64,000 bases of DNA from Thermoplasmata archaeon (GCA_021792255.1 JAJYUZ010000003.1:160001-224000); one strand, 5' to 3'. Positions 1 to 64,000 are shown, numbered from the stretch's first letter. Numbers and translations: made by a program. The notes: a model not told the origin generated them from the letters alone.

Positions 1-1063
1 CCTCTCCGATCTTGACTTCCTCAACCCTCTCTGCGTTTCCAAGGTCTTTGGCGGTCAGGTCGTCCATGTTCGTGATAATTTCTCCATCGATGGCCTTTGC
101 GAGCTTTTCGATATCGCTCTTCTTCACTCTTCTCGCCGCATAAATTCCTTCCTTTGAGAGATATGCCATCGCTAGATCGTCAATTCCCTTCTGTGTAAGA
201 ACAACGTTTGCTCCAGTTGCCTTAATCTTTTCTACCATTCCACGAAGAATACTCTCTTCCTGTTTCTTGAATTTAGTAATAGATTCCGGGTCCTCGATCC
301 TTATCGAAGTGTCGAACTCCGGTTTCTTGATTTCGAGTGCTGTATTGAGCAGTGCTATCTTTGCCTTGTTGACCAAGACGGGCATTCCTGGATGGACTCT
401 CTCCTTGTCAACTATGACTCCCTGAATCAACCGAGTGTCGTCGACAGAACCTCCCTGCTTCTTTACCAGCTGGATGTCATCGAAATCGACAAAGCTCTTG
501 TCGCCCCTCTCTTGGGCAACCTGCAAAACGGACTTTACCGCTATATCAGCAAGCTTGGTCTTTGACGTTGAAGCTCCCTTGGAGTTAAGTGCAGTGTTGG
601 CAATCTTTAGAAGCACTTTCTCGTCCTTCCCTACTGGTGTGGAAATGTCGTTCAGAACTTCTTTCGCTTTCTCTGCAGCCATCCTATAACCGGACGCTAT
701 CACCGTCGGATGGACGTTCTGGTTAAGCAGATCTTCTGCCTTCCTCAGGAATTCTCCAGCAAGAATTGCGGCCGTTGTCGTACCATCTCCAACTTCCTGA
801 TCCTGTGTCTTGGAGACTTCGACCATCATCTTTGCTGCCGGGTGATCGATATCCATTTCCTTTAGAATTGTCACACCGTCGTTCGTAATAACGATATCAC
901 CGAGTGAATCGACAAGCATCTTGTCCATTCCTCTTGGACCCAGCGTTGTTTTTACAGCATCGGCAATCGCCTTTGCAGCACTGATATTGTTTTGCATTGC
1001 ATTCTTTCCAGATTCTCTCTTTGCTCCTTCTTTTAGAATAAATATTGGCTGTCCTGGCATCAT
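1..1063 (-). CDS. ths: Thermosome (group II chaperonin) subunit, 5' part; runs off the window's left edge
   Basis: Manual translation from ATG at 1063: [13 protein letters not shown]...[32 protein letters not shown]...GDGTTT; absent from the ORF track because no stop lies in the window. Confidence 0.97.
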
Positions 1064-1099
1064 TTAACTGGACACCTCTGTTTCCGTATTTTATTCTTC

Positions 1100-1107
1100 T
1101 ATATAAA
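1100..1107 (-). promoter_or_regulatory. Probable TATA box of the thermosome gene
   Basis: TTTATATA on the minus strand ~36 nt upstream of the ATG; SD-like GAGGTG at 1073-1078. Confidence 0.6.
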
Positions 1108-1218
1108 TGTGTTTGAACGAAGAAATTCAACACATTCAGGAAACTTTGACACAGAGCCGTTTTCTCAGCGCTTTGCCCAATGGAAATCAAGATATATAGA
1201 ATAAAGATTAGCTGTAAC

Positions 1219-1291
1219 GCCACCGTGGCTCAGTCGGTAGAGCAGCTGATTCGTAATCAGCAGGTCGGGGGTCCGAATCCCTCCGGTGGCT
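1219..1291 (+). tRNA. tRNA-Thr(CGT)
   Basis: Cloverleaf: acceptor GCCACCG/CGGTGGC, anticodon arm GCTGA-TTCGTAA-TCAGC, T-arm GGGGG-TCCGAAT-CCCTC; TATA-like ATATATA at 1192-1198. Confidence 0.95.
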
Positions 1292-1321
1292 TGACCAATC
1301 GAGTTGAAGGGCTCTTTTTCG

Positions 1322-2482
1322 TTAGACCTTTTCTAGCGCGGATGAGATGTCTTCTAGGAGATCCTCTTTATCCTCTATCCCCACCGATAACCTTACAAGA
1401 TCGTCGGTCACTCCGACCTTTTCTCTCACTTCCCTTGGAATTCCTGAGTGGGTCATAAGGGAAGGCACTTCTATTAGCGACTCCACTCCACCTAGACTCT
1501 CTGCAAGTGATATATAGCGCAGATTCCCAACAAATCTCTTGACACCATCTAGATCTGAATTCAGTCTGAACGAAAGCATTCCACCATATCCTCTCATCTG
1601 CTTACGGGCAACTTCGTGATTCTCGTGATCTTTCAGTCCGGGATAGTAGATTTTTTTTACCTTCTTGCTGTCTTTTAAAAGCGATATCACTTCACCTGCA
1701 TTTTTTTCGTGTTCTTTCATCCTTATGGCAAGAGTCTTGATTCCCCTCATCGTCAGATAGCTATCGAACGGTGAAAGTACTGCACCTATTGCATTCTGGT
1801 TGTATTTCAACGTGTGGTAATGCTCATCGTTGTTCGTGATGAGTGCTCCTCCCAGAGAGTCGCTGTGTCCGTTAATGTACTTTGTTGTGCTGTGAACCAC
1901 AACATCTGCCCCTAGGTCTAACGGGTTCTGAAAATAAGGTGACGCAAACGTGTTGTCCACAACAGCCATTAGACCGTTCTTCTTCGCCTTCATAGACACC
2001 TCCCTTATGTCTACTATCCGCAGGAGCGGATTAGAGGGGGTTTCAAAGTATATCATCTTGGTCCTATCTGGGATCGAGTCCAGCGACGATGTATCCGTAA
2101 GGTCACGAAGCTCATAGGAGATTCCCGCATTCGAAAGTACCCTGCGCAGAAGTCTTTCCGTCCCACCATACAGGTCATCCGCTGCTATTATGTGATCACC
2201 GACCTTCAGGAGCGACAGAAACATTGTAGTTTCCGCGGCAAGGCCAGATGCAAACAGGAGCCCGTACTTACCATTCTCAATTGAAGCAATCTTCTTTTCC
2301 AGAGAAAGTCTGGTGGGATTACCTGTCCTCGTGTAGTCATATCCTTTAGTAGGCTCTAGAGGATCATTTCTTGCAAATGTAGTAGTGAGATGGATTGGAG
2401 AGACCACATCACCTGTCCCCCTGTCTTTGTCAGGTTCCTCTCCTACGTGAATTGACTTTGTTGAAAATCTCATAGAAACCAC
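1322..2482 (-). CDS. Cystathionine gamma-lyase/gamma-synthase (PLP, Cys/Met metabolism family)
   Basis: YTRTGNPT, ETPSNP, DNTFASP, HSTTKYINGHSD (PLP Lys), AESLGGVESL, LVRLSVGIED. Confidence 0.95.
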   Translation of the reverse strand: MVSMRFSTKSIHVGEEPDKDRGTGDVVSPIHLTTTFARNDPLEPTKGYDYTRTGNPTRLSLEKKIASIENGKYGLLFASGLAAETTMFLSLLKVGDHIIAADDLYGGTERLLRRVLSNAGISYELRDLTDTSSLDSIPDRTKMIYFETPSNPLLRIVDIREVSMKAKKNGLMAVVDNTFASPYFQNPLDLGADVVVHSTTKYINGHSDSLGGALITNNDEHYHTLKYNQNAIGAVLSPFDSYLTMRGIKTLAIRMKEHEKNAGEVISLLKDSKKVKKIYYPGLKDHENHEVARKQMRGYGGMLSFRLNSDLDGVKRFVGNLRYISLAESLGGVESLIEVPSLMTHSGIPREVREKVGVTDDLVRLSVGIEDKEDLLEDISSALEKV

Positions 2483-3444
2483 TAGATGAATCCGTTGTCC
2501 CTCATCCAGTTATCGTTGTAAATTTTGCTCAGATATCGATAACCCGAGTCGGGAAACAGGACCACAATGTTCATCCCGTCGAATTTCTCGGCAACCCTCA
2601 TTGCGGCCACCATCGCAGCCCCAGACGATCCTCCGGCAAAGATTCCCTCCTCTCTTGCAAGTTTCCTTGTCATTAGGAAACTCTCCCTGTCGTCTACCCG
2701 TATGATGTCATCAATGATGGAGAAATCCACTGCCTTCACGAGATAGTCTTCTCCTATGCCCTCCACTTTGTACACGTGGGGTTCCTGAAGCTTTCCCGTT
2801 TTGAAATAATCGTAGAATACGGAGCCCATCGGGTCGACGCCTATGATTTTCACTTTTGAGTTCTTCTCCTTGAGAAATTTCCCTACACCAGAAATGGTCC
2901 CTCCTGTACCTATTCCTGCTACGAACACGTCTATCTGGCCATCCATCTGCTCCCATATTTCGGGACCCGTTGATATATAGTGCGCCTCAATGTTGTCAAG
3001 ATTGTTGTACTGATCCGGATAGAATGCTCCCCTCTCTCTCGCCACCCTGCTTGCGACGCTGTAATAACTTTCTGGAGAGTCGTGGGTCACATCGGTTCTC
3101 GTGACTAGCACCTCGGAGCCATAAGCCTTCATAAGGTTGATTTTTTCTTCGCTCATCTTGTCAGGTATCGTGATCAAACACGAATATCCCTTCACTGCCG
3201 AGATCATGGCTAAAGATGCTCCGGTGTTGCCCGATGAGTTCTCTACAATACTGTCTCTGAACGAGCCTGATTTCCTAGCTTTCTCAAGAATGTGTTTTGC
3301 CATTCTGTCTTTGACGCTCCCGCCTGGATTGAAAAACTCCAGTTTCCCATAGAAGCTGTTGCGTTTGTCTACGACCTTGTTTATTCTAACGATAGGGGTG
3401 TTCCCAATTGTTTCGAGAATGGTATCATAAATTTTCATTTTCAA
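2482..3444 (-). CDS. Cystathionine beta-synthase / cysteine synthase family PLP enzyme
   Basis: KLEFFNPGGSVKDR, SSGNTG, GIGTGGT, VEGIG, PDSGYRYLSK; coupled to the gamma-lyase gene. Confidence 0.93.
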   Translation of the reverse strand: MKMKIYDTILETIGNTPIVRINKVVDKRNSFYGKLEFFNPGGSVKDRMAKHILEKARKSGSFRDSIVENSSGNTGASLAMISAVKGYSCLITIPDKMSEEKINLMKAYGSEVLVTRTDVTHDSPESYYSVASRVARERGAFYPDQYNNLDNIEAHYISTGPEIWEQMDGQIDVFVAGIGTGGTISGVGKFLKEKNSKVKIIGVDPMGSVFYDYFKTGKLQEPHVYKVEGIGEDYLVKAVDFSIIDDIIRVDDRESFLMTRKLAREEGIFAGGSSGAAMVAAMRVAEKFDGMNIVVLFPDSGYRYLSKIYNDNWMRDNGFI

Positions 3445-3694
3445 CTTCCTGTCAACAATCCAAATCTATCTTATAATTCCTCTGCGACCTCACTAAAGAA
3501 ATATGTGGCATCACCAATTTAATTCTAGGATGTATTAGTGTGCCTCCCGTTCTCGCATTTTTTCTCGAACCTGGTGCATTCCGTAAGTCCCCGAATGAAC
3601 CCCTCGCCCTCTAAAAGAACCGTGATTTTTGCACCTGACTGCTGGAGCCTTTTCAAAATCTATAATCTTCAGTTGCCTTTTGAAATGAAATTGG

Positions 3695-3715
3695 AAAAAA
3701 TAAAAAAAAAGGAAA
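3695..3715 (-). terminator. Oligo-U archaeal terminator after the sodium:solute symporter
   Basis: Minus strand TTTCCTTTTTTTTTATTTTTT a few nt after the stop at 3722. Confidence 0.6.
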
Positions 3716-3721
3716 GGTAGA

Positions 3722-5260
3722 CTACTTCTTGCCACCTGCTCCGGGGGCAGTCACTTTCTGAGGCCTAGCTACGCCCACAACCGCCGAACCTACCACTGTG
3801 ACTAATAAATTCACCACTAGCGCAATGAGCCCGACATACAAGAATCCGAGAGGTGTGTTGAATTTGAAGAAAGTAGTAGCTAGTGAAGTAAATTTGAACT
3901 GCACGAAGTTTGCATAGAGAAGCATTGTCAGTCCCGTTATCATTCCTGCTGCCCATCCCACTCCAACCGACCACTTTTCTAGTTTCTTAGTGTACAATGC
4001 AAGGAATATTGCTGGAAGGGTTTGCAGGACGATGATACCTCCGACCAACTGCAGCTGCAAAGAATACGTAGCCTGAATTAAAAAGATGAATGCCAGTGCG
4101 ATGAATTTGAACATTACCGAAAAGTACTTCGACATTCTTGCTTCTGTTTTTGCTGTCATTTTTGAATAATATGGCTTTATGACGTTCCTGGTCAGCAGAT
4201 TCGCCTGAGAAATGGCCATTATCGAAGCGGGTACAAGTCCACCGATGAATATTCCCAGGAATGCAAATCCCACAAACCATGGAGGGAAATATGCATAAAT
4301 CAGTGACGGAACTGCGGTAACGACGCCATACATATGAACTAGTGCTAGAGCTTTAGAGGAGCCATATACCAGTAAACCAAACAGTGCGAGCAGTGCCAGC
4401 CCCACTCCATAGATGGGTAGAAGGGCCGTGCTCATTCTCAGTTTCTTCGTGCTGCTAGTGCTGAGAACTCCGTTGATCGCGTGCGGATACAGGTACAGCG
4501 CGAGAGCACTCATTATAGATAGACTGACGAAACCATTAAGATACAGAGGAGCAAGGGTGGCACCACCTGTAGGAAGCTTTGGTAGAGAAGAAATGGCGTG
4601 ACCAAAACCACCTATGTAAATCGGGACGAGAACTATTACGACAATGACCGTGGTAAAAATGATGACATCCTTCATGACAGCTGTTACCACCGCTCCCCTG
4701 AGCCCGCTGGTAAAAGTGAAAGCTGCAAGTATTATGAACGCTATGATCAGAGATATTTCTGTCAAAGTAGCGGCATTGCTAGTCACTAACTGACCTATCA
4801 TTACAGTAAGTACTGCCTGCATACCGTAAATCTGAAGTGCAATGTACGGCAGCTCAGCGACTATTCCCGTCAGTGCGATGATAAGTGCAAGGGTTCTGCT
4901 GTTGAACTTGTCCCTTACCATGTCGACCGCTGTTACGTAGTTGTTAGTCTTTGCCATTTTCCATAGGCGAGGCATCGTGACCATTGCAACTCCAAACGTC
5001 ATTCCAACGTAAGGAACTGCATAGTAGAAGACCGCTCCCTTTAGGAATACCGACTCTGGGATAGCTATGAAAGTATAGGCGGTATAGAGGTCAGCGCCTA
5101 TCAAGAACCAGGCGAGATAACTACCAAGTCTGCGACCGGCTAATGCCCACTCTCCAAGATCGCTCAGGTCACCTTTCCTAAATCTGGAAGACCAGAATCC
5201 AAGGGCTACGAAAAGAACGAACAGACTTACGAATACTAAAACGACCTCAATGTTGTTCAT
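3722..5260 (-). CDS. Sodium:solute symporter family permease (monocarboxylate/MctP-like)
   Basis: About 13 hydrophobic segments; EWALAGRRLG, GADLYTAYTF, PYIALQ, SGLRG motifs. Confidence 0.9.
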   Translation of the reverse strand: MNNIEVVLVFVSLFVLFVALGFWSSRFRKGDLSDLGEWALAGRRLGSYLAWFLIGADLYTAYTFIAIPESVFLKGAVFYYAVPYVGMTFGVAMVTMPRLWKMAKTNNYVTAVDMVRDKFNSRTLALIIALTGIVAELPYIALQIYGMQAVLTVMIGQLVTSNAATLTEISLIIAFIILAAFTFTSGLRGAVVTAVMKDVIIFTTVIVVIVLVPIYIGGFGHAISSLPKLPTGGATLAPLYLNGFVSLSIMSALALYLYPHAINGVLSTSSTKKLRMSTALLPIYGVGLALLALFGLLVYGSSKALALVHMYGVVTAVPSLIYAYFPPWFVGFAFLGIFIGGLVPASIMAISQANLLTRNVIKPYYSKMTAKTEARMSKYFSVMFKFIALAFIFLIQATYSLQLQLVGGIIVLQTLPAIFLALYTKKLEKWSVGVGWAAGMITGLTMLLYANFVQFKFTSLATTFFKFNTPLGFLYVGLIALVVNLLVTVVGSAVVGVARPQKVTAPGAGGKK

Positions 5261-5514
5261 TTCTTTCCTGCCTCCATCTTATTCAGCATAAACGCAGCAC
5301 ACGTGTAGAAAGCAGCCGTAACAAAAAGCCAAAGGACCTCGAACCAGTAAAAGAACGTCAATCCGAACAGCCTCGGACCGGCCTGGTTGTAGAGTGGCGT
5401 CAGAGCAAAGACGACTATTGGGATAAGCAAAAGAAGCGCCACTACAGTTTTCTGTGCGGTTGTCCCTTTGACCTCAAGTGACAGTTCGTCAACACTTACT
5501 TCACTCGTTGTCAT
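5257..5514 (-). CDS. Small 2-TM partner of the symporter (DUF3311-like)
   Basis: PLYNQAGPRLFGLTFFYWF signature; ATGA overlap with the symporter; start taken at ATG 5514 (track starts at 5574). Confidence 0.8.
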   Translation of the reverse strand: MTTSEVSVDELSLEVKGTTAQKTVVALLLLIPIVVFALTPLYNQAGPRLFGLTFFYWFEVLWLFVTAAFYTCAAFMLNKMEAGKK

Positions 5515-5639
5515 TTTTAACCGATATGTGCTATGAAGATGGTCGTATTTATATTTGTTTGAATTTAGTGTCATTGTAACTGTTTAAGTGTTCTGCAAAC
5601 GTGGGTCAAGACTGATAAATTATTAATCTCGAGACTGAC

Positions 5640-7076
5640 TTGCGTGAAGTGGAGTACAAGTGGACGGTTCTTTCCAATACCACACTCGGTACTTTGATGG
5701 CTTCTCTCGATTCAAACATAGTACTGATATCTCTTCCTACAATTGCCAGAAGCCTTCCAGACACCACAATTCTTGATCTGCTCTGGATACTCATGGGGTA
5801 CACCCTGGTCACGGCTGCTGTACTGGTGAACTTCGGTAGACTCTCAGATATGTTTGGAAGAGTCAGACTGTACACAATCGGTTTTGCAGTGTTCACGGCT
5901 GGATCAGCTCTCTGCAGCTTATCACAGATTGGACCGGAACTGATCGCATTCAGACTGGTTCAGGGAGTTGGAGCAGCATTTCTTTTTTCAAACAGCGGGG
6001 CAATTATCACGGACGCTTTTCCGGAAAAAGAGAGGGGAGAAGCGCTGGGAATCAATCAAGTTGCGATAGTTGCTGGCTCTGTCTCCGGTCTCGTGCTCGG
6101 AGGGTTGCTCACGTATACTATCGGTTGGAGGTCCATATTCTATGTTAACATCCCCATAGGAATAATCGCGACTATCTGGGCTCACCACAACCTAAAGGAA
6201 CTCGCAGTCATAAAGAGAGGTCAGAAGATCGATATCGTTGGAAATGTTTCATTTGCAGGCGGCATAGGATTGATTCTCACTGGAATCACATTTTATGCGA
6301 CCGCATCTGCCGGTCTGAAAACGGTCATTGCAATGATCGTTGGCGGAATCATCATCTTCTTATCTTTCATAGCGTTTGAGCTGAGAACAGATCATCCCAT
6401 GTTCGATCTAAAATTGTTCAGAATTCGATTGTTTGCCGCTGGTAATTTTGCTATATTTCTTAATGCCTTGGCTAGAGGAGCAGTAACTTTTGTGCTGGTA
6501 TTTTATCTCCAGGGTCCCACAATGAAATTGAATCCTTTCGCTGCAGGTCTTTTCTTGGTTCCAACTTCAATTTCACTCTCTTTCTTTGGTCCGATAAGCG
6601 GCTGGTTTTCAGATAAGTACGGCGCCAGACTCATCTCGACTATTGGGCTAATCGTTTCGGCCATAGGATTCCTGTTTCTGACTCGTTTGGGACCGATCAC
6701 CACCTTCAACAGCCTTCTATTACCACTGGTCCTGGTAGGAAGCGGGATGGGCATCTTTGCTTCTCCAAATAGGGCATCTATAATGAATTCCTGTCCCTCT
6801 CCCGAAAGAGGGATTGCTTCAGGAATGAGTTCCACGCTAGTAAATGTCGGGAGCATATTCAGTATGGGAATGGCGTTCTATGTCATGTCGTTAGCAGTAC
6901 CAATGACAAGTCTTGCGGGCATTTTTCTCGGAACCTCACGTAGTGGAATTTCTGGCCCTTTGATACAATCATTCATCGGTTCTATCCATTCTCTCTTTTT
7001 CATATCAGCCGTAATTCTGGCCATAGCAATTGCACCATCCGTCCTGAGGGGAAAGAAGAGCCTGGTCTCTCAATGA
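5640..7076 (+). CDS. MFS transporter, DHA2 (14-TM) type
   Basis: LDSNIVLISLP, GRLSDMFGRVR motif A, FRLVQGVG, GWRSIFYVNIPIG. Confidence 0.92.
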   Translation: MREVEYKWTVLSNTTLGTLMASLDSNIVLISLPTIARSLPDTTILDLLWILMGYTLVTAAVLVNFGRLSDMFGRVRLYTIGFAVFTAGSALCSLSQIGPELIAFRLVQGVGAAFLFSNSGAIITDAFPEKERGEALGINQVAIVAGSVSGLVLGGLLTYTIGWRSIFYVNIPIGIIATIWAHHNLKELAVIKRGQKIDIVGNVSFAGGIGLILTGITFYATASAGLKTVIAMIVGGIIIFLSFIAFELRTDHPMFDLKLFRIRLFAAGNFAIFLNALARGAVTFVLVFYLQGPTMKLNPFAAGLFLVPTSISLSFFGPISGWFSDKYGARLISTIGLIVSAIGFLFLTRLGPITTFNSLLLPLVLVGSGMGIFASPNRASIMNSCPSPERGIASGMSSTLVNVGSIFSMGMAFYVMSLAVPMTSLAGIFLGTSRSGISGPLIQSFIGSIHSLFFISAVILAIAIAPSVLRGKKSLVSQ

Positions 7077-7155
7077 ACTGTCGAATAGAAACCCATTTGT
7101 TGATTCAAATTTAATCGTACCGAAAATTTTTAAAACTCTAATCAACTTTCAAGTA

Positions 7156-7998
7156 ATGCATCCCGATTATGCGAAGATTAAACTCCCTACTGGAGAGACT
7201 TTTTTCGACACAAAGAAGGAAGTCGATTCGCTGAATTTGCACACGGTGTGCGAGGAAGCAAGATGCCCCAATAAGGGAGAGTGCTGGAGTGATGGAACCG
7301 CGACCTTCATGGTCCTCGGTAAGAACTGCTCTAGGACATGCAGTTTCTGTTCAGTCACTCACGGTTTCGTTCAACCGCTAGATCCTCTAGAACCTCTCAA
7401 TGTTGCGACCGCCGTAAGGGAAATGGGGTTGAAGTACGTGGTGATAACTTCAGTCGATCGAGATGACCTTTCAGATCAGGGAGCGCATCATTTTGCAAAT
7501 GTCATAAGAGAAGTCAAGAAGACTGGAGCAAGCGTCGAAGTGCTAATCCCTGATTTCAGGGGAAACAAGGATTGCATTGACGAAATTTTGAACGAAACCC
7601 CCGTAGTGCTTGCCCACAACGTCGAGACGGTCAGAAGGCTCTCACCGACCGTAAGAGATCACCGTGCAAGTTACGACCAGTCTCTAGAAGTTCTCAGGCA
7701 CGCAGCATCCAAAGGCTTCGTTACGAAATCGTCAATAATGCTTGGACTCGGAGAAACTGACGAAGAAGTTACTGAAACAATGAGGGACCTGAGGAATGTT
7801 GCTGTCAGCCTCCTCACGATTGGTCAGTACCTCAGACCATCCAGGGTCCAGTTACCGGTTGTGGAGTACAGCAGACCAGGAAGATTTGAAAAATTGAAGG
7901 AAATTGGATACGAACTAGGTTTTCAGTACGTTGCTTCTGGACCCCTTGTCAGAACATCCTATAAGGCCGCAGAGGCGTGGACTATGCGGAGGCACTGA
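7156..7998 (+). CDS. lipA: Lipoyl synthase
   Basis: CEEARCPNKGEC and CSRTCSFC cluster motifs, IGQYLRPS, GPLVRTSY. Confidence 0.97.
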   Translation: MHPDYAKIKLPTGETFFDTKKEVDSLNLHTVCEEARCPNKGECWSDGTATFMVLGKNCSRTCSFCSVTHGFVQPLDPLEPLNVATAVREMGLKYVVITSVDRDDLSDQGAHHFANVIREVKKTGASVEVLIPDFRGNKDCIDEILNETPVVLAHNVETVRRLSPTVRDHRASYDQSLEVLRHAASKGFVTKSSIMLGLGETDEEVTETMRDLRNVAVSLLTIGQYLRPSRVQLPVVEYSRPGRFEKLKEIGYELGFQYVASGPLVRTSYKAAEAWTMRRH

Positions 7999-8000
7999 AT

Positions 8001-9017
8001 ATGGGTATTGTGGGAAATCTTTCAAACGAGCAGACAATTTCGGCCTATAAGACGGCTGTCCTCGCGCGTACTCTCGACATAAAGATAATAAATGCACAGA
8101 GGCAGGGAATCATAGGATTTCACGTCCCCAATCAGGGGCAAGAAATGATACAGATTGCTATCGGAATGCTTTCTGAAAAGGACGACTTTATTTTCAATTA
8201 CTATCGTGATTTGGCCCTTTTGCTTCAGAGAGGTGTACCCCTTTCGCTCATTTTCGATCAGATGCTGTCAAACAGCAACGATCTTCAGAAAGGGCGACAG
8301 ATGCCAGACCACTTCTCGTTCAAAGAGTTCAACTTTACTACTGTGCAGAGCCCAGTTGGAGCCCACCTCCCTCTGGCAGTGGGGGCTGCATATTCAATCA
8401 AGTACACCAAGAAGAAAGGAATCGTGATTGCTACATTCGGCGATGGCGCGACATCTACCTCGGATTTCCACGCTGCGCTGAACCTCGCCTCGGTCTACAA
8501 TCTGAGCGTACTCTTTGTTTGCGAGAACAATGGCTGGGCAATATCGCTTCCATCGAGCAAACAGACAAAAGCAGAGATCTACAAGAAGGGAGCCGCGTAC
8601 AATATTCCCGGTAAGAGAGTCGATGGAAACGATCTAATCTCATCCCTCTTGGGCCTTCAAGAAGCTCTAAACTATGTCAGGGATGGAAAAGGACCGTATC
8701 TCGTTGAGGCAACGACGTATAGGATAGGACCTCATTCCACATCAGACGATCCAAAAAAGTACAGGTCAGATGAGATAACAGATGGCAGCGAAAACGATCC
8801 GATCAGGAGACTGGAGAATCTGATGCTTAAAATGGGGGTAGTTGATCCCAGTTTCATTCAATCGGTCAAGGCGCAGGCTAAAGAAGAGATCGACAAGACC
8901 ATGGACGAAAGGATGACCATTCCTCCAGTGGACCCCTCCACAATGTTCGATGATGTCTACGAGTCGCCGTCCTGGATCCAGGAAGAAGAGAGGAGGGAAA
9001 TGAATGACTCAGATTAA
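8001..9017 (+). CDS. pdhA: 2-oxoacid (pyruvate/branched-chain) dehydrogenase E1 alpha
   Basis: GDGATS...NN TPP motif, TYRIGPHSTSDDP; start placed at ATG 8001 just after the lipA stop (track starts at 7977). Confidence 0.93.
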   Translation: MGIVGNLSNEQTISAYKTAVLARTLDIKIINAQRQGIIGFHVPNQGQEMIQIAIGMLSEKDDFIFNYYRDLALLLQRGVPLSLIFDQMLSNSNDLQKGRQMPDHFSFKEFNFTTVQSPVGAHLPLAVGAAYSIKYTKKKGIVIATFGDGATSTSDFHAALNLASVYNLSVLFVCENNGWAISLPSSKQTKAEIYKKGAAYNIPGKRVDGNDLISSLLGLQEALNYVRDGKGPYLVEATTYRIGPHSTSDDPKKYRSDEITDGSENDPIRRLENLMLKMGVVDPSFIQSVKAQAKEEIDKTMDERMTIPPVDPSTMFDDVYESPSWIQEEERREMNDSD

Positions 9018-9969
9018 CATGGTCCAGTCGTTAAATAAGTCCCTAGACCAGCTCATGGCAGAGGACGAGAGAGTGATAGTTCTCGGTGAGGACGTAGGAA
9101 GGGATGGAGGAGTGTTCAGAGTGACTGATACTCTTTTGAACAAGTACGGTGAAGAGAGGGTGATCGATACGCCGTTGAGTGAGCTGGGCATAATTGGGAT
9201 GGCTGCAGGAATGGCAATGCACGGATTGAAACCTATTGCAGAAATCCAGTTCCAGGATTTCATCTACCCTGCATTCGATCAGATAGTCAACAACATCTCA
9301 AAGATAAGATACAGAACCGGTGGCAGATACAGCATTCCTTTGGTCATCAGAACGCCCTATGGTGGCGGAGTCAGGGGCGGTCTGTACCACTCTCAGAGTG
9401 GAGAGTCATATTTCGTGCACACCGCCGGTCTTACCGTGATCACGCCCTCAAATCCTTACGATGCAAAGGGCCTCCTGGTATCGGCCTACAAGAGGAACGA
9501 TCCAGTAATTTTTCTAGAGCCAAAAAGACTATACAGATCTGTCAAGGCCGAGGTACCGGACGGACTTTTTGAAATCGAAATCGGAAAGGCAGCCAAGTTG
9601 AAGGAAGGGGACGAAGTATCGATCATCACATATGGTAGCATGGTTCCAACCGTGATGAATACCGTTGAGAAGAATGGGATAAACGCTGATGTAATAGATC
9701 TCCGGACGCTCCTGCCTATGGACATTGATGCCATAATTAAAACAGCCAAGAAGACTGGCAGGGTCATCACCGTTCACGAAGCCCCGAGAACCCTGGGAGT
9801 CGGAGCGGAGATATCGGCCCTAATTGCTGAGAGGGCACTTGATTCCCTTCTAGCTCCAATAGTGAGGGTCGCGGGATACGACATTCCTTTTTCGTATTCT
9901 CACGAAGACCTGAACATTCCCAGTGAGAAGAGAATAATGAGTGCCATTAATAGGGTTCTAGAGTATTGA
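9004..9969 (+). CDS. pdhB: 2-oxoacid dehydrogenase E1 beta
   Basis: GEDVGRDGGVFRVT, DTPLSE, EIQFQDF, HSQS, IDLRTL. Confidence 0.95.
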   Translation: MTQINMVQSLNKSLDQLMAEDERVIVLGEDVGRDGGVFRVTDTLLNKYGEERVIDTPLSELGIIGMAAGMAMHGLKPIAEIQFQDFIYPAFDQIVNNISKIRYRTGGRYSIPLVIRTPYGGGVRGGLYHSQSGESYFVHTAGLTVITPSNPYDAKGLLVSAYKRNDPVIFLEPKRLYRSVKAEVPDGLFEIEIGKAAKLKEGDEVSIITYGSMVPTVMNTVEKNGINADVIDLRTLLPMDIDAIIKTAKKTGRVITVHEAPRTLGVGAEISALIAERALDSLLAPIVRVAGYDIPFSYSHEDLNIPSEKRIMSAINRVLEY

Positions 9970-9978
9970 GGAGTTGAC

Positions 9979-11118
9979 ATGCCTACATTTAAATTGCCAG
10001 ACATAGGGGAAGGAGTTCAGGAAGGGGAGATCGTAAAATGGAATGTGAAGCAGGGAGACAAGGTACACAAGGACGACATATTAGTGGAGGTTATGACCGA
10101 CAAAGTAACCGTGCAAATACCCTCGCCCTTCGAAGGGGAAGTTACAAAGCTGTACTACAAAGAAGGAGAGATCGCGAAGGTCGGCTCTTCGCTGTTGGAC
10201 ATTGGAGGAGCAAGTGCTACTACCACTCAAGAACAGGCACCTGCAGAAACTGCAGTCAAGACTTCAATCAATGAGGAATCAGTAGAGAAACAATCAATTC
10301 TTGCACCTCCGGCTGTCAGAAAACTAGCGAAAGAAAAGGGGATAGATCTTTCGAGAATCAGGGGTTCGGGACCGGGAGGGAGAATCACCGTAAAAGACGT
10401 CGAGCTGTTTACCGTCGAACCCGAAGTGACGACGGAAACTAAACCACTTAGAAATGAGCCCGTTGAAAGGAAAGTGATAGAACTTAGAGGACTGAGAAGG
10501 CTCATTTCGGAAAAGATGACAAAGTCGAAACACAACATTCCTCACTATGCAGTTGCCGAAGAAGTAAAAATGCAGGAACTTATAGATTTCAAGGAGAAAC
10601 TCAAGAACCAGGGGGTCAACCTGAGTTTCACACCTTTCTTCGTGAAAGCTGCGGTCGCGGCCCTGAAAGAATTTCCTTATCTAAATGCACGTTCGCAGGA
10701 GGATGGAAATTTCGAGATACTCGATTACTATAATGTCGGGATAGCTGTCGACACCGTCGAGGGTCTAACTGTTGCAGTCGTGAAACACGCCGACAAGAAA
10801 ACGTTGACGGAACTTTCGGCCGAGATTGAGGATCTTGCCAAGAGGGCAAGAGAGGGCAAACTCAAGCTCGATGAGGTCAAGGATTCGACGTTTACTGTCA
10901 CAAACGTCGGGAGCATCGGTGGGATCTTTTCCACACCAATCATCAACTATCCGGAAGTTGCGATCATGGGCGTGCATAGAATAATGGAAAATCCGCTTGG
11001 CAAATTCATGTATGTGACTCTGTCTGCGGACCATCGACTGATCGATGGAGCGATGGCGGCCAGGTTCATCGCCAGGGTCAAAAGATATTTAGAGGCTCCA
11101 GCTACACTGCTGGTGTGA
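9979..11118 (+). CDS. pdhC: 2-oxoacid dehydrogenase E2 (dihydrolipoyl acyltransferase)
   Basis: Lipoyl domain EVMTDKV, E3-binding PAVRKLAKEKGIDL..GSGPGGRIT, catalytic DHRLIDG. Confidence 0.95.
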   Translation: MPTFKLPDIGEGVQEGEIVKWNVKQGDKVHKDDILVEVMTDKVTVQIPSPFEGEVTKLYYKEGEIAKVGSSLLDIGGASATTTQEQAPAETAVKTSINEESVEKQSILAPPAVRKLAKEKGIDLSRIRGSGPGGRITVKDVELFTVEPEVTTETKPLRNEPVERKVIELRGLRRLISEKMTKSKHNIPHYAVAEEVKMQELIDFKEKLKNQGVNLSFTPFFVKAAVAALKEFPYLNARSQEDGNFEILDYYNVGIAVDTVEGLTVAVVKHADKKTLTELSAEIEDLAKRAREGKLKLDEVKDSTFTVTNVGSIGGIFSTPIINYPEVAIMGVHRIMENPLGKFMYVTLSADHRLIDGAMAARFIARVKRYLEAPATLLV

Positions 11119-11121
11119 AAA

Positions 11122-12441
11122 ATGGAACTGGATTCCATAATTCTTGGAGGAGGACCAGGAGGTTACTCTACCGCAATCAGACTTGGTCAGAACGGAAAGA
11201 AGGCGTTGGTAATCGAGGAAAACAAGATCGGAGGAGAGTGCCTGAATTATGGGTGCATACCTAGCAAGGCCATTATTGAACTGGCGGATGCAATCTCTTA
11301 TCTGAAGGAAATGCCCGGAGTCTCTTCCTCGGTTTCTATTGATATGAAGAAATGGCAAGAGTGGAAGTGGGGAATGATAAACAAGCTCACCTCAGGAGTT
11401 GAGAAACTGGTAACATCCTATGGCGGAGAAGTTGTCAAGGGAAAGGGTATCATCGAAAACAGCAACTCCATAAGGGTGAACAACGAAACATTTGACGCAA
11501 AGAGTCTCGTAATTGCAACGGGTTCAGTCCCTTCAAAGATAAAGGGTATTGAGGACGTATTTTACAACAAGGATATCCTCGATGCTGACCACATTCCGAA
11601 ATCCCTAGTAGTAATTGGCGGAGGTTATATTGGTATCGAACTGGGTACTGCGTTTTCAAAACTGGGGAGCGAGGTGACCATAGTCGAAATGATGCCAAAT
11701 ATTCTGCCAGGTACAGATACCGACCTCAGCAAATTCGTCGAGAGAAGAATGAACACACTGGGAATAAAAACATTCGTCGGAGCCAAAGTGGAGAAGGTCA
11801 CGAAGTCGGGAGAATTCAGCGTCAGTCTCGCTGACGGAAACGTCTTGAAATCGGAGCTAGTCCTGATGACTGTTGGACGCCAACCGAACACACAGGGATT
11901 CGGCTTGGAGAACATAAACCCTGAGATGGAAGGAAAATTCATCAAGACGGACAAGAGGAAAATGACGAGCGTAAAGGGCGTCTACGCAGTAGGTGATGTG
12001 AGTGGTCAGCCGATGCTGGCTCACAAGGCTTTCTATGATGCAGAAATCGCTTCGGAAAACATATCGGGAAAGAATTCAGAAGTGGATTACAGGGCAATGC
12101 CCTTCGTCATCTATTCAGACCCTGAGATTGTGACAACGGGATCAAAGACAGACAAGTTCAACAACATACCCTTAGCGACTAACGGAAGAGCATTGGGTAT
12201 GAACTCCAACCAGGGCGTGTTCAGGATTTACGTTGACAACGATTACGTCATTAAGGGAGGGGCGTTTGTTGCCCCACGTGCTTCAGAACTAATCAGCGAA
12301 ATTTCTTTGGCGGTGGAGGCAGGGCTCACTTCAAAAGACCTGGGAATGACCGTTCATCCTCATCCCACCCTTTCAGAGGGGGCAAAGGAGGCAGCGGAGG
12401 CAACCTATGGCAAATCGTTACACTACAAATCCAGTCGCTGA
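11122..12441 (+). CDS. lpdA: Dihydrolipoamide dehydrogenase E3
   Basis: GGGPGGY, GGECLNYGCIPSK, GGGYIG, HPHPTLSE. Confidence 0.96.
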   Translation: MELDSIILGGGPGGYSTAIRLGQNGKKALVIEENKIGGECLNYGCIPSKAIIELADAISYLKEMPGVSSSVSIDMKKWQEWKWGMINKLTSGVEKLVTSYGGEVVKGKGIIENSNSIRVNNETFDAKSLVIATGSVPSKIKGIEDVFYNKDILDADHIPKSLVVIGGGYIGIELGTAFSKLGSEVTIVEMMPNILPGTDTDLSKFVERRMNTLGIKTFVGAKVEKVTKSGEFSVSLADGNVLKSELVLMTVGRQPNTQGFGLENINPEMEGKFIKTDKRKMTSVKGVYAVGDVSGQPMLAHKAFYDAEIASENISGKNSEVDYRAMPFVIYSDPEIVTTGSKTDKFNNIPLATNGRALGMNSNQGVFRIYVDNDYVIKGGAFVAPRASELISEISLAVEAGLTSKDLGMTVHPHPTLSEGAKEAAEATYGKSLHYKSSR

Positions 12442-13051
12442 TCTTGGAACCGTAGATTACTCGGATTCGCTTGTTCTTCAAAGGAAGTTGGTAGAACTCG
12501 TCAAGAAGGGCGAGATAGGAGACGTCCTGCTGATTCTCGATCACCCACCAGTCTTCACGGTGGGCAGAGGAAAGAAACCTGAAAATTACTCTGGAGTGGA
12601 GGTTGTGGAAACTGAGAGAGGAGGAGATGTGACATATCACGGTCCTGGGCAACTGGTTGTCTACCCTATCATCGACCTTGAGAAAAACGAGATCGGTGGT
12701 GCGAGAAAACTTGTTCGCCTGATCGAAGAAGTTGCCATCACTTCGATCGGCAAGTTCGGTTATACGGTCAGAGCGGGGGATGAGCCAGGCATATGGTTCG
12801 ACGACAAAAAAGTAGCCTCAATTGGACTGGCGATCAGGGGCAACGTATCATTTCATGGCATTTCGATCAATATATCCGAAGAAGTACTGGGCGGGTTTGC
12901 CAAGATCAATCCTTGCGGACTCGACCCCGAAAAGATAGGCTTTGTGAGGATCGATAGAAGTGCAATAAAGAGAGAACTGATAGACAATTTTGAAAAGTTG
13001 ATCCATCCGTTTGAAGAGGTGGATGCTAGTTTCTTTGACGGTATGATATGA
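12407..13051 (+). CDS. lipB: Octanoyl/lipoyl transferase LipB
   Basis: DHPPVFTVG, RGGDVTYHGPGQLVVYPI, KVASIG, HGISIN, INPCG; start overlaps the lpdA end by 35 nt. Confidence 0.93.
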   Translation: MANRYTTNPVADLGTVDYSDSLVLQRKLVELVKKGEIGDVLLILDHPPVFTVGRGKKPENYSGVEVVETERGGDVTYHGPGQLVVYPIIDLEKNEIGGARKLVRLIEEVAITSIGKFGYTVRAGDEPGIWFDDKKVASIGLAIRGNVSFHGISINISEEVLGGFAKINPCGLDPEKIGFVRIDRSAIKRELIDNFEKLIHPFEEVDASFFDGMI

Positions 13052-13153
13052 CGTGGTGTCACTGAACAGCTTCACTTGCTGCTTTTCTGCTTCTCAGAAT
13101 CACATTCGTATTTTAATTCATAACTTTCAATACCTTCTCGGTGATGTTGGAAG

Positions 13154-15844
13154 GTGATAGCAAATTCGGGTATTGTGCTCAAGGACGGAAGCCTTGTCGT
13201 TGTCAGGGAATTCAACAGATCCGATCTATCCAAATTCAAGGAATTTATCTACTCCCTTTCAGATTCTGCCATTCAAGGCAGATTTATGCAAAATATTCCA
13301 AGAGATGCTGCCATCGAGCTTCTTCTAGCTAAGGGAGTGACTTCGGTGGTGGCAGTCAGAGATGATAAGATAATCGCCCACGGAGCACTTTATGAAAATG
13401 TGAAAGAGACTTCTGAAATGGGAATCCTCGTGGACGACAAGTATCAGTCTCTCGGTCTCGGGACGGCCATGCTCGGATTACTCGCAGAGCATGCGGTGAG
13501 ATCGGGTGCTGGTGAGATTAGAGCGTATGTTTCTCCAGAGAACTATAAGATGATCGCTGCGGTCAAGAATCTGGGATTTGCGGTCGAATCTTCTGCAAGA
13601 CCCGGAGCTCTGGAGGTCAGATTTTCTCCCTCCTCTCTTCCCGAGGCAATAAACAATTTCGAGAACAGAGACGCCATATCTGCGGTCAATGCAGTTAAAA
13701 TTTTCCTAGAGCCAAAGAGCGTTGCAGTCATAGGAGCTTCTTCGAACAGATCATCAATTGGTGGACAACTTTTCTTCAACCTGCTCGAGAGCAACTTCAA
13801 TGGTCAGATATTCCCTGTCAACCCTTCCCACGACTTCGTGCAGGGAATTCGGACCTACAGGTCAGTAAAGGAAATAGATTACCCCGTAGGATTGGCAATC
13901 ATAGTCGTTCCCGCAGAGCAATCCCTAAGAGTAATAGAAGAGTGCGGAGAGAAGGGAGTGAAGGGACTGGTGATAATCACATCTGGCTTCTCCGAGATAG
14001 GAGGAATCGGAAACGAGAGACAGGAACAACTCTCGAAGATCTGTGATAAGTATGGTATGAGGGTAATCGGACCTAACTGTATGGGCGTAGTGAACAATTC
14101 TGATATAGTGAACCTCAATGGCCAGTTTTCTCCGTTCAAGCCGGTGAAGGGCAGGGTGTCTTTCCTTTCTCAATCCGGAGCCCTAGGGATCGCGGTCTTT
14201 GACATTACTACAAAACTCGGACTGGGGCTGAGCTCTTTTGTTTCAGTTGGGAACAAAATGGACATTTCTAGCAACGACCTGATACAGTACTGGGAAAATG
14301 ACAAAAACACTGACGTCATCCTGCTCTATCTGGAATCCTTCGGGAATCCCATAAAATTCTCGAGACTAGCTAGAAGAGTAACGAAGAAGAAACCCATAAT
14401 AGTAGTCAAGAGCGGGAGAGGTTCTGCTGGATTCAGGGCTACCCAATCTCACACAGCTGCATTGCTTTCCACTTCCGATGTCACCGTCGATGCCCTCTTC
14501 AAGCAGAGCGGAATAATCAGGACGGATACTCTGGACCAGATGTTCGATGTCACTTCCGTGCTCGCCCATCAGCCCGTCCCAAGGGGTGACAGGGTTGCGA
14601 TACTGACAAATGCTGGTGGCGCTGGCATATTGGCAGCCGATGCTTGTGAGTCCCATGGCCTAATCGTTCCTGATCTCCCAGAAGAAGCTAAAGAAAAACT
14701 CAGGAAACTTCTTCCCGCGATTGCAAGCGTGAGGAATCCGGTAGATATGACTGCTGGAACGGGACCTGAAGCATATGAAAAAGCGCTGGAAATACTGGGT
14801 TCGGTCGATGAGATCGATTCCATAATTGTCATCTTCATCCTCCCTACCGTACTGGATCCAAACGACGTCGCGAGGAACATTATTGCTGGAACCGAGAAAA
14901 TAAACAATTCCAAGACCATAGTGTCCGTTTTCATGGGTACGAAGGGAGTTTCACAGGTATTGAAGGGAGAGAAGGTAAGTATCCCATCCTTCACTTTCCC
15001 CGAAGACGCTGCAATTTCGCTCTCAAAAGCCGTGGAGTATGGCAGATGGAAGTATGCACCTGTCAGAACTATTGGGGAAAAAGAGGACATTGACAAAGAT
15101 ATGGTCAAGGCAATCATATCAGGAACCCTGAGAGAGGGAAGAGAGTGGTTGACTTATGATGAGTGCAACGCTGTTCTTAACACGTATAAGATCCAAACCG
15201 TAAAGACTGCAACCGCTATGAACAAGGAAGAGGTCAGAATAAAGACTCAGGGATGGTTGGGAAAGGTGGCGATCAAGGCTTATGGGCCTAAGCTCATTCA
15301 CAAGAGCGACGTTGGTGCCGTAAAGTTGAATGTGCCAGTTCCTGACGCAGCGTACGAGGCAGGTCAAATGATCTCGATGCTCAGCGCTAAGGGCTTAGAA
15401 GTTGAATATCTGGCCATCCAGGAGATGGTTCCAGAGGGGATTGAGATGATAGCTGGATCAACTCACGATCCAGCATTTGGCCCGATCATAGTCGCGGGTA
15501 TGGGAGGAAAGCTCGTAGAACTCCTGAAGGATATTTCCACCAGACTTGCGCCGATCGAGAAGGAAGACGCAGACCAAATGATCGCTGAACTCAGGACCGC
15601 ACAGATATTGAGAGGTTATCGAGGCGGTATAGTCGCAGACGAGGATTCCTACAAGGATGTCATCGTGAGAGTATCCCGACTCGTCTTCGATAATCCAGAA
15701 ATATTAGAGCTAGACCTAAACCCAGTTCTGGTTCTTGAAAAGGGAAAGGGCTCGAAAACAGTCGACTTTAGGATCAGGGTTGGCAATCTCCCACAGAACA
15801 GTCTGCCTTTCGTGGCAAAGAGCATAATCAAGAGCACTCCCTGA
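13154..15844 (+). CDS. GNAT acetyltransferase fused to ADP-forming acyl-CoA synthetase alpha+beta domains (Pat/PatA-like)
   Basis: N-terminal SEMGILVDDKYQSLGLGT (GNAT motif A); PKSVAVIGAS, GPNCMG, SQSGAL, SHT, NPVDM; ATP-grasp HKSDVGAV, ELDLNPV. Confidence 0.9.
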   Translation: MIANSGIVLKDGSLVVVREFNRSDLSKFKEFIYSLSDSAIQGRFMQNIPRDAAIELLLAKGVTSVVAVRDDKIIAHGALYENVKETSEMGILVDDKYQSLGLGTAMLGLLAEHAVRSGAGEIRAYVSPENYKMIAAVKNLGFAVESSARPGALEVRFSPSSLPEAINNFENRDAISAVNAVKIFLEPKSVAVIGASSNRSSIGGQLFFNLLESNFNGQIFPVNPSHDFVQGIRTYRSVKEIDYPVGLAIIVVPAEQSLRVIEECGEKGVKGLVIITSGFSEIGGIGNERQEQLSKICDKYGMRVIGPNCMGVVNNSDIVNLNGQFSPFKPVKGRVSFLSQSGALGIAVFDITTKLGLGLSSFVSVGNKMDISSNDLIQYWENDKNTDVILLYLESFGNPIKFSRLARRVTKKKPIIVVKSGRGSAGFRATQSHTAALLSTSDVTVDALFKQSGIIRTDTLDQMFDVTSVLAHQPVPRGDRVAILTNAGGAGILAADACESHGLIVPDLPEEAKEKLRKLLPAIASVRNPVDMTAGTGPEAYEKALEILGSVDEIDSIIVIFILPTVLDPNDVARNIIAGTEKINNSKTIVSVFMGTKGVSQVLKGEKVSIPSFTFPEDAAISLSKAVEYGRWKYAPVRTIGEKEDIDKDMVKAIISGTLREGREWLTYDECNAVLNTYKIQTVKTATAMNKEEVRIKTQGWLGKVAIKAYGPKLIHKSDVGAVKLNVPVPDAAYEAGQMISMLSAKGLEVEYLAIQEMVPEGIEMIAGSTHDPAFGPIIVAGMGGKLVELLKDISTRLAPIEKEDADQMIAELRTAQILRGYRGGIVADEDSYKDVIVRVSRLVFDNPEILELDLNPVLVLEKGKGSKTVDFRIRVGNLPQNSLPFVAKSIIKSTP

Positions 15845-16038
15845 AGAACGGTTCGTTCAATAAATGAGCAGTTGAGAATGATCAAAGAACTCCTTCCCAG
15901 CCGTAGTGAGTTTAGGCGTCCAATGGAGTGTTTGGTTTAGTCAGCTGCACGGTCTCGACTCCGCAACTTGAACTTGCTCTCTTTCTCCTAACTTTTTTAT
16001 AAGGCGTCAAACTATCGACAATAACGGTGATATGAGTA

Positions 16039-16431
16039 ATGGTTACCATGAGGGCTGTAATCTCTACCTCTGACGGGAAGACAAGGCAACTTGAAGTACC
16101 GGAAGACAGGCAGAGTGCCCTGTACGGAAAGAAGATAGGAGAAGTGCTAGATGGCTCTCTGTTGGGGTTCAGCAACACTAAGCTCAAGATAACTGGTGGA
16201 AGCGACAAGGATGGTTTCCCGATGAGGAACGACTTCCCAGGGATGAGGAGGAAAAGAGTACTGCTGACGGGAGGAGTCGGCTTTCATCCAAAGAGGGAAG
16301 GTCTCAGAAAAAAGAAAAACATCAGGGGAAACACTGTAGGAGAGGACATTTCTCAAATCAATTTCTTTGTAGTAGAGGGAGAGATAGAAGAGACGAAAGG
16401 AGAAACGAATGAAGCTGCCAAAACCACCTGA
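16039..16431 (+). CDS. rps6e: 30S ribosomal protein S6e
   Basis: KITGGSDKDGFPMR, GLRKKKNIRGN; exact start uncertain (16039 or 16048). Confidence 0.96.
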   Translation: MVTMRAVISTSDGKTRQLEVPEDRQSALYGKKIGEVLDGSLLGFSNTKLKITGGSDKDGFPMRNDFPGMRRKRVLLTGGVGFHPKREGLRKKKNIRGNTVGEDISQINFFVVEGEIEETKGETNEAAKTT

Positions 16432-17632
16432 AGTCAACATAGGCATGGTTGGCCATGTGGATCATGGCAAGAGTACTCTGACAAAACTTCTCACTGGCGT
16501 GAAAACTGACTATTTTTCGGAGGAGATAAAGAGGGGAATTTCCATCAAACTCGGTTATGCGGATACTCCCGTCTACAGATGCCCCGAGGGATGGCCAACT
16601 AGATACTCGATAAACCCTTCGGACTGCGGAAAAGGAGGAGTTCTTGAAAGAGTGGTGAGTTTTGTGGACTCGCCCGGACACGAAAGCCTGATGGCTACTA
16701 TGCTGTCTGGTGCAGCAATCATGGATGGGGCAATAATGGTCATTGCATCAAACGAAAAATGCCCTAAGCCTCAGACGAGGGAGCACCTGATGGCTCTCAA
16801 TTTTCTTGGAATTAGAAACATAGTTATCGTTCAGAACAAGATCGATCTCGTCACGGAAGAGAGAGCTATGGAAAGCTACAACGAGATCAAGGAGTTTGTG
16901 AAAGGGACCGTCGCCGAGCACGCTCCGGTAATACCCATGAGTGCTCTCGACAACGCAAATCTAGATTCACTTCTCGACGCAATCGAGCATTCCATTCCTA
17001 CCAGGAAGTTTGAGACGAACGGCAATGCGATGATGTACATTGCGAGAAGCTTTGACGTCAACAAGCCAGGAACAATTCCAGATTCACTTCAAGGTGGGGT
17101 GGTAGGCGGATCAATTATGTCTGGAAAATTCAAAACAGATGATGAAATTGAAATTTCTCCTGGGATCGCTTTCACCAAGGGTGGAAAAAAGAGCTGGACC
17201 CCCGTTCAAACGCAAATTTCATCAATCATATCTGGCAGTATAACTCTCGACGAAAAGGGACCAGGCGGACTGGTCGGAATTGGCACCAAACTGGATCCAT
17301 TCTTGACGAAAGGGGACAGCCTAGTCGGGATGGTGGTTGGACTGAAAGGAACTCTGCCCAAACCAGTTTTCAAGATTTCACTGAAGACAAACATCCTGAG
17401 CAAAGTAGTCGGAAGCTCAGAAGAACTCAATGTTGATCGGATAATAAAGAGCGAAACTCTTCTCCTGAACGTTGCAACAGCCGTGACAGTTGCAGTCGTA
17501 ACTCAGGCAAAGGGGGACGTTATGGAAGCAGACCTGAAATATCCTATAATAGCTCTTCCTGGACAAAACGTAGCCATAAGTAGGAAGATTCAGAACAGGT
17601 GGAGACTTATAGGCAGCGGAATAGTTAGTTAG
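16409..17632 (+). CDS. eif2g: Translation initiation factor aIF2 gamma
   Basis: GHVDHGKST, RGISIKLGY, DSPGHE, NKID, RWRLIG. Confidence 0.97.
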   Translation: MKLPKPPEVNIGMVGHVDHGKSTLTKLLTGVKTDYFSEEIKRGISIKLGYADTPVYRCPEGWPTRYSINPSDCGKGGVLERVVSFVDSPGHESLMATMLSGAAIMDGAIMVIASNEKCPKPQTREHLMALNFLGIRNIVIVQNKIDLVTEERAMESYNEIKEFVKGTVAEHAPVIPMSALDNANLDSLLDAIEHSIPTRKFETNGNAMMYIARSFDVNKPGTIPDSLQGGVVGGSIMSGKFKTDDEIEISPGIAFTKGGKKSWTPVQTQISSIISGSITLDEKGPGGLVGIGTKLDPFLTKGDSLVGMVVGLKGTLPKPVFKISLKTNILSKVVGSSEELNVDRIIKSETLLLNVATAVTVAVVTQAKGDVMEADLKYPIIALPGQNVAISRKIQNRWRLIGSGIVS

Positions 17633-17845
17633 TCTACGGTTTCTTTTTAGAACTGATTTTGCCGCGGTTTGCTCCTAGGGAGTAAGCTTTGCGATCTAGG
17701 ATCTTTCTGTACTTTTTTTGCAGTGTCGGTTTACGAATACGTGAGGCCACGTGAGTCAGATGGATGCTTCGTCATCTAGAATTAATGTTGCAGAAACGGA
17801 AGTTATTCTCTTGTTGTGTTGACCTTGTCTGAGAATCCCTTGCTC

Positions 17846-18913
17846 CTATTTCTTGGCCGAACTGGCTCTTCCCTCTCTAAGTGCCTGTTTGCCTTTCCTT
17901 ATGCTCTCTATGAATCTAGGCACTATTTCGTACGCATCGCCTATGAGGGCCACATCGGAGTACTTTACAATTGGAGCAGCCGCGTCCTTATTAATGGATA
18001 TAATGTATTCCGAAGATTTCATTCCTGCGATGTGTTGAATGGCTCCTGATACTCCGACAGCAATGTAGAGTTTTGGATGAACTGTTTTTCCGGTCTGCCC
18101 GACCTGCCTGTCCCTCGTGATCCATCCTGCGTCTACCGTTGGTCTAGAAGCCGCAACTATTCCGCCGAGTTCGTTCGCAAGATCTTCCAGAATCTTGAAC
18201 CCCTCCTTCTTTCCCAGTCCCATTCCACCGCATACAACTACATCTGCGGTAGTTATGTCGACTTCCTCTCTTGTCACGATCTGGAGTAGCTTTGTGACTA
18301 CGTCCTCTTCCTTGATGCTGTTCTCTACTCTCTCTATCTCTCCCTTTCGTCCTACTACCCTATCTACGGGCTTGAATATACCTGGTCTTGCACTTGCCAT
18401 CTGCGGTCGATGCCTGCTGCACAGTATATTTGCAAGGATTGCTCCGCCGAAAGCGGGTCTCCTCGCTTCCAGCAGTTTCTTGGATGGATCTATATCTATT
18501 TCGGTACAGTCCGCTGTTATTCCTGTGTTGACTCTGACCGCAATTCTTGACGCCAGATCACGTCCGTTGTGGGTTGCACCAATGACGAAGTAGTTTGGCT
18601 TCTTTTCCACTATTAGTGAAGCTATCGCGTCGGCATATGGCCTCGTTCTGTAGTGTCGATAGACCTGATTCTTGACAAAAATAACCCTATCTACGCCATA
18701 CTCTATCGCCTCTTGAGCCATTCTTTCTCCGTTCTCATCTGCCAGGAGAATACCGACCAATTTTTCGTTGTATTTATCGGCCAGCTTTCTGCCTATACCG
18801 GCCATCTCGAGTGAAATCCTGGACAGCTCTCCGTCGTTCTGTTCCAACCAGATCCAGAGGTCCTTGTATATCTCTACATTCGCTGGTGGGGTCGCGCATC
18901 TATTCTTTATCAT
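17846..18913 (-). CDS. fixB: Electron transfer flavoprotein alpha subunit (FixB/EtfA)
   Basis: GITADCT, RPAFGG, QVGQTGKTV, GVSGAIQH. Confidence 0.93.
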   Translation of the reverse strand: MIKNRCATPPANVEIYKDLWIWLEQNDGELSRISLEMAGIGRKLADKYNEKLVGILLADENGERMAQEAIEYGVDRVIFVKNQVYRHYRTRPYADAIASLIVEKKPNYFVIGATHNGRDLASRIAVRVNTGITADCTEIDIDPSKKLLEARRPAFGGAILANILCSRHRPQMASARPGIFKPVDRVVGRKGEIERVENSIKEEDVVTKLLQIVTREEVDITTADVVVCGGMGLGKKEGFKILEDLANELGGIVAASRPTVDAGWITRDRQVGQTGKTVHPKLYIAVGVSGAIQHIAGMKSSEYIISINKDAAAPIVKYSDVALIGDAYEIVPRFIESIRKGKQALREGRASSAKK

Positions 18914-19692
18914 TTCACTATCCCCCTCTCAATCAGGACTGAAACTATCTTGTCCAATTCTTCGATGCCTGGTTTCGACGGATTCTTCACAGGGTCAGGA
19001 ACGGTCTTCATATCCTTGACGATCGTCGGTGAACCCTTCAGGCCTATGCAAGCTGGATCCAGCTGCAATTCCTTGTTTGTTACCAGCTTCACTCCCTTCT
19101 TGTAGGCCGCAATTTTTCTCTTGAGCGTTGGATTTCTGGGATCGTTGGCGTTGAGAGTTATTGTTATCACTGCTGGCTTCCCTATCTTTATAGTTTCCTC
19201 AGCTCCTTCGATGTCTCTGACCACTACGAAAAATCCGTTTTCGTACTCCACCTTGTGTACATAGGTGGCCTGTTCATAACCCATGAATTCTGCAATTCCT
19301 GGGCCAACGTGCCCCGTAGATGAGTCCGTGGTCTCCTCCCCGCAGAGTATCACGTCAAATCCCCCAAGGTAGTCCGCGACAGACGCAAGCGTGAAAGCGG
19401 TTGGCCACGTATCTGCACCGGCAAAAACTCTGTCTGTGACGAGTACTCCGTTGTCTGCCCCCATTCCCATCAACTGCAACAGAGCAGAATCTGCCATCGG
19501 TGGTCCCATCGTAATCACCGTAATCTCTCCTCCATACCTGTCTTTGAGCTGTACGGCCGCTTCAGTGGCATTGACGTCCGGGGGATTGACCACATTTCTA
19601 GCCATGCTCCTGTTCAAGGTCTTCGTGACTGGATCTATACTTATGTCCTGACTATCAGGAACTTGTTTTATCATAACTGCAATCTTCAACAT
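18910..19692 (-). CDS. fixA: Electron transfer flavoprotein beta subunit (FixA/EtfB)
   Basis: IKQVPD, TMGPP, DRVFAGADT, DSSTGHVGP, GLKGSPT. Confidence 0.93.
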   Translation of the reverse strand: MLKIAVMIKQVPDSQDISIDPVTKTLNRSMARNVVNPPDVNATEAAVQLKDRYGGEITVITMGPPMADSALLQLMGMGADNGVLVTDRVFAGADTWPTAFTLASVADYLGGFDVILCGEETTDSSTGHVGPGIAEFMGYEQATYVHKVEYENGFFVVVRDIEGAEETIKIGKPAVITITLNANDPRNPTLKRKIAAYKKGVKLVTNKELQLDPACIGLKGSPTIVKDMKTVPDPVKNPSKPGIEELDKIVSVLIERGIVK

Positions 19693-19698
19693 TTACCA

Positions 19699-19977
19699 TC
19701 ACCCGTACTTGTAAATGACTCCCTTACCGGCCTTTGGAAAGGTCCACTTTACAGACCCCTGATCACACGCAATGGAACACGTTCCACATTCGACACAATC
19801 TTCGTACTGGAAGTTGAGTTTTCCATCCTGAATCGTGTAACACTGTGCTGGGCACGCCATGACACAGAAATGATGCGGACACTTCTCACATATGCTTTCG
19901 TCCACAGTTATGTGAGCGTATGATTTGTCGACATCGTACTTTGTCTTTCCCAGTCGCTCCTTTATATCCACTGTCAC
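19699..19977 (-). CDS. fixX: Ferredoxin-like FixX
   Basis: CEKC..CVMACPAQCY, CVECGTCSIAC, WTFPKAGKGV. Confidence 0.92.
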   Translation of the reverse strand: MTVDIKERLGKTKYDVDKSYAHITVDESICEKCPHHFCVMACPAQCYTIQDGKLNFQYEDCVECGTCSIACDQGSVKWTFPKAGKGVIYKYG

Positions 19978-21263
19978 ATCCTCCGGTACATGTAATAGAA
20001 ATCTGTTGCGGTCTTCAGCTTGCCCACGTTCAGATCAGCGGCGCAGGAACCAAGTATTTCCCTGATCTTCTTCTTAGGCTGACCCCTTTCCCACAGCATT
20101 TCCAAGAGGATGCTCTCTAACATTTTCGGATAAGTCGTATACATGCTCCTGTTTCCGGTGACCTTCCTGATGTCCTTGAACGTTTTCAGGTCCTTGAGCA
20201 CATAGGTCTTTTCCAGTTTCTGTCTGTAGAGTGCAAGAGAATCCGAGGAAAAATTATTCCTTCCCTTCGCTTCTGCTGCCGTTTCTCCTGCGAGTATTCC
20301 GGAGAGGAACGCGTAGTTCATTCCCTGGAGGACCAATCCATTGCTGAACCCAAAACCAGCCGCATCTCCCACTATCATGTAACCATCTCCGTAAAGTTTA
20401 GGAACCATGCCCAGTCCCCCTTCTGGAATCATGTGTGCACCATACTCCGCAACGGTTCCTCCCTCAATGAGAGGAGCGATGGATGGATGCTCTTTGAATT
20501 GTTCGATTATGTCATATGTGTGCGTAATCCCGTTTTCCCTTAGCTGCTCCATCGGGGCAACTATTCCGAGGGAAATACTGTCCTTGTTGGTATAGAAGAA
20601 TGCACCGACATTCAATTCCTCCAGATTTCCCATTATATATTCGGAAGCCATTCCAGAATTGGGGGTCAGGTTGAACCTGTCCTCTATTTTCTGTGGACTG
20701 AGTTTTATTATCTCTTTGACACCGACGGAAACTTCCCAATCCTGGAGCGGCTCCCTTAGACCGGCTTCAATCGAAAGCCTTGGGTTGATTCCCTCTGCAA
20801 GTATTACCACATCCGCTGTGATAACGTCCCCAGACTCTTCCACTCCGATAATCTTGCCATCCTTCTTTGCGAGGGATTCGACTGTTATTCCAGGTATGAC
20901 CACGGCGCCAGCTTCCTTGGCTTTCTTTGCAAGCCACGGATCGAATTTTGAACGCAAGACCGTATGCCCCACTTTGTTGTCTTCGAAAATCTTTGTTTTG
21001 AAATCAATTATGATCGAAGACTTGTCAGTTAGAAATCCTATCTTTTTGTCTTGAATAAATCGTTCGAGTGGAGCTTCATTCTGCCACTTAGGTAGTATTT
21101 GCGCCAAATCATTTCCCCAGAGAACTCCTCCGGAAAGATTCTTTGCACCTGGTGGGTCGGACCGATCTACGAGCAAGACGCTCAGCCCTTTTGAAGCCAT
21201 CGTGATTGCTGCAGCTGATCCAGCATTTCCGGCACCAACAACTATAGCGTCATAATCTGGCAT
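19974..21263 (-). CDS. fixC: FAD-dependent ETF:quinone oxidoreductase FixC
   Basis: GAGNAG, GAKNLSGG, RSKFDPWLA, EYGAHMIPEGG, GDAAGF. Confidence 0.92.
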   Translation of the reverse strand: MPDYDAIVVGAGNAGSAAAITMASKGLSVLLVDRSDPPGAKNLSGGVLWGNDLAQILPKWQNEAPLERFIQDKKIGFLTDKSSIIIDFKTKIFEDNKVGHTVLRSKFDPWLAKKAKEAGAVVIPGITVESLAKKDGKIIGVEESGDVITADVVILAEGINPRLSIEAGLREPLQDWEVSVGVKEIIKLSPQKIEDRFNLTPNSGMASEYIMGNLEELNVGAFFYTNKDSISLGIVAPMEQLRENGITHTYDIIEQFKEHPSIAPLIEGGTVAEYGAHMIPEGGLGMVPKLYGDGYMIVGDAAGFGFSNGLVLQGMNYAFLSGILAGETAAEAKGRNNFSSDSLALYRQKLEKTYVLKDLKTFKDIRKVTGNRSMYTTYPKMLESILLEMLWERGQPKKKIREILGSCAADLNVGKLKTATDFYYMYRRM

Positions 21264-21352
21264 CTTTTTGAGAGCACTTCAAAAGTATTTACGTTTTCGA
21301 TTATTCTGTTCATAAAAAGAATTTTAAGGACGTAGTAATCACAAGGAGAAAT

Positions 21353-21427
21353 GCCACCGTAGCACAGCCTGGTACGTGCGCGTGCTTGGTAAGCACGAGG
21401 TCGCGGGTCCAAATCCCGTCGGTGGCT
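21353..21427 (+). tRNA. tRNA-Thr(GGT)
   Basis: Acceptor GCCACCG/CGGTGGC, D-stem GCAC/GTGC, anticodon arm CGTGC-TTGGTAA-GCACG, T-arm GCGGG-TCCAAAT-CCCGT. Confidence 0.95.
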
Positions 21428-21751
21428 TCTCAAATTAGGTCAGAGCTACTACTTCATTTTTTAACCAAATAACTTTGGGTGTGGGCTATAAGAGTTCATT
21501 TCAAACATGTTGCTCGGCCGACCTTAAACATTCCTTCAAAATTGTTTCGCCGTACCGTATAATGACCCATTACAAACATCAGTATGGATTGGAAATTCAC
21601 AACCAATGACCCCTATAAGTTCAGATACCTCTTACATCTTTAGTTCCCACTTTCTCTTGGAAATAGAAGTTCTCTATCTGTTGAAATGAAGTCATCTCTC
21701 CAGAATTAGAACACCGCGAAATTAGAAGTGAATTTATTAAGTCGTTAGGAA

Positions 21752-22879
21752 TTGTCTCACGTGCGCTCTCCTGCTGAACGCATTATTCCTATCTTCTTCA
21801 TATCAGTCGGAGCGCTAGCGGTTGCTCTCTTATTTTATTATCAGATACTTGAATATGCATCTATCGGAGTAATCAATCTAGGCAGTTACTTTCTTTATGA
21901 GGGAATTTTTCTGCTGGCTCTGGTCCCAATTACGATTCCAGTACTTCATTTTTTTAGAGAACGTTCAACAGAGGATTATGACGAGCCATCACCCAGGAAA
22001 TTCTTGAGAAAGTCGTTTGGCATTTTGTGGATTTTTGATGGTATACTTCAAATGCAACTTCCCTTTCTTACTCTCTTCGTCCAATATAACTTGATCCCTC
22101 TTCTAGGATCTGAACCAATAGTGACATTCCTTACTGGACACGCAATCACTCTTTGGAACGTTAACCCCCCACTAATGGACGTTATTGCATCCCTCTTACA
22201 GGTATATCTTGGTATATTTTTCCTGACCTACAAGAGGGGGTTCGTTTTCAGGCTTGCCCAGGTATCTGCAATCTCTTGGAGTCTGGTTATTTGGATGTTC
22301 GCGGAAGGACTTGGCGGCATTCTATCTCCAAGCGCAACATTGCTCACCGGTTCCCCGGGCTCTGCTCTTTTTTACGCAATTGCTTCGTTCCTCTTGCTGA
22401 TATATGAACAAGAATCTTCATCAGGAAGGGCCCGCACAGTGACGAGGGTGACAATGAGCGTCACTTTCTTAGGATTTGCCATTTCTCAAATCTTGCCGTC
22501 CAATGGATTCTGGGCTGCTCTTCCGATTTCATCCTTTCCGTCTCCGTTTGCATTACTGAACAACCTGACATTCATCACCTTGCTCATAAGTCAGCACGCC
22601 TCCATTTTGAATGCCGTATACGTTCTTGTGATGTTCGCAATAGGCGTCTCTTGGCTTGTGCTTCCCCGGTTCGCTGGTTTTCCAACGTTGTTGTGGGGCT
22701 TCTTCACTTGGTACATTTATCAGGGATTCGGTATCTTTGGCATGACCAGTAGCACTGACCCGAACACTGGCTTGCCACTAATATTTATTTCTTTGACCTT
22801 CCTTCTAATTACCAGGTCGACTGATGTCATTCAAAATTACAAATTTGCTTTCTACCGTAGAAAAAAGAGCTTGGTGTAG
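21752..22879 (+). CDS. Polytopic membrane protein, unknown function
   Basis: 375-aa ORF with about 10 hydrophobic segments; WIFDGILQ, EGLGG, TGSPGSA, TDPNTG motifs. Confidence 0.8.
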   Translation: MSHVRSPAERIIPIFFISVGALAVALLFYYQILEYASIGVINLGSYFLYEGIFLLALVPITIPVLHFFRERSTEDYDEPSPRKFLRKSFGILWIFDGILQMQLPFLTLFVQYNLIPLLGSEPIVTFLTGHAITLWNVNPPLMDVIASLLQVYLGIFFLTYKRGFVFRLAQVSAISWSLVIWMFAEGLGGILSPSATLLTGSPGSALFYAIASFLLLIYEQESSSGRARTVTRVTMSVTFLGFAISQILPSNGFWAALPISSFPSPFALLNNLTFITLLISQHASILNAVYVLVMFAIGVSWLVLPRFAGFPTLLWGFFTWYIYQGFGIFGMTSSTDPNTGLPLIFISLTFLLITRSTDVIQNYKFAFYRRKKSLV

Positions 22880-23130
22880 CACGGTAAGATCGGTTGTAGC
22901 AAAATGTTTCGTGTCTTGTGGTTGTTTCCTAATACTTGGATGTTTGCCTCTTTTGGAATAACTATTTTTAGAAATGGCGATGGACTGGAATTGTGCGAAA
23001 TTATTTTTGAAGTCTTTTTACCTCATTTTCGCCCACTATGACAAGCCGTAGATTTACCAAAAAATCGGCTATAGCAGCCGATTTCCAAACCATTATATAG
23101 ACGAAAAAGCATTCGCATCTTAGTGATAGT

Positions 23131-24624
23131 ATGACCTATCAAATGTTTGTTAACGGGGAGTGGAAAGATTCCTCGGATGAACAGAAGATCTCGGTTATAA
23201 ATCCTGCGACTGGATCAATAATTGCTGAAGTCCCAAGCGCCAGTTCAGAGGATGTTGCACTCGCAGCTGAATCTGCGAAAGAATCTTTCTTTGAAGGTAC
23301 TTGGAGCAGAATTAGTCCTGGTGAAAGGGCGACCGTTCTCCTCAAAGTAGCACAAATAATGGAAGACAGGACGCAGGAGCTGGCGAAGCTGGAAACTCAG
23401 ATATCCGGTAAATCTATCAAACAGTCATCGGGGTACGATCTGCCATACACGGTAGACAACGTTAGATTCATCGCTGGAGCTGCGAGAATTCTCGAAGGAA
23501 AGGCGATGGGTGAATATGTACAGGATGGCACAAGTGCAATCAGGAGAGAGCCTATCGGTGTGGTAGGAGTGATAACACCATGGAACTATCCGCTGATGAT
23601 GGTCGTTTGGCGGGCATTTCCCGCTCTCGCGATGGGAAACAGCGTGGTGGTAAAACCCGCAAGCTACACTCCTTTGACGACCCTTGAACTTGCAAAAATT
23701 ATGGAAAAGGCCGGCGTTCCCAAGGGTGTTTTCAATGTTATCACAGGACCTGGGGGAAAGGTAGGAGAAGAACTAGCTGGAAACAAGAACATAGACATGA
23801 TCGCGTTTACGGGAAGCACAGAGGTTGGCAAGAGACTATCAGAACTCGGATCTTCCACTCTCAAGAAAGTTTCTCTTGAGCTTGGTGGTAAGGCTCCTTT
23901 CATCGTTTTTAGAGATGCGGACCTTGATGCTGCGACAGAGGGTGCTGTAGTCGGTGGCCTTGTCAACAATGGCCAGGATTGTGCAAACGCTACCAGATAT
24001 TATGTGCACGAATCCGTAAAGGACAAGTTTGTCGATCTTCTATTAAAAAAGCTTAAGAAAGTCAAAGTTGGAGATCCTACTGACCCCAGTACTGACATTG
24101 GACCGCTCATATCCAGCTCACACAGGGACAGAGTCGAGGGGTATATCGAGAGGGGAGTGAAACAGGGAGGAAAACTTCTGGAAGGAGGTAGTAGACCCAA
24201 ACTGAAAGGAATGGAGAATGGATTCTTCCTCAATCCGACGGTGATCTATACTGAAAACCAGAAATCTGACATTGTTCAGGAAGAAATATTCGGTCCCGTT
24301 TTCAGTGTGCTTCCGTTTTCGACGTACGATGAAGCAATCGCCAATAGCAATGACGTGGTCTATGGACTGGGTGCCTCGGTCTGGACGAAGGACGTCACAA
24401 CGTCGATGAGAGCGGTAAGGGACCTGAGATTTGGGACCGTGTGGGTCAACGAACACATTCCAGTACCATCAGAGATGCCATGGGCGGGTTATAAACAGAG
24501 TGGCCACGGTGCCTCTCTTTCGCCCTACAGCCTAGAGGAATTCACTTACATCAAGCACGTTTATTTTGATCTGACGGGCGGAGTAAGAAAGAGCTGGTAC
24601 TACCAGATTTATGGAGGGCAGTAG
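23131..24624 (+). CDS. NAD-dependent aldehyde dehydrogenase (aminobutyraldehyde/betaine aldehyde type)
   Basis: ITPWNYP, FTGSTEVG, LELGGK, catalytic GQDC, EEIFGPV, EMPWAGYKQSG. Confidence 0.93.
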   Translation: MTYQMFVNGEWKDSSDEQKISVINPATGSIIAEVPSASSEDVALAAESAKESFFEGTWSRISPGERATVLLKVAQIMEDRTQELAKLETQISGKSIKQSSGYDLPYTVDNVRFIAGAARILEGKAMGEYVQDGTSAIRREPIGVVGVITPWNYPLMMVVWRAFPALAMGNSVVVKPASYTPLTTLELAKIMEKAGVPKGVFNVITGPGGKVGEELAGNKNIDMIAFTGSTEVGKRLSELGSSTLKKVSLELGGKAPFIVFRDADLDAATEGAVVGGLVNNGQDCANATRYYVHESVKDKFVDLLLKKLKKVKVGDPTDPSTDIGPLISSSHRDRVEGYIERGVKQGGKLLEGGSRPKLKGMENGFFLNPTVIYTENQKSDIVQEEIFGPVFSVLPFSTYDEAIANSNDVVYGLGASVWTKDVTTSMRAVRDLRFGTVWVNEHIPVPSEMPWAGYKQSGHGASLSPYSLEEFTYIKHVYFDLTGGVRKSWYYQIYGGQ

Positions 24625-25917
24625 GTGATCAAAATGAACTCTGATGGATATAATCCTTTGAAAGTGAATACAAACCTGGACTTCGGAAACCCATCGAGAG
24701 TAGTTTTTGGATTGGGTGCTGCGTACAACAGTTTGCCAGGACTCATAAAGGAGCTCAACCCGAAAAAAACCGTCCTGGTGAGCGATGAAATAGTTTCCAA
24801 GACAGGTGCTCTGGAAAAAATAGAATCGTCTCTCAAGGCGGCGGATTTGAAATTTGAGGAGCTGCTGATCCCGGTCGGCGAGCCGACGACAGAGATGACA
24901 AGAGACCTTGTAGATAGAGCCCGTAAAGATAGACCAGAGATGTACGTAGGGATAGGTGGAGGAAGCGTACTTGATATGACAAAGTTGATGTCGATAATGG
25001 TGACAAATCACGGAGAGCCAAAGAATTATTACGCACTACCTCCGGATCCCTGGTCCGATAAAGTTACCAACGTCGGAGTAAGGAAAATTCTAATTTCGAC
25101 TACCGCAGGTACAGGCAGTGAGACCTCTAACACTCTTGTAGTGACAGAAGGTGGTTACAAAACGTGGATAACGAGTTCAAAGGTCACTGCAAACGTATCG
25201 CTCATCGATCCATCGTTGACTTTTACCTTGCCCCCGGTCGCTACGAGAAACACTGGAATGGATGCACTAAGCCACTTGATCGAGGGAGTGCTGACAAACA
25301 TGCCAAACCCCGTATCAGATGGAATGATCCAACAGGGAGTCCATCTAGTTTCCAAGTATCTCGTTAGGGCATACAACAACGGAAATGATGAAGAAGCGAG
25401 AGTGAACATGTCTTTTGCCGCGATGATGGGAGGCTGGGTGATTGCGTTCCCATGGGTCGGTGGCCCCGCAACTATTGGGCACTGCATGTCAGAGGCTCTG
25501 GGTCCGAAATTTGGTATCCCCCATGGATTCGCGTGCGCGATAATGTTGCCTCACGCTATGGACTTTAACCTTCCACTGGTCGCGCCTAGACTCAGATCAG
25601 TCGCAGAAGCGTTTGGGGTGGATACGTACGGACTTTCTGATATAGAAGCTGCCTCCGAAGCCATAAATTCCGTAGTATCACTAATGAAGAGTCTGGAGAT
25701 GCCAGTTGCCCTGAAGAATGCTTCTAAATTCAAAAAGGACAGGCTTGCAGAGATGTTCGATTATGTGCTGAACGAAAGGCAGTACATTTACAACCTCCCT
25801 GTCTACAATCCGAGGAGACTGACCAGAGAGAATTTGTCAGAATTGTTTGATGATGTCTGGGAGGGCAAGTTCACCACGGCTTCAAAGCTGGCAGAGGGTA
25901 GCGTGAAAACTTTTTAA
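24625..25917 (+). CDS. Iron-containing (class III) alcohol dehydrogenase family
   Basis: GGGSVLD, TTAGTGSE, metal ligands DALSH, GHC, PHG. Confidence 0.9.
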   Translation: MIKMNSDGYNPLKVNTNLDFGNPSRVVFGLGAAYNSLPGLIKELNPKKTVLVSDEIVSKTGALEKIESSLKAADLKFEELLIPVGEPTTEMTRDLVDRARKDRPEMYVGIGGGSVLDMTKLMSIMVTNHGEPKNYYALPPDPWSDKVTNVGVRKILISTTAGTGSETSNTLVVTEGGYKTWITSSKVTANVSLIDPSLTFTLPPVATRNTGMDALSHLIEGVLTNMPNPVSDGMIQQGVHLVSKYLVRAYNNGNDEEARVNMSFAAMMGGWVIAFPWVGGPATIGHCMSEALGPKFGIPHGFACAIMLPHAMDFNLPLVAPRLRSVAEAFGVDTYGLSDIEAASEAINSVVSLMKSLEMPVALKNASKFKKDRLAEMFDYVLNERQYIYNLPVYNPRRLTRENLSELFDDVWEGKFTTASKLAEGSVKTF

Positions 25918-25968
25918 GTCCTCTCCTCACTACATCAAAACTAAATACAGAGCTTAGCTTTTACTCGA

Positions 25969-26100
25969 ATGTCACTGAAGGTCGGAGATAGAGCCCCAGA
26001 CTTTGACAGATTGACGGACGTCAGTGAAAAAATCCATGAGTGCAAAACTAAAGAACGACTCCATCTTCTATCCAAAGAACACTTCTAAGATGTTCTGAAG
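25969..26100 (+). pseudogene. bcp: Decayed 5' fragment of peroxiredoxin (Bcp/PrxQ)
   Basis: MSLKVGDRAPDF.RLTD.SEKI, then shifted frame SAKLKNDSIFYPK; colinear with the longer bcp pseudogene at 35834. Confidence 0.7.
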
Positions 26101-26426
26101 CTTATTTCTGCCTATTTTAGTCTAAATACCTCGAGCATTTGAAACGCACCTTAATATCGATACTGAAACTAATGCTAGATCAAGACAATCGGAGTACATA
26201 AAAAAAACCAATATTATTTTTTCAAGGAAATAGAGTCGTCTGTATCTTGTGCTTTTATTTGCGATCCAGTCAGTGGCTCTACAAATTGGGCTTGTGTTCC
26301 AAGACGTCACTTATCTAATTGATCGATATTCTTAGTTTGCAGTATACTTGTAGATAGCAAGAATGAAAAGTAAGAATAAGGGGTTGGTTCAATTAACATT
26401 TAATATTAAAAAATCCCTATGCTATT

Positions 26427-27770
26427 GTGTATAGAATCGGCATAGAAGAACACGATAGCACCTTCTATGCGATAGTTCTGACAAATAATGACAAAGTTCT
26501 ATGGAAGGGAAAAAACAAAGATCTGACTGAACTTCTGAACCTTCTCGACGAAAGTGAAGCGCTGAAAGGGCATGATATCGAGTATGCAGCATTTTCAACC
26601 GATATTGTAAACAGCATTTCTCCAGTTATGAAAAGAACTTCCCCCATTGTTCTGATAAAAGTGGGAGGATCCAAAGATAACTTTTCTTATGTGTCTACAG
26701 AGAGGAATTCTCGCCCCTTCAAGGGATTGGAAATTCATAATTACTTTATTAAGGGTGCAATGAAACCATATGGAGAAGAAGAATCGCCTTTAGATTCCAA
26801 GGAAATCAAAAAAATAGCCAAAATACTCAACGAAGACAAAAGTGTTAAGGGAGTTGGGATCATAGGTCAATTCTCAAACTTTTTACCTCAGCATGAAGAA
26901 AAGATCGCAAGAGAGCTGAATAAGACTATTGAGAGAAAGATTTCAATTTGTTTGTCCTCATTGGTGTCCCACAGGAGCCTGGTGTACAGGGAAAGACTCC
27001 TCGTTATGAACCTAATTTTGGCAATTTCAGCCAGTCAGCATCTGATATTCATAGCAGAAAAGTTGAAAGAGTACCTAGGGCGTTCAAGACTCTATTTCTT
27101 AGGTTCTGATGGTTCACTAGTGCCAAACGAGACGGCACTTAATTACCCAGTGCTGCTGAATGGGTCGTCATACGTGTCGAAAATTGTTGGGCTTGGTGCA
27201 ACCACTGATTTGAAAGACCTCAACTTGATTACCAAGCTCGGAAAGAAGATTGTCCTCATGTCGTCATTCGATGGCGAGCCAGTATTAAAGAGGAAGGAGG
27301 ATACCTTTAAGAAAGGAATCAACGTTTTTTCTTCTGGAGTCATGAGACCGCTGAGTGGCAGATCAGAAGAGATTGAGCTCGTAATAAGAAATCTTAAAAA
27401 GAAAGATGAAACAACTACCGTGATAGACAAGAGTATCTTTCAAGAGTACCCCAAGCTTAATACCTGCGGTGCCAGATTGCAAAAGGTAGACGGATACCTA
27501 GGGGCTATGGGAGCAGTCTCAGCACCAATAAGGTTGACAATGGATTTCCTAGGCTCTATCCAGTTCAGTGGGAGGAAAGAAATATTGGAATCCTTCAAGA
27601 ACATTGTCAGGGAAAAAATCATAGAGGTGGGAGCAAAAACTGAGTCGGTAAGAGTCGTTCAAGTGGAAGAGATCCCTCTAAGTTATTTACCATGGGATAG
27701 CCTAAGAATCAGGATTTCAGTTGAAGGAAGACCGGGAGGCAGCCCCACATCTGGAGGCAAGCGGAAGTGA
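26427..27770 (+). CDS. Divergent hydantoinase-A/oxoprolinase-like protein lacking ATP-binding motifs (putative pseudoenzyme)
   Basis: Colinear with the 32813 protein (RIGI start, YGEEESPLD, RERLLVMN, SDGSL, GAMGA, QVEEIPLSYLP..LRIRISVEG) but DVGST and DVGGATT are lost. Confidence 0.75.
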   Translation: MYRIGIEEHDSTFYAIVLTNNDKVLWKGKNKDLTELLNLLDESEALKGHDIEYAAFSTDIVNSISPVMKRTSPIVLIKVGGSKDNFSYVSTERNSRPFKGLEIHNYFIKGAMKPYGEEESPLDSKEIKKIAKILNEDKSVKGVGIIGQFSNFLPQHEEKIARELNKTIERKISICLSSLVSHRSLVYRERLLVMNLILAISASQHLIFIAEKLKEYLGRSRLYFLGSDGSLVPNETALNYPVLLNGSSYVSKIVGLGATTDLKDLNLITKLGKKIVLMSSFDGEPVLKRKEDTFKKGINVFSSGVMRPLSGRSEEIELVIRNLKKKDETTTVIDKSIFQEYPKLNTCGARLQKVDGYLGAMGAVSAPIRLTMDFLGSIQFSGRKEILESFKNIVREKIIEVGAKTESVRVVQVEEIPLSYLPWDSLRIRISVEGRPGGSPTSGGKRK

Positions 27771-27777
27771 GTTTGAT

Positions 27778-28269
27778 TTGATTGAAAGGGGAGAGACTAA
27801 ACAAGAAGAGCACCTGGACGAGATAGACATAGGCATAATTAATATCTTGCTGGAAGACGGAACCAAGAATTTGAGTCAAATTGCCTCTGTACTTAAAGTG
27901 GGAATAGCCACCGTTCACAGAAGGCTAAGGAAACTTAGGGATGAGGGTGTTATTGAGGGTTATACCCTTCTAGTGAACCCGAAGAAGTTGGGTCTTAATG
28001 TGATTGCAATTACTTCCCTGAAAGTCGTGTCAGGCAGAGAACAAGAGATTCTCAAAGAGGTCGAAAAGATTAGAGATGTAACTGAGATATACAAGATCTC
28101 CGGCCAATTCGAGATAATCTTGAAGATAAAGGCAGGAGATCTTGGGGAACTGAACAAGATTCTAGACAGGATCAAGATAGTAAACGGAATTCAAGAGATA
28201 AACACGAGCGTGGTTCTTGAAGTCCTTCGGGATCAACCCATACACCCTATCGGTGGTGAGACCAAATGA
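27778..28269 (+). CDS. Lrp/AsnC family transcriptional regulator
   Basis: LDEIDIGIINILLEDG..LSQIA..TVHRRLRKLRDEGVIEGY HTH plus RAM domain (ISGQFEII); TTG 27778 preferred over the track start 27721. Confidence 0.93.
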   Translation: MIERGETKQEEHLDEIDIGIINILLEDGTKNLSQIASVLKVGIATVHRRLRKLRDEGVIEGYTLLVNPKKLGLNVIAITSLKVVSGREQEILKEVEKIRDVTEIYKISGQFEIILKIKAGDLGELNKILDRIKIVNGIQEINTSVVLEVLRDQPIHPIGGETK

Positions 28270-29300
28270 AGATAGGAAGGAGAGAGCTCGAATCCCTCTC
28301 TTGTGGCTCGGAGATAATTGGAGGGGGAGGAGGTGGGAATACCTTTCCTGTAAGATCTGTCCTGAATTACTATCTGAGGGAAAATCATCCTCCAGTAACC
28401 ATCGGAATTGATGACATTTCAGATTCAGCATTGGTAATGGGCGTAGCCTATCTTGGCTCTACTATGGTGATTGAAGAGAGGCTTCCGCAGGGACGGAATC
28501 TTATTTCTTCAATTAAGACTCTCGAGAATTTCATAGGAGAGAAAACATCGGCAATAATTCCAATAGAGGGGGCAGGCGTGAATGCTTTAATTCCTCTCTT
28601 GGCCTCAGTAAATTCAAAAACACCAGTGATAGATGCTGACGGCATGGGACGCGCATTCCCTGAACTTTCTATGACTACATTCTCCATAAATGGAATATCT
28701 GCTTCCCCTCTCACAATTTCAGACGATCGAGGGAATGTGGTGGTTGTAGAGGAGCTTGAAGAAAAGCTGACAGAAGAAATGGTCAGAGGGATTGCTCTTA
28801 TATATGGAGGTGGCGCATGGCTAACTGCCTTTCCCATGACCGGAGCGGAAGCAAGAAAGTTCAGCATAAAAGGGACTATTTCAAGGAACATTCGGATAGG
28901 AGACGTACTCTTGGAAAACACATCACCAAAGGAGAAAATCAAGAAGTTAGAGAGAGAATTCAACGTGAGATTGGTTGGTGAGGGCTACGTAAAAGAGATC
29001 TTTAGATACAGGGAAGGAAAGTTCTCGAAGGGTGACCTGTTCATAAAATGTTATGATGACAGATTTCTAAAGGTATCTTTTCAGAACGAATACCTGATGA
29101 TCACTGAACAAGATGAAGTAATAGCCAGTGTTCCCACCATAATCACACTAATTGACGCATATACCCTCAGACCCATAAGGACTGACGAGGTTACAACGGA
29201 AGACGAAGTATTAGCTATATGTATTCCAGAGCCTGATGAACTCAGAACCAATAAAGCTCTCAACAAGGTCGGGCCGAGAGTCTTTGGATACAAAATATGA
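28266..29300 (+). CDS. DUF917 family protein (paralog 1)
   Basis: GGGGGG, PIEGAGVN, DADGMGRAFPEL, FQNEYL, VGPRVFGY. Confidence 0.9.
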   Translation: MKIGRRELESLSCGSEIIGGGGGGNTFPVRSVLNYYLRENHPPVTIGIDDISDSALVMGVAYLGSTMVIEERLPQGRNLISSIKTLENFIGEKTSAIIPIEGAGVNALIPLLASVNSKTPVIDADGMGRAFPELSMTTFSINGISASPLTISDDRGNVVVVEELEEKLTEEMVRGIALIYGGGAWLTAFPMTGAEARKFSIKGTISRNIRIGDVLLENTSPKEKIKKLEREFNVRLVGEGYVKEIFRYREGKFSKGDLFIKCYDDRFLKVSFQNEYLMITEQDEVIASVPTIITLIDAYTLRPIRTDEVTTEDEVLAICIPEPDELRTNKALNKVGPRVFGYKI

Positions 29301-29423
29301 ATAGATCCTGTTCAGTCTTTCTTTAACAACCTCTTGACACTTGCGTGCCAGAGCTCTTAAATAAGAAGCTAGGAGATAGTGGACTAATCTTGATGGCTTT
29401 CATTTCTTATGAATTAAAATACC

Positions 29424-29441
29424 AAAAAAAAATATATAAAA
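29424..29441 (-). terminator. Oligo-U terminator of the permease operon
   Basis: Minus strand TTTTATATATTTTTTTTT immediately after the stop at 29445. Confidence 0.5.
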
Positions 29442-29444
29442 TAC

Positions 29445-29846
29445 TTAGTCCAGAAAGTATATCTTCTTTCTCGCCACGTCAACAATCATAAACACTGCCA
29501 ACAGAGATATGACTGTCAGAAGTACCACCTGTATCGCTACTGTCGCCGCGTTATCTGCGAAGTACTTTCCGAACAACAACGACAACACCGCGGTGGTAAC
29601 GGAAAACGTAAGCCAAGAATGCTGTGCTCCAATCTTGCCAAATTTTTCAGAGCCCTCAGGACCATGCTCTTTCACAGTAGTCACCCGTACTAGTCCAAAT
29701 ACTGCAGACAGAACATTGACCAGTGCAAGTATCTCGAGCTCTATAGACGTAGCCTTGTTTGATGCGGTCAGTACTGCCACCAAAGTCACGAGGGACAGCA
29801 CTGCAAAGAGTGCCAGCGTTAAATTGACCGTCTTCTTTAGATCCAT
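29445..29846 (-). CDS. Small 4-TM membrane protein co-transcribed with the NCS1 permease
   Basis: Four hydrophobic helices; starts 2 nt after the permease stop, with an SD-like GGAGG inside the permease 3' end. Confidence 0.8.
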   Translation of the reverse strand: MDLKKTVNLTLALFAVLSLVTLVAVLTASNKATSIELEILALVNVLSAVFGLVRVTTVKEHGPEGSEKFGKIGAQHSWLTFSVTTAVLSLLFGKYFADNAATVAIQVVLLTVISLLAVFMIVDVARKKIYFLD

Positions 29847-29848
29847 GA

Positions 29849-31291
29849 CTATTCCTTCCCTCCTGAGGACTTGGGAGATTCTCCTATTGCGGCCAACAGT
29901 TTCCTATGTTCATACTCACCAAACTCATATCTAATATTCAGCGCCTTGCATACGTAAGCGATGATTATGTAGGCAACTATCCCCACAACGAATGCATTAA
30001 CGGCGGCAATACCGATGTGTAAAAATAGTCCAGTTGCAGCGCCTATCGCGAAACTTAATATGCCGTTTACGTTTATTTCAGGATACTTACCTTCCGTGGT
30101 AAATTTGTACCGGTCTTCAAATCTCCGTATCCCCTTGACGTATCTGTGAACTATATAGAAATCAGCAATGACAACACCAGCAGCTGCTGGCAGCAAATCT
30201 CCAAGCACGGTTATAAAATTCTCAAACGGAGCTATGGATGCACCGGAAGTGTATCCTATCCATGCAGCTATCCCAACTCCTATGACGCCGTTTATGATTG
30301 CAGCAGTTCCACGTTTCATCTTCCAGAGATTTACGAGCGAAAGAGAGCCCGAATAGAGGTTAACTGCGTTTATGCATAGTTGCCCGAGAATTATGATCAG
30401 GAGTACCGCTATCCCCATCCCAACGCTTAACATGGCTTCCGTAACGAGGTATGTACCAGTTACAAGAACAAGTGCCACGCCACCCAGTATGAGGAATGGA
30501 TAGATGGCAAACATGTGAGTAGTCCAAGAGACCCAAGCGATTGTGCCTGATTTCGAGAACCTCGCTAGGTCACCTGCAATGAGTGCACCCGCTATGTACA
30601 ATCCGACAGCAGCTGTAATTCCCTCCGCCATTGAATAGGGATGGAGCGGTCGGAGAGTCAATAGATTACCGCCCCCATGCACCAGAGAGAGGGCGATAAT
30701 AAAACCTACGCCAATCAACCATATGTGCTGCGGAAGCGCTATGTAAGTGAGGAACGATAGTGCCCTGTAACCTATGTACGTTGCAAGAACCATCAGTGCA
30801 CCCCCCCAGAGAGAATCAAAGACTATGTTGTGAAGCAGACCAGTTGCAAACATCTCAGACATGACTATTCCAAACAACCATGTTTCTACAGCGTACCATC
30901 CTATGCCTGTCGTGACCATTATGAGCACGACTCCAAATATTCCAGCCGGTATTCTACCAAAAGAATATCTCCAGTTCAGATAGGTGGAGCCTCCACTCTT
31001 GGCAGACATGAAACCGGTTAAGGAGCCAATTATGGCTAGTATGGTGCTTGCTGCAAACACAGCTATTACTGCACCTACAAAAGTCAGACCGTATCCAAGC
31101 GCTCCTCCTCCCCACACGACAGCAATCGCTGCGAACGAAGCATTCATCACCATGAACAGGTTGAAAAATCCTCTTCTGGATTTCCTTGGAACTTCTTTAA
31201 GTGAGAAGTCGTCAACTATGTCTCCAAGCTTGTTTTTAGAAGGATTTTTTGACATCTGCCCGGTCGGAGCGTTCTCTCCAGCCATGGTCAA
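29849..31291 (-). CDS. NCS1 family (cytosine/purine/hydantoin) permease
   Basis: DDFSLKEVP..RR, RYSFG, GIGWYAV, DLARF, NLYSGSL, GVVIADFY; about 12 TMs. Confidence 0.9.
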   Translation of the reverse strand: MTMAGENAPTGQMSKNPSKNKLGDIVDDFSLKEVPRKSRRGFFNLFMVMNASFAAIAVVWGGGALGYGLTFVGAVIAVFAASTILAIIGSLTGFMSAKSGGSTYLNWRYSFGRIPAGIFGVVLIMVTTGIGWYAVETWLFGIVMSEMFATGLLHNIVFDSLWGGALMVLATYIGYRALSFLTYIALPQHIWLIGVGFIIALSLVHGGGNLLTLRPLHPYSMAEGITAAVGLYIAGALIAGDLARFSKSGTIAWVSWTTHMFAIYPFLILGGVALVLVTGTYLVTEAMLSVGMGIAVLLIIILGQLCINAVNLYSGSLSLVNLWKMKRGTAAIINGVIGVGIAAWIGYTSGASIAPFENFITVLGDLLPAAAGVVIADFYIVHRYVKGIRRFEDRYKFTTEGKYPEINVNGILSFAIGAATGLFLHIGIAAVNAFVVGIVAYIIIAYVCKALNIRYEFGEYEHRKLLAAIGESPKSSGGKE

Positions 31292-31739
31292 CCCTCCTTT
31301 TTAGTCGTTAGAAAAAGTACTTCAGTAGGGTAAAAACTCACTGCTAACATGTTACTTCACATTTGTACGCATTCAAAGTATTTAATTTTTTCACAATTCT
31401 CACTTTTTACAAAAAAAAATATCATAGGCATAGGACTTGTATCCTGATAGTTCATTATGAATTATTCAATTATCTTAAGGACTATATGGACTGAGTCTGA
31501 TGTTTTCTCTTTTGTTTGTTATCAATCGAATTACTTTCGTAAAAAAAAAATTCTGAGAAATGGTGATAAAATGGAAAATAAGAATCTTTAATATGAGCAA
31601 GCTAATGAGAGTTCGATAGAATGAGTTATCGGTTGGCACTTGACGATAAGGATTTCTTGAGGAGATTTGTAAAATTTGCGGTGTCGTCTCATCATCTCGA
31701 GATTGATAGAAACACCCTTCCATTGGAGAGGGAATTGAC

Positions 31740-32816
31740 GTGAGAGATTTAAACGTCCAGGATTTGGAGAATCTCGAGGTGGGGGCTGGCATCCTTGGAA
31801 CCGGTGGAGGTGGGGACCCCTATATAGGAAAACTCCTCGCAAGGGAACAACTCCTAAGGGGGAAGAAAATCACACTCGTAGATCCAAAGGAGGTAGATTC
31901 TGAGTCCGAAATACTCCCAGTAGCGATGATGGGAGCTCCCGTGATTATGATCGAGAAAGTTCCAGGAGGCAAGGAAGTTGTAAAATCTCTAGAGTATTTC
32001 GAAAAGAATCTCAAAGAGAGTATTGATTTCATCACTCCTATTGAGATTGGGGGAGTAAATTCAACTGTACCTTTGGCAGTGGCGGGCATGACGGGTAAAC
32101 CCGTAGTTGATGGCGATGGTGAGGGAAGGGCCTTCCCGGAGCTCCAGATGGTCACTTTCCACTTAGGAGATATCCAGGCGTCTCCAGTCGCAATGTTTGA
32201 TGAACGCGGAAACAACAACATTGTAATGGCCACGGATAATGTCTGGGCGGAGCGCATAGCTAGATCTGTCACGGTCAGATTTGGTGGGAGCGCGTACGTC
32301 GCCCTCTATCACATGAAAGGGATAGACTACAAAAAGTGGGCAGTTCTGAATACCATTACAAAATGCATAGACATAGGCGATGCTATTATGGACGCTAAGA
32401 GATCTGGTAGAAATGTTTTTGACGCCCTCCTTGACGAGACAGGAGGGGTTATGATCTTTTCAGGAAAAATCATCGAAGTGAAAAGGGAAGTGGAGAGAGG
32501 ATTTGCGAGGGGTTCCACTGTTATAGAAGGCTCTGGGGAATTCAGGAACAAACATATGAGGATAGACTTCCAGAACGAGAACCTTATGGCCAGTATAGAT
32601 GGCGAAATCATCACCAGCGTGCCCGATCTCATAACCATCCTAGACAGCGAAACTTCAGTTGCAATAACCACAGAGCACCTAAAATATGGGTTTCGTGTAA
32701 ACGTGATGGTAATGAAATGCGACGAGAGATGGAGAACAGCTAAGGGACTGGAGACAGTTGGCCCCAGATACTTTGGGTATGACATAGAATACAGACCGAT
32801 GGAGGAATTAATTTGA
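31740..32816 (+). CDS. DUF917 family protein (paralog 2)
   Basis: GILGTGGGGDP, MGAPVIMIEK, PIEIGGVNS, DGDGEGRAFPELQM, FQNENL, VPDLIT, VGPRYFGY. Confidence 0.92.
   Translation: MRDLNVQDLENLEVGAGILGTGGGGDPYIGKLLAREQLLRGKKITLVDPKEVDSESEILPVAMMGAPVIMIEKVPGGKEVVKSLEYFEKNLKESIDFITPIEIGGVNSTVPLAVAGMTGKPVVDGDGEGRAFPELQMVTFHLGDIQASPVAMFDERGNNNIVMATDNVWAERIARSVTVRFGGSAYVALYHMKGIDYKKWAVLNTITKCIDIGDAIMDAKRSGRNVFDALLDETGGVMIFSGKIIEVKREVERGFARGSTVIEGSGEFRNKHMRIDFQNENLMASIDGEIITSVPDLITILDSETSVAITTEHLKYGFRVNVMVMKCDERWRTAKGLETVGPRYFGYDIEYRPMEELI
32107..32150 (+). repeat. 44-bp perfect direct repeat, copy 1 (copy 2 at 34736-34779)
   Basis: TTGATGGCGATGGTGAGGGAAGGGCCTTCCCGGAGCTCCAGATG is identical in DUF917 paralogs 2 and 3. 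Confidence 0.95.
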
Positions 32817-34363
32817 AGGTAAGAATTGGGATTGATGTCGGTAGCACAAACACGGATGGGGTGGCCCTTGATGAAAACAACAACGTGCTCACCAAAGAAA
32901 AGTTCCAGACTACGGAAGACATTTCCACAGGTCTTTTCAACACCCTTAGAAAGGTCATTCAGAATCTCGGCAATTCGAAAGGATATATTGGAAGTGTAAT
33001 GATTGGAACCACTCATGGATTAAATGCCATTACATCTCGGGTAGGGCTTACAGAGGTTCTAGCGATCAGGATAGGTCTGCCTGCCGGAGAGGGGATTCCT
33101 CCCCTGTCAGATTGGCCAGAGGAACTGAAGGAGGCCATAGGAAACCATATCCTTATGGTAAGGGGAGGACACGAATATACTGGAGAAGAGATAGTTAAAT
33201 TCGACGAAAATGGTCTGAGAAATTACCTTGCAAATTATAGGGGAAAGATTAAGTCTGTTGCCATCACTTCGATCTTTTCGTTCGTAAACCCAGAACACGA
33301 ACTCAAAGCAGAATCCATAGTGAAAGAAGTATTAGGGGAGGAAGTCTTAGTAACACTCTCCAACAAGATCAGCAGTCTCGGTCTACTTGAAAGGGAGAAC
33401 TCTACGATTCTCAACGCAAGCATAAGACCACTAATGATGAGAATTATTGTGTCAATAGAAGAGATACTCAAGAATCTTGAACTGGGAGATGTAAAACTGT
33501 ATTTTGCACAGAATGATGGAACCGTCGCCTCAGAAGACTTTGTGCGGAAATTTCCGATTTTCACCGTAGCAGGACCAATATCAAACAGCATCAGGGGTGC
33601 ATTTGTACTCACAGGAATCGAAAATGCCGTTGTCTTTGATGTAGGGGGTGCCACTACCAACGTGGGGGCACTGACAAACGGTTATCCGAGAGAGTCCAGC
33701 AATCCTGTCATAATAGGGGGTGTCAGGACGAATTTCAGGATGCCTGACATCTTATCCATACCGCTTGCGGGTGGGACTATAGTCAGGGATAAGATAGGAC
33801 CTGATACGCTCGGTTTCAGGTTGACAAAAGAGGCAATATCATTTGGAGGAGATGTATTGACGGCTACAGACATTGCGCTGAACGCGCTGAAGATTGATCT
33901 TCCTGGAGCCGAAAGGTCTAGGGTTTTGAAAAAGTTTGACAATGATTTCATAACAAGTAAATATGTGACGATGAGAAATATGTGGGAAAATTGCCTTGAT
34001 AAGATAAAGACAAAAGCCGGGGATGTCAGGCTTGTGACCGTGGGTGGTGGCGCCTTCATGATACACAGCAAGCTTCGAGGTTCGTCAGACGTGATAAGAC
34101 CGGAAAGTGCACAGTATGCTAATGCAATTGGGGCAGCAACAGCCCTTATTGGTGCAAGGATTGACAGAGCATATTCTTACGAGGCTGTGAAGAGGGAAAA
34201 GGCCATAGAGGAATCAATTGAGCAGGCAAAATCTATCTCTGTAGAGGCGGGGGCAGTACCGTCGACCATAGAAGTGAAGGAAGTGGAAGAGGTGTCTATG
34301 CCTTACCTCCCGGGTAATTCTGTCAAGATATCAGTAAAGGTAGTGGGAAAAATGGCACAATGA
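32813..34363 (+). CDS. Hydantoinase A / oxoprolinase family ATPase (ASKHA fold)
   Basis: RIGIDVGSTNTD, GTTHGLNA, LERENSTILNA, QNDGT, DVGGATT, VGGGA, NAIGAA. Confidence 0.92.
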   Translation: MKVRIGIDVGSTNTDGVALDENNNVLTKEKFQTTEDISTGLFNTLRKVIQNLGNSKGYIGSVMIGTTHGLNAITSRVGLTEVLAIRIGLPAGEGIPPLSDWPEELKEAIGNHILMVRGGHEYTGEEIVKFDENGLRNYLANYRGKIKSVAITSIFSFVNPEHELKAESIVKEVLGEEVLVTLSNKISSLGLLERENSTILNASIRPLMMRIIVSIEEILKNLELGDVKLYFAQNDGTVASEDFVRKFPIFTVAGPISNSIRGAFVLTGIENAVVFDVGGATTNVGALTNGYPRESSNPVIIGGVRTNFRMPDILSIPLAGGTIVRDKIGPDTLGFRLTKEAISFGGDVLTATDIALNALKIDLPGAERSRVLKKFDNDFITSKYVTMRNMWENCLDKIKTKAGDVRLVTVGGGAFMIHSKLRGSSDVIRPESAQYANAIGAATALIGARIDRAYSYEAVKREKAIEESIEQAKSISVEAGAVPSTIEVKEVEEVSMPYLPGNSVKISVKVVGKMAQ

Positions 34364-35430
34364 CGTGGAGACTGAGGCACGAAGACATCGACATATTGAC
34401 TCTTGGAAGTTCTCTCCTGGGTTCAGGCGGAGGAGGAAACCCATACATTGGAGGCCTCTTGCTAAAGAAGTCGATGGAGAAATTAGGCATAGATGGGATA
34501 GAAGTTATCGCCCCCGATAGTATTAATGACGATGCTACAATAATCGCTTCTGCAGGGATGGGCTCTCCGACAATTGGATCTGAAAAATTGCCGAATGGTG
34601 AAGAGTATGCCCGGTCGTTGTCGAGACTTGAGAAAGATATGGAAATTGAATTTGAATACGTGACGCCTTCGGAGATTGGAGGGGCCAACTCGGTCGTACC
34701 CTTCATAGCTGCTCTGTTTAGGGGCCTTCCAGTGCTTGATGGCGATGGTGAGGGAAGGGCCTTCCCGGAGCTCCAGATGACGACCTTCAATCTGTACGGT
34801 ATCTCTTCCACTCCAATGTGTCTTGCGGACGAGAGAGGAAACGAACTGATCATCAACTCGGTTGATAATCTCTGGGCAGAAAGCATTGCAAGGTCTGTGA
34901 CCGCACGTTTTGGGGGAAGGGGATACGTGGCCAATTACCCAATGAGTGGAAAGGACTACAAGAAGTCGGCAGTAAAGAATTCAGTGAGTAGAGCAAGAGA
35001 TCTCGGAGAGCTCCTCTCCAGGGGGATGAGGAACAATTCGGTTGAAGATGTGCTGACAAAAGAAGCAGGCGCCAGCGAGCTTTTCGATGGCAAATTGACA
35101 GATCTTGTAAGAGAAAACAATGGTGGTTTTTCCATAGGCTATGCGATTTTCCGGTCGACAGAAGGAGAGAAGACCTCAAGAATTAGATTTCAGAACGAGT
35201 ATCTGTTCTTTGATGAGAAAATCGAAGGAGATATGATAGAGATTGTTACTACTCCCGAGATTATCTGCATACTCGATAGGGAAACATACATGCCAATAAC
35301 AACGGATAGGCTACGATACGGCCAGAGGTGCAAGGTATTTAGTCTTCCAGTTGGCGAAAAGTGGAACCATCCACTTGCGGATGATCTGGTAGGTAGAAGA
35401 GTATTTTCGGTTTTGAAACACTTTCAGTAG
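34360..35430 (+). CDS. DUF917 family protein (paralog 3)
   Basis: GSGGGGNP, MGSPTIGSEK, PSEIGGANS, DGDGEGRAFPELQM, FQNEYL. Confidence 0.9.
   Translation: MTWRLRHEDIDILTLGSSLLGSGGGGNPYIGGLLLKKSMEKLGIDGIEVIAPDSINDDATIIASAGMGSPTIGSEKLPNGEEYARSLSRLEKDMEIEFEYVTPSEIGGANSVVPFIAALFRGLPVLDGDGEGRAFPELQMTTFNLYGISSTPMCLADERGNELIINSVDNLWAESIARSVTARFGGRGYVANYPMSGKDYKKSAVKNSVSRARDLGELLSRGMRNNSVEDVLTKEAGASELFDGKLTDLVRENNGGFSIGYAIFRSTEGEKTSRIRFQNEYLFFDEKIEGDMIEIVTTPEIICILDRETYMPITTDRLRYGQRCKVFSLPVGEKWNHPLADDLVGRRVFSVLKHFQ
34736..34779 (+). repeat. 44-bp perfect direct repeat, copy 2
   Basis: Identical to 32107-32150. Confidence 0.95.
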
Positions 35431-35833
35431 GGTAGACTTACTTGTGCCAAAGAAGGGTGTTCCCCGAAGAGACCCATAGTTCATCCGGAGCAAGGTTTCG
35501 CACTGATTTATCACCACCTGTCTTGGAAACCATAAGTAATCTGTGTTGACCCACAGCTTCGTTTGGAAGATAGTCGGTTAAACATATTCTTTTGGGAAAT
35601 GTTTTCGGTGGGACCCACTTGACCGGTTCTTTAATCAATAATGGCACTTACTGGTGACTCACCATGACCAATTATACAGAAGTGGGGCGACTCTTGACTT
35701 CAATTCGTAACTTCCTTTGTAGCTCCCGCTGGGCTTCGTGACGTCATGACACTTCATCATTATCTTGAGTTGAGATGGAAAATTGGTTTCTCCCTTACAA
35801 GAGGACTAAATAAGGAACTTGATTTTTGACTAC

Positions 35834-36284
35834 ATGAAATTTAAAACAGACGATCGAGGACTAGATTTTGGGGTCTGACTGACAGTGGAGAGAGAATTAC
35901 ACTGAGTGAAAAATTGAAAGAAGGACCAGTCCTCTTGTACTTCTATCCGGAGGATGAAACTCCTGGATGTACTACAGAGACGTGCTCATTCAGAGACAAC
36001 TGGGATGAGATAAAGAAGGTGAGAGCGACTGTGCTGGGAGTGAGCTTTGACTCAGTTGATTCCCATAAGAATTTTAAATCGAACCGGCCCCTACAGTTCA
36101 TCCTCGTTTCTGATGAGAGTAAGGCGATCAGAGAAGCATATGGAGCTACTGGTCTACTGATACCCCACGTATAGCTTTTGTGATAGACAAAGGCGGAACG
36201 ATAAAGGAAGTCTATAGTTCTCAGCTCAATGCGACCAACCACGCTGATGTAGCACTGAAAACATTGAAATCTGTTAGGCAGTAA
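35834..36284 (+). pseudogene. bcp: Peroxiredoxin Bcp/PrxQ pseudogene with two frameshifts
   Basis: MKFKTDDRGLDF, shift, GLTDSGERITLSEKLKEGPVLLYFYPEDETPGCTTETCSFRD...GLLIP, shift, PRIAFVIDKGGTIKEVYSSQLNATNHA...stop 36284. Confidence 0.85.
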
Positions 36285-36347
36285 TTGCCGGGGACTACGT
36301 AGAAAGAATTCAAGAGCGGTGAAGCGACCTGATATAGTAGATCTCAG

Positions 36348-37097
36348 TCATTCTGCGAGCTTTCGTTGCAGGACTGCTCGTTCCAGTTTTATTAGGGCAC
36401 CTGCAGTCTCCCCCTTCTTTTTGGATTGATCGGAAACAGGGTCATTCAGGAATCTCCTAGCCCTCTCCAGGTGAGCCTGTGTCTCCTTCATATCTTTCAT
36501 TGAAAAATACATGTTAGCAAGAGATAATTCCGTCCTTGCATCATCTATAACGTCATCCGGAGATTTTGTCGCGACAGCATACTCGGTTCTTGAGTACCTT
36601 GGGTCTGGAGGCTGACTCGAAACGTACTCCTTCTTCACTTGCTTGAGGTAGTACGAATTCACTATACTAGTTGCCACGATGCTGCTTATAAAGACCACAA
36701 ATATGGCTGCAAAGAAAACGATGTATGAGATGGCTCTGAGGAAATAAGCTGCATAAGAAGCAACGTATCCTATTAGCAGAATTATGGGGCTTAAGTATCT
36801 TAGAACTACGGGAAGCTGAACAATTGGAGGAGCCGTAGGGTTGTTTATGCAGAAAGATATCGTGCCAAGCAGATTGACAGCCTTCTTATCTTTCTTGCAC
36901 TCGGGATTTTGGACTGTAGTAAATGCGTCATTAAGCATCTCTCTTGCTTTCGACGGTGCACCCGACAATTTGTAGAGTTGGGAAAGTTCGAATTGCGTAA
37001 ATCCAATTTTATAATAGTTATGGCCCTGTCTGTTTGCTGCAGTCTCTCTTTTCAACAGTTTCTCAAGCTGAGAAATCCTCCGCTCAGCTGTTGTCAT
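36348..37097 (-). CDS. Hypothetical membrane protein (two central TMs flanked by helical, TPR-like segments)
   Basis: 249-aa ORF; hydrophobic stretch at about aa 95-150. Confidence 0.75.
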   Translation of the reverse strand: MTTAERRISQLEKLLKRETAANRQGHNYYKIGFTQFELSQLYKLSGAPSKAREMLNDAFTTVQNPECKKDKKAVNLLGTISFCINNPTAPPIVQLPVVLRYLSPIILLIGYVASYAAYFLRAISYIVFFAAIFVVFISSIVATSIVNSYYLKQVKKEYVSSQPPDPRYSRTEYAVATKSPDDVIDDARTELSLANMYFSMKDMKETQAHLERARRFLNDPVSDQSKKKGETAGALIKLERAVLQRKLAE

Positions 37098-37380
37098 TTA
37101 CACTGAACCTCTTTGCACCTTCCCTTTCGGGAACTGCTGATACTTAATCGAAATTTAACTTAAAAATTTAATGAAAGTATTTTCTTCTTTTGGCATCTCA
37201 AATATAGCAATTTTTTCCTGATACTTCCTCATTCTGGAATGAATTTGGTTTGCAATCAGATAACTACCTGTGAATTCGTCAATGCTCGATACAGTGATAT
37301 GAATAGAAAGTGCTGGACACCCAAGTGATCTGGCATTTGCAAAAACCACCCAGGACCATTGATCTTGTAGAGTGGTAAGA

Positions 37381-38571
37381 TCAAAGCTTGCTCTTTACAA
37401 AATCTATGAAGACCTCTGCATCTCCGAAAACATTGGACAGTTTGGCATACTCATTGGGCATGTGTTCAGTTTCATCAAGAGTGCCCCATACTATTGTGTC
37501 TAGCCCTTTGTTCCTAAAGAATGCTCCGCAGGTCCCTCCACCTATTCCAACTCTGTTGACTTCAATCCCCCTGATCTTCTTGATACTGTTTATGAATTTC
37601 TGAACAAATTCCTTTCCTTCTGGAGTATTGGAAGATGGGTTTGCCCTGTTGATAAATTCAAGCTGAACTTCCACTCCAAATTCCTCCTTAAATTCGTTAG
37701 TCACTTTCTCCACTTCTTTGAAAACTTCATCAATTGAGTATCTCGGAAGAATCCTCATATCGAAATAGAAGCTCTCTTTACCGGGGATGATGTTTATCGA
37801 TGTCGTCCCGGGTTCCACTTTTGTAGGTTCAAACGTGCTCATAGGAACAGTGAATTCTGAATCGGTCGCGTTGAATTTTGAATGGAGATCTTTGTCCAAC
37901 CTCAACTCCAGCTCCCTTGCTAATCTATGGGCGTTCTTTCCAGCATCCGGGGTCGATGCGTGACATTGCTGCCCCACGACGCTTATCTTGAGCCATATCA
38001 ATCCCTTTTCCGCTATCTCCACCGAGTCCCCTTCCGGAGTGCCAAAATCAGGAACTACGAATTTGTCGTTTTTACTGAATTTCTTGTTACGAAGAACGTA
38101 GTCTATACCGAAGGTGCTTCCAGCCTCCTCGTCTGAAACAAATATTACGCCTATGTTGTTCTGCAATTCCTCTGGACACTCCAAGAAGTACTTTAGTGCG
38201 ATCAGGGAAGAAATTCCTCCTTGTCCGTTATCGCACGTCCCTCTTCCATAAATTTTATCTCCATCGATTGTGGCCTGGAAAGGGGGATATTTCCATAGAC
38301 TTAGGTCGCCCTCACTTACTGTGTCCATGTGCGCGACAAACCAAACAGTCTTCTCCTTTCCCTTGTCCAGTAGAAACAGGAGGTTCGGTCTCTTGATTCC
38401 ATCGGATACCGCTACATACTCTTCGAATTTCAAGCCCTTGTTCCAGCTCAGTATCTCCCTCTTAAGGAATTCGGCTCTCTTTTCTTCCCCTCTTCCTCCA
38501 CCGGCAGGGTTAACTGCATTTATTTCAATCATCTTTGAGTACAAGTCTAAGAAGTAGTCCCTATCACTCAT
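37381..38571 (-). CDS. M20 family metallo-hydrolase (ArgE/DapE-like)
   Basis: AHMDTV, GRGTCDNG, SDEEAGS, GQQCHASTP, EHMPNEY. Confidence 0.92.
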   Translation of the reverse strand: MSDRDYFLDLYSKMIEINAVNPAGGGRGEEKRAEFLKREILSWNKGLKFEEYVAVSDGIKRPNLLFLLDKGKEKTVWFVAHMDTVSEGDLSLWKYPPFQATIDGDKIYGRGTCDNGQGGISSLIALKYFLECPEELQNNIGVIFVSDEEAGSTFGIDYVLRNKKFSKNDKFVVPDFGTPEGDSVEIAEKGLIWLKISVVGQQCHASTPDAGKNAHRLARELELRLDKDLHSKFNATDSEFTVPMSTFEPTKVEPGTTSINIIPGKESFYFDMRILPRYSIDEVFKEVEKVTNEFKEEFGVEVQLEFINRANPSSNTPEGKEFVQKFINSIKKIRGIEVNRVGIGGGTCGAFFRNKGLDTIVWGTLDETEHMPNEYAKLSNVFGDAEVFIDFVKSKL

Positions 38572-38763
38572 GCGAATCGTTCGTTAATTGACTGCAACGA
38601 GATAAGCTTTGATGAGCTACGTTGAGCGCGCTTATGATACTGCTCGCTATCCTTAAATTATCTCTTGAGTAAGTCTGTGGTTCATGAAGCAGTTTACCAT
38701 TACGTAATGAAATAGGAACCGAATTATATTTCGTGACCCTTGATTTTATTGGGGGGCCAAGAG

Positions 38764-40758
38764 ATGTATATTCGCAAAGAAAGGAAAATTATAATTTCTT
38801 TACTGGCAATAATTATCGTACTGGGAAGTTTTGAACTCTTGTTCGATGAGCAGAACACCGTTAATACTGAAGCACAGCATGCGGCTTCAGCGAGCCTGAA
38901 TCTGATACCTTCAACGGATCTTTCTTCTATTTCTCTTAGTTCGGTTCAGACCGGACCGATGAACGCTTTTCCTGGGCAATTGATTAATGAGTCCTACTAT
39001 CTGGGAACAACGGATCCTTCTGCGTCATACTATGAAGTTACTGTCACTCTCAACAATTCATCATATGAAACATTGGATGTATTTCCTACTGGCACAAGCG
39101 CTCTAACTCCTAGCGGGTACTATCTTCTTTTTTCTTTTGAGATGCCAAACGATCAACCCGGTATGTGGTGGACCGTGGGATATCATATTTTACCCGTTAC
39201 GGTTTCTACTATTCAAGAAGGAGAACAGACCATACTAACAACAGAAGGAAGCCAAGTTTGGATGCAGTATTCAACTGAATCCATGGCAGGTAATTACATG
39301 ATTAAGGGTACCGCAAATTTTTCTTTTACAAGCAACTGTACAGAAGTTCAGTTGTATCCGTCTAATCCTCAAGGCACAATAATAGTATCTTCACAAGTAA
39401 ATTATTGGAATTTTGGATCAGGAGTTATTAAAGTTGACTTTTCCCTTTATGAAAATATTGGAAACTCGAATGGGCTCACAACTCCACCATTGGTGTCTGC
39501 CTCAATTGACTATGATGTCCCTTCGTCCTTGGCAACATCTGGGAGTTTGATATCCGGGTCAGATTACAGAATTACTTTGATTCAAGGAAACGGAGCATAT
39601 ATAATGGGAATAACTTCAGGACAAATTGCCGAAATTACTGATGCTATGAACCAGACTCTTTCCATACCTATTTCGCAGTTGAATGCAGCAGTTGTATCAA
39701 TAAACGGAGACGTCGCGACCTTACAAACATCATTCGGAACAATGCTGACAGATCTCAGTTCAATAAACGCTTCTATCTCAACAATAAGATCGGGAGTTGC
39801 TTATCTGAACACTTCCATCGGGCAAGTCAAGACTTCTCTATCATCCATAAACGCTACCATCGTGACCATAAAAGATGACACGATCACCCTAGAAACTTCT
39901 CTAGGGACCATATACACAAATCTTAATGCCGTGAACGCGACTGTTTCAAGCATCAAGAATGATCAGGCTACGATAACTACAGCAATAGGAAATGTTCAGG
40001 TCTCTCTGAGCAGTATCAATGCGATAATTCTTTCTATTGAGAATGGTGAAGCCAGTATAATTACCGACATGGGATTAATTGAAACTTCTCTCTTTAATCT
40101 CAACGCGACCCTCGTCTCTGTAAGTTCGGGAGAGGCCAAAATTTCTACCGATATTGGAGATATAAACACGTCTATCCGTTCGCTGAATGCTTCATTTGAT
40201 GGAATTAGTGGAACGGCAGCGGTAATTCAGACAGATATAGGGATAATAGAGACTTCACTGAACTCAATTAACGCCACTATCTTCTCGATTCACCTAGGAA
40301 TTGTGGGATTGAATACTTCGATCGGTAAAATAGAGGTTTCATTGAAATCTCTAAATGCTTCGATAATTGGACTCTCGGGAGACACGGCTAAAATCATGAC
40401 GATAGCTGGAGAGGTCAACGCATCCTTGAGTGACCTGAATACGACCATTTTTGTTTCAGGAAGCGGCACTTCTTGGTTCAATGACACTTACGCAACTATA
40501 GAAACGTGTTTAGGAAACATAACTGGAACAGTCACAAAGGTCTCTAACGATACCGCGACAATCGAGACCAATCTTGGTGTTGTCACGGCATCTGTGAATA
40601 GCATAAAGACGATGAACGGTCAAGACCTGAGTGGAGATTCTTTTTCCCTTTTCGATATCATTGTCATTGCGTTGTTGGGGGCATTGATTATCATTGCATC
40701 CCTAGCAATGCTAAGCTCCAGAAGCACACTCAAGATAATGGGAGATAGAGTGAAATGA
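38764..40758 (+). CDS. Secreted/surface glycoprotein with 28-aa repeat stalk and C-terminal membrane anchor
   Basis: N-terminal basic plus hydrophobic signal, Ser/Thr-rich beta-like region, about 10 repeats of 28 aa, C-terminal TM; ATG 38764 preferred over TTG 38740. Confidence 0.85.
   Translation: MYIRKERKIIISLLAIIIVLGSFELLFDEQNTVNTEAQHAASASLNLIPSTDLSSISLSSVQTGPMNAFPGQLINESYYLGTTDPSASYYEVTVTLNNSSYETLDVFPTGTSALTPSGYYLLFSFEMPNDQPGMWWTVGYHILPVTVSTIQEGEQTILTTEGSQVWMQYSTESMAGNYMIKGTANFSFTSNCTEVQLYPSNPQGTIIVSSQVNYWNFGSGVIKVDFSLYENIGNSNGLTTPPLVSASIDYDVPSSLATSGSLISGSDYRITLIQGNGAYIMGITSGQIAEITDAMNQTLSIPISQLNAAVVSINGDVATLQTSFGTMLTDLSSINASISTIRSGVAYLNTSIGQVKTSLSSINATIVTIKDDTITLETSLGTIYTNLNAVNATVSSIKNDQATITTAIGNVQVSLSSINAIILSIENGEASIITDMGLIETSLFNLNATLVSVSSGEAKISTDIGDINTSIRSLNASFDGISGTAAVIQTDIGIIETSLNSINATIFSIHLGIVGLNTSIGKIEVSLKSLNASIIGLSGDTAKIMTIAGEVNASLSDLNTTIFVSGSGTSWFNDTYATIETCLGNITGTVTKVSNDTATIETNLGVVTASVNSIKTMNGQDLSGDSFSLFDIIVIALLGALIIIASLAMLSSRSTLKIMGDRVK
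39670..40600 (+). repeat. Intragenic 84-nt (28-aa) degenerate tandem repeat
   Basis: Consensus about L-s-s-I-N-A-[ST]-I-x-s-I-x-x-x-x-A-x-I-x-T-x-I-G-x-I-x-x-S; nine exact-length units plus two variants. Confidence 0.85.
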
Positions 40759-40944
40759 CGAGAGGAGAGTTTAGAGTTGAAGCTCAACTCAATAATCTTC
40801 TCTTTTTTCACAAAATTAAGAATGTTTAATATCACATAGTCCATTAACAAATTTACCAATGAACTCGCACGCGCCAGAAATAAAGACAGAACTGGAGAGA
40901 TGCGTTGATGCACTTTCTAGAATAGATTACAGGAGGAATGAAAA

Positions 40945-41817
40945 TTGGAACTAATTTCTTTACTTTATGGGATATATCCAAGATCGGAGAATCTTAGACG
41001 TTCTTATGGAAAATGGGAAAAAGGACAATTGAATACCAAGGAAATTTCTGATAAGATACAGGAGGAATCTTCGATTTACTACGAGCTAGTGAAAGAAGCG
41101 GCGTTGAATTACTTCACGGATCCCCTGTTCAACTGGTACGATTTACTTCGTCCGATCGCGCTGTCAGTGGAGGGGATAAGGCTAGGTTCCCTTACTAGAT
41201 ACAAAGAAACGAACACCTTCTACAGGCAACCAGAAATAGATGCTATTGGAAAACTTAGGGAGGTGAAAGGCTTCAAAGAATTAGAGGAGAATCCTCCTTT
41301 CCCGATGTACCACGAACTAGAGAATGAATCATATCTACATTTCCTACCGGGAATCAATTCATTCGTAAGAATGAGCAAGGTCTCTGGAGACTTTTCAAAG
41401 GTCAGAAATGAGCTAAAAGACATCTACCTAAAACTTATAGAAATGCTAAAGATCAAACGTCTACTGATATACGAACCCTTCGAGGCCGAAGATTTTGAGA
41501 TCTACAATGAACTAAAAAGTGTCACTTCCTTATTTCTAGTAATAACTGGAAACAGTGGAAGATTCAGCGCTGATGGAGGAAAAAAATTCTATTCGATAAT
41601 TGGAAATGACCCTTACGCGTACTCTAAATATTGCGAGGTTCCAGGAATAAAAGTTGTCGATGCTCAAAGCACAAAAATTGACGATGGAGTACTGGAGAAG
41701 GTGAAGGCTCTGTCTAGCGATTTTGATAAACTCATAGTCGCAAACACGGAAAGCTTTGATTTTCTACCTAGAATCATAGCTGACAAGAAAGTATTCAGTT
41801 TCAAAGGTGATGCATGA
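40945..41817 (+). CDS. MetE N-terminal-like subunit (split MetE partner)
   Basis: GIYPRS, TDPLFNWYDLLRP, LTRYKETNTFYRQP, DFLPRIIADKK; overlaps the downstream methionine synthase start. Confidence 0.78.
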   Translation: MELISLLYGIYPRSENLRRSYGKWEKGQLNTKEISDKIQEESSIYYELVKEAALNYFTDPLFNWYDLLRPIALSVEGIRLGSLTRYKETNTFYRQPEIDAIGKLREVKGFKELEENPPFPMYHELENESYLHFLPGINSFVRMSKVSGDFSKVRNELKDIYLKLIEMLKIKRLLIYEPFEAEDFEIYNELKSVTSLFLVITGNSGRFSADGGKKFYSIIGNDPYAYSKYCEVPGIKVVDAQSTKIDDGVLEKVKALSSDFDKLIVANTESFDFLPRIIADKKVFSFKGDA

Positions 41818-42824
41818 TGGAAGAACTTATAACCCAAGAAATAGGGAGTTTCAGGAAGCCCACTTATCTATCCTCTAAATTCAGATCTTTCAAAGAGAAT
41901 GAATTTCAAGAGGTTGCGAAGAAAGCTACTCTAGAAACGCTAGACCTTTTCGAGAAGAGCGGACTGGAGAATATCGGGGTTGGCGGTGAAATGTTCAGAT
42001 GGGAGATGTACGAGCATCCCATTTCAAGAATGGATGGCGTGAAAATCTTCGGCCCAGTGAGGTCATTCGACAATAGGTACTACAACAAGGGAAGCGTGTA
42101 CGAAGACCTCAAGAGAAAAGAGCCCTTCCACTTGGAGGAGATCCAACTATTCAACCAACTGAAGATGAAGAACATCAAGCTCCCTGTGACGGGACCGTAC
42201 ACACTAATGGACTGGTCTTTTAACGACCACTACAAGAGCAGAGAGGAGCTTGCTCTTGTGTTTGGCAAGATAATGAATCAGGAGTTACGGGAACTGAAGT
42301 CTGCGTGGGGAGACGGCACTCTCCAAATTCAGATAGACGAACCTGCTGCGACAACCCATCCCGAAGAGATGGAATTAGTCAGAGAATCCGTGAACGAAAG
42401 TGTGAAAGGAATAGATGGGATCGAAACGCATCTTCACGTTTGTTTCAGCACGGACTATGGTCTCCTTTACAGCATTGCTCCATCCCTAGATATTTCTGTC
42501 TATAACTTGGAGTTCGCAAACAGGGATCCAATCTCACTCCAAGACCAACGGAATGGATACGATGACGTCAGAAGATTCAAGGAGACTGCAGAAACGATGA
42601 CGAAAAAGATAAGTCTGGGGCTGGGGGTAACGGACATTCACAAGGATTTCATCGAGCCTCCCCAACTCATTAAGGAGAGAATCGAATACGCTCTCAAGTT
42701 CCTGGAACCCGATCAGCTAAGGATCAATCCGGACTGTGGATTGAGGACGCGAAGCAGGGAAATCGGGTATGAAAAACTGAAGAACATGGTGACAGCCACG
42801 AACGAGGTCGTGAAGGCTCTATAA
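41814..42824 (+). CDS. metE: Cobalamin-independent methionine synthase, catalytic (Zn) subunit
   Basis: EIGSFRKP, TGPYTL, IQIDEPA, HLHVC (Zn), LEFA, NPDCGLRT. Confidence 0.92.
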   Translation: MMEELITQEIGSFRKPTYLSSKFRSFKENEFQEVAKKATLETLDLFEKSGLENIGVGGEMFRWEMYEHPISRMDGVKIFGPVRSFDNRYYNKGSVYEDLKRKEPFHLEEIQLFNQLKMKNIKLPVTGPYTLMDWSFNDHYKSREELALVFGKIMNQELRELKSAWGDGTLQIQIDEPAATTHPEEMELVRESVNESVKGIDGIETHLHVCFSTDYGLLYSIAPSLDISVYNLEFANRDPISLQDQRNGYDDVRRFKETAETMTKKISLGLGVTDIHKDFIEPPQLIKERIEYALKFLEPDQLRINPDCGLRTRSREIGYEKLKNMVTATNEVVKAL

Positions 42825-42853
42825 ACATATATTCTAAAATTTCATCCTGAAGC

Positions 42854-43867
42854 ATGCAAAGAGCAGCGGTTCTCACCAAGATCAAGGAGTACCCTCAAGT
42901 CAAGGAAATTGAAGATGAACCTCTTAGAGAAAATGAAGTCCTGATCGAACAGACTGAGACTGGAATTTGTTATAGAGATATCCTGACGATGGAGGGATTT
43001 TTCCCCAGACTAGTCCTTCCTATCGTCCCGGGCCACGAAATTTCAGGAGTGATTAAGAAGACTGGTTCAAAGGTCACAAAGTTCAAGGAAGGAGAAAGAG
43101 TTTCTAGTCTGATCTATGTCCCGTGCGGAACGTGCGAATACTGCAAATCCGGTAGAGAAAATCTGTGCAGAAATAGGAAGACTTTCGGGGAAAGTATGAA
43201 TGGAGCTTACAGGAAATACATTCACGTCCCAGAAATATCACTTGTCAAGGTTCCTCCTGGAGTTAGCAGTGAAGCGGCTGCAATATCTGCGTGCGTCACA
43301 GGAATGATCGTAGAGGCACTGGAAGTAGTGGGAGGGCTGAAAGAGGGCCAAACAGTCTTGATAACTGGTGCAGGAGGGGGAGTCGGGTCCCACGCAGTTC
43401 AAATTGCCAAAGCACTTGGAGCAAAAGTAGTTGCGGAAACTAGTAGCGAATGGAAGAAAGAGATGATTCAGAAAGTTGGCGCAGATTTTGTCGTTGGAGG
43501 ACAGAATTTTTCACAGAAGGTTAAGGAGATCACTGGAGAGGGAGTCGATCTCACATTGGAGACAGTGGGATCACCTACCTTCAACGACACGTTCAGATCA
43601 CTGAAATTTGGAGGCAGAGTAGTTGTCGTTGGCAACGTCGATGTCAATCCTGTCAGCCTACCACTAGGAAACCTGATACTCAAAGGAAACTCTATAGCAG
43701 GAAGCATCAGTTCGACCAAGAAGAGCGTGGAGAAGGCGCTGAATCTTTCAAAGGAAGGAAAAATATCCCCCGTCGTAGGCAAAGTGTTTGAGCTTAACCA
43801 AGTCGCGGACGCCTATAAGGCGATGAAGAACAGGGAACTGTTCGGTAGAGCCTTTTTAAGACTCTAA
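42854..43867 (+). CDS. Zn-dependent MDR alcohol dehydrogenase / acryloyl-CoA reductase-like
   Basis: GICYRD, GHE, CGTCEYC..C, TGAGGGVG. Confidence 0.9.
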   Translation: MQRAAVLTKIKEYPQVKEIEDEPLRENEVLIEQTETGICYRDILTMEGFFPRLVLPIVPGHEISGVIKKTGSKVTKFKEGERVSSLIYVPCGTCEYCKSGRENLCRNRKTFGESMNGAYRKYIHVPEISLVKVPPGVSSEAAAISACVTGMIVEALEVVGGLKEGQTVLITGAGGGVGSHAVQIAKALGAKVVAETSSEWKKEMIQKVGADFVVGGQNFSQKVKEITGEGVDLTLETVGSPTFNDTFRSLKFGGRVVVVGNVDVNPVSLPLGNLILKGNSIAGSISSTKKSVEKALNLSKEGKISPVVGKVFELNQVADAYKAMKNRELFGRAFLRL

Positions 43868-44373
43868 TTTTTTGGCTTTAGAGATATATTTTTCTCGTCA
43901 ACGAATTTCGATATATTTTCTATATTTCCGTTGATTATTTCAAGAACCACTGCATCGAAGTCTCCAGATATTGATGCGGACCTAAAACTGTTAATGTTGT
44001 CAAGTAGGTCTATGGAATTTCTGAATCCAGCTTCGTCCAAGAGATAGAGTTTCTGAGCGTCCGGCTCAGTTATCATAAGGGGCTCCGATGGGAGTGCCAC
44101 TTTCATGTTCTTTAGCTCTTCGATTTTCCTGTAGACCTCTCCCGCTTTGTCCTTTTCGTCGTGCTTGTCGTACATCTCCAGGTTGTCGATCGCTGCCTTG
44201 AAATTCGTCAGAGATACATCTACCCTCTTTTTTATGTCATCACTGAGGATCTGTGAAGAAATCCTCGCATCCGTTCCAATCTTGTATCCTTTGTAGCCAC
44301 TCAATTTGTTTTGAATTCGCTTGAGAATGATTGCGGCCTTGTCTGGAGGTAGGTCAATTCTTATACTGCTCAT
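43864..44373 (-). CDS. Hypothetical helical protein
   Basis: Start at ATG 44373 (MSSIRIDL), with TATA-like sequence upstream; track extends to 44454. Confidence 0.7.
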   Translation of the reverse strand: MSSIRIDLPPDKAAIILKRIQNKLSGYKGYKIGTDARISSQILSDDIKKRVDVSLTNFKAAIDNLEMYDKHDEKDKAGEVYRKIEELKNMKVALPSEPLMITEPDAQKLYLLDEAGFRNSIDLLDNINSFRSASISGDFDAVVLEIINGNIENISKFVDEKNISLKPKN

Positions 44374-44685
44374 CTTTCTTGCGATAATAGAGATATATAT
44401 TAGGGTTGTGAGAGCCTGGAATTGACAATTTTCATTGCCAAGAGGATAGATCATTTCAATACTATGCCATTTTTATACCAGAAAATATAATTTAATTCTA
44501 TTATTCTACTCTGGTCCCCTCCTATAATAAAATAGGGACCAATCCATACCCTTATCTGTTATTGCACCATCAAATGCTCATTGCCCAGTTTCTAGGATAT
44601 AACGGTTAGGATCAAATATCAGAGTCTTCATTTTCACAATATTCTGTTTCGCGGGAACTATGCTACACGACACAAAAGAGCTTTA

Positions 44686-45312
44686 CTATTTCGATTTTCT
44701 GGCATAGATGTAACAATAGTCAAATGGTCTCATATAGTCATCGGATTCGATAAACATCTCTGATATTTCGAAACGAGCCTTGTTCAGGAGCAATCGCAAT
44801 TTATCTGGGGTGTAATAGTTTACATTTATTTTCCCCCCTTCTCTAGATTCTTCCTCTCTTGTCAAATCTTCATTCCCGGTTCTTGTTGCGACAAAGAATG
44901 TGCCATCTTGTTTTAGAACACGTCTTGACTCTTCTAAGGTTGCCATTACTCCATTTTCGTCAAGGTGGAGAAGACATCCAGAATTCCAGATTCCATCAAA
45001 ATAATCCTCGGAGAACCGGAGAAACCTCATGTCCATCTCAATAAACTCCGCGTCTGGATTCGCTCTAATGGCGATTTTGAGCATAGCTTTAGAGACATCT
45101 ATTCCAGTGACTCTGTAACCATCCCTCATGAAATACTTGACAAATCGCCCTGTACCGCAACCGGCGTCCAGTATATGACCGGAATGCTTGACGTTCCTGA
45201 TGAACCTAGTATATCGCGTTATGGCTTTCTGAATCATCGCTGGATTGTTGATTTCTTCATTAAAACTCCGATGATAATTCTCCGCCGCTTCTTTGGAACT
45301 GTAGTGATCCAA
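44686..45312 (-). CDS. Class I SAM-dependent methyltransferase
   Basis: ILDAGCGTG, GIDVS, MDMR, FDGIW, RRVLKQDG. Confidence 0.9.
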   Translation of the reverse strand: MDHYSSKEAAENYHRSFNEEINNPAMIQKAITRYTRFIRNVKHSGHILDAGCGTGRFVKYFMRDGYRVTGIDVSKAMLKIAIRANPDAEFIEMDMRFLRFSEDYFDGIWNSGCLLHLDENGVMATLEESRRVLKQDGTFFVATRTGNEDLTREEESREGGKINVNYYTPDKLRLLLNKARFEISEMFIESDDYMRPFDYCYIYARKSK

Positions 45313-45335
45313 CTACAAACAATAAGTCAGTAATG

Positions 45336-45354
45336 CTTAGACATTTTGTCTAAG
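45336..45354. promoter_or_regulatory. Perfect inverted repeat, candidate operator
   Basis: CTTAGACA-TTT-TGTCTAAG lies between a TTTAAA box (45365-45370) and the methyltransferase start. Confidence 0.5.
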
Positions 45355-45501
45355 GTAAAGAGACTTTAAAGAGAGGAGCGAAAGAAAGCACAAAATGGCC
45401 ACACTCAGTTCTTTATTCTGTCTCACTTGATTTGCATTCATTATAAAAAGAAATCAATTTATAATAAGTCACAATCCTGTTTGCTTAATAGGTGAATAAA
45501 A

Positions 45502-46095
45502 TTGCCCTCAAAAAGTAGCTATTCGTTCCAGTCTGATAACTTTCTCACATCCAAGGAAGAAATGAAAGGAATGGTCAGGCAAAGGATGACAGAGTGGAGA
45601 GCATCAGGCACAGTAGAGAGGATTTCAACTCCAACAAAGTTATCGAGGGCCAGGGCACTCGGATATAAGGCCAAACCTGGATTTGTTGTCGTTAGAGTTA
45701 AGGTAAACAGAGGTAATATTCACAAACCAAAGATACTCGGTGGAAGAAGGCCAAGGAGATACGGTTACAACAAACTTACTCACGGAAAGAGCGAGAAATG
45801 GATCGCTGAAGAAAGGGCGCAGAGAAGATATCCCAATCTCGTTCTCCTGAATTCGTATTACCTAGCAGAGGATGGAAAGCACAAATTCTACGAAGTTATG
45901 TTTGTGGACCCGGAGCATCCCTCAATTGCAAAAGACAAGAATCTGAATTGGACCGCCGATAAAGCGCAGAAAGGGAGAGTATTCAGAGGACTTTCGACTG
46001 CGGGTAAGAAATCAAGAGGACTCGCAACAAAAGGCAAGGGCACTGTGAAATCCAGACCATCCATTAGGGCTAAGGGTAGACTCAGGAGACACTGA
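45502..46095 (+). CDS. rpl15e: 50S ribosomal protein L15e
   Basis: RARALGYKAKPG, AEERAQRRYPNL.LLNSY, GRVFRGL, SRPSIRA. Confidence 0.97.
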   Translation: MPSKSSYSFQSDNFLTSKEEMKGMVRQRMTEWRASGTVERISTPTKLSRARALGYKAKPGFVVVRVKVNRGNIHKPKILGGRRPRRYGYNKLTHGKSEKWIAEERAQRRYPNLVLLNSYYLAEDGKHKFYEVMFVDPEHPSIAKDKNLNWTADKAQKGRVFRGLSTAGKKSRGLATKGKGTVKSRPSIRAKGRLRRH

Positions 46096-46447
46096 GTAAA
46101 TATTTCTTTCCCCATCTCTTTATTTCTATCAGATTGTCAGGGTTCTCTAACTTGACCTTCAGACCCCTTTTCTCAAAGCTGGGAGCAAAAAGGTCTATGA
46201 CCTCCCTAGAACCTTCTATTTTGAAAGTACTACCTTTGATCTCGACTTCTTCTGGATTCTCGTTGACTAAATAGCACCATTTACCGCTCACGTTCTTCGT
46301 TCCCTTCATATCTGGGAAAATGAACAGGAAATGAAAGTTGTTCCTTTCCTCGTAGAACTCGACGCTCATCGAGATCAGAGATTCCCTCGTTTCTTTGGAG
46401 CGCTCCCTTCGGACGAGTAATGCCTTCACGACTTTTAATTCCGACAA
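46082..46447 (-). CDS. Hypothetical protein
   Basis: 121-aa ORF filling the gap between rpl15e and a divergent operon. Confidence 0.6.
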   Translation of the reverse strand: MSELKVVKALLVRRERSKETRESLISMSVEFYEERNNFHFLFIFPDMKGTKNVSGKWCYLVNENPEEVEIKGSTFKIEGSREVIDLFAPSFEKRGLKVKLENPDNLIEIKRWGKKYLLSVS

Positions 46448-46483
46448 GGAAAATAAATTTATGCGTGAATTTATTGATATTTA

Positions 46484-46963
46484 GTGAATTTTTCAGTTGT
46501 GCACATCGAAAAAGATGACGAGAATGTTGTGCTAGGACAATCCCATTTCATCAAGACAGTAGAAGACCTCTATGAAGCAATAAAGAATTCTTCTCCATCG
46601 GCCAAGTTTGGGATAGCATTCTGCGAAGCATCGGGGAAGAGATTGATCAGATTTGATGGAAATGACGATGCTCTCACAAAGCGTGCAGTAAGGAACGCTG
46701 AAAAGCTAGGAGCGGGTCACGTCTTCATAATCCATCTAAGGGATTCTTTCCCGATTAACATCATTCCTCACCTGAGGGGGGTACCGGAGGTACTTTCTCT
46801 ATTTGCAGCTACATCCAACTCTCTTTCCGTGATCATTGGCGAAGATGGAGACAGCAGAGGAGTAATTGGAGTGCTGGATGGAGACAGACCCCTTGGTGTC
46901 GAAAAGGATGAGGACATCAAAGAAAGACAGGAGTTTTTGAGGAATATAGGATATAAAAAATGA
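46484..46963 (+). CDS. DUF355 / adenosine-binding ('adenosine-specific kinase') family protein
   Basis: GQSHFIKTVEDL, FGIAFCEASG, GAGHVF, FPINI, RGVIGVLDG, FLRNIGYK. Confidence 0.88.
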   Translation: MNFSVVHIEKDDENVVLGQSHFIKTVEDLYEAIKNSSPSAKFGIAFCEASGKRLIRFDGNDDALTKRAVRNAEKLGAGHVFIIHLRDSFPINIIPHLRGVPEVLSLFAATSNSLSVIIGEDGDSRGVIGVLDGDRPLGVEKDEDIKERQEFLRNIGYKK

Positions 46964-47652
46964 AGGAGATCGAAGATTTCTACGACTTCGAATCGCTGTA
47001 CTACGATGACATATACGGCATATTCAGTCAGGACATAACGTTCTATAAAGCAATGACAGCGACTTCCCCGTGCCTTGAACTCTTTGCAGGCACAGGGAGA
47101 ATAATATGCAAGTTTAGCGGTGGGATAGGTCTAGAAATTAATCCAAACATGTTGCGCAGGTCTAGAAATCATTTCACTAAAGTGATGGGAGATGCGAGGA
47201 TTTTGCCTTTCAAGAAGCACTTCAACACCGTTATCATCGGATTGAACAGCCTTCTATTGGTTCCCAACGGGCAGAAGAGGCTGATACTAAGAGAGTCGAG
47301 GAGGGTACTGAATATAAATGGATACCTCTTCGTGGATGTGTTAAACGGGTTTAACCTTAATAAGGGAACCTACAACATTTCTGATTTCGACGACGGTAAG
47401 ACCAACATTTCTCTGAAAATGAGAGCGAAAAGTCTGAGAGATAGTTACCAGCTAAAGTACACCTACAGGATATTCAATAAGACCAAGAAAAAAGTGGAAA
47501 AGACTATAACCATTTATCCGATAACTTCGATGGAGCTTGAGAAGATGCTGTCTACGGAGAATTTTGAAGTGGACGGAACTTTTGGCGATTACGATCTTTC
47601 TCCTCTACGAGATGACTCAGAGAAGCTGTTGGTGAGAGCAAGGGCTATTTGA
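46960..47652 (+). CDS. Class I SAM-dependent methyltransferase
   Basis: LELFAGTGRI, GDARILPF, FGDYDLSP. Confidence 0.85.
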   Translation: MKEIEDFYDFESLYYDDIYGIFSQDITFYKAMTATSPCLELFAGTGRIICKFSGGIGLEINPNMLRRSRNHFTKVMGDARILPFKKHFNTVIIGLNSLLLVPNGQKRLILRESRRVLNINGYLFVDVLNGFNLNKGTYNISDFDDGKTNISLKMRAKSLRDSYQLKYTYRIFNKTKKKVEKTITIYPITSMELEKMLSTENFEVDGTFGDYDLSPLRDDSEKLLVRARAI

Positions 47653-47659
47653 TTAGAGA

Positions 47660-48076
47660 GTGGGTCCGTTGAGTGCAAAAGACAACGTCGGAAGGATCTT
47701 CAAGTCACTAGAAGACCTGAGAGAAAGGAATCTCTCTGTACCCATAATAGTCGAAGGAATTAACGATGTTAGGGCCCTGAGAAAATTGGAGTTTAAAGGG
47801 GAAATTCTTCAACTTCATTCGTTAATGACGATTGAAGGATTCTGTCGAAATCTATCGAAGAATCACAAGGAAGTCATCCTCCTCCTTGACTGGGACAAAA
47901 AAGGCAAGAGGCTCACCTCTTCGCTCATAAGGCATCTCAATTCCTATGAGGTCAAGAGTGATTATGATTTTTGGAAACTGTGTTTTTCAATGGTATCGCA
48001 GCTGTCGAATGTGGAATCTCTACCTTCAGTCTTTTATAGATTAAACGCTGGGAATGGAGCTTTCCCGCACACCTGA
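47660..48076 (+). CDS. Stand-alone Toprim domain protein (RNase M5/primase-like)
   Basis: IIVEGINDVRAL, ILLLDWDKKG. Confidence 0.85.
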   Translation: MGPLSAKDNVGRIFKSLEDLRERNLSVPIIVEGINDVRALRKLEFKGEILQLHSLMTIEGFCRNLSKNHKEVILLLDWDKKGKRLTSSLIRHLNSYEVKSDYDFWKLCFSMVSQLSNVESLPSVFYRLNAGNGAFPHT

Positions 48077-48188
48077 CACACAGTTCTAACTTTGCTACGT
48101 AGTGTTTCGTACAAACGGGTTTGCCACACATCTTACACGTTACGCCTGCGGGCAGTCCGCATATGTAGCAGAGAGAAAGAACTGTCAT
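47952..48188 (-). CDS. Small Cys/His-rich zinc-finger protein
   Basis: CYIC-x7-CKMC-x4-CTKH-x7-CVRC; ATGA overlap with the upstream MFS gene. Confidence 0.75.
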   Translation of the reverse strand: MTVLSLCYICGLPAGVTCKMCGKPVCTKHYVAKLELCVRCAGKLHSQRLIYKRLKVEIPHSTAAIPLKNTVSKNHNHS

Positions 48189-49345
48189 TTTTCTTTCCTG
48201 GCATAATTCTCTTTGACGGATATGAACCTTTTGTAAAACGCCAAATCATAAGCTATTTTTATTGCTCCTCCGACCACGAAGGAAAGTGAGCCTGCGGCGA
48301 TAGAAATCAAGTAGGAGGAGATGTACGGGCTGGCACCGTTAGATGCACTTCTGACGGCATTCGATACTCCTACAACGTAGCTCCTGTCATCTCCTTCCAC
48401 TACGCTATTGAGGTACGACTGTCTTGTCGGCACGTCCATCTGACTTAAACTCTGCCTCAGAAAGAGGAATAGAAGGGATAGTGATAGGGTAGGGACCAAC
48501 GGGATTAGAATCAAGAAGACGTTAGAAGGTAGGTGAGTGAAAACGATCGTTCTGACCAGACCTATTTTGGAAGCAATATATGGAGTCAACAGGACCGATA
48601 CGGCGGTTATTATATCGACAACCGTGAAAACGTACCCAAGCTGTGAAAGACTGAAGGAATATTTCTCGTGGAACCAGTATGCCATTAAGCTCTGCAGAAC
48701 AAATCCCCCGGCTATCGCATCGAGGGAGAAAAGGGCGCTTACATCCCTAGCAATGATTTTGCTCCTCTTCGTTACTGGAGCCTTTCTTACGCTCTTCTTC
48801 CCCTCAATGGACGGTATGAAGAAATACGAGCCTATCACCATAGCAGCAAACAACATCGAAAGCTCAAACGACAAATTCAATCCGAGGTTTAGTGCCAGAG
48901 CTCCTAGTGAAGCTGCGATGTAACCTCCAAAAGTGTAGCGTGCAAACAGTCTGTTTTTCTCTCTCTGATCCTCCTTGATCATTGCGATGATTGGTTGCTC
49001 GTATGCAGAAAAAAGAGTGTTATCAGATGGATTCACTCCAAGGGATCCGACTATTGCAAACAGTGCCTTTGATGCTGGATTGGTTGTGAGAAAGAGACCA
49101 GAAATTCCAATGAACAACAGCAAAGAAAAAACGATGAGGAAGACTCGAGAATAACCCGTACCAAATCTCGAAGTGATGAGAAAGGTGAAAAATGAATTAA
49201 CTATGATAGAGGCAGTTACCGCAATACCGGCTTCCAGAGGGGTTAGTCCACTCTCTATCAGATAGATTATTGTTATGACTGAGAACACTCCGTATATGAA
49301 GCCTCTAAGGGTTCTTGTCAGGAAGAGGAGATATCTCGAGTCCAT
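48185..49345 (-). CDS. MFS transporter
   Basis: 12 TMs; RTLRGF, EQPII, FSLDAIAGGF, VFTHLPSN, SQMDVPTRQSY. Confidence 0.9.
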   Translation of the reverse strand: MDSRYLLFLTRTLRGFIYGVFSVITIIYLIESGLTPLEAGIAVTASIIVNSFFTFLITSRFGTGYSRVFLIVFSLLLFIGISGLFLTTNPASKALFAIVGSLGVNPSDNTLFSAYEQPIIAMIKEDQREKNRLFARYTFGGYIAASLGALALNLGLNLSFELSMLFAAMVIGSYFFIPSIEGKKSVRKAPVTKRSKIIARDVSALFSLDAIAGGFVLQSLMAYWFHEKYSFSLSQLGYVFTVVDIITAVSVLLTPYIASKIGLVRTIVFTHLPSNVFLILIPLVPTLSLSLLFLFLRQSLSQMDVPTRQSYLNSVVEGDDRSYVVGVSNAVRSASNGASPYISSYLISIAAGSLSFVVGGAIKIAYDLAFYKRFISVKENYARKEK

Positions 49346-49438
49346 TATGTCAAAACGTTGCTCCTTCTAAATACCTTTTCACTCGAATTGGACGGATAGA
49401 ACAGTTTTATTCTTCTAAATCATACGGTAGCGATCGAT

Positions 49439-50770
49439 ATGAGCGGCGACCTATCAGAGTTGCTAAAAGAGTTGAAGATCCAAAGTACAGACGAACTTTT
49501 CAAGGACATTCCGGAATCAATCAGGACCAAGACACTTGGTCTCCCCAAAGGAATGGACGAAGACGAAGTCCGAAGAGTAGCAGGAGAGTATGCGGGAATG
49601 AACAAGACCGTAAACCAGTCACATTCATTTCTTGGTTTTGGTCTCTACAACCATTTCGTTCCAGCTGCTATCGCCAACGTGGTAAACAGGAATGAATTCT
49701 TGACTGCTTACACCCCATACCAAGCAGAAATATCGCAGGGGATAATGCAGGCTTTGTTCGAATATCAAAGCTTGGTCGCAGAACTACTGGAGATGGACGC
49801 AGTGAATTCGTCAATGTATGATGTCTCTACTTCCCTGGGAGAAGCCGCTAGAATGGCTAAGAACATTACAGGTAAGGATGAATTCATTGTGCCAAAGTAC
49901 ATAAGCAGGAACAAGCGCGCGGTTCTGGAGAATTATGCCAAAGGTGCTGAAATAAAGATCAAGGAAGTAAATTTAGATGAGAATGGAATGATCGATCTCA
50001 CCTCTCTTAGAAAGGAACTTACCGATGATACATGCGGGGTCTATGTAGAATATCCAAACATGTTTGGCATCATAGACACTAACGTCTCGAAGATAAAGGA
50101 AATAATCGGAGACGAGAGAATATTCGTTGCCGGAATTAATCCGATATCCCTTGGTGTGCTTGCCCCGCCAGGCAAATTCGGAGTCGATATCGCGATAGGA
50201 GAGGGTCAAGTTTTGGGACTCGGACTCAACTTTGGCGGACCGGTCGTAGGTATATTTGGAACCAAGGAACAATACATAAGGAAGATGCCTGGAAAAATCA
50301 TGGGAATTACCAAGGACCACAACGGAAAAGTCGCGTATTCGATGATTCTCCAGACAAGAGAGCAACACATTAGGAGAGAAAGAGCAGTCACGAATATGAC
50401 GAGCAATCAAGCGCTGATGGCTATAGCATCGGCAGTTTACCTCTCACTGCTTGGCGATTCAGGACTCAGAAAGATTGGCGAAGTAAACATGGGAAGAACG
50501 AAAGAACTAATCGAAATTGTGAACGAATTCGGTATAACCATGCCGTATCAGGCATCTCCCGTATTCAACGAATTCCTAATCAGATTGAATGAATCCAAAA
50601 CTTTCGTGGCAAGGATTGCCAAGAAATATAACCTCATACCGGGTTATATGCTCGGCAAAGAGTACGGATTCAACGATAGAAACAAGTCAAATATTGTAGT
50701 AAACGTCACAGAAAGAAACACCGATGACGACTTCAATGCATTCAGGGAATTCCTGAGGGAGGTGGCATAG
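49439..50770 (+). CDS. gcvPA: Glycine dehydrogenase subunit 1
   Basis: FLTAYTPYQAEISQG, NSSMYD, LQTREQHIRRERA. Confidence 0.96.
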   Translation: MSGDLSELLKELKIQSTDELFKDIPESIRTKTLGLPKGMDEDEVRRVAGEYAGMNKTVNQSHSFLGFGLYNHFVPAAIANVVNRNEFLTAYTPYQAEISQGIMQALFEYQSLVAELLEMDAVNSSMYDVSTSLGEAARMAKNITGKDEFIVPKYISRNKRAVLENYAKGAEIKIKEVNLDENGMIDLTSLRKELTDDTCGVYVEYPNMFGIIDTNVSKIKEIIGDERIFVAGINPISLGVLAPPGKFGVDIAIGEGQVLGLGLNFGGPVVGIFGTKEQYIRKMPGKIMGITKDHNGKVAYSMILQTREQHIRRERAVTNMTSNQALMAIASAVYLSLLGDSGLRKIGEVNMGRTKELIEIVNEFGITMPYQASPVFNEFLIRLNESKTFVARIAKKYNLIPGYMLGKEYGFNDRNKSNIVVNVTERNTDDDFNAFREFLREVA

Positions 50771-52243
50771 ATGTATCATCAGGCAATTTTCGATGAACCC
50801 AATATCCTTGACTTGAAGGGAAGAAGGACAATCAAAATTCCCCACGAGGATGAAAAATTCAAAATAGACGTACCAGCAATAATGAGAAGACAGACAACCG
50901 GAATTGGGGACAGGGAGGAATTTTCCATCATTAGACATTACGTAAAACTTTCCGAAATGAATTTTGGTGCGGATTCTGGGTTCTATCCTTTGGGTTCTTG
51001 TACGATGAAATATAACCCCAAAATAAATGACGAAATCGCGAGCCTTGAAGGATTTAGGATGATCCATCCTCTTCAGAGTAGCAACGAGGTACAAGGCGCA
51101 TTAAAGCTGCTTTACGAACTCACCGAATCGCTCAAAAAAATTACAGGGATGGATGCAATAACGCTACAGCCTCTTGCAGGGGCAAGCGGAGAATTTACAG
51201 GATTATCCATAGTAAGAGATTATTTCGAATGTACAAAACAAATCGATTGTCGGAGAGAGGTTGTAGTTCCAGATTCGGCTCACGGGTCTAATCCTGCTTC
51301 TTCTCGGATGGCGGGTTTCGATGTTGTCCAGATACCTTCTACCAGCGATGGTACTGTTGATATGCAAAAGTTCAAGGAAGCCGTAACGGAAAAAACGGCA
51401 GCGTTTATGATTACTAATCCAAATACTCTTGGAATTTTTGAGGACAAGATTGTGGAGATGGCTAACTACGCTCACTCTAGGGGAGCGCTCCTGTACTATG
51501 ACGGGGCGAATTTGAACGGAATCATGACGAAAACAACTCCCGCTAAAATGGGATTTGACATCGTTCATCTGAATCTCCACAAAACCTTCTCGACTCCCCA
51601 CGGAGGAGGTGGCCCAGGCGCTGGACCCGTCGGTGTTGTAGAGAAACTGAAGGATTTCTTGCCATATCCTCAGGTCACGTTTGATGGCACAAAATATCAC
51701 TGCGATTACATTCCGCCCAAAACAATAGGTAAGGTGGCTAGCTTCTACGGTAACTTCGGAGTATTGGTCAGGGCTTGGACGTACATCAAAATGATGGGAG
51801 AAGATGGACTCAGGGATGCCTGCGATACTGCGGTGCTAAACTCAAACTACATGCGAAAGAAAATGCAGGAGTTCATGCCAGTGCCGGGAAAGGCCATCAA
51901 GAAACACGAGTTTGTCGCATCTTCGATGGGAGCCAATATGCCAAAGGCAGGAGACATCGCGAAGCATCTGATCGACAATGGAGTCCATGCACCGACGATC
52001 TATTTCCCGCTCATAGTGCCAGAGGCCCTAATGATAGAACCGACGGAGAGCGCAACTAAGTCTGAAATGGATTTATTCATTGAGACGGTCAGACAGACCC
52101 TGAAGCTACCTCACGAGACTTTCGAAAAGGAACCCGTGAACTTGAAGGTGACTAGAATAGACGACGTCGATGCTTCAAAGAACCCGAGGCCGTCTCTAAG
52201 ACTCGTGAGGGAACAGAGAGAGCCTTTGCAACAGGTTATTTAA
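50771..52243 (+). CDS. gcvPB: Glycine dehydrogenase subunit 2
   Basis: YPLGSCTMKYNPK, SAHGSNPAS, HLNLHKTFSTPHGGGGPG, IEPTES. Confidence 0.96.
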   Translation: MYHQAIFDEPNILDLKGRRTIKIPHEDEKFKIDVPAIMRRQTTGIGDREEFSIIRHYVKLSEMNFGADSGFYPLGSCTMKYNPKINDEIASLEGFRMIHPLQSSNEVQGALKLLYELTESLKKITGMDAITLQPLAGASGEFTGLSIVRDYFECTKQIDCRREVVVPDSAHGSNPASSRMAGFDVVQIPSTSDGTVDMQKFKEAVTEKTAAFMITNPNTLGIFEDKIVEMANYAHSRGALLYYDGANLNGIMTKTTPAKMGFDIVHLNLHKTFSTPHGGGGPGAGPVGVVEKLKDFLPYPQVTFDGTKYHCDYIPPKTIGKVASFYGNFGVLVRAWTYIKMMGEDGLRDACDTAVLNSNYMRKKMQEFMPVPGKAIKKHEFVASSMGANMPKAGDIAKHLIDNGVHAPTIYFPLIVPEALMIEPTESATKSEMDLFIETVRQTLKLPHETFEKEPVNLKVTRIDDVDASKNPRPSLRLVREQREPLQQVI

Positions 52244-52264
52244 CTTCCCATCAATTCTCCCCCA

Positions 52265-52349
52265 GCGGGGGTTGCCGAGCTTGGCCAAAGGCGACAGACT
52301 CAAGATCTGTTCCTATAGGGGTTCGCCGGTTCAAATCCGGCCCTCCGCA
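52265..52349 (+). tRNA. tRNA-Leu(CAA)
   Basis: Acceptor GCGGGGG/CCTCCGC, anticodon arm ACAGA-CTCAAGA-TCTGT, long variable arm, T-arm GCCGG-TTCAAAT-CCGGC. Confidence 0.95.
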
Positions 52350-52701
52350 TTCTCTTGGGTGTGCTATCTGCTACTGTAAATATTTCCCCTTTTGAATATA
52401 AATACCCTTCGTTTTCCTTAGATTGTAGCTTGTGATGTCAATATGTAAACTTGTCCGTTTTCGAAATTGTAGCGTTTAAGAGATGACTAACAAAAAAGAA
52501 CTTAGAATAGAAAATACAAAAATTACTTGACCACTCTTTGCAAGCCATTTGAGTTTCTAAGCAAATCCAATATCATCCAAGGATTCTAGTCACCTACTAT
52601 TACAAATTTAAATTGAATCTCTCAGCCTTAATGAATTGAGAGCTTTCTAACGAAACTAAAAAAATTAATTAAAAAAAAAGATATTGATCATTGTTGCAGT
52701 T

Positions 52702-53271
52702 CTAAGATTTTTCTGGCAAGTAGTGTACTTTCCCAGTCTCATGAAACATATACTTATAAGAAAGGGCACCGAGAGAGCCACCAAGTATGGGCGCGACCCA
52801 ATAGATCCACTGATAATACTGACCCTTGAGGAGTATTCCAGATAAGACGGCCGGTCCAAACGACCGAGCTGGATTAATTGATCCACCGCTCACGGTCGCA
52901 AGCAGGAATATCATTATGGTGACGTATATACCAATAACGATTGATATAATGGCTGTATTGGTAGTTCTTGAAGTGACTCCCATAATTGTCCAAAGGAAGA
53001 AAAACGTCATTATGAACTCACCAAAGAATGCTACCCACGGACCCCTTATCCCGGGAATAGTTGCACCAAACTGAACAAGATTTGCAGTGTTATATCCATA
53101 AAATACTGCAACAGTCGCAGAAGCCAAGACAGCACCGATAAGCTGTGATACGATGTACGGAATAACGTGCTTGCCTGGGAATCTTCCGGCCAAATAGAGT
53201 GATACCGTCACAGCCGGATTAACGTGACCGCCTGATATGTTTGCTACGGCCATAATTGCTATGGCTATACC
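52702..53271 (-). pseudogene. Aquaporin (MIP family), 3' part of a gene interrupted by IS607
   Basis: GIAIAIMAVANISGGHVNPAVT ... GGSINPARSFGP ... WIYWVAP; the frame continues to the IS end. Confidence 0.92.
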
Positions 53272-53460
53272 GTTCTCAAAACATTATGCATTGTTGTGCA
53301 TAATATCGTTCGAAGCGTATACCATCTCGGTCCCTCCTGCTCCCGCAATATCAGGTTTATTGCGGGTGTGAAGGTATTCATCCATCACCGATGGTAAAGA
53401 GGCTATCGCACTCACGGTGAACGGGTCTCCGCACAGGTAGAGGCCACGGAGGGTTATTGC
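53272..53460 (-). ncRNA. Putative TnpB omega-RNA (reRNA) scaffold overlapping the tnpB 3' end
   Basis: Hairpins CCCGCAATA/TATTGCGGG (53342-53366) and ATTATGCA/TGCATAAT (53283-53304) next to the right end; 5' boundary is a guess. Confidence 0.6.
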
Positions 53461-54519
53461 CAGTGATGACAACCTGTCCCTGTCGTAGTCCTTACCACAG
53501 TTTTCGCATCTGGATATCTTCCAGGTAGGGTGCTTCAGTCTTCCACCACAAACGGGACATTCAGAAGAAGTCCCTCCCGGATTCACGTATAGGGTCTTGT
53601 ATTTACTCTTGTATTCTATCATCCTCTGGAACTGGGAATAGGGCCACCTGTTCAGATATGTTCTCATCTTCTTTGATTGTGGTCTTGAAGTTTTTCTTAT
53701 GTTCCTCAGGTCTTCAAGGACGAACGATGAGTCTTGGTGTTCTTTTACTATGGAAGAGGAGAGCTTGTGAAGGGCGTCGTTGATGCGTTTCCTCTGCCTT
53801 CCCCTAGTCTGCTTGAGTTTCACGATCCTCTTCCTCTTATTCCTTATGTGCTTCTGTAGTTTCCTTCTCCTCCTCGAGAAGTCGTTCTGTATTCCGACTA
53901 TGTTAGAGGTTGATTTTCTTATGACCTCCCTTATGCCTTTGTCATAGACCGTACCAATTGTGTTGGAGAAGTTCAGGTCCATTCCGATCTTCCTATTTGA
54001 TATCTCCCTGCTGTCGGGAATGGAGAAAGAGAGTGATATGACTCTGTCAGTGATGAGAACTTCTCCTATCCTGTGCTTCGAATACTCTTCCCACTTCTTA
54101 TTCTTGGTGTTGATTGGGATGAATTCGTATTCACCTGGCCTAATTGTTACCCTTATGCTACCGTCAACGATCTTCACAAGCTCTGAATCGAGTCTGATAG
54201 CGAGCCTGTTGACTTGAGGGTATTTCTTGTCACGATTGTTCTTTCTGAAGGATCGGAGAATGGCCGTGGAAGATCTGCACACCGGGTTGATGTGGTGCTT
54301 CGCATAGCCGTAATTGGAATCAAACCACGACTTCATCTCCCTCCTCAGGTCTATGGGGGAGGGTATAGTGCCATTATCCTTCCAGTGCAGGTAAGATTTC
54401 GTCACCCCATACCTAATGGCATCCCTCATGTCGCTGAGGTAATGCATTATGGCGGGTGAAGGTTCGTAGTACCACCATACCGTCCTCTTTGAACCAGAAG
54501 ACTTCCAGGGATGGGTCAA
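53284..54519 (-). CDS. tnpB: TnpB RNA-guided nuclease
   Basis: RuvC-I GMDLN, RuvC-II VLEDL, Zn finger CPVCG..CENCG, RuvC-III DRD; TTGA overlap with tnpA. Confidence 0.93.
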   Translation of the reverse strand: MTHPWKSSGSKRTVWWYYEPSPAIMHYLSDMRDAIRYGVTKSYLHWKDNGTIPSPIDLRREMKSWFDSNYGYAKHHINPVCRSSTAILRSFRKNNRDKKYPQVNRLAIRLDSELVKIVDGSIRVTIRPGEYEFIPINTKNKKWEEYSKHRIGEVLITDRVISLSFSIPDSREISNRKIGMDLNFSNTIGTVYDKGIREVIRKSTSNIVGIQNDFSRRRRKLQKHIRNKRKRIVKLKQTRGRQRKRINDALHKLSSSIVKEHQDSSFVLEDLRNIRKTSRPQSKKMRTYLNRWPYSQFQRMIEYKSKYKTLYVNPGGTSSECPVCGGRLKHPTWKISRCENCGKDYDRDRLSSLAITLRGLYLCGDPFTVSAIASLPSVMDEYLHTRNKPDIAGAGGTEMVYASNDIMHNNA

Positions 54520-55100
54520 GACTTCACCTCGTCCAATATCCTCTTCATCTTGTGGGATCTCAACCCGTACAACCTTGCGGAAAAGGATGTTATGACGGAT
54601 ATCAGGTCTTTCTTGAGCTCTTCATTCGCTGAAAGAATTTCCTCGCCATCTATTTCAATTATTTCCGTTCCATGAATTTCACACACCCTTTCTACGAGAT
54701 CGAAGCCGAAACGCGCCAGCCTGTCCTTGTGAGTTATGTAAATGGTTGAAACCTTATCGTTCTCGATCATGTCCAAGAGACTCAGGAAACCCTTGCGTCC
54801 AAACTTCATACCGCTTCTAACATCTGAAAAAACTTCCGATTCCCTTGAGAATTCCCTGAGCCTCTTTATCTGGGTGACGAGGTCTCCCTTCTGGTCGTTC
54901 GAGGAAACTCTTGCATAGATGTACGATTTCCTGTCTTTTTTCTTACCCAGGATCCTGTCTATTTCGCTCTCGGGTATCCTTCTGTATCTGTTCTGGAGCC
55001 TCACGCACCTGATCTTCCCTTCGTTGTCCCATCTCCGGAGTGTAAATGGGTTGACGCTTAACATCTCACTAGCCTCCCTGATTGTGTAGAGTTTTTCCAT
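54516..55100 (-). CDS. tnpA: IS607 transposase TnpA (MerR-type HTH + serine recombinase)
   Basis: TLRRWDNEGKI, YARVSSNDQKGDL, DRLARFGF, ITSFSARLYG; ATG 55100 preferred (track starts at 55121). Confidence 0.95.
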   Translation of the reverse strand: MEKLYTIREASEMLSVNPFTLRRWDNEGKIRCVRLQNRYRRIPESEIDRILGKKKDRKSYIYARVSSNDQKGDLVTQIKRLREFSRESEVFSDVRSGMKFGRKGFLSLLDMIENDKVSTIYITHKDRLARFGFDLVERVCEIHGTEIIEIDGEEILSANEELKKDLISVITSFSARLYGLRSHKMKRILDEVKS

Positions 55101-55155
55101 TGTGACAGTATAGTATTGCATAAAAGAGTATAAAGATTGCGATTAACGGTTAAAC

Positions 55156-55310
55156 CCCAGACCAAAGGTTGTTGCCAGGTAAAACAGGGTGGACGAATTC
55201 AGTGTTGTTTGAAATACAGCAATAAATGCTACGATGCTTCCGGGACCAAATAAGACAAAAATATAGGTACCTATCAATTCTGCTATGGATTTTCTTAATA
55301 AATTTTCCAA
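55156..55310 (-). pseudogene. Aquaporin 5' part (first 51 codons)
   Basis: TTG 55310: MENLLRKSIAELIGTYIFVLFGPGS...LATTFGL; joins the 3' part in frame. Confidence 0.9.
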
Positions 55311-55440
55311 GGGCCGGGATTTTTTGTAATTATATAAATCCTTGCGACTAAAAACAGGCTCTATGACATTATCGCGACAGTTCTTTGTGCGGGTGTCGTA
55401 GTTAGAACAGTTTATATAGACTCATTCTGTTTTACCTTCA

Positions 55441-55965
55441 ATGAACACTGAAGATAATTTGGGGGTTCTCATCGCCTCCTCAAGAAAAATTTCAGACAAT
55501 GGTTCTCTAGTGATCTATAACCTCACAAATGGAATCGATTTTTCCGATCCTAGAAAGGTCGCAGACGCCCTTGCAACAGTCTTCTTTGAGAAGGACGCAT
55601 CCAAATGGTTCAAGACAGAGGGAGATCATGTAGAGTTCAATCCAACGTACAAGGTTAGAATTCTCTTGGCGGAGGAACACAATAAACTTCTAGGTAAGAC
55701 CGTGACGGATTTTCTTGAAGATCTCAAGAGCAAGGAACTGAATCTGAAGTTTTCAAAACAAATTAAGGATATTTCGACCAATGAAGAAAAACTCAGGACG
55801 GTCGTAGGATTAGCTGCAATTGGCGCTTTCTTCAATAGACCATTCGAAAAGAAGGACGATAAGTTAGAGATTGAGGATCAACTTTTCACCGAACTGCTTG
55901 GATCAATGGAGATAAGGACGCCAGACAACTCGGATCTGATTGACTGGGAAAATCTTCCTATATGA
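55441..55965 (+). CDS. Hypothetical protein
   Basis: 174-aa ORF; TTTATATA about 25-30 nt upstream of the ATG (leaderless type). Confidence 0.75.
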   Translation: MNTEDNLGVLIASSRKISDNGSLVIYNLTNGIDFSDPRKVADALATVFFEKDASKWFKTEGDHVEFNPTYKVRILLAEEHNKLLGKTVTDFLEDLKSKELNLKFSKQIKDISTNEEKLRTVVGLAAIGAFFNRPFEKKDDKLEIEDQLFTELLGSMEIRTPDNSDLIDWENLPI

Positions 55966-56310
55966 AACCTTAGAGAATTCAATGCTGCTCTGAGGACAGT
56001 CTTTGTTCTCGCTGGTCGGACCATACAGCAAATGGATACGCCACATTTTTCTATCTCAACTTCAAAGATCTCACGGGAAGCATTGGATTATTGTCTACTT
56101 GACCTTCTCATCGCGCGAGGCGGATTTGCTTGGTATGTTTCCTCAAAATTGGAAGCGAGGCCCCGTCACTGACCGACCTCAAAAGTATGAATGTCAAGTG
56201 AGTTAATTTTGGAACAGTGGCTGGTTATGTAACTGCTTTAGAAGATATCTTGCGATATATGGAAAGAAGGAAGAACTGATCTGTCACTGGATTGAGAAGA
56301 TACTTTGGTG

Positions 56311-57303
56311 TCAGGTTCTTTCCAGTTTGAGCTTCCTGAGAGCAATTTCTTCATTTATCTGCTTCATCTGCTTCTCAGCCCTCTTGTGTGCGTCCATCAG
56401 CTCTTTGAGGGATTTCAAGTAGGCTAGTTTGTCTCTTACGTAGGCTGTTCTCTCGTTCAAGTATTCGTCAATGGTAACTCCGTCTTCCTTGACAGTATCG
56501 AGAATTTTTTCCATTGTAGGAACGGTCAGTCCGAGATTCATTAGTTCCTCAAAGTACCTTGAGATTTTGAGAAACTGATCGATGCTTAAGTCTCTCTTTC
56601 CGATCAGAGCAATCTGTGCTGAAATCTCTTGTATTTTAGCAACATCATAGTTAGAGTGCTTTAGACCCTCTATGACGTTCTTTATTGCGTTTTCGTCTTC
56701 CGATTCTCTGGGGAGTTCCCGTTTCAGGTAATTAGAAAATGCTAGTTGCCTTGAAAAGTTCTTGCCCTGTTCTTCTATGCTCTCTAGCTCATTTCTTACT
56801 TTTGATAATCTCTCACTCAATTCCAAATTCTGAATTTCCTTGCTCTTAATCTCCCTATTCAACTCTTTACCCCTTTCGACCATTTCTTCTATTGCCTTGG
56901 GAATTTCAACGTAGTCTATGTTATCGTACTTTGCCAGCTTCATCATCTTTTCAGCCGTTTTCACAAATTGGTCTCTCTTTTCTTCGCTCAGCGAATAAAT
57001 TTTGTTGACTATTCCGATGATCTTTTCCCTGTCCTTGTCTTTGAAAATGCCATAATATTGATACCCTTCAACTAAGTCGTGCGGCGTAATTTCCTTATCT
57101 CTAATGAGAAATGCTAGTTCCTTGAGCTCCTTTGCAATGTCGTTTCCCAAGTCCATATTGATGTACCCTTGTCTCCATTCTTCTATCACCTCCTCTACAG
57201 TACTCAGCGATATTTTCTCTTCAAGTGAAATGTCTTCTAACTTCCTGCCATTTATGAACTTGACTATAACTCTATTTTGAGCTTTGATCGGAACTGAACT
57301 CAT
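56311..57303 (-). CDS. Hypothetical protein with N-terminal HTH-like segment and long coiled coils
   Basis: GRKLEDISLEEKISLSTVEEVIEEW; E/K-rich heptad regions. Confidence 0.75.
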   Translation of the reverse strand: MSSVPIKAQNRVIVKFINGRKLEDISLEEKISLSTVEEVIEEWRQGYINMDLGNDIAKELKELAFLIRDKEITPHDLVEGYQYYGIFKDKDREKIIGIVNKIYSLSEEKRDQFVKTAEKMMKLAKYDNIDYVEIPKAIEEMVERGKELNREIKSKEIQNLELSERLSKVRNELESIEEQGKNFSRQLAFSNYLKRELPRESEDENAIKNVIEGLKHSNYDVAKIQEISAQIALIGKRDLSIDQFLKISRYFEELMNLGLTVPTMEKILDTVKEDGVTIDEYLNERTAYVRDKLAYLKSLKELMDAHKRAEKQMKQINEEIALRKLKLERT

Positions 57304-57441
57304 CTAGGTTTCAAGGAAAATCCAATATTTAACTGTTTTTTTAATCCCTTATCCTGTTTAACTGTGATGAAGATTTCCCCTTCATTTTTGGCCTTATCCG
57401 AAGAAATTATATCTCTAGAATCTTCTAAGATTGGTAGGTTA

Positions 57442-58062
57442 ATGGAAATTGATAGGCTGATAGTTGGACCTTTGCGAACCAACTGTTACATACTTAGCGA
57501 AGGAAGAGACTGTATCGTGATAGATCCAGGAGGAGATCACGACATTATTATAGGACATCTGCAGAAGAAGAATCTTACGCCTACAAAGATACTTGCAACC
57601 CACGGACACTTTGATCACATTCTATCAGTTTCTGCAATCAAGTTGAAATTTGACATACCTTTTTTTGTTTCCAAAAAGGATGAGCCAATCATAGAAGGAT
57701 TTAGGAAGTTCGTCAAGACTTATTTCGGTATGGATCCTGGAGATCCTCCAGTCCCAGACAAGGATATCAACAACGAAGATATCTTTAGGATTGGCAGCAA
57801 GTCCCTAAAGGCCGTTGAGAACCCTGGCCATACGCCTGGAAGCCATTCGTTTATGGTAGATAACGCAATGTTTTCAGGAGACTTCGTTTTCAATGGATCT
57901 ATAGGCAGAACCGATTTTGGAGGTTCGTACAGTGAAATGTCGAACAGTATCCGAAGCCTTAAGAAACTAGAGGGCGACGTGAACATCTATCCGGGCCATG
58001 GAGAGTTTACCACATTAGAGGACGAAAAAAATAATAATCCGTTTTTCAAGGAAATATTCTGA
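57442..58062 (+). CDS. MBL-fold metallo-hydrolase (glyoxalase II-like)
   Basis: THGHFDH, PGHTPGS, SGDFVF, IGRTD, PGHG; start ATG 57442 (track starts at 57364). Confidence 0.92.
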   Translation: MEIDRLIVGPLRTNCYILSEGRDCIVIDPGGDHDIIIGHLQKKNLTPTKILATHGHFDHILSVSAIKLKFDIPFFVSKKDEPIIEGFRKFVKTYFGMDPGDPPVPDKDINNEDIFRIGSKSLKAVENPGHTPGSHSFMVDNAMFSGDFVFNGSIGRTDFGGSYSEMSNSIRSLKKLEGDVNIYPGHGEFTTLEDEKNNNPFFKEIF

Positions 58063-58108
58063 TCTTCAACGGTCGCAGAAGCTTTGAAGGTTGATTTCCA
58101 CGACGTAA

Positions 58109-58375
58109 TCACCGTAACAGATCTGCGACACTAATCGATTTTTTGTCTTTTAGGATAACAACGGTGTCATCATACTCAGAGTCTATAGCCATATTTCTCC
58201 CCTTTCCCGTGACGATGAGAAAGAAAGATTTCTTTTCCTTCCCACCGAGTACTACTCTGAACTTGTTCGAAATTTTACCCCCAGATTCGTAACCATAAAC
58301 GACAAATTCCCCAGAATCGAGGTAAACTCTTTTTTCTGTGATCCCTTTCTTTGTCACAGTTTCGTATTCTTCCAT
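58109..58375 (-). CDS. Hypothetical protein
   Basis: 88-aa ORF with ATG and upstream TATA-like sequence. Confidence 0.65.
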   Translation of the reverse strand: MEEYETVTKKGITEKRVYLDSGEFVVYGYESGGKISNKFRVVLGGKEKKSFFLIVTGKGRNMAIDSEYDDTVVILKDKKSISVADLLR

Positions 58376-58481
58376 AGAGAGAATAGGAACCTAGAGTTAT
58401 AATAGTGTTCTTGATAAAAATTAAGATTTCTAATTACTTGGGGCAACAAAATTTTTTTATGGAAGTTTCATTGTTACAATT

Positions 58482-58745
58482 ATGAGAATTGTAACTCACG
58501 AAAGATCCGGACCGTACAAAATGAAAGTGAGAGACTTACCCGGAGCAGAAAAGCTTGACCCTAATTCAAAGCTACTAGATCTCCCACTAGAATTTTGTGG
58601 ATGCGGACTTTCCCGCGATAAACCGTTTTGTGACGATAGTCACAGAATAACTAGAGATGAAGAACCCGGCAAAATATATGTCTATAGTGAAAGCAAAGAA
58701 AGAATAATCTCTGGTAAATTTTATAGGTCGGAAGACAAAATCTGA
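58482..58745 (+). CDS. CDGSH-type iron-sulfur protein
   Basis: GPY...CGCGLSRDKPFCDDSH. Confidence 0.88.
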   Translation: MRIVTHERSGPYKMKVRDLPGAEKLDPNSKLLDLPLEFCGCGLSRDKPFCDDSHRITRDEEPGKIYVYSESKERIISGKFYRSEDKI

Positions 58746-58824
58746 ACGATTCTCTTTCGATGTAAGTTAGCCCTTTTTCTTCCATACTAAGTATTTTTTA
58801 TATACTTAAGTCTCATTTAGTATT

Positions 58825-59718
58825 ATGAACAGTAATTTAGGAAACAATAATGGCTTAGTGGCCCCTATCCTCATTCTCAAAGGAAAAGAGGTTCGAGATG
58901 GCGCGGGAGTAAAGTTGTCGAGACTGTTTGGCTCCCCCAGAACTTATGAATTCACGGATCCTTTCCTTCTTTTGGACTATTTTGGTTCGGATCGGCCTGA
59001 AGACTACTTGAATGGATTTCCCTGGCACCCTCATAGAGGAATAGAAACACTGACTTATTTGCTCAAGGGGAAGGTGGAACACGAAGACAGTATGGGAAAC
59101 AAGGGAGTGATCCATCCCGGCGAGATCCAATGGATGACTGCCGGGAGTGGAATATTTCACCAAGAAATGCCCAGTTCCTTTGGGCAAAATAATGATATGC
59201 TTGGATTCCAGCTCTGGATTAATCTTAGGAAGAACGACAAATTTGCAAAACCTACCTATAGGAGCATAGACGTGAATCATCTAAACAAGATACAATCAGA
59301 GAAAAAGGAAATAAAGGTAATATCGGGAAGCATCTTGGGTGCAGACAACCCATCTATGGAAAAGCACAGTCTAGACGTGAGCTATTTTGATGTATCCTCC
59401 AATGGTGGAATTCTTGAAATATCAAAGCAAGAAGGGTTCACATCTATGGTCATCCCGCTAGAAGGTAATTTAACTGCAAACGGTGCATCATTAAACAAGC
59501 TAGAAGTGGCTGTTTTCGGAACTAATGAGGGAATCATCAAGATAGAGGGCAAACAGAGGCATCGCTATATTTACATTTCGGGAAGAAGGACAAATGATAA
59601 GATAAGTTGGTACGGGCCAATAGTGATGAACGAGTGGAACCAAATAGAGGATTCTTTTAGAGAGCTTCAGAATGGCACCTTCATAAAAGATAAGAGTCCG
59701 AACTTTAGCTCATTCTGA
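58825..59718 (+). CDS. Pirin family protein
   Basis: DPFLLLD, GFPWHPHRGIET, WMTAGSGIFHQE, QLWINL, GPIVMN. Confidence 0.95.
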   Translation: MNSNLGNNNGLVAPILILKGKEVRDGAGVKLSRLFGSPRTYEFTDPFLLLDYFGSDRPEDYLNGFPWHPHRGIETLTYLLKGKVEHEDSMGNKGVIHPGEIQWMTAGSGIFHQEMPSSFGQNNDMLGFQLWINLRKNDKFAKPTYRSIDVNHLNKIQSEKKEIKVISGSILGADNPSMEKHSLDVSYFDVSSNGGILEISKQEGFTSMVIPLEGNLTANGASLNKLEVAVFGTNEGIIKIEGKQRHRYIYISGRRTNDKISWYGPIVMNEWNQIEDSFRELQNGTFIKDKSPNFSSF

Positions 59719-59782
59719 ATTGAAAGGCATGTAGTTACCAGTGTAAGATAAGTCATATTTAGTCCATCGTTATCAATTCGCA

Positions 59783-60706
59783 ATGAAACTCCTCGTTCCG
59801 TTCAAACTGGATGAAAAGTACAGGAAATTAGGAATTGAAATTCTCGGAAAAGAAAATATCATTTGGTTTCCTGAGACGGGAGACGCAGAGATCATTCTGA
59901 TAAAGGACAACGATTTTCCAAGGGACAGGAATTTCAAATTCATACAAACAATAAGCGCTGGAACAGATCATATAGACATGAGTGGTGTATCTGAAGGAAC
60001 CATAATAGCTAGCAATGCTACTGCATATTCTATATCGGTTGCCGAGCATGCCTTCGCCTTATTGCTAGAGAGGTCGAAGAGGATTTCTGTGTTTAACGAT
60101 GAGACAAAGAGAGGACTCTATGCTCCAAAACCGACGAAACTTCTCTATGGGAAGACCATCGGAATAATCGGTTATGGGGGGATTGGTAGCAGAGCAGCCT
60201 CCATAGCAAAATCGTTTGGCATGAAAGTAATAGCGGTCGGTAGAAGTTACAGAGACGGAAACTCTGATAAATTCCTCAGGATGGATGAACTCGATGTATT
60301 ACTTCAAGAGTCAGACTTTATTCTAATTTCAATTCCGTTGACCAGTAAGACAGCCAGCCTCATAGGAGAGGTACAATTGAAAGCGGTGAAGAGAGATTGC
60401 ACTATCATCAATGTTGCACGACCAGAGATAGTCAGAAAAGAAGACCTACTAAAGTTCCTGGAAGATAATAAGGAGGCATCGTACCTGACTGATGTTTGGT
60501 GGGGAGAACCCAAGCTAGAAGTTTCTAATCACGAGAATATCGTGATAACTCCTCATGTCGCTGGCGGTTTATCAGGAGAAGTCATGGAGCACGCCTTCGG
60601 ACAAGCATTTGAAAACATCAAGAGATTTATGGAAGGACAGGAACCGCACAACTTGGTTAATAGAAAAGAGAGCATTTTCGTTGGCAGACAAAAAATTGGA
60701 GTTTAG
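59783..60706 (+). CDS. D-isomer-specific 2-hydroxyacid dehydrogenase
   Basis: SAGTDH, SVAEHA, GYGGIG, INVAR, DVWW, TPHVAG. Confidence 0.92.
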   Translation: MKLLVPFKLDEKYRKLGIEILGKENIIWFPETGDAEIILIKDNDFPRDRNFKFIQTISAGTDHIDMSGVSEGTIIASNATAYSISVAEHAFALLLERSKRISVFNDETKRGLYAPKPTKLLYGKTIGIIGYGGIGSRAASIAKSFGMKVIAVGRSYRDGNSDKFLRMDELDVLLQESDFILISIPLTSKTASLIGEVQLKAVKRDCTIINVARPEIVRKEDLLKFLEDNKEASYLTDVWWGEPKLEVSNHENIVITPHVAGGLSGEVMEHAFGQAFENIKRFMEGQEPHNLVNRKESIFVGRQKIGV

Positions 60707-60785
60707 ATATCAATTCGATAATTTTAGGAAAAGATATCGTATCCCGATAAGAGAAAATCCTTTAAGTCCGTCGAACTGAAGAATT

Positions 60786-61430
60786 ATGTCTTCTGGAGAT
60801 ATAACCAAAATCAAGAGGCACCCCGAACGAGCTCATTCTGAAAAAGAGACTCTTCTGGACATCCTTAACAATGGTTTTGCCTGTCAGGTGGCATTTCAAG
60901 TAGATGGACAACCCTTTATAATTCCTATGACCTATTATAACAATTCTGAGTACATCTACATCCACGGAAGCCCTGTTGCGAGAATTTCCGATACACTTAG
61001 AAACAAGACTCCAGTTGCCATATCCGTTCTAGAATTGAATGGGCTCGTGCTTGCAAAGGGACTCGCAGACAATTCAATGAACTACAGGTCGGCTATTGTC
61101 TTTGGGAAACCAGAAGAAGTCGTTGGAGACGAAGAAAAACTCTCCTTCTTCATAGAGTGGATAGAAAGACTCGTTCCAGGGAGGAAGGAAAATACTGAGC
61201 TGCCCAACAAGGATGAGCTGAGAGGTGTTTCTGTATTCAGGGTAAAGTTAGAGCAATTTTCTGTGAAAATAAGAACTGGAGGACCATCGGAAGTTAAACG
61301 AAATCCTGAAATATGGTCGGGTGTGGTGCCCTTCTCAATAAAATTATCGAACCCAGAATTTGCTTCTGGGACTCAAATTCCTGACTACGTGAAGAGATTT
61401 ATAGACATTAGAAACGGAGAAAAGAAGTAG
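60786..61430 (+). CDS. Pyridoxamine-5'-phosphate oxidase-like flavin-binding protein (NimA-like)
   Basis: KRHPERA, PFIIP, IYIHGS, SMNYRSAIVFG, SVKIRTGGP, WSGVVP. Confidence 0.88.
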   Translation: MSSGDITKIKRHPERAHSEKETLLDILNNGFACQVAFQVDGQPFIIPMTYYNNSEYIYIHGSPVARISDTLRNKTPVAISVLELNGLVLAKGLADNSMNYRSAIVFGKPEEVVGDEEKLSFFIEWIERLVPGRKENTELPNKDELRGVSVFRVKLEQFSVKIRTGGPSEVKRNPEIWSGVVPFSIKLSNPEFASGTQIPDYVKRFIDIRNGEKK

Positions 61431-61530
61431 AAAATACAATTTAAAAGGAATTTAGAGAACTCTAATCCGTAGTACGATCAGGAATAGTCTAGGTTTAATT
61501 TACCTAGTTTCATTTGGTTTCTTCGCAAGC

Positions 61531-63405
61531 TCATTTTCGTTCTTTCAGCCACTTGAAAATCTCTTCATAGAACTGTTCTATGTGCTTTCTTTCCTTAAAC
61601 CCGTGTCCTTCCCTCGGATATAATAGGAGTCTCACTTCCTTACCTTTGTCTTTTAGTGCTCTGTAGAATTGATAATATTGGCCAACTGGTACATAAGGGT
61701 CCTCTATGCCGTGTGCGAGCAGTACGGGAGTCTTAACTTTGTCTACGTACCATAGAGGTGAGAATTTTACGAACCGGTTGAATTTGTATGGATCCTCGTT
61801 GTAGTGTATACTGTCCCACTTTGGAAGATTGCTTACTCCGTGGAAGCTAATCCAGTCTGATATGCCAAAGAGCGAAACTGACCCCTTGAAAATGTCAGTC
61901 TGGGTAATGGCCCATGCGGAGATGTATCCGCCGTACGAACCACCAGTAATGAAGACATTCTTCCTATCTACCCCTTTGTTCTTGACTAGATATTCTATTC
62001 CTGAAAGGATGTCCTGCAGATCCATTCCCCCCATATCACCTAGGTTCTTTTCTGCAAACTTCCTCCCTTTTCCAACGCTCCCCCTGTAGTTCGGTAGAAA
62101 TACGGAATAGCCATGCGAGATGAACAGAGTTGGGTTTCCGATGAATGAGTCTGTCGATGAACCTGTCGGACCTCCATGGACTATCACCATGAGTGGGGAA
62201 TTCTTTCCCGCCGGTCTGTAAATGCCCGATATTTCTAATCCATCCTTGGACTTCCAGGTGATTCTTTCGGAATCGTAACTTTTGCAGTTCTCAAGCTGTT
62301 TGTTTATACTTGTTATTACCTTTTCCTTCCTAGTAGATAGATCAATAAGGAATACTTCATCAGGTTGGTTTGCACTTTCGAACGATAGAGCTGCCTTGTC
62401 ATTAGAGATAGAAAATGAGGGAGACCACGGTTTATATACCGATCCATATTTTGACCAATTAGTTCTTTTCTTGTTCCCTGAGAACGTGGAAATTGAGAAC
62501 GTGCCGTCCCTGTTGGAGAGTACGTAGAACTCTTTTTCATTAATCCACTGCATTTCTGAATAACTCTCTTCTTCTCCCTCTGTGAGATTCTTCGACTTGA
62601 GGGTCTTTAGATCTATTTCGACTATATCTCCCGAGTTTACTCCCCTATCGCTCCAAAGTGACTCAAGGAGGACAAGTTTCCTGTTGTTCGGAGATAGTCT
62701 CGGCTTGGCGACCTGTCTATCCTTTATTGAATAAATTTTCTTGACTCTTCCGTCTCTCAGATCAATTAAGGAAACTGCGGATTCGTACCATGACCATTCG
62801 AAAGGAAGGGAAGAGGTGATCGCACCGATCAGACCGTTATTGACGTCAAACTCCCAAACTTGGATTCCTTCAGTGATCCGGCGAAAACCAGATGCTGTAT
62901 CGTACTGCCATAGCGAATCAAATCTTGGGTCCTCTTCGAAGAAGTATCCATCATCTCCCTTGTCTTTCTCTTCTTTCAGTTGATCCTTGTCCTTTATGAG
63001 AAGGACTAGGGAATCGTTATCGACCCAGTGCAGAGCATCCGCGGCGCCTTCCACGACAACTTCTTGCCCTGAATTTTTTTCTAAATCATAAATGAACAAT
63101 CGGTATTCTTCTTCCTTCTTCGATAAGTACGCGAGCTTTCCGCCAGATTTGTTCAACTTCGGAGAATAGTTATTCCACTTTTCGTGTGAGAATAACTTTT
63201 GTTTACCATCTTTTACCGTAATTACAGCAACATCTGATCCAAATTCTTCTTTGAAATTCTTGTAAACTCCTGCGACAGTAAATGCGATTCGTGAACCGTC
63301 CTTACTAAAATCTAAGTCAGATGCATACTTTGAATTCAGATAATTGTTTATGTTGTGGTCGTGAAGCCTTACCATAGTACTCCCTTGTATTTTGAAAACG
63401 CGCAT
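61531..63405 (-). CDS. S9 family peptidase (acylaminoacyl peptidase-like)
   Basis: Beta-propeller N-terminus, VHGGP, NYRGS, GGSYGG nucleophile, HGIEDPYV, EGHG; exact start uncertain. Confidence 0.93.
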   Translation of the reverse strand: MRVFKIQGSTMVRLHDHNINNYLNSKYASDLDFSKDGSRIAFTVAGVYKNFKEEFGSDVAVITVKDGKQKLFSHEKWNNYSPKLNKSGGKLAYLSKKEEEYRLFIYDLEKNSGQEVVVEGAADALHWVDNDSLVLLIKDKDQLKEEKDKGDDGYFFEEDPRFDSLWQYDTASGFRRITEGIQVWEFDVNNGLIGAITSSLPFEWSWYESAVSLIDLRDGRVKKIYSIKDRQVAKPRLSPNNRKLVLLESLWSDRGVNSGDIVEIDLKTLKSKNLTEGEEESYSEMQWINEKEFYVLSNRDGTFSISTFSGNKKRTNWSKYGSVYKPWSPSFSISNDKAALSFESANQPDEVFLIDLSTRKEKVITSINKQLENCKSYDSERITWKSKDGLEISGIYRPAGKNSPLMVIVHGGPTGSSTDSFIGNPTLFISHGYSVFLPNYRGSVGKGRKFAEKNLGDMGGMDLQDILSGIEYLVKNKGVDRKNVFITGGSYGGYISAWAITQTDIFKGSVSLFGISDWISFHGVSNLPKWDSIHYNEDPYKFNRFVKFSPLWYVDKVKTPVLLAHGIEDPYVPVGQYYQFYRALKDKGKEVRLLLYPREGHGFKERKHIEQFYEEIFKWLKERK

Positions 63406-63508
63406 GTCATAATAAAATTTGTCAAAACTTGGTTTTAATTATACTTGATTGTCTTATGACTTATAAAAGAGTTCGACCGTGGAGCTACTCTGTAATTGGA
63501 AATGATTT

Positions 63509-64000
63509 TCAGGTTGAATTGAAATCTCTGGCTACGTCTTCTCTGAATTTTCTGTCCTCAGTAAACTCTTTTGCCGTTTGGCTCAGCACAGTTATTATTG
63601 TAAATAGAGACTCTTTCGCCCTCTTGGTCTTTGCAGCTTCTAGCGACTGTCTAGAGTGCCAAGGCGTGCCTTCCGGTGCAATTTGGAAGCCCACTTCCAA
63701 CGCGGGAACGACCTGCGAGACGTTGGCAAAATCAGTGGACCCCTTGGGCAACTCGGAGAACGTCTCTTCAAGAGTTAGACAGTCTATGCCTTCCTCAATG
63801 AGATTTTTTCTTATTATATTTGAGAGCGTTCTGTTGATCTTTGTAGTCGAAAACAGGGGACCAATTTTCTTGATAGAATAATTCGTTTCGGTCGCAATTG
63901 CACATCCTTTCACGATCTTCTTGAACCTTTCGACGAGTTCATCGTGATAGACTAAGTCTGAGGTCCTTATACCATAGGTTATAACGGATTTTTCTGGGGT
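63509..64000 (-). CDS. M20 amidohydrolase (AbgB/PM20D2-like), 3' part; starts beyond the window's right edge
   Basis: The frame stays open to 64000; GCAIATET, GSTDFANVSQVVP, PWHS. Confidence 0.85.
   Translation of the reverse strand, partial: TPEKSVITYGIRTSDLVYHDELVERFKKIVKGCAIATETNYSIKKIGPLFSTTKINRTLSNIIRKNLIEEGIDCLTLEETFSELPKGSTDFANVSQVVPALEVGFQIAPEGTPWHSRQSLEAAKTKRAKESLFTIITVLSQTAKEFTEDRKFREDVARDFNST

Follow-up and report, generated by a model that had tools for sequence, protein, structure and literature searches.

Organization of the locus

The DNA analyzed here is a stretch of 64,000 nucleotides from a Thermoplasmata archaeon (the window), in which three genes on the + strand form a compact unit. 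These encode a HyuA-like protein lacking the canonical ATP-binding motifs (pseudo-HyuA, P0001; 26427..27770, 447 aa, GTG start), an Lrp/AsnC regulator (27778..28269, 163 aa) and a variant DUF917 protein (P0004; 28266..29300, 344 aa). The coordinates and reading frames given in a preliminary description of this locus, including an uninterrupted 447-aa ORF, were all verified. A neighborhood comparison found the triad of pseudo-HyuA, Lrp and divergent DUF917 conserved in order and tight spacing at all three loci compared (the window and two other Thermoplasmata-type loci, L001 and L002), and at each of these the Lrp stop overlaps the DUF917 start by 4 nt. A TATA-like box, TTTAATATTA (26399..26408, + strand), lies 19-28 nt 5' of the pseudo-HyuA GTG start, and an alignment of the three loci brings together both the TTTA[AT]TAT box and the TGTGTA context of the start. 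This box is likely the triad's own promoter and would direct a leaderless-type mRNA. Shared inverted repeats of the Lrp-box kind were also sought upstream at the three loci, with nothing consistent found, and a scan for bacterial-type promoters and terminators gave counts no better than shuffles.

The Lrp frame is open from TTG 27721; its start was placed at TTG 27778 because this position matches the L001 and L002 orthologs in alignment. The protein carries an N-terminal AsnC-type HTH, nearly invariant among the three orthologs, and a C-terminal RAM domain (AsnC_trans_reg), both above the Pfam cut-offs, and its NCBIfam equivalog matches (Lrp/LysM/LrpA-like) all fall below theirs. Most simply, it would be a local transcription factor of the module, probably autoregulated.

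Beyond the triad on the - strand are a hydrophobic small ORF (29445..29846, 133 aa), which has no Pfam or NCBIfam match and is 50-55% identical to its L001 and L002 copies, and, upstream of it, an NCS1-family permease of the cytosine/purine/hydantoin type (29849..31291, Transp_cyt_pur). The permease is 81-82% identical to the copies at L001 and L002, and its NCBIfam cytosine-permease-like match is below cut-off. A second set of genes on the + strand comprises an intact short-type HyuA-like ATPase (P0002; 32813..34363, 516 aa), in which the three ATP motifs are complete and both Hydant_A_N and Hydantoinase_A are matched, flanked upstream by canonical DUF917 (a) (31740..32816; GGGGDPYIG and LKYGFR kept) and downstream by canonical DUF917 (b) (34360..35430; GGGGNPYIG and LRYGQR kept). 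An M20 ArgE/DapE-type deacylase (37381..38571, - strand) follows; it is 77-79% identical to its L001 and L002 orthologs, which lie directly upstream of the pseudo-HyuA. The window's own genome (93.55% complete) gave no HyuB (PF02538) match.

A HyuA-type fold without the ATP-binding motifs

The motif substitutions proposed in the preliminary description are correct in both translations and alignments. RIGIDVGSTNTD of the intact paralog P0002 is replaced by RIGIEEHDSTFY in P0001, DVGGATT aligns to LITKLGKK, and VGGGA lies opposite VIDKS, while the motifs said to be retained (GEE, RE..N, DGS, GAMGA and EEIPLSYLP) are all present. The claim of an end-to-end alignment holds in part: the two proteins are colinear, but significant BLASTP similarity is confined to two blocks (25% identity over residues 104-243, 30% over 357-435), and P0001 lacks a segment of ~75-90 residues that in the intact protein falls at about 300-385. 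This deleted segment is the part bearing the adenosine motif. With PHOSPHATE 1, PHOSPHATE 2 and ADENOSINE signatures taken as defined in PMC5214803, PHOSPHATE 1, PHOSPHATE 2 and the GGG stretch are missing from all six pseudo-HyuA family rows.

Profile searches identify P0001 weakly and partially, with Hydant_A_N (PF05378) as its only Pfam match (28.5 bits, cut-off 25.2; residues 72-167 only) and no match to Hydantoinase_A (PF01968) at E<=0.01. Structure prediction with AlphaFold was more informative: a model built on 86 alignment rows reached a pLDDT of 89.8 and a pTM of 0.90, superseding one from 6 sequences that had a pLDDT of 54 and left residues 246-383 unmodelled. The likeness of P0001 to HyuA is above chance, since Foldseek matches this model to seven HyuA-type alpha chains (E 2.5e-17 to 7.7e-13), belonging to N-methylhydantoinase, acetone carboxylase, acetophenone carboxylase (alpha and alpha') and caprolactamase alpha; these were the top seven matches, and the HyuA-type multidomain fold is kept. 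The sequence comparisons support P0001 being a conserved, non-decaying HyuA-like protein without the canonical ATP-binding motifs.

Conservation, selection and origin

Full-length orthologs of P0001 occur at L001 and L002, with 40-48% identity and no stops. Among genomes of the class, 1 of 401 searched held a full-length ortholog (the window's own), as did 1 of 167 searched within the order (that of L001), and the five same-genus genomes searched had no HyuA-like match of any kind. Selection on the gene is given as pN against pS rather than as a proper dN/dS because synonymous sites are saturated (pS 0.73-0.90 overall); for the pseudo-HyuA, pN is 0.34-0.39, about half of its pS of 0.78-0.84. 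Across the pseudo-HyuA family 120 of 447 positions are invariant, a statistic that carries little weight in so small a set (6 sequences, 5 of them distinct, plus P0009). Seventeen sites conserved to 70% or more across 36 intact relatives carry another residue in the family, one that never varies within it (for example D to E7, G to S57, T to D59, N to S251 and S to K252), and E157, R188, E189 and P241 are invariant over all 86 alignment rows.

These features bear directly on the simplest alternative, in which P0001 is a functionless duplicate decaying into a pseudogene. The gene does evolve fastest in the cluster, at ~2x the rate of Lrp and DUF917 and 4x that of the permease and M20 genes, and the region has a GC content of 0.40, below that of its flanks; such rapid change would fit a relaxed and less critical role. 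Decay does not, however, leave a frame intact in all six sequences at 40-48% identity, a pN at half of a saturated pS, more than a quarter of the positions invariant and a fold that is still confidently predicted. As far as sequence data can do so, they refute the pseudogene reading, and we give it practically no credence.

The preliminary description spoke of a duplicated HyuA/DUF917 pair, but P0001 is not a recent copy from the neighboring one. The pseudo-HyuA clade forms a separate, deep, long branch in the tree, and P0001 is only 16-23% identical to each of the 80 non-family alignment rows, the intact neighbor included. Its nearest sequence relatives are short (~515 aa) HyuA-like ATPases, at E 1e-27 and weaker.

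The putative DUF917 partner and a predicted complex

P0004 matches S-Me-THD_N and S-Me-THD_C at 159.7 and 136.7 bits (cut-off 27), lower than the 183.8/238.0 and 176.4/150.8 bits of the other two DUF917 proteins of the window. It falls far short of the NCBIfam equivalogs for thiohydantoin desulfurase (65.4 against 440 bits) and S-methyl thiohydantoin desulfurase (62.3 against 450 bits). The core is kept (the Gly loop, E71, E101, N106, D123, D125, GRAFPE, R174 and QNE), and two motifs that are near-universal in DUF917, GGGG-x-P-x-x-G and [RK]YGxR, are lost. Close orthologs number only four, as few as the pseudo-HyuA has, and all are 344 aa long with 62-68% identity.

A complex of P0001 and P0004 is predicted with an ipSAE of 0.82 (0.83, 0.82 and 0.78 in individual runs), and the best of three controls scored 0.00. 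Among solved complexes, 58 of 80 reach the mark applied to this score, as do 2 of 110 mismatched pairs; these counts hold only roughly here because the study's own alignments were used, and passing is also possible for a close paralog of the real partner. Between runs, 71% or more of the contacts recur, and the partner has a pLDDT of at least 79. In the predicted complex the DUF917 Gly loop/E71 and positions 311-314 are opposite pseudo-HyuA loops 82-90, 148-151, 184-187 and 415-422. Recall of a solved complex does not account for this result, because the sole solved DUF917 relative, 2o3i, is a lone chain. Family-invariant residues make up 21 of the 41 predicted contacts versus 99 of the 406 other positions (Fisher p = 4e-4), and the predicted contact residues F149, P417, Y420, P422 and R427 are common to P0001 and its intact relatives. 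Both of the lost DUF917 motif regions fall in the predicted interface. These models support binding of P0001 to P0004, the DUF917 protein encoded in the same operon.

Recurrence of short HyuA-like paralogs beside DUF917 genes

Pairing of HyuA-like and DUF917 proteins is widespread and includes fused forms; all eight of the long relatives tested are HyuA-like/DUF917 fusions. HyuA-like paralogs that are short, and in many cases motif-less, have arisen several times and adjoin DUF917 genes. The GGGG-x-P-x-x-G and [RK]YGxR motifs are absent from 4 of 4 DUF917 proteins beside short HyuA-like genes (the third, or c, copies of the window, L001 and L002, and one from Parageobacillus) and kept in 4 of 4 complete DUF917 proteins beside long ones, a co-variation that involves few independent lineages, as related rows are not independent. 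A speculative reading is that this enzyme class loses ATP dependence repeatedly in evolution, by coupled motif loss on both sides of the subunit interface. A tblastn search of plasmids with a second dead relative, P0044, listed 10 matches, all of them long, intact-type genes.

The preliminary description considered the arrangement undescribed. No description was found in the literature searched, although short or dead HyuA-like paralogs beside DUF917 genes also occur elsewhere, and it is this repeated pattern that is previously undescribed in that literature. The papers searched offered nothing beyond a suggestion on DUF917 function and held no biochemical characterization of the HyuA-like/DUF917 pairing. 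Searches for 'thiohydantoin desulfurase', 'S-Me-THD' and methyl thiohydantoin with ergothioneine found no papers, and a looser search returned only ergothioneine biosynthesis.

Comparison with known systems

Among the closest known counterparts of P0001 are the ATP-dependent amidohydrolases and carboxylases of the HyuA/HyuB type, namely N-methylhydantoinase (9h03/7hk5), caprolactamase CapA/CapB (6yra), acetone carboxylase (5svc) and acetophenone carboxylase (5l9w), whose alpha subunits have the same multidomain ASKHA fold (whole-length Foldseek TMq 0.56-0.67). Like the pseudo-HyuA pair, they are two-component systems combining an ASKHA subunit with a second, hydrolytic subunit. P0001 differs from their alpha subunits in lacking PHOSPHATE 1, PHOSPHATE 2 and the adenosine segment, in its size (447 aa versus about 650-1290 aa) and in being associated with a DUF917 protein rather than HyuB. 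The short (~515 aa) HyuA-like ATPases, as encoded within 31740-35430 of the window, share with P0001 the residues E157, R188, E189 and P241, the C-terminal E.P..YLP contact motif and a DUF917 neighbor or fusion partner. In these ATPases, unlike in P0001, the three ATP motifs and the ~75-90-aa segment are all present, and the DUF917 proteins paired with them, unlike P0004, keep GGGG-x-P-x-x-G and [RK]YGxR. We class the pseudo-HyuA/DUF917 pair as a variant of a known, itself uncharacterized, two-component system.

A partial parallel is found on plasmid pGEOTH01 of Parageobacillus thermoglucosidasius (NC_015665), where a short paralog is missing the same segment as P0001 and adjoins a DUF917 gene without the same two motifs as P0004, in an operon that includes a permease and a long HyuA-like/DUF917 pair as well. 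In contrast to P0001, this paralog retains PHOSPHATE 1, PHOSPHATE 2 and GGG and belongs to a different clade, and the two partner genes have no regulator gene between them. The paralog is annotated as 'hydantoinase/oxoprolinase N-terminal domain-containing protein'.

The alpha and alpha' subunits of acetophenone carboxylase provide an example of paralogous HyuA-type subunits coexisting in one system. As a possible dead-subunit precedent alpha' was considered and rejected because, according to PMC5214803, both paralogs retain the ATP motifs, alpha' with bound ADP.

Proposed function and alternative readings

We favor a reading in which selection maintains P0001 as a pseudoenzyme: a HyuA-type ASKHA protein, shortened and with no canonical ATP binding, that forms a heteromer with P0004; as a whole, we regard this as having slightly better than even chances of being right. 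P0001 would have kept the HyuA-DUF917 contact surface together with a remodelled yet conserved inter-domain cleft. Because P0001 appears to lack canonical ATP binding and would still be paired with P0004, the pair can be read as an ATP-independent derivative of the two-component HyuA-like/DUF917 system. The presumed chemistry of that system is ring opening of hydantoin-, lactam- or cyclic-dipeptide-like compounds, with DUF917 as the likely catalyst and the pseudo-HyuA serving as a structural or substrate-pocket subunit; the NCS1 permease could mediate uptake of the substrate and the M20 deacylase a downstream step. The conserved position of the Lrp gene between the two partner genes is left unexplained by this proposal.

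Of the two alternatives raised in the preliminary description, a ligand sensor or an inert subunit of a heteromeric enzyme, the latter fits best, except that the predicted partner is P0004 and not necessarily the intact HyuA-like enzyme. A larger assembly, in which P0001 is inert alongside the ATP-using P0002 (32813-34363) and its two flanking DUF917 proteins, is unlikely. In its favor, the window has both pairs grouped around a single permease gene, within 9 kb of sequence, a matching arrangement (DUF917, short HyuA, permease, DUF917, long HyuA) is found on the Parageobacillus plasmid, and acetophenone carboxylase joins two HyuA paralogs in one complex, as reported in PMC5214803. This enzyme offers no precedent for a dead subunit, however, and the triad, which is divergent or separate from the other operon, is preceded by a conserved promoter-like box of its own. 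No P0002-type gene occurs within 8 kb of the triad at L001 or L002, and in the L001 genome, of unreported completeness, the search yielded nothing but a classical HyuA frame of 714 aa and the pseudo-HyuA; the triad thus appears independent of the intact ATPase.

Under the sensor proposal, P0001, by itself or together with DUF917, would bind a small molecule in the remodelled cleft and modulate Lrp, acting as a co-regulator for the catabolic cluster. The dead ASKHA subunit and variant DUF917 would then report a hydantoin- or cyclic-peptide-like metabolite to Lrp, forming a three-protein signal module that is not primarily an enzyme. We judge this decidedly unlikely in both forms, and the earlier suggestion of a sensor or co-regulator for Lrp received no direct support. 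In its favor, the Lrp gene is placed between the partner genes with tight spacing at all three loci; cleft residues were swapped for different invariant ones rather than randomized, and a relative from elsewhere, P0088, is a single case in which a GntR HTH and a HyuA-like domain are fused. ROK repressors use the ASKHA fold as the sensor of a transcription factor, with the HTH in the same chain. They are among the weak Foldseek matches to P0001 (E about 2.5e-3) and serve as an analogy for the sensor reading only, since here Lrp is a protein separate from the pseudo-HyuA. Set against this, Lrp possesses a complete RAM ligand-binding domain of its own, and P0004 has the conserved DUF917 core expected of an enzyme. 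No fused Lrp was found among 2242 candidates, which is weak evidence, and a library of 1.84 billion representatives held no pseudo-HyuA family member longer than 447 aa at E<=1e-30. The Parageobacillus pair, the only other short HyuA-like/DUF917 pair observed, also lacks an intervening regulator, a sigma-54-type regulator gene being located just upstream of it.

Continued nucleotide dependence of P0001, as a kinase-type subunit using a non-canonical site such as the invariant E7-E8, is very improbable. The first Asp of PHOSPHATE 1 is conservatively replaced by an invariant Glu and the cleft is still conserved, but the glycine/threonine phosphate loops are gone from both PHOSPHATE motifs, the adenosine-bearing segment is deleted, and the nearest outgroup, P0009, is without even the Glu pair.

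On the favored reading, of P0001 and P0004 as an ATP-independent pair, a conserved pseudoenzyme subunit would be added to the hydantoinase/oxoprolinase superfamily, and genome annotation pipelines will label such ATP-site-less genes hydantoinases. A natural HyuA-like partner without an ATP site, together with the matching motif losses in DUF917, constitutes a ready-made experiment. The losses point to GGGG-x-P-x-x-G and [RK]YGxR as the parts of DUF917 that communicate with the ATPase, while the pair itself points to the surface holding HyuA-like and DUF917 proteins together and raises the question of whether DUF917 can open rings without ATP. Finally, the embedded Lrp gene offers a handle on the inducer and hence on the substrate of this orphan pathway of acid-mine Thermoplasmata-type archaea.

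Organization of the gene cluster

The 447-aa pseudo-HyuA gene P0001 (26427-27770, plus strand) is the first gene of a tight triad that continues with an Lrp/AsnC gene and a variant DUF917 gene, P0004 (28266-29300, plus strand). The Lrp frame is open from TTG 27721, and its start was placed at TTG 27778, where the orthologs begin aligning; the resulting 163-aa gene (plus strand) ends at 28269, leaving a gap of 7 nt to the P0001 stop and a 4-nt overlap of its own stop with P0004. Downstream, a 133-aa ORF (29445-29846) and an NCS1 permease gene lie on the minus strand; next comes a second plus-strand operon of DUF917 a (31740-32816), the intact HyuA-like ATPase P0002 (32813-34363, 516 aa) and DUF917 b (34360-35430). 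An M20 deacylase of the ArgE/DapE type is encoded at 37381-38571 (minus strand). The genome contains exactly three DUF917 genes, and HyuB was not found in it.

Sequence and fold of P0001

In Pfam, P0001 matched Hydant_A_N alone, weakly and in part (28.5 bits over residues 72-167), while P0002 carries both this domain and Hydantoinase_A; NCBIfam returned no match, and the database labels already present for this type of gene are generic. The motif substitutions quoted in the preliminary description are all present, and P0001 retains 0/3 of the ATP signatures reported for the HyuA/ketone carboxylase family in one article (PHOSPHATE 1, DxGGTxDDT; PHOSPHATE 2, DVGGT; ADENOSINE, GxxPGP; PMC5214803). 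The end-to-end alignment with P0002 claimed in the preliminary description holds as far as the two proteins are colinear in the 86-row family alignment, but approximately 75-90 residues are missing from P0001. The absent segment corresponds roughly to residues 300-385 of P0002 (the stretch GGVRTNFRMPD...GGG...GP.S.G...GG..T.TD), and BLASTP aligned the pair only at P0001 residues 104-243 (25% identity) and 357-435 (30%). AlphaFold modelling with the same 86 rows gave a pLDDT of 89.8 (below 50 only at residues 289-304 and 443-447) and a pTM of 0.90. The best Foldseek matches to this model were seven HyuA-type alpha chains (E 2.5e-17 to 7.7e-13, TMq 0.56-0.67), from N-methylhydantoinase (9h03), acetone carboxylase (5svc, 5m45 and 5svb), acetophenone carboxylase (5l9w, B and b) and caprolactamase (6yra), with which P0001 shares its fold; small ASKHA kinases and ROK proteins came next (E 4.5e-5 and weaker). 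The HyuA-type fold is thus confidently predicted.

At 17 positions that are at least 70% conserved in 36 intact relatives, the P0001 family has a different yet invariant residue; examples are D to E7, T to F13, G to S57, T to D59, N to S251, S to K252, A to L358 and N to G359. Another 34 family-invariant residues, including E157, R188, E189, N195, G229 and P241, are common to the intact proteins. Different but invariant cleft residues are expected of a site with a new role and, in a set of five distinct sequences, are suggestive of a cleft remodelled for another task such as substrate or ligand binding.

Conservation and distribution

A word-indexed search identified three relatives besides P0001 itself (43-45% identity, 98-100% coverage). 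When 1.84 billion representatives were searched exhaustively with a profile, 547 proteins matched at E<=1e-3 but only four at E<=1e-30, namely P0001, P0007 (among the three from the word search), an 88-aa fragment and the outgroup P0009 (436 aa, 4.3e-58). DNA was recovered for two ortholog loci, L001 (a MAG contig labelled 'Thermoplasmata archaeon') and L002 (a metagenome contig), which have in common the gene order M20, pseudo-HyuA, Lrp, DUF917, 135-aa ORF (minus), NCS1 (minus), DUF917 (minus) and DUF917 (plus). Both keep the triad order noted in the preliminary description and the 4-nt Lrp/DUF917 overlap. In all three loci a TTTA[AT]TAT box can be aligned ~25 nt 5' of the GTG, which suggests a separate promoter for the triad and leaderless-type transcription.

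By Nei-Gojobori counts, pS was saturated in every gene of the cluster (0.73-0.90), and pN was 0.34-0.39 for pseudo-HyuA, 0.20-0.24 for Lrp, 0.19-0.23 for the operon DUF917, 0.10-0.12 for the NCS1 permease and 0.12-0.13 for M20. These values make pseudo-HyuA the fastest evolver in the cluster, yet it is clearly under purifying selection; 120/447 of its positions are invariant in six sequences.

The module is patchy in distribution. A full-length P0001 ortholog occurred in the window's own genome only, among 401 genomes searched in its class, and in the L001 genome only, among 167 searched in its order; the five same-genus genomes searched gave no HyuA-like match. Close orthologs of P0004 number just four, each 344 aa long and 62-68% identical, before identity drops to 45% in the next relatives; this rarity parallels that of pseudo-HyuA. 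DNA sequencing runs from three studies, whose labels are mine drainage, mine tailings and sediment metagenomes, contain near-identical copies of the stretch.

Predicted complex with the variant DUF917

HyuA-like and DUF917 domains are fused in 8/8 long relatives scanned, in both domain orders. We predicted the complex of P0001 and P0004, each with its own family alignment, together with three controls. The median ipSAE was 0.82 (runs 0.83, 0.82 and 0.78) and the best control reached 0.00; the ipSAE mark is attained by 58/80 solved complexes and 2/110 mismatched pairs, counts that are rough here because custom alignments were used. At least 71% of contacts were common to the runs, and partner pLDDT was at least 79. 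The only solved DUF917 relative, 2o3i, is a lone chain, which makes it unlikely that the prediction merely reproduces a known complex structure. The prediction supports binding of P0001 to P0004, with the limit that a similar score could come from a paralog close to the true partner.

Predicted contacts on P0001 (82-90, 113-114, 148-151, 184-187, 279-292, 307-326, 375 and 415-427) fall on the family-invariant motifs S..NFSY, FSN, SLVY(RE) and EIP.SYLP, and invariant residues make up 21/41 of the contact positions versus 99/406 elsewhere (Fisher p = 4e-4). The contact residues F149, P417, Y420, P422 and R427 are common to intact relatives. On P0004, the predicted contacts comprise residues 25-36 (after the Gly loop), 63-77 including the near-universal E71, R174 and 311-313.

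Matching motif loss and origin

P0004 retains most near-universal DUF917 residues (GGGGG, E71, E101, N106, D123, D125, GRAFPE, R174 and QNE) and deviates at P26, G29, E78, F238, K241, G252, Y311, G312 (elsewhere 100% Gly) and R314. The four DUF917 genes compared that lie beside short HyuA-like genes lack both GGGG-x-P-x-x-G and [RK]YGxR (P0004, its L001 and L002 counterparts, and Parageobacillus), and the four complete DUF917 genes beside long HyuA-like genes keep both (window a and b, Parageobacillus, and L011, another DUF917 locus). In six more class-level loci, where the DUF917 C-terminus is truncated, the N-terminal motif is kept beside long genes. Loss of one motif goes with loss of the other: both occur in 103 of 128 DUF917 rows, neither in 14 and a mixture in 11; many of the 14 are kin and do not form an independent test. 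A strict regular expression found [RK]YGxR in 18/27 fusion-length proteins, and the two other DUF917 genes in each of L001 and L002 also lack it. We infer that these motifs take part in ATP-dependent communication with the long HyuA-like segment, and that loss of this segment makes them dispensable.

The three ATP motifs were sought with simple regular expressions in 102 proteins of 380-600 aa, comprising relatives and family members. All three motifs were present in 41, of which 38 measure 505-547 aa, and absent from 30, of which 27 measure 436-473 aa and six belong to the P0001 family (one a duplicate). In a 91-row FastTree phylogeny (ten fragments and the duplicate left out), subject to long-branch warnings, the motif-less state required eight changes, at least five of which well-supported branches make unavoidable. 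The P0001 family groups with P0009 (support 100) on a separate deep long branch to which P0002 is not sister, and P0001 is 16-23% identical to all 80 non-family rows; it therefore did not arise by recent duplication of the neighbouring gene, and it is one case of a more widespread pattern.

Plasmid pGEOTH01 of Parageobacillus thermoglucosidasius carries, in order, a sigma-54 regulator, DUF917, a short HyuA-like gene (463 aa), a cytosine permease, DUF917 and a long HyuA-like gene (519 aa). The short protein lacks the same segment as P0001 but keeps the phosphate motifs and GGG; the motif-less P0047 of Brevibacillus marinus, named 'hydantoinase/oxoprolinase N-terminal domain-containing protein' by NCBI, belongs to its clade. 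Together with the tree, these proteins suggest that shortening would repeatedly have come first and motif decay after.

Proposed function and alternatives

With slightly more confidence than doubt, we regard P0001 as a structural or substrate-pocket subunit, without ATPase activity, of the variant DUF917, the pair being a derivative of the HyuA-like/DUF917 system that works without ATP. The pathway would take up a cyclic amide of amino acid or peptide origin and degrade it, with Lrp as local regulator. Such a role fits the permease and deacylase genes and the additional context of L002 (peptide ABC transporter, S9 peptidase, AroM and nitroreductase), and a possible hydantoinase function of uncharacterised DUF917 proteins has been proposed in a preprint that compared sequences and structures.

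One large heteromer that includes P0002 is unlikely, since P0002-type ATPases are absent within 8 kb of the L001 and L002 triads and were not found in the L001 genome. Somewhat less probable again is the sensor complex directed at Lrp put forward in the preliminary description: gene order and a single GntR-HyuA-like fusion, P0088, favor it, but no fusions with Lrp were found among 2242 candidates and DUF917 is conserved in an enzyme-like way; this most exciting reading of a lineage-restricted module remains unsupported. A non-canonical nucleotide site in P0001, which has lost all three signatures, is improbable, and the purifying selection indicated by pN leaves a decaying pseudogene a negligible prospect. 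A non-ATPase subunit of DUF917 remains our preferred reading, and the triad makes an orphan enzyme system accessible to clear-cut tests. The literature searched (main texts) contained no report of a conserved motif-less HyuA-like partner, of coupled motif loss in a DUF917 partner, or of an Lrp gene fixed between HyuA-like and DUF917 genes.

Additional features

Aldehyde dehydrogenase and iron-type alcohol dehydrogenase genes (23131-25917, plus strand) lie directly upstream, followed by a 509-bp intergenic region before the triad. GC falls to 0.40-0.43 over 26001-30000 (triad) from 0.45-0.48 in the preceding 4 kb; with the five same-genus genomes searched free of HyuA-like genes, the cluster has the appearance of accessory DNA that may have been transferred. 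An 86-aa ORF (35914-36174, plus strand) matches only the middle of PrxQ/Bcp peroxiredoxin models (profile positions ~29-107 of 156) and may be a gene remnant or have a different true start.

The small hydrophobic ORF directly downstream of NCS1 (133-135 aa; L001 10973-11380 and L002 11477-11884, both minus) shows 50-55% identity among the three loci, has no match in Pfam or NCBIfam, and may serve the transporter as a small membrane subunit or as an accessory protein. The two further DUF917 paralogs of each locus lie at 12808-13938 (minus) and 14218-15267 (plus) in L001 and at 13325-14455 (minus) and 14720-15784 (plus) in L002, and one of the two paralogs carries 12 inserted residues beyond the conserved E71 region; a nitroreductase gene follows, and in L002 also the AroM gene. 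In the representative library, P0088 (594 aa) combines a GntR-type HTH with a HyuA-like ASKHA domain whose ATP motifs are largely intact, the single Rosetta-stone case linking the family to transcription factors, and P0118 (2715 aa) carries a HyuA-like and DUF917 fusion at the N-terminus of an NB-ARC and TPR (STAND/NLR-like) protein.
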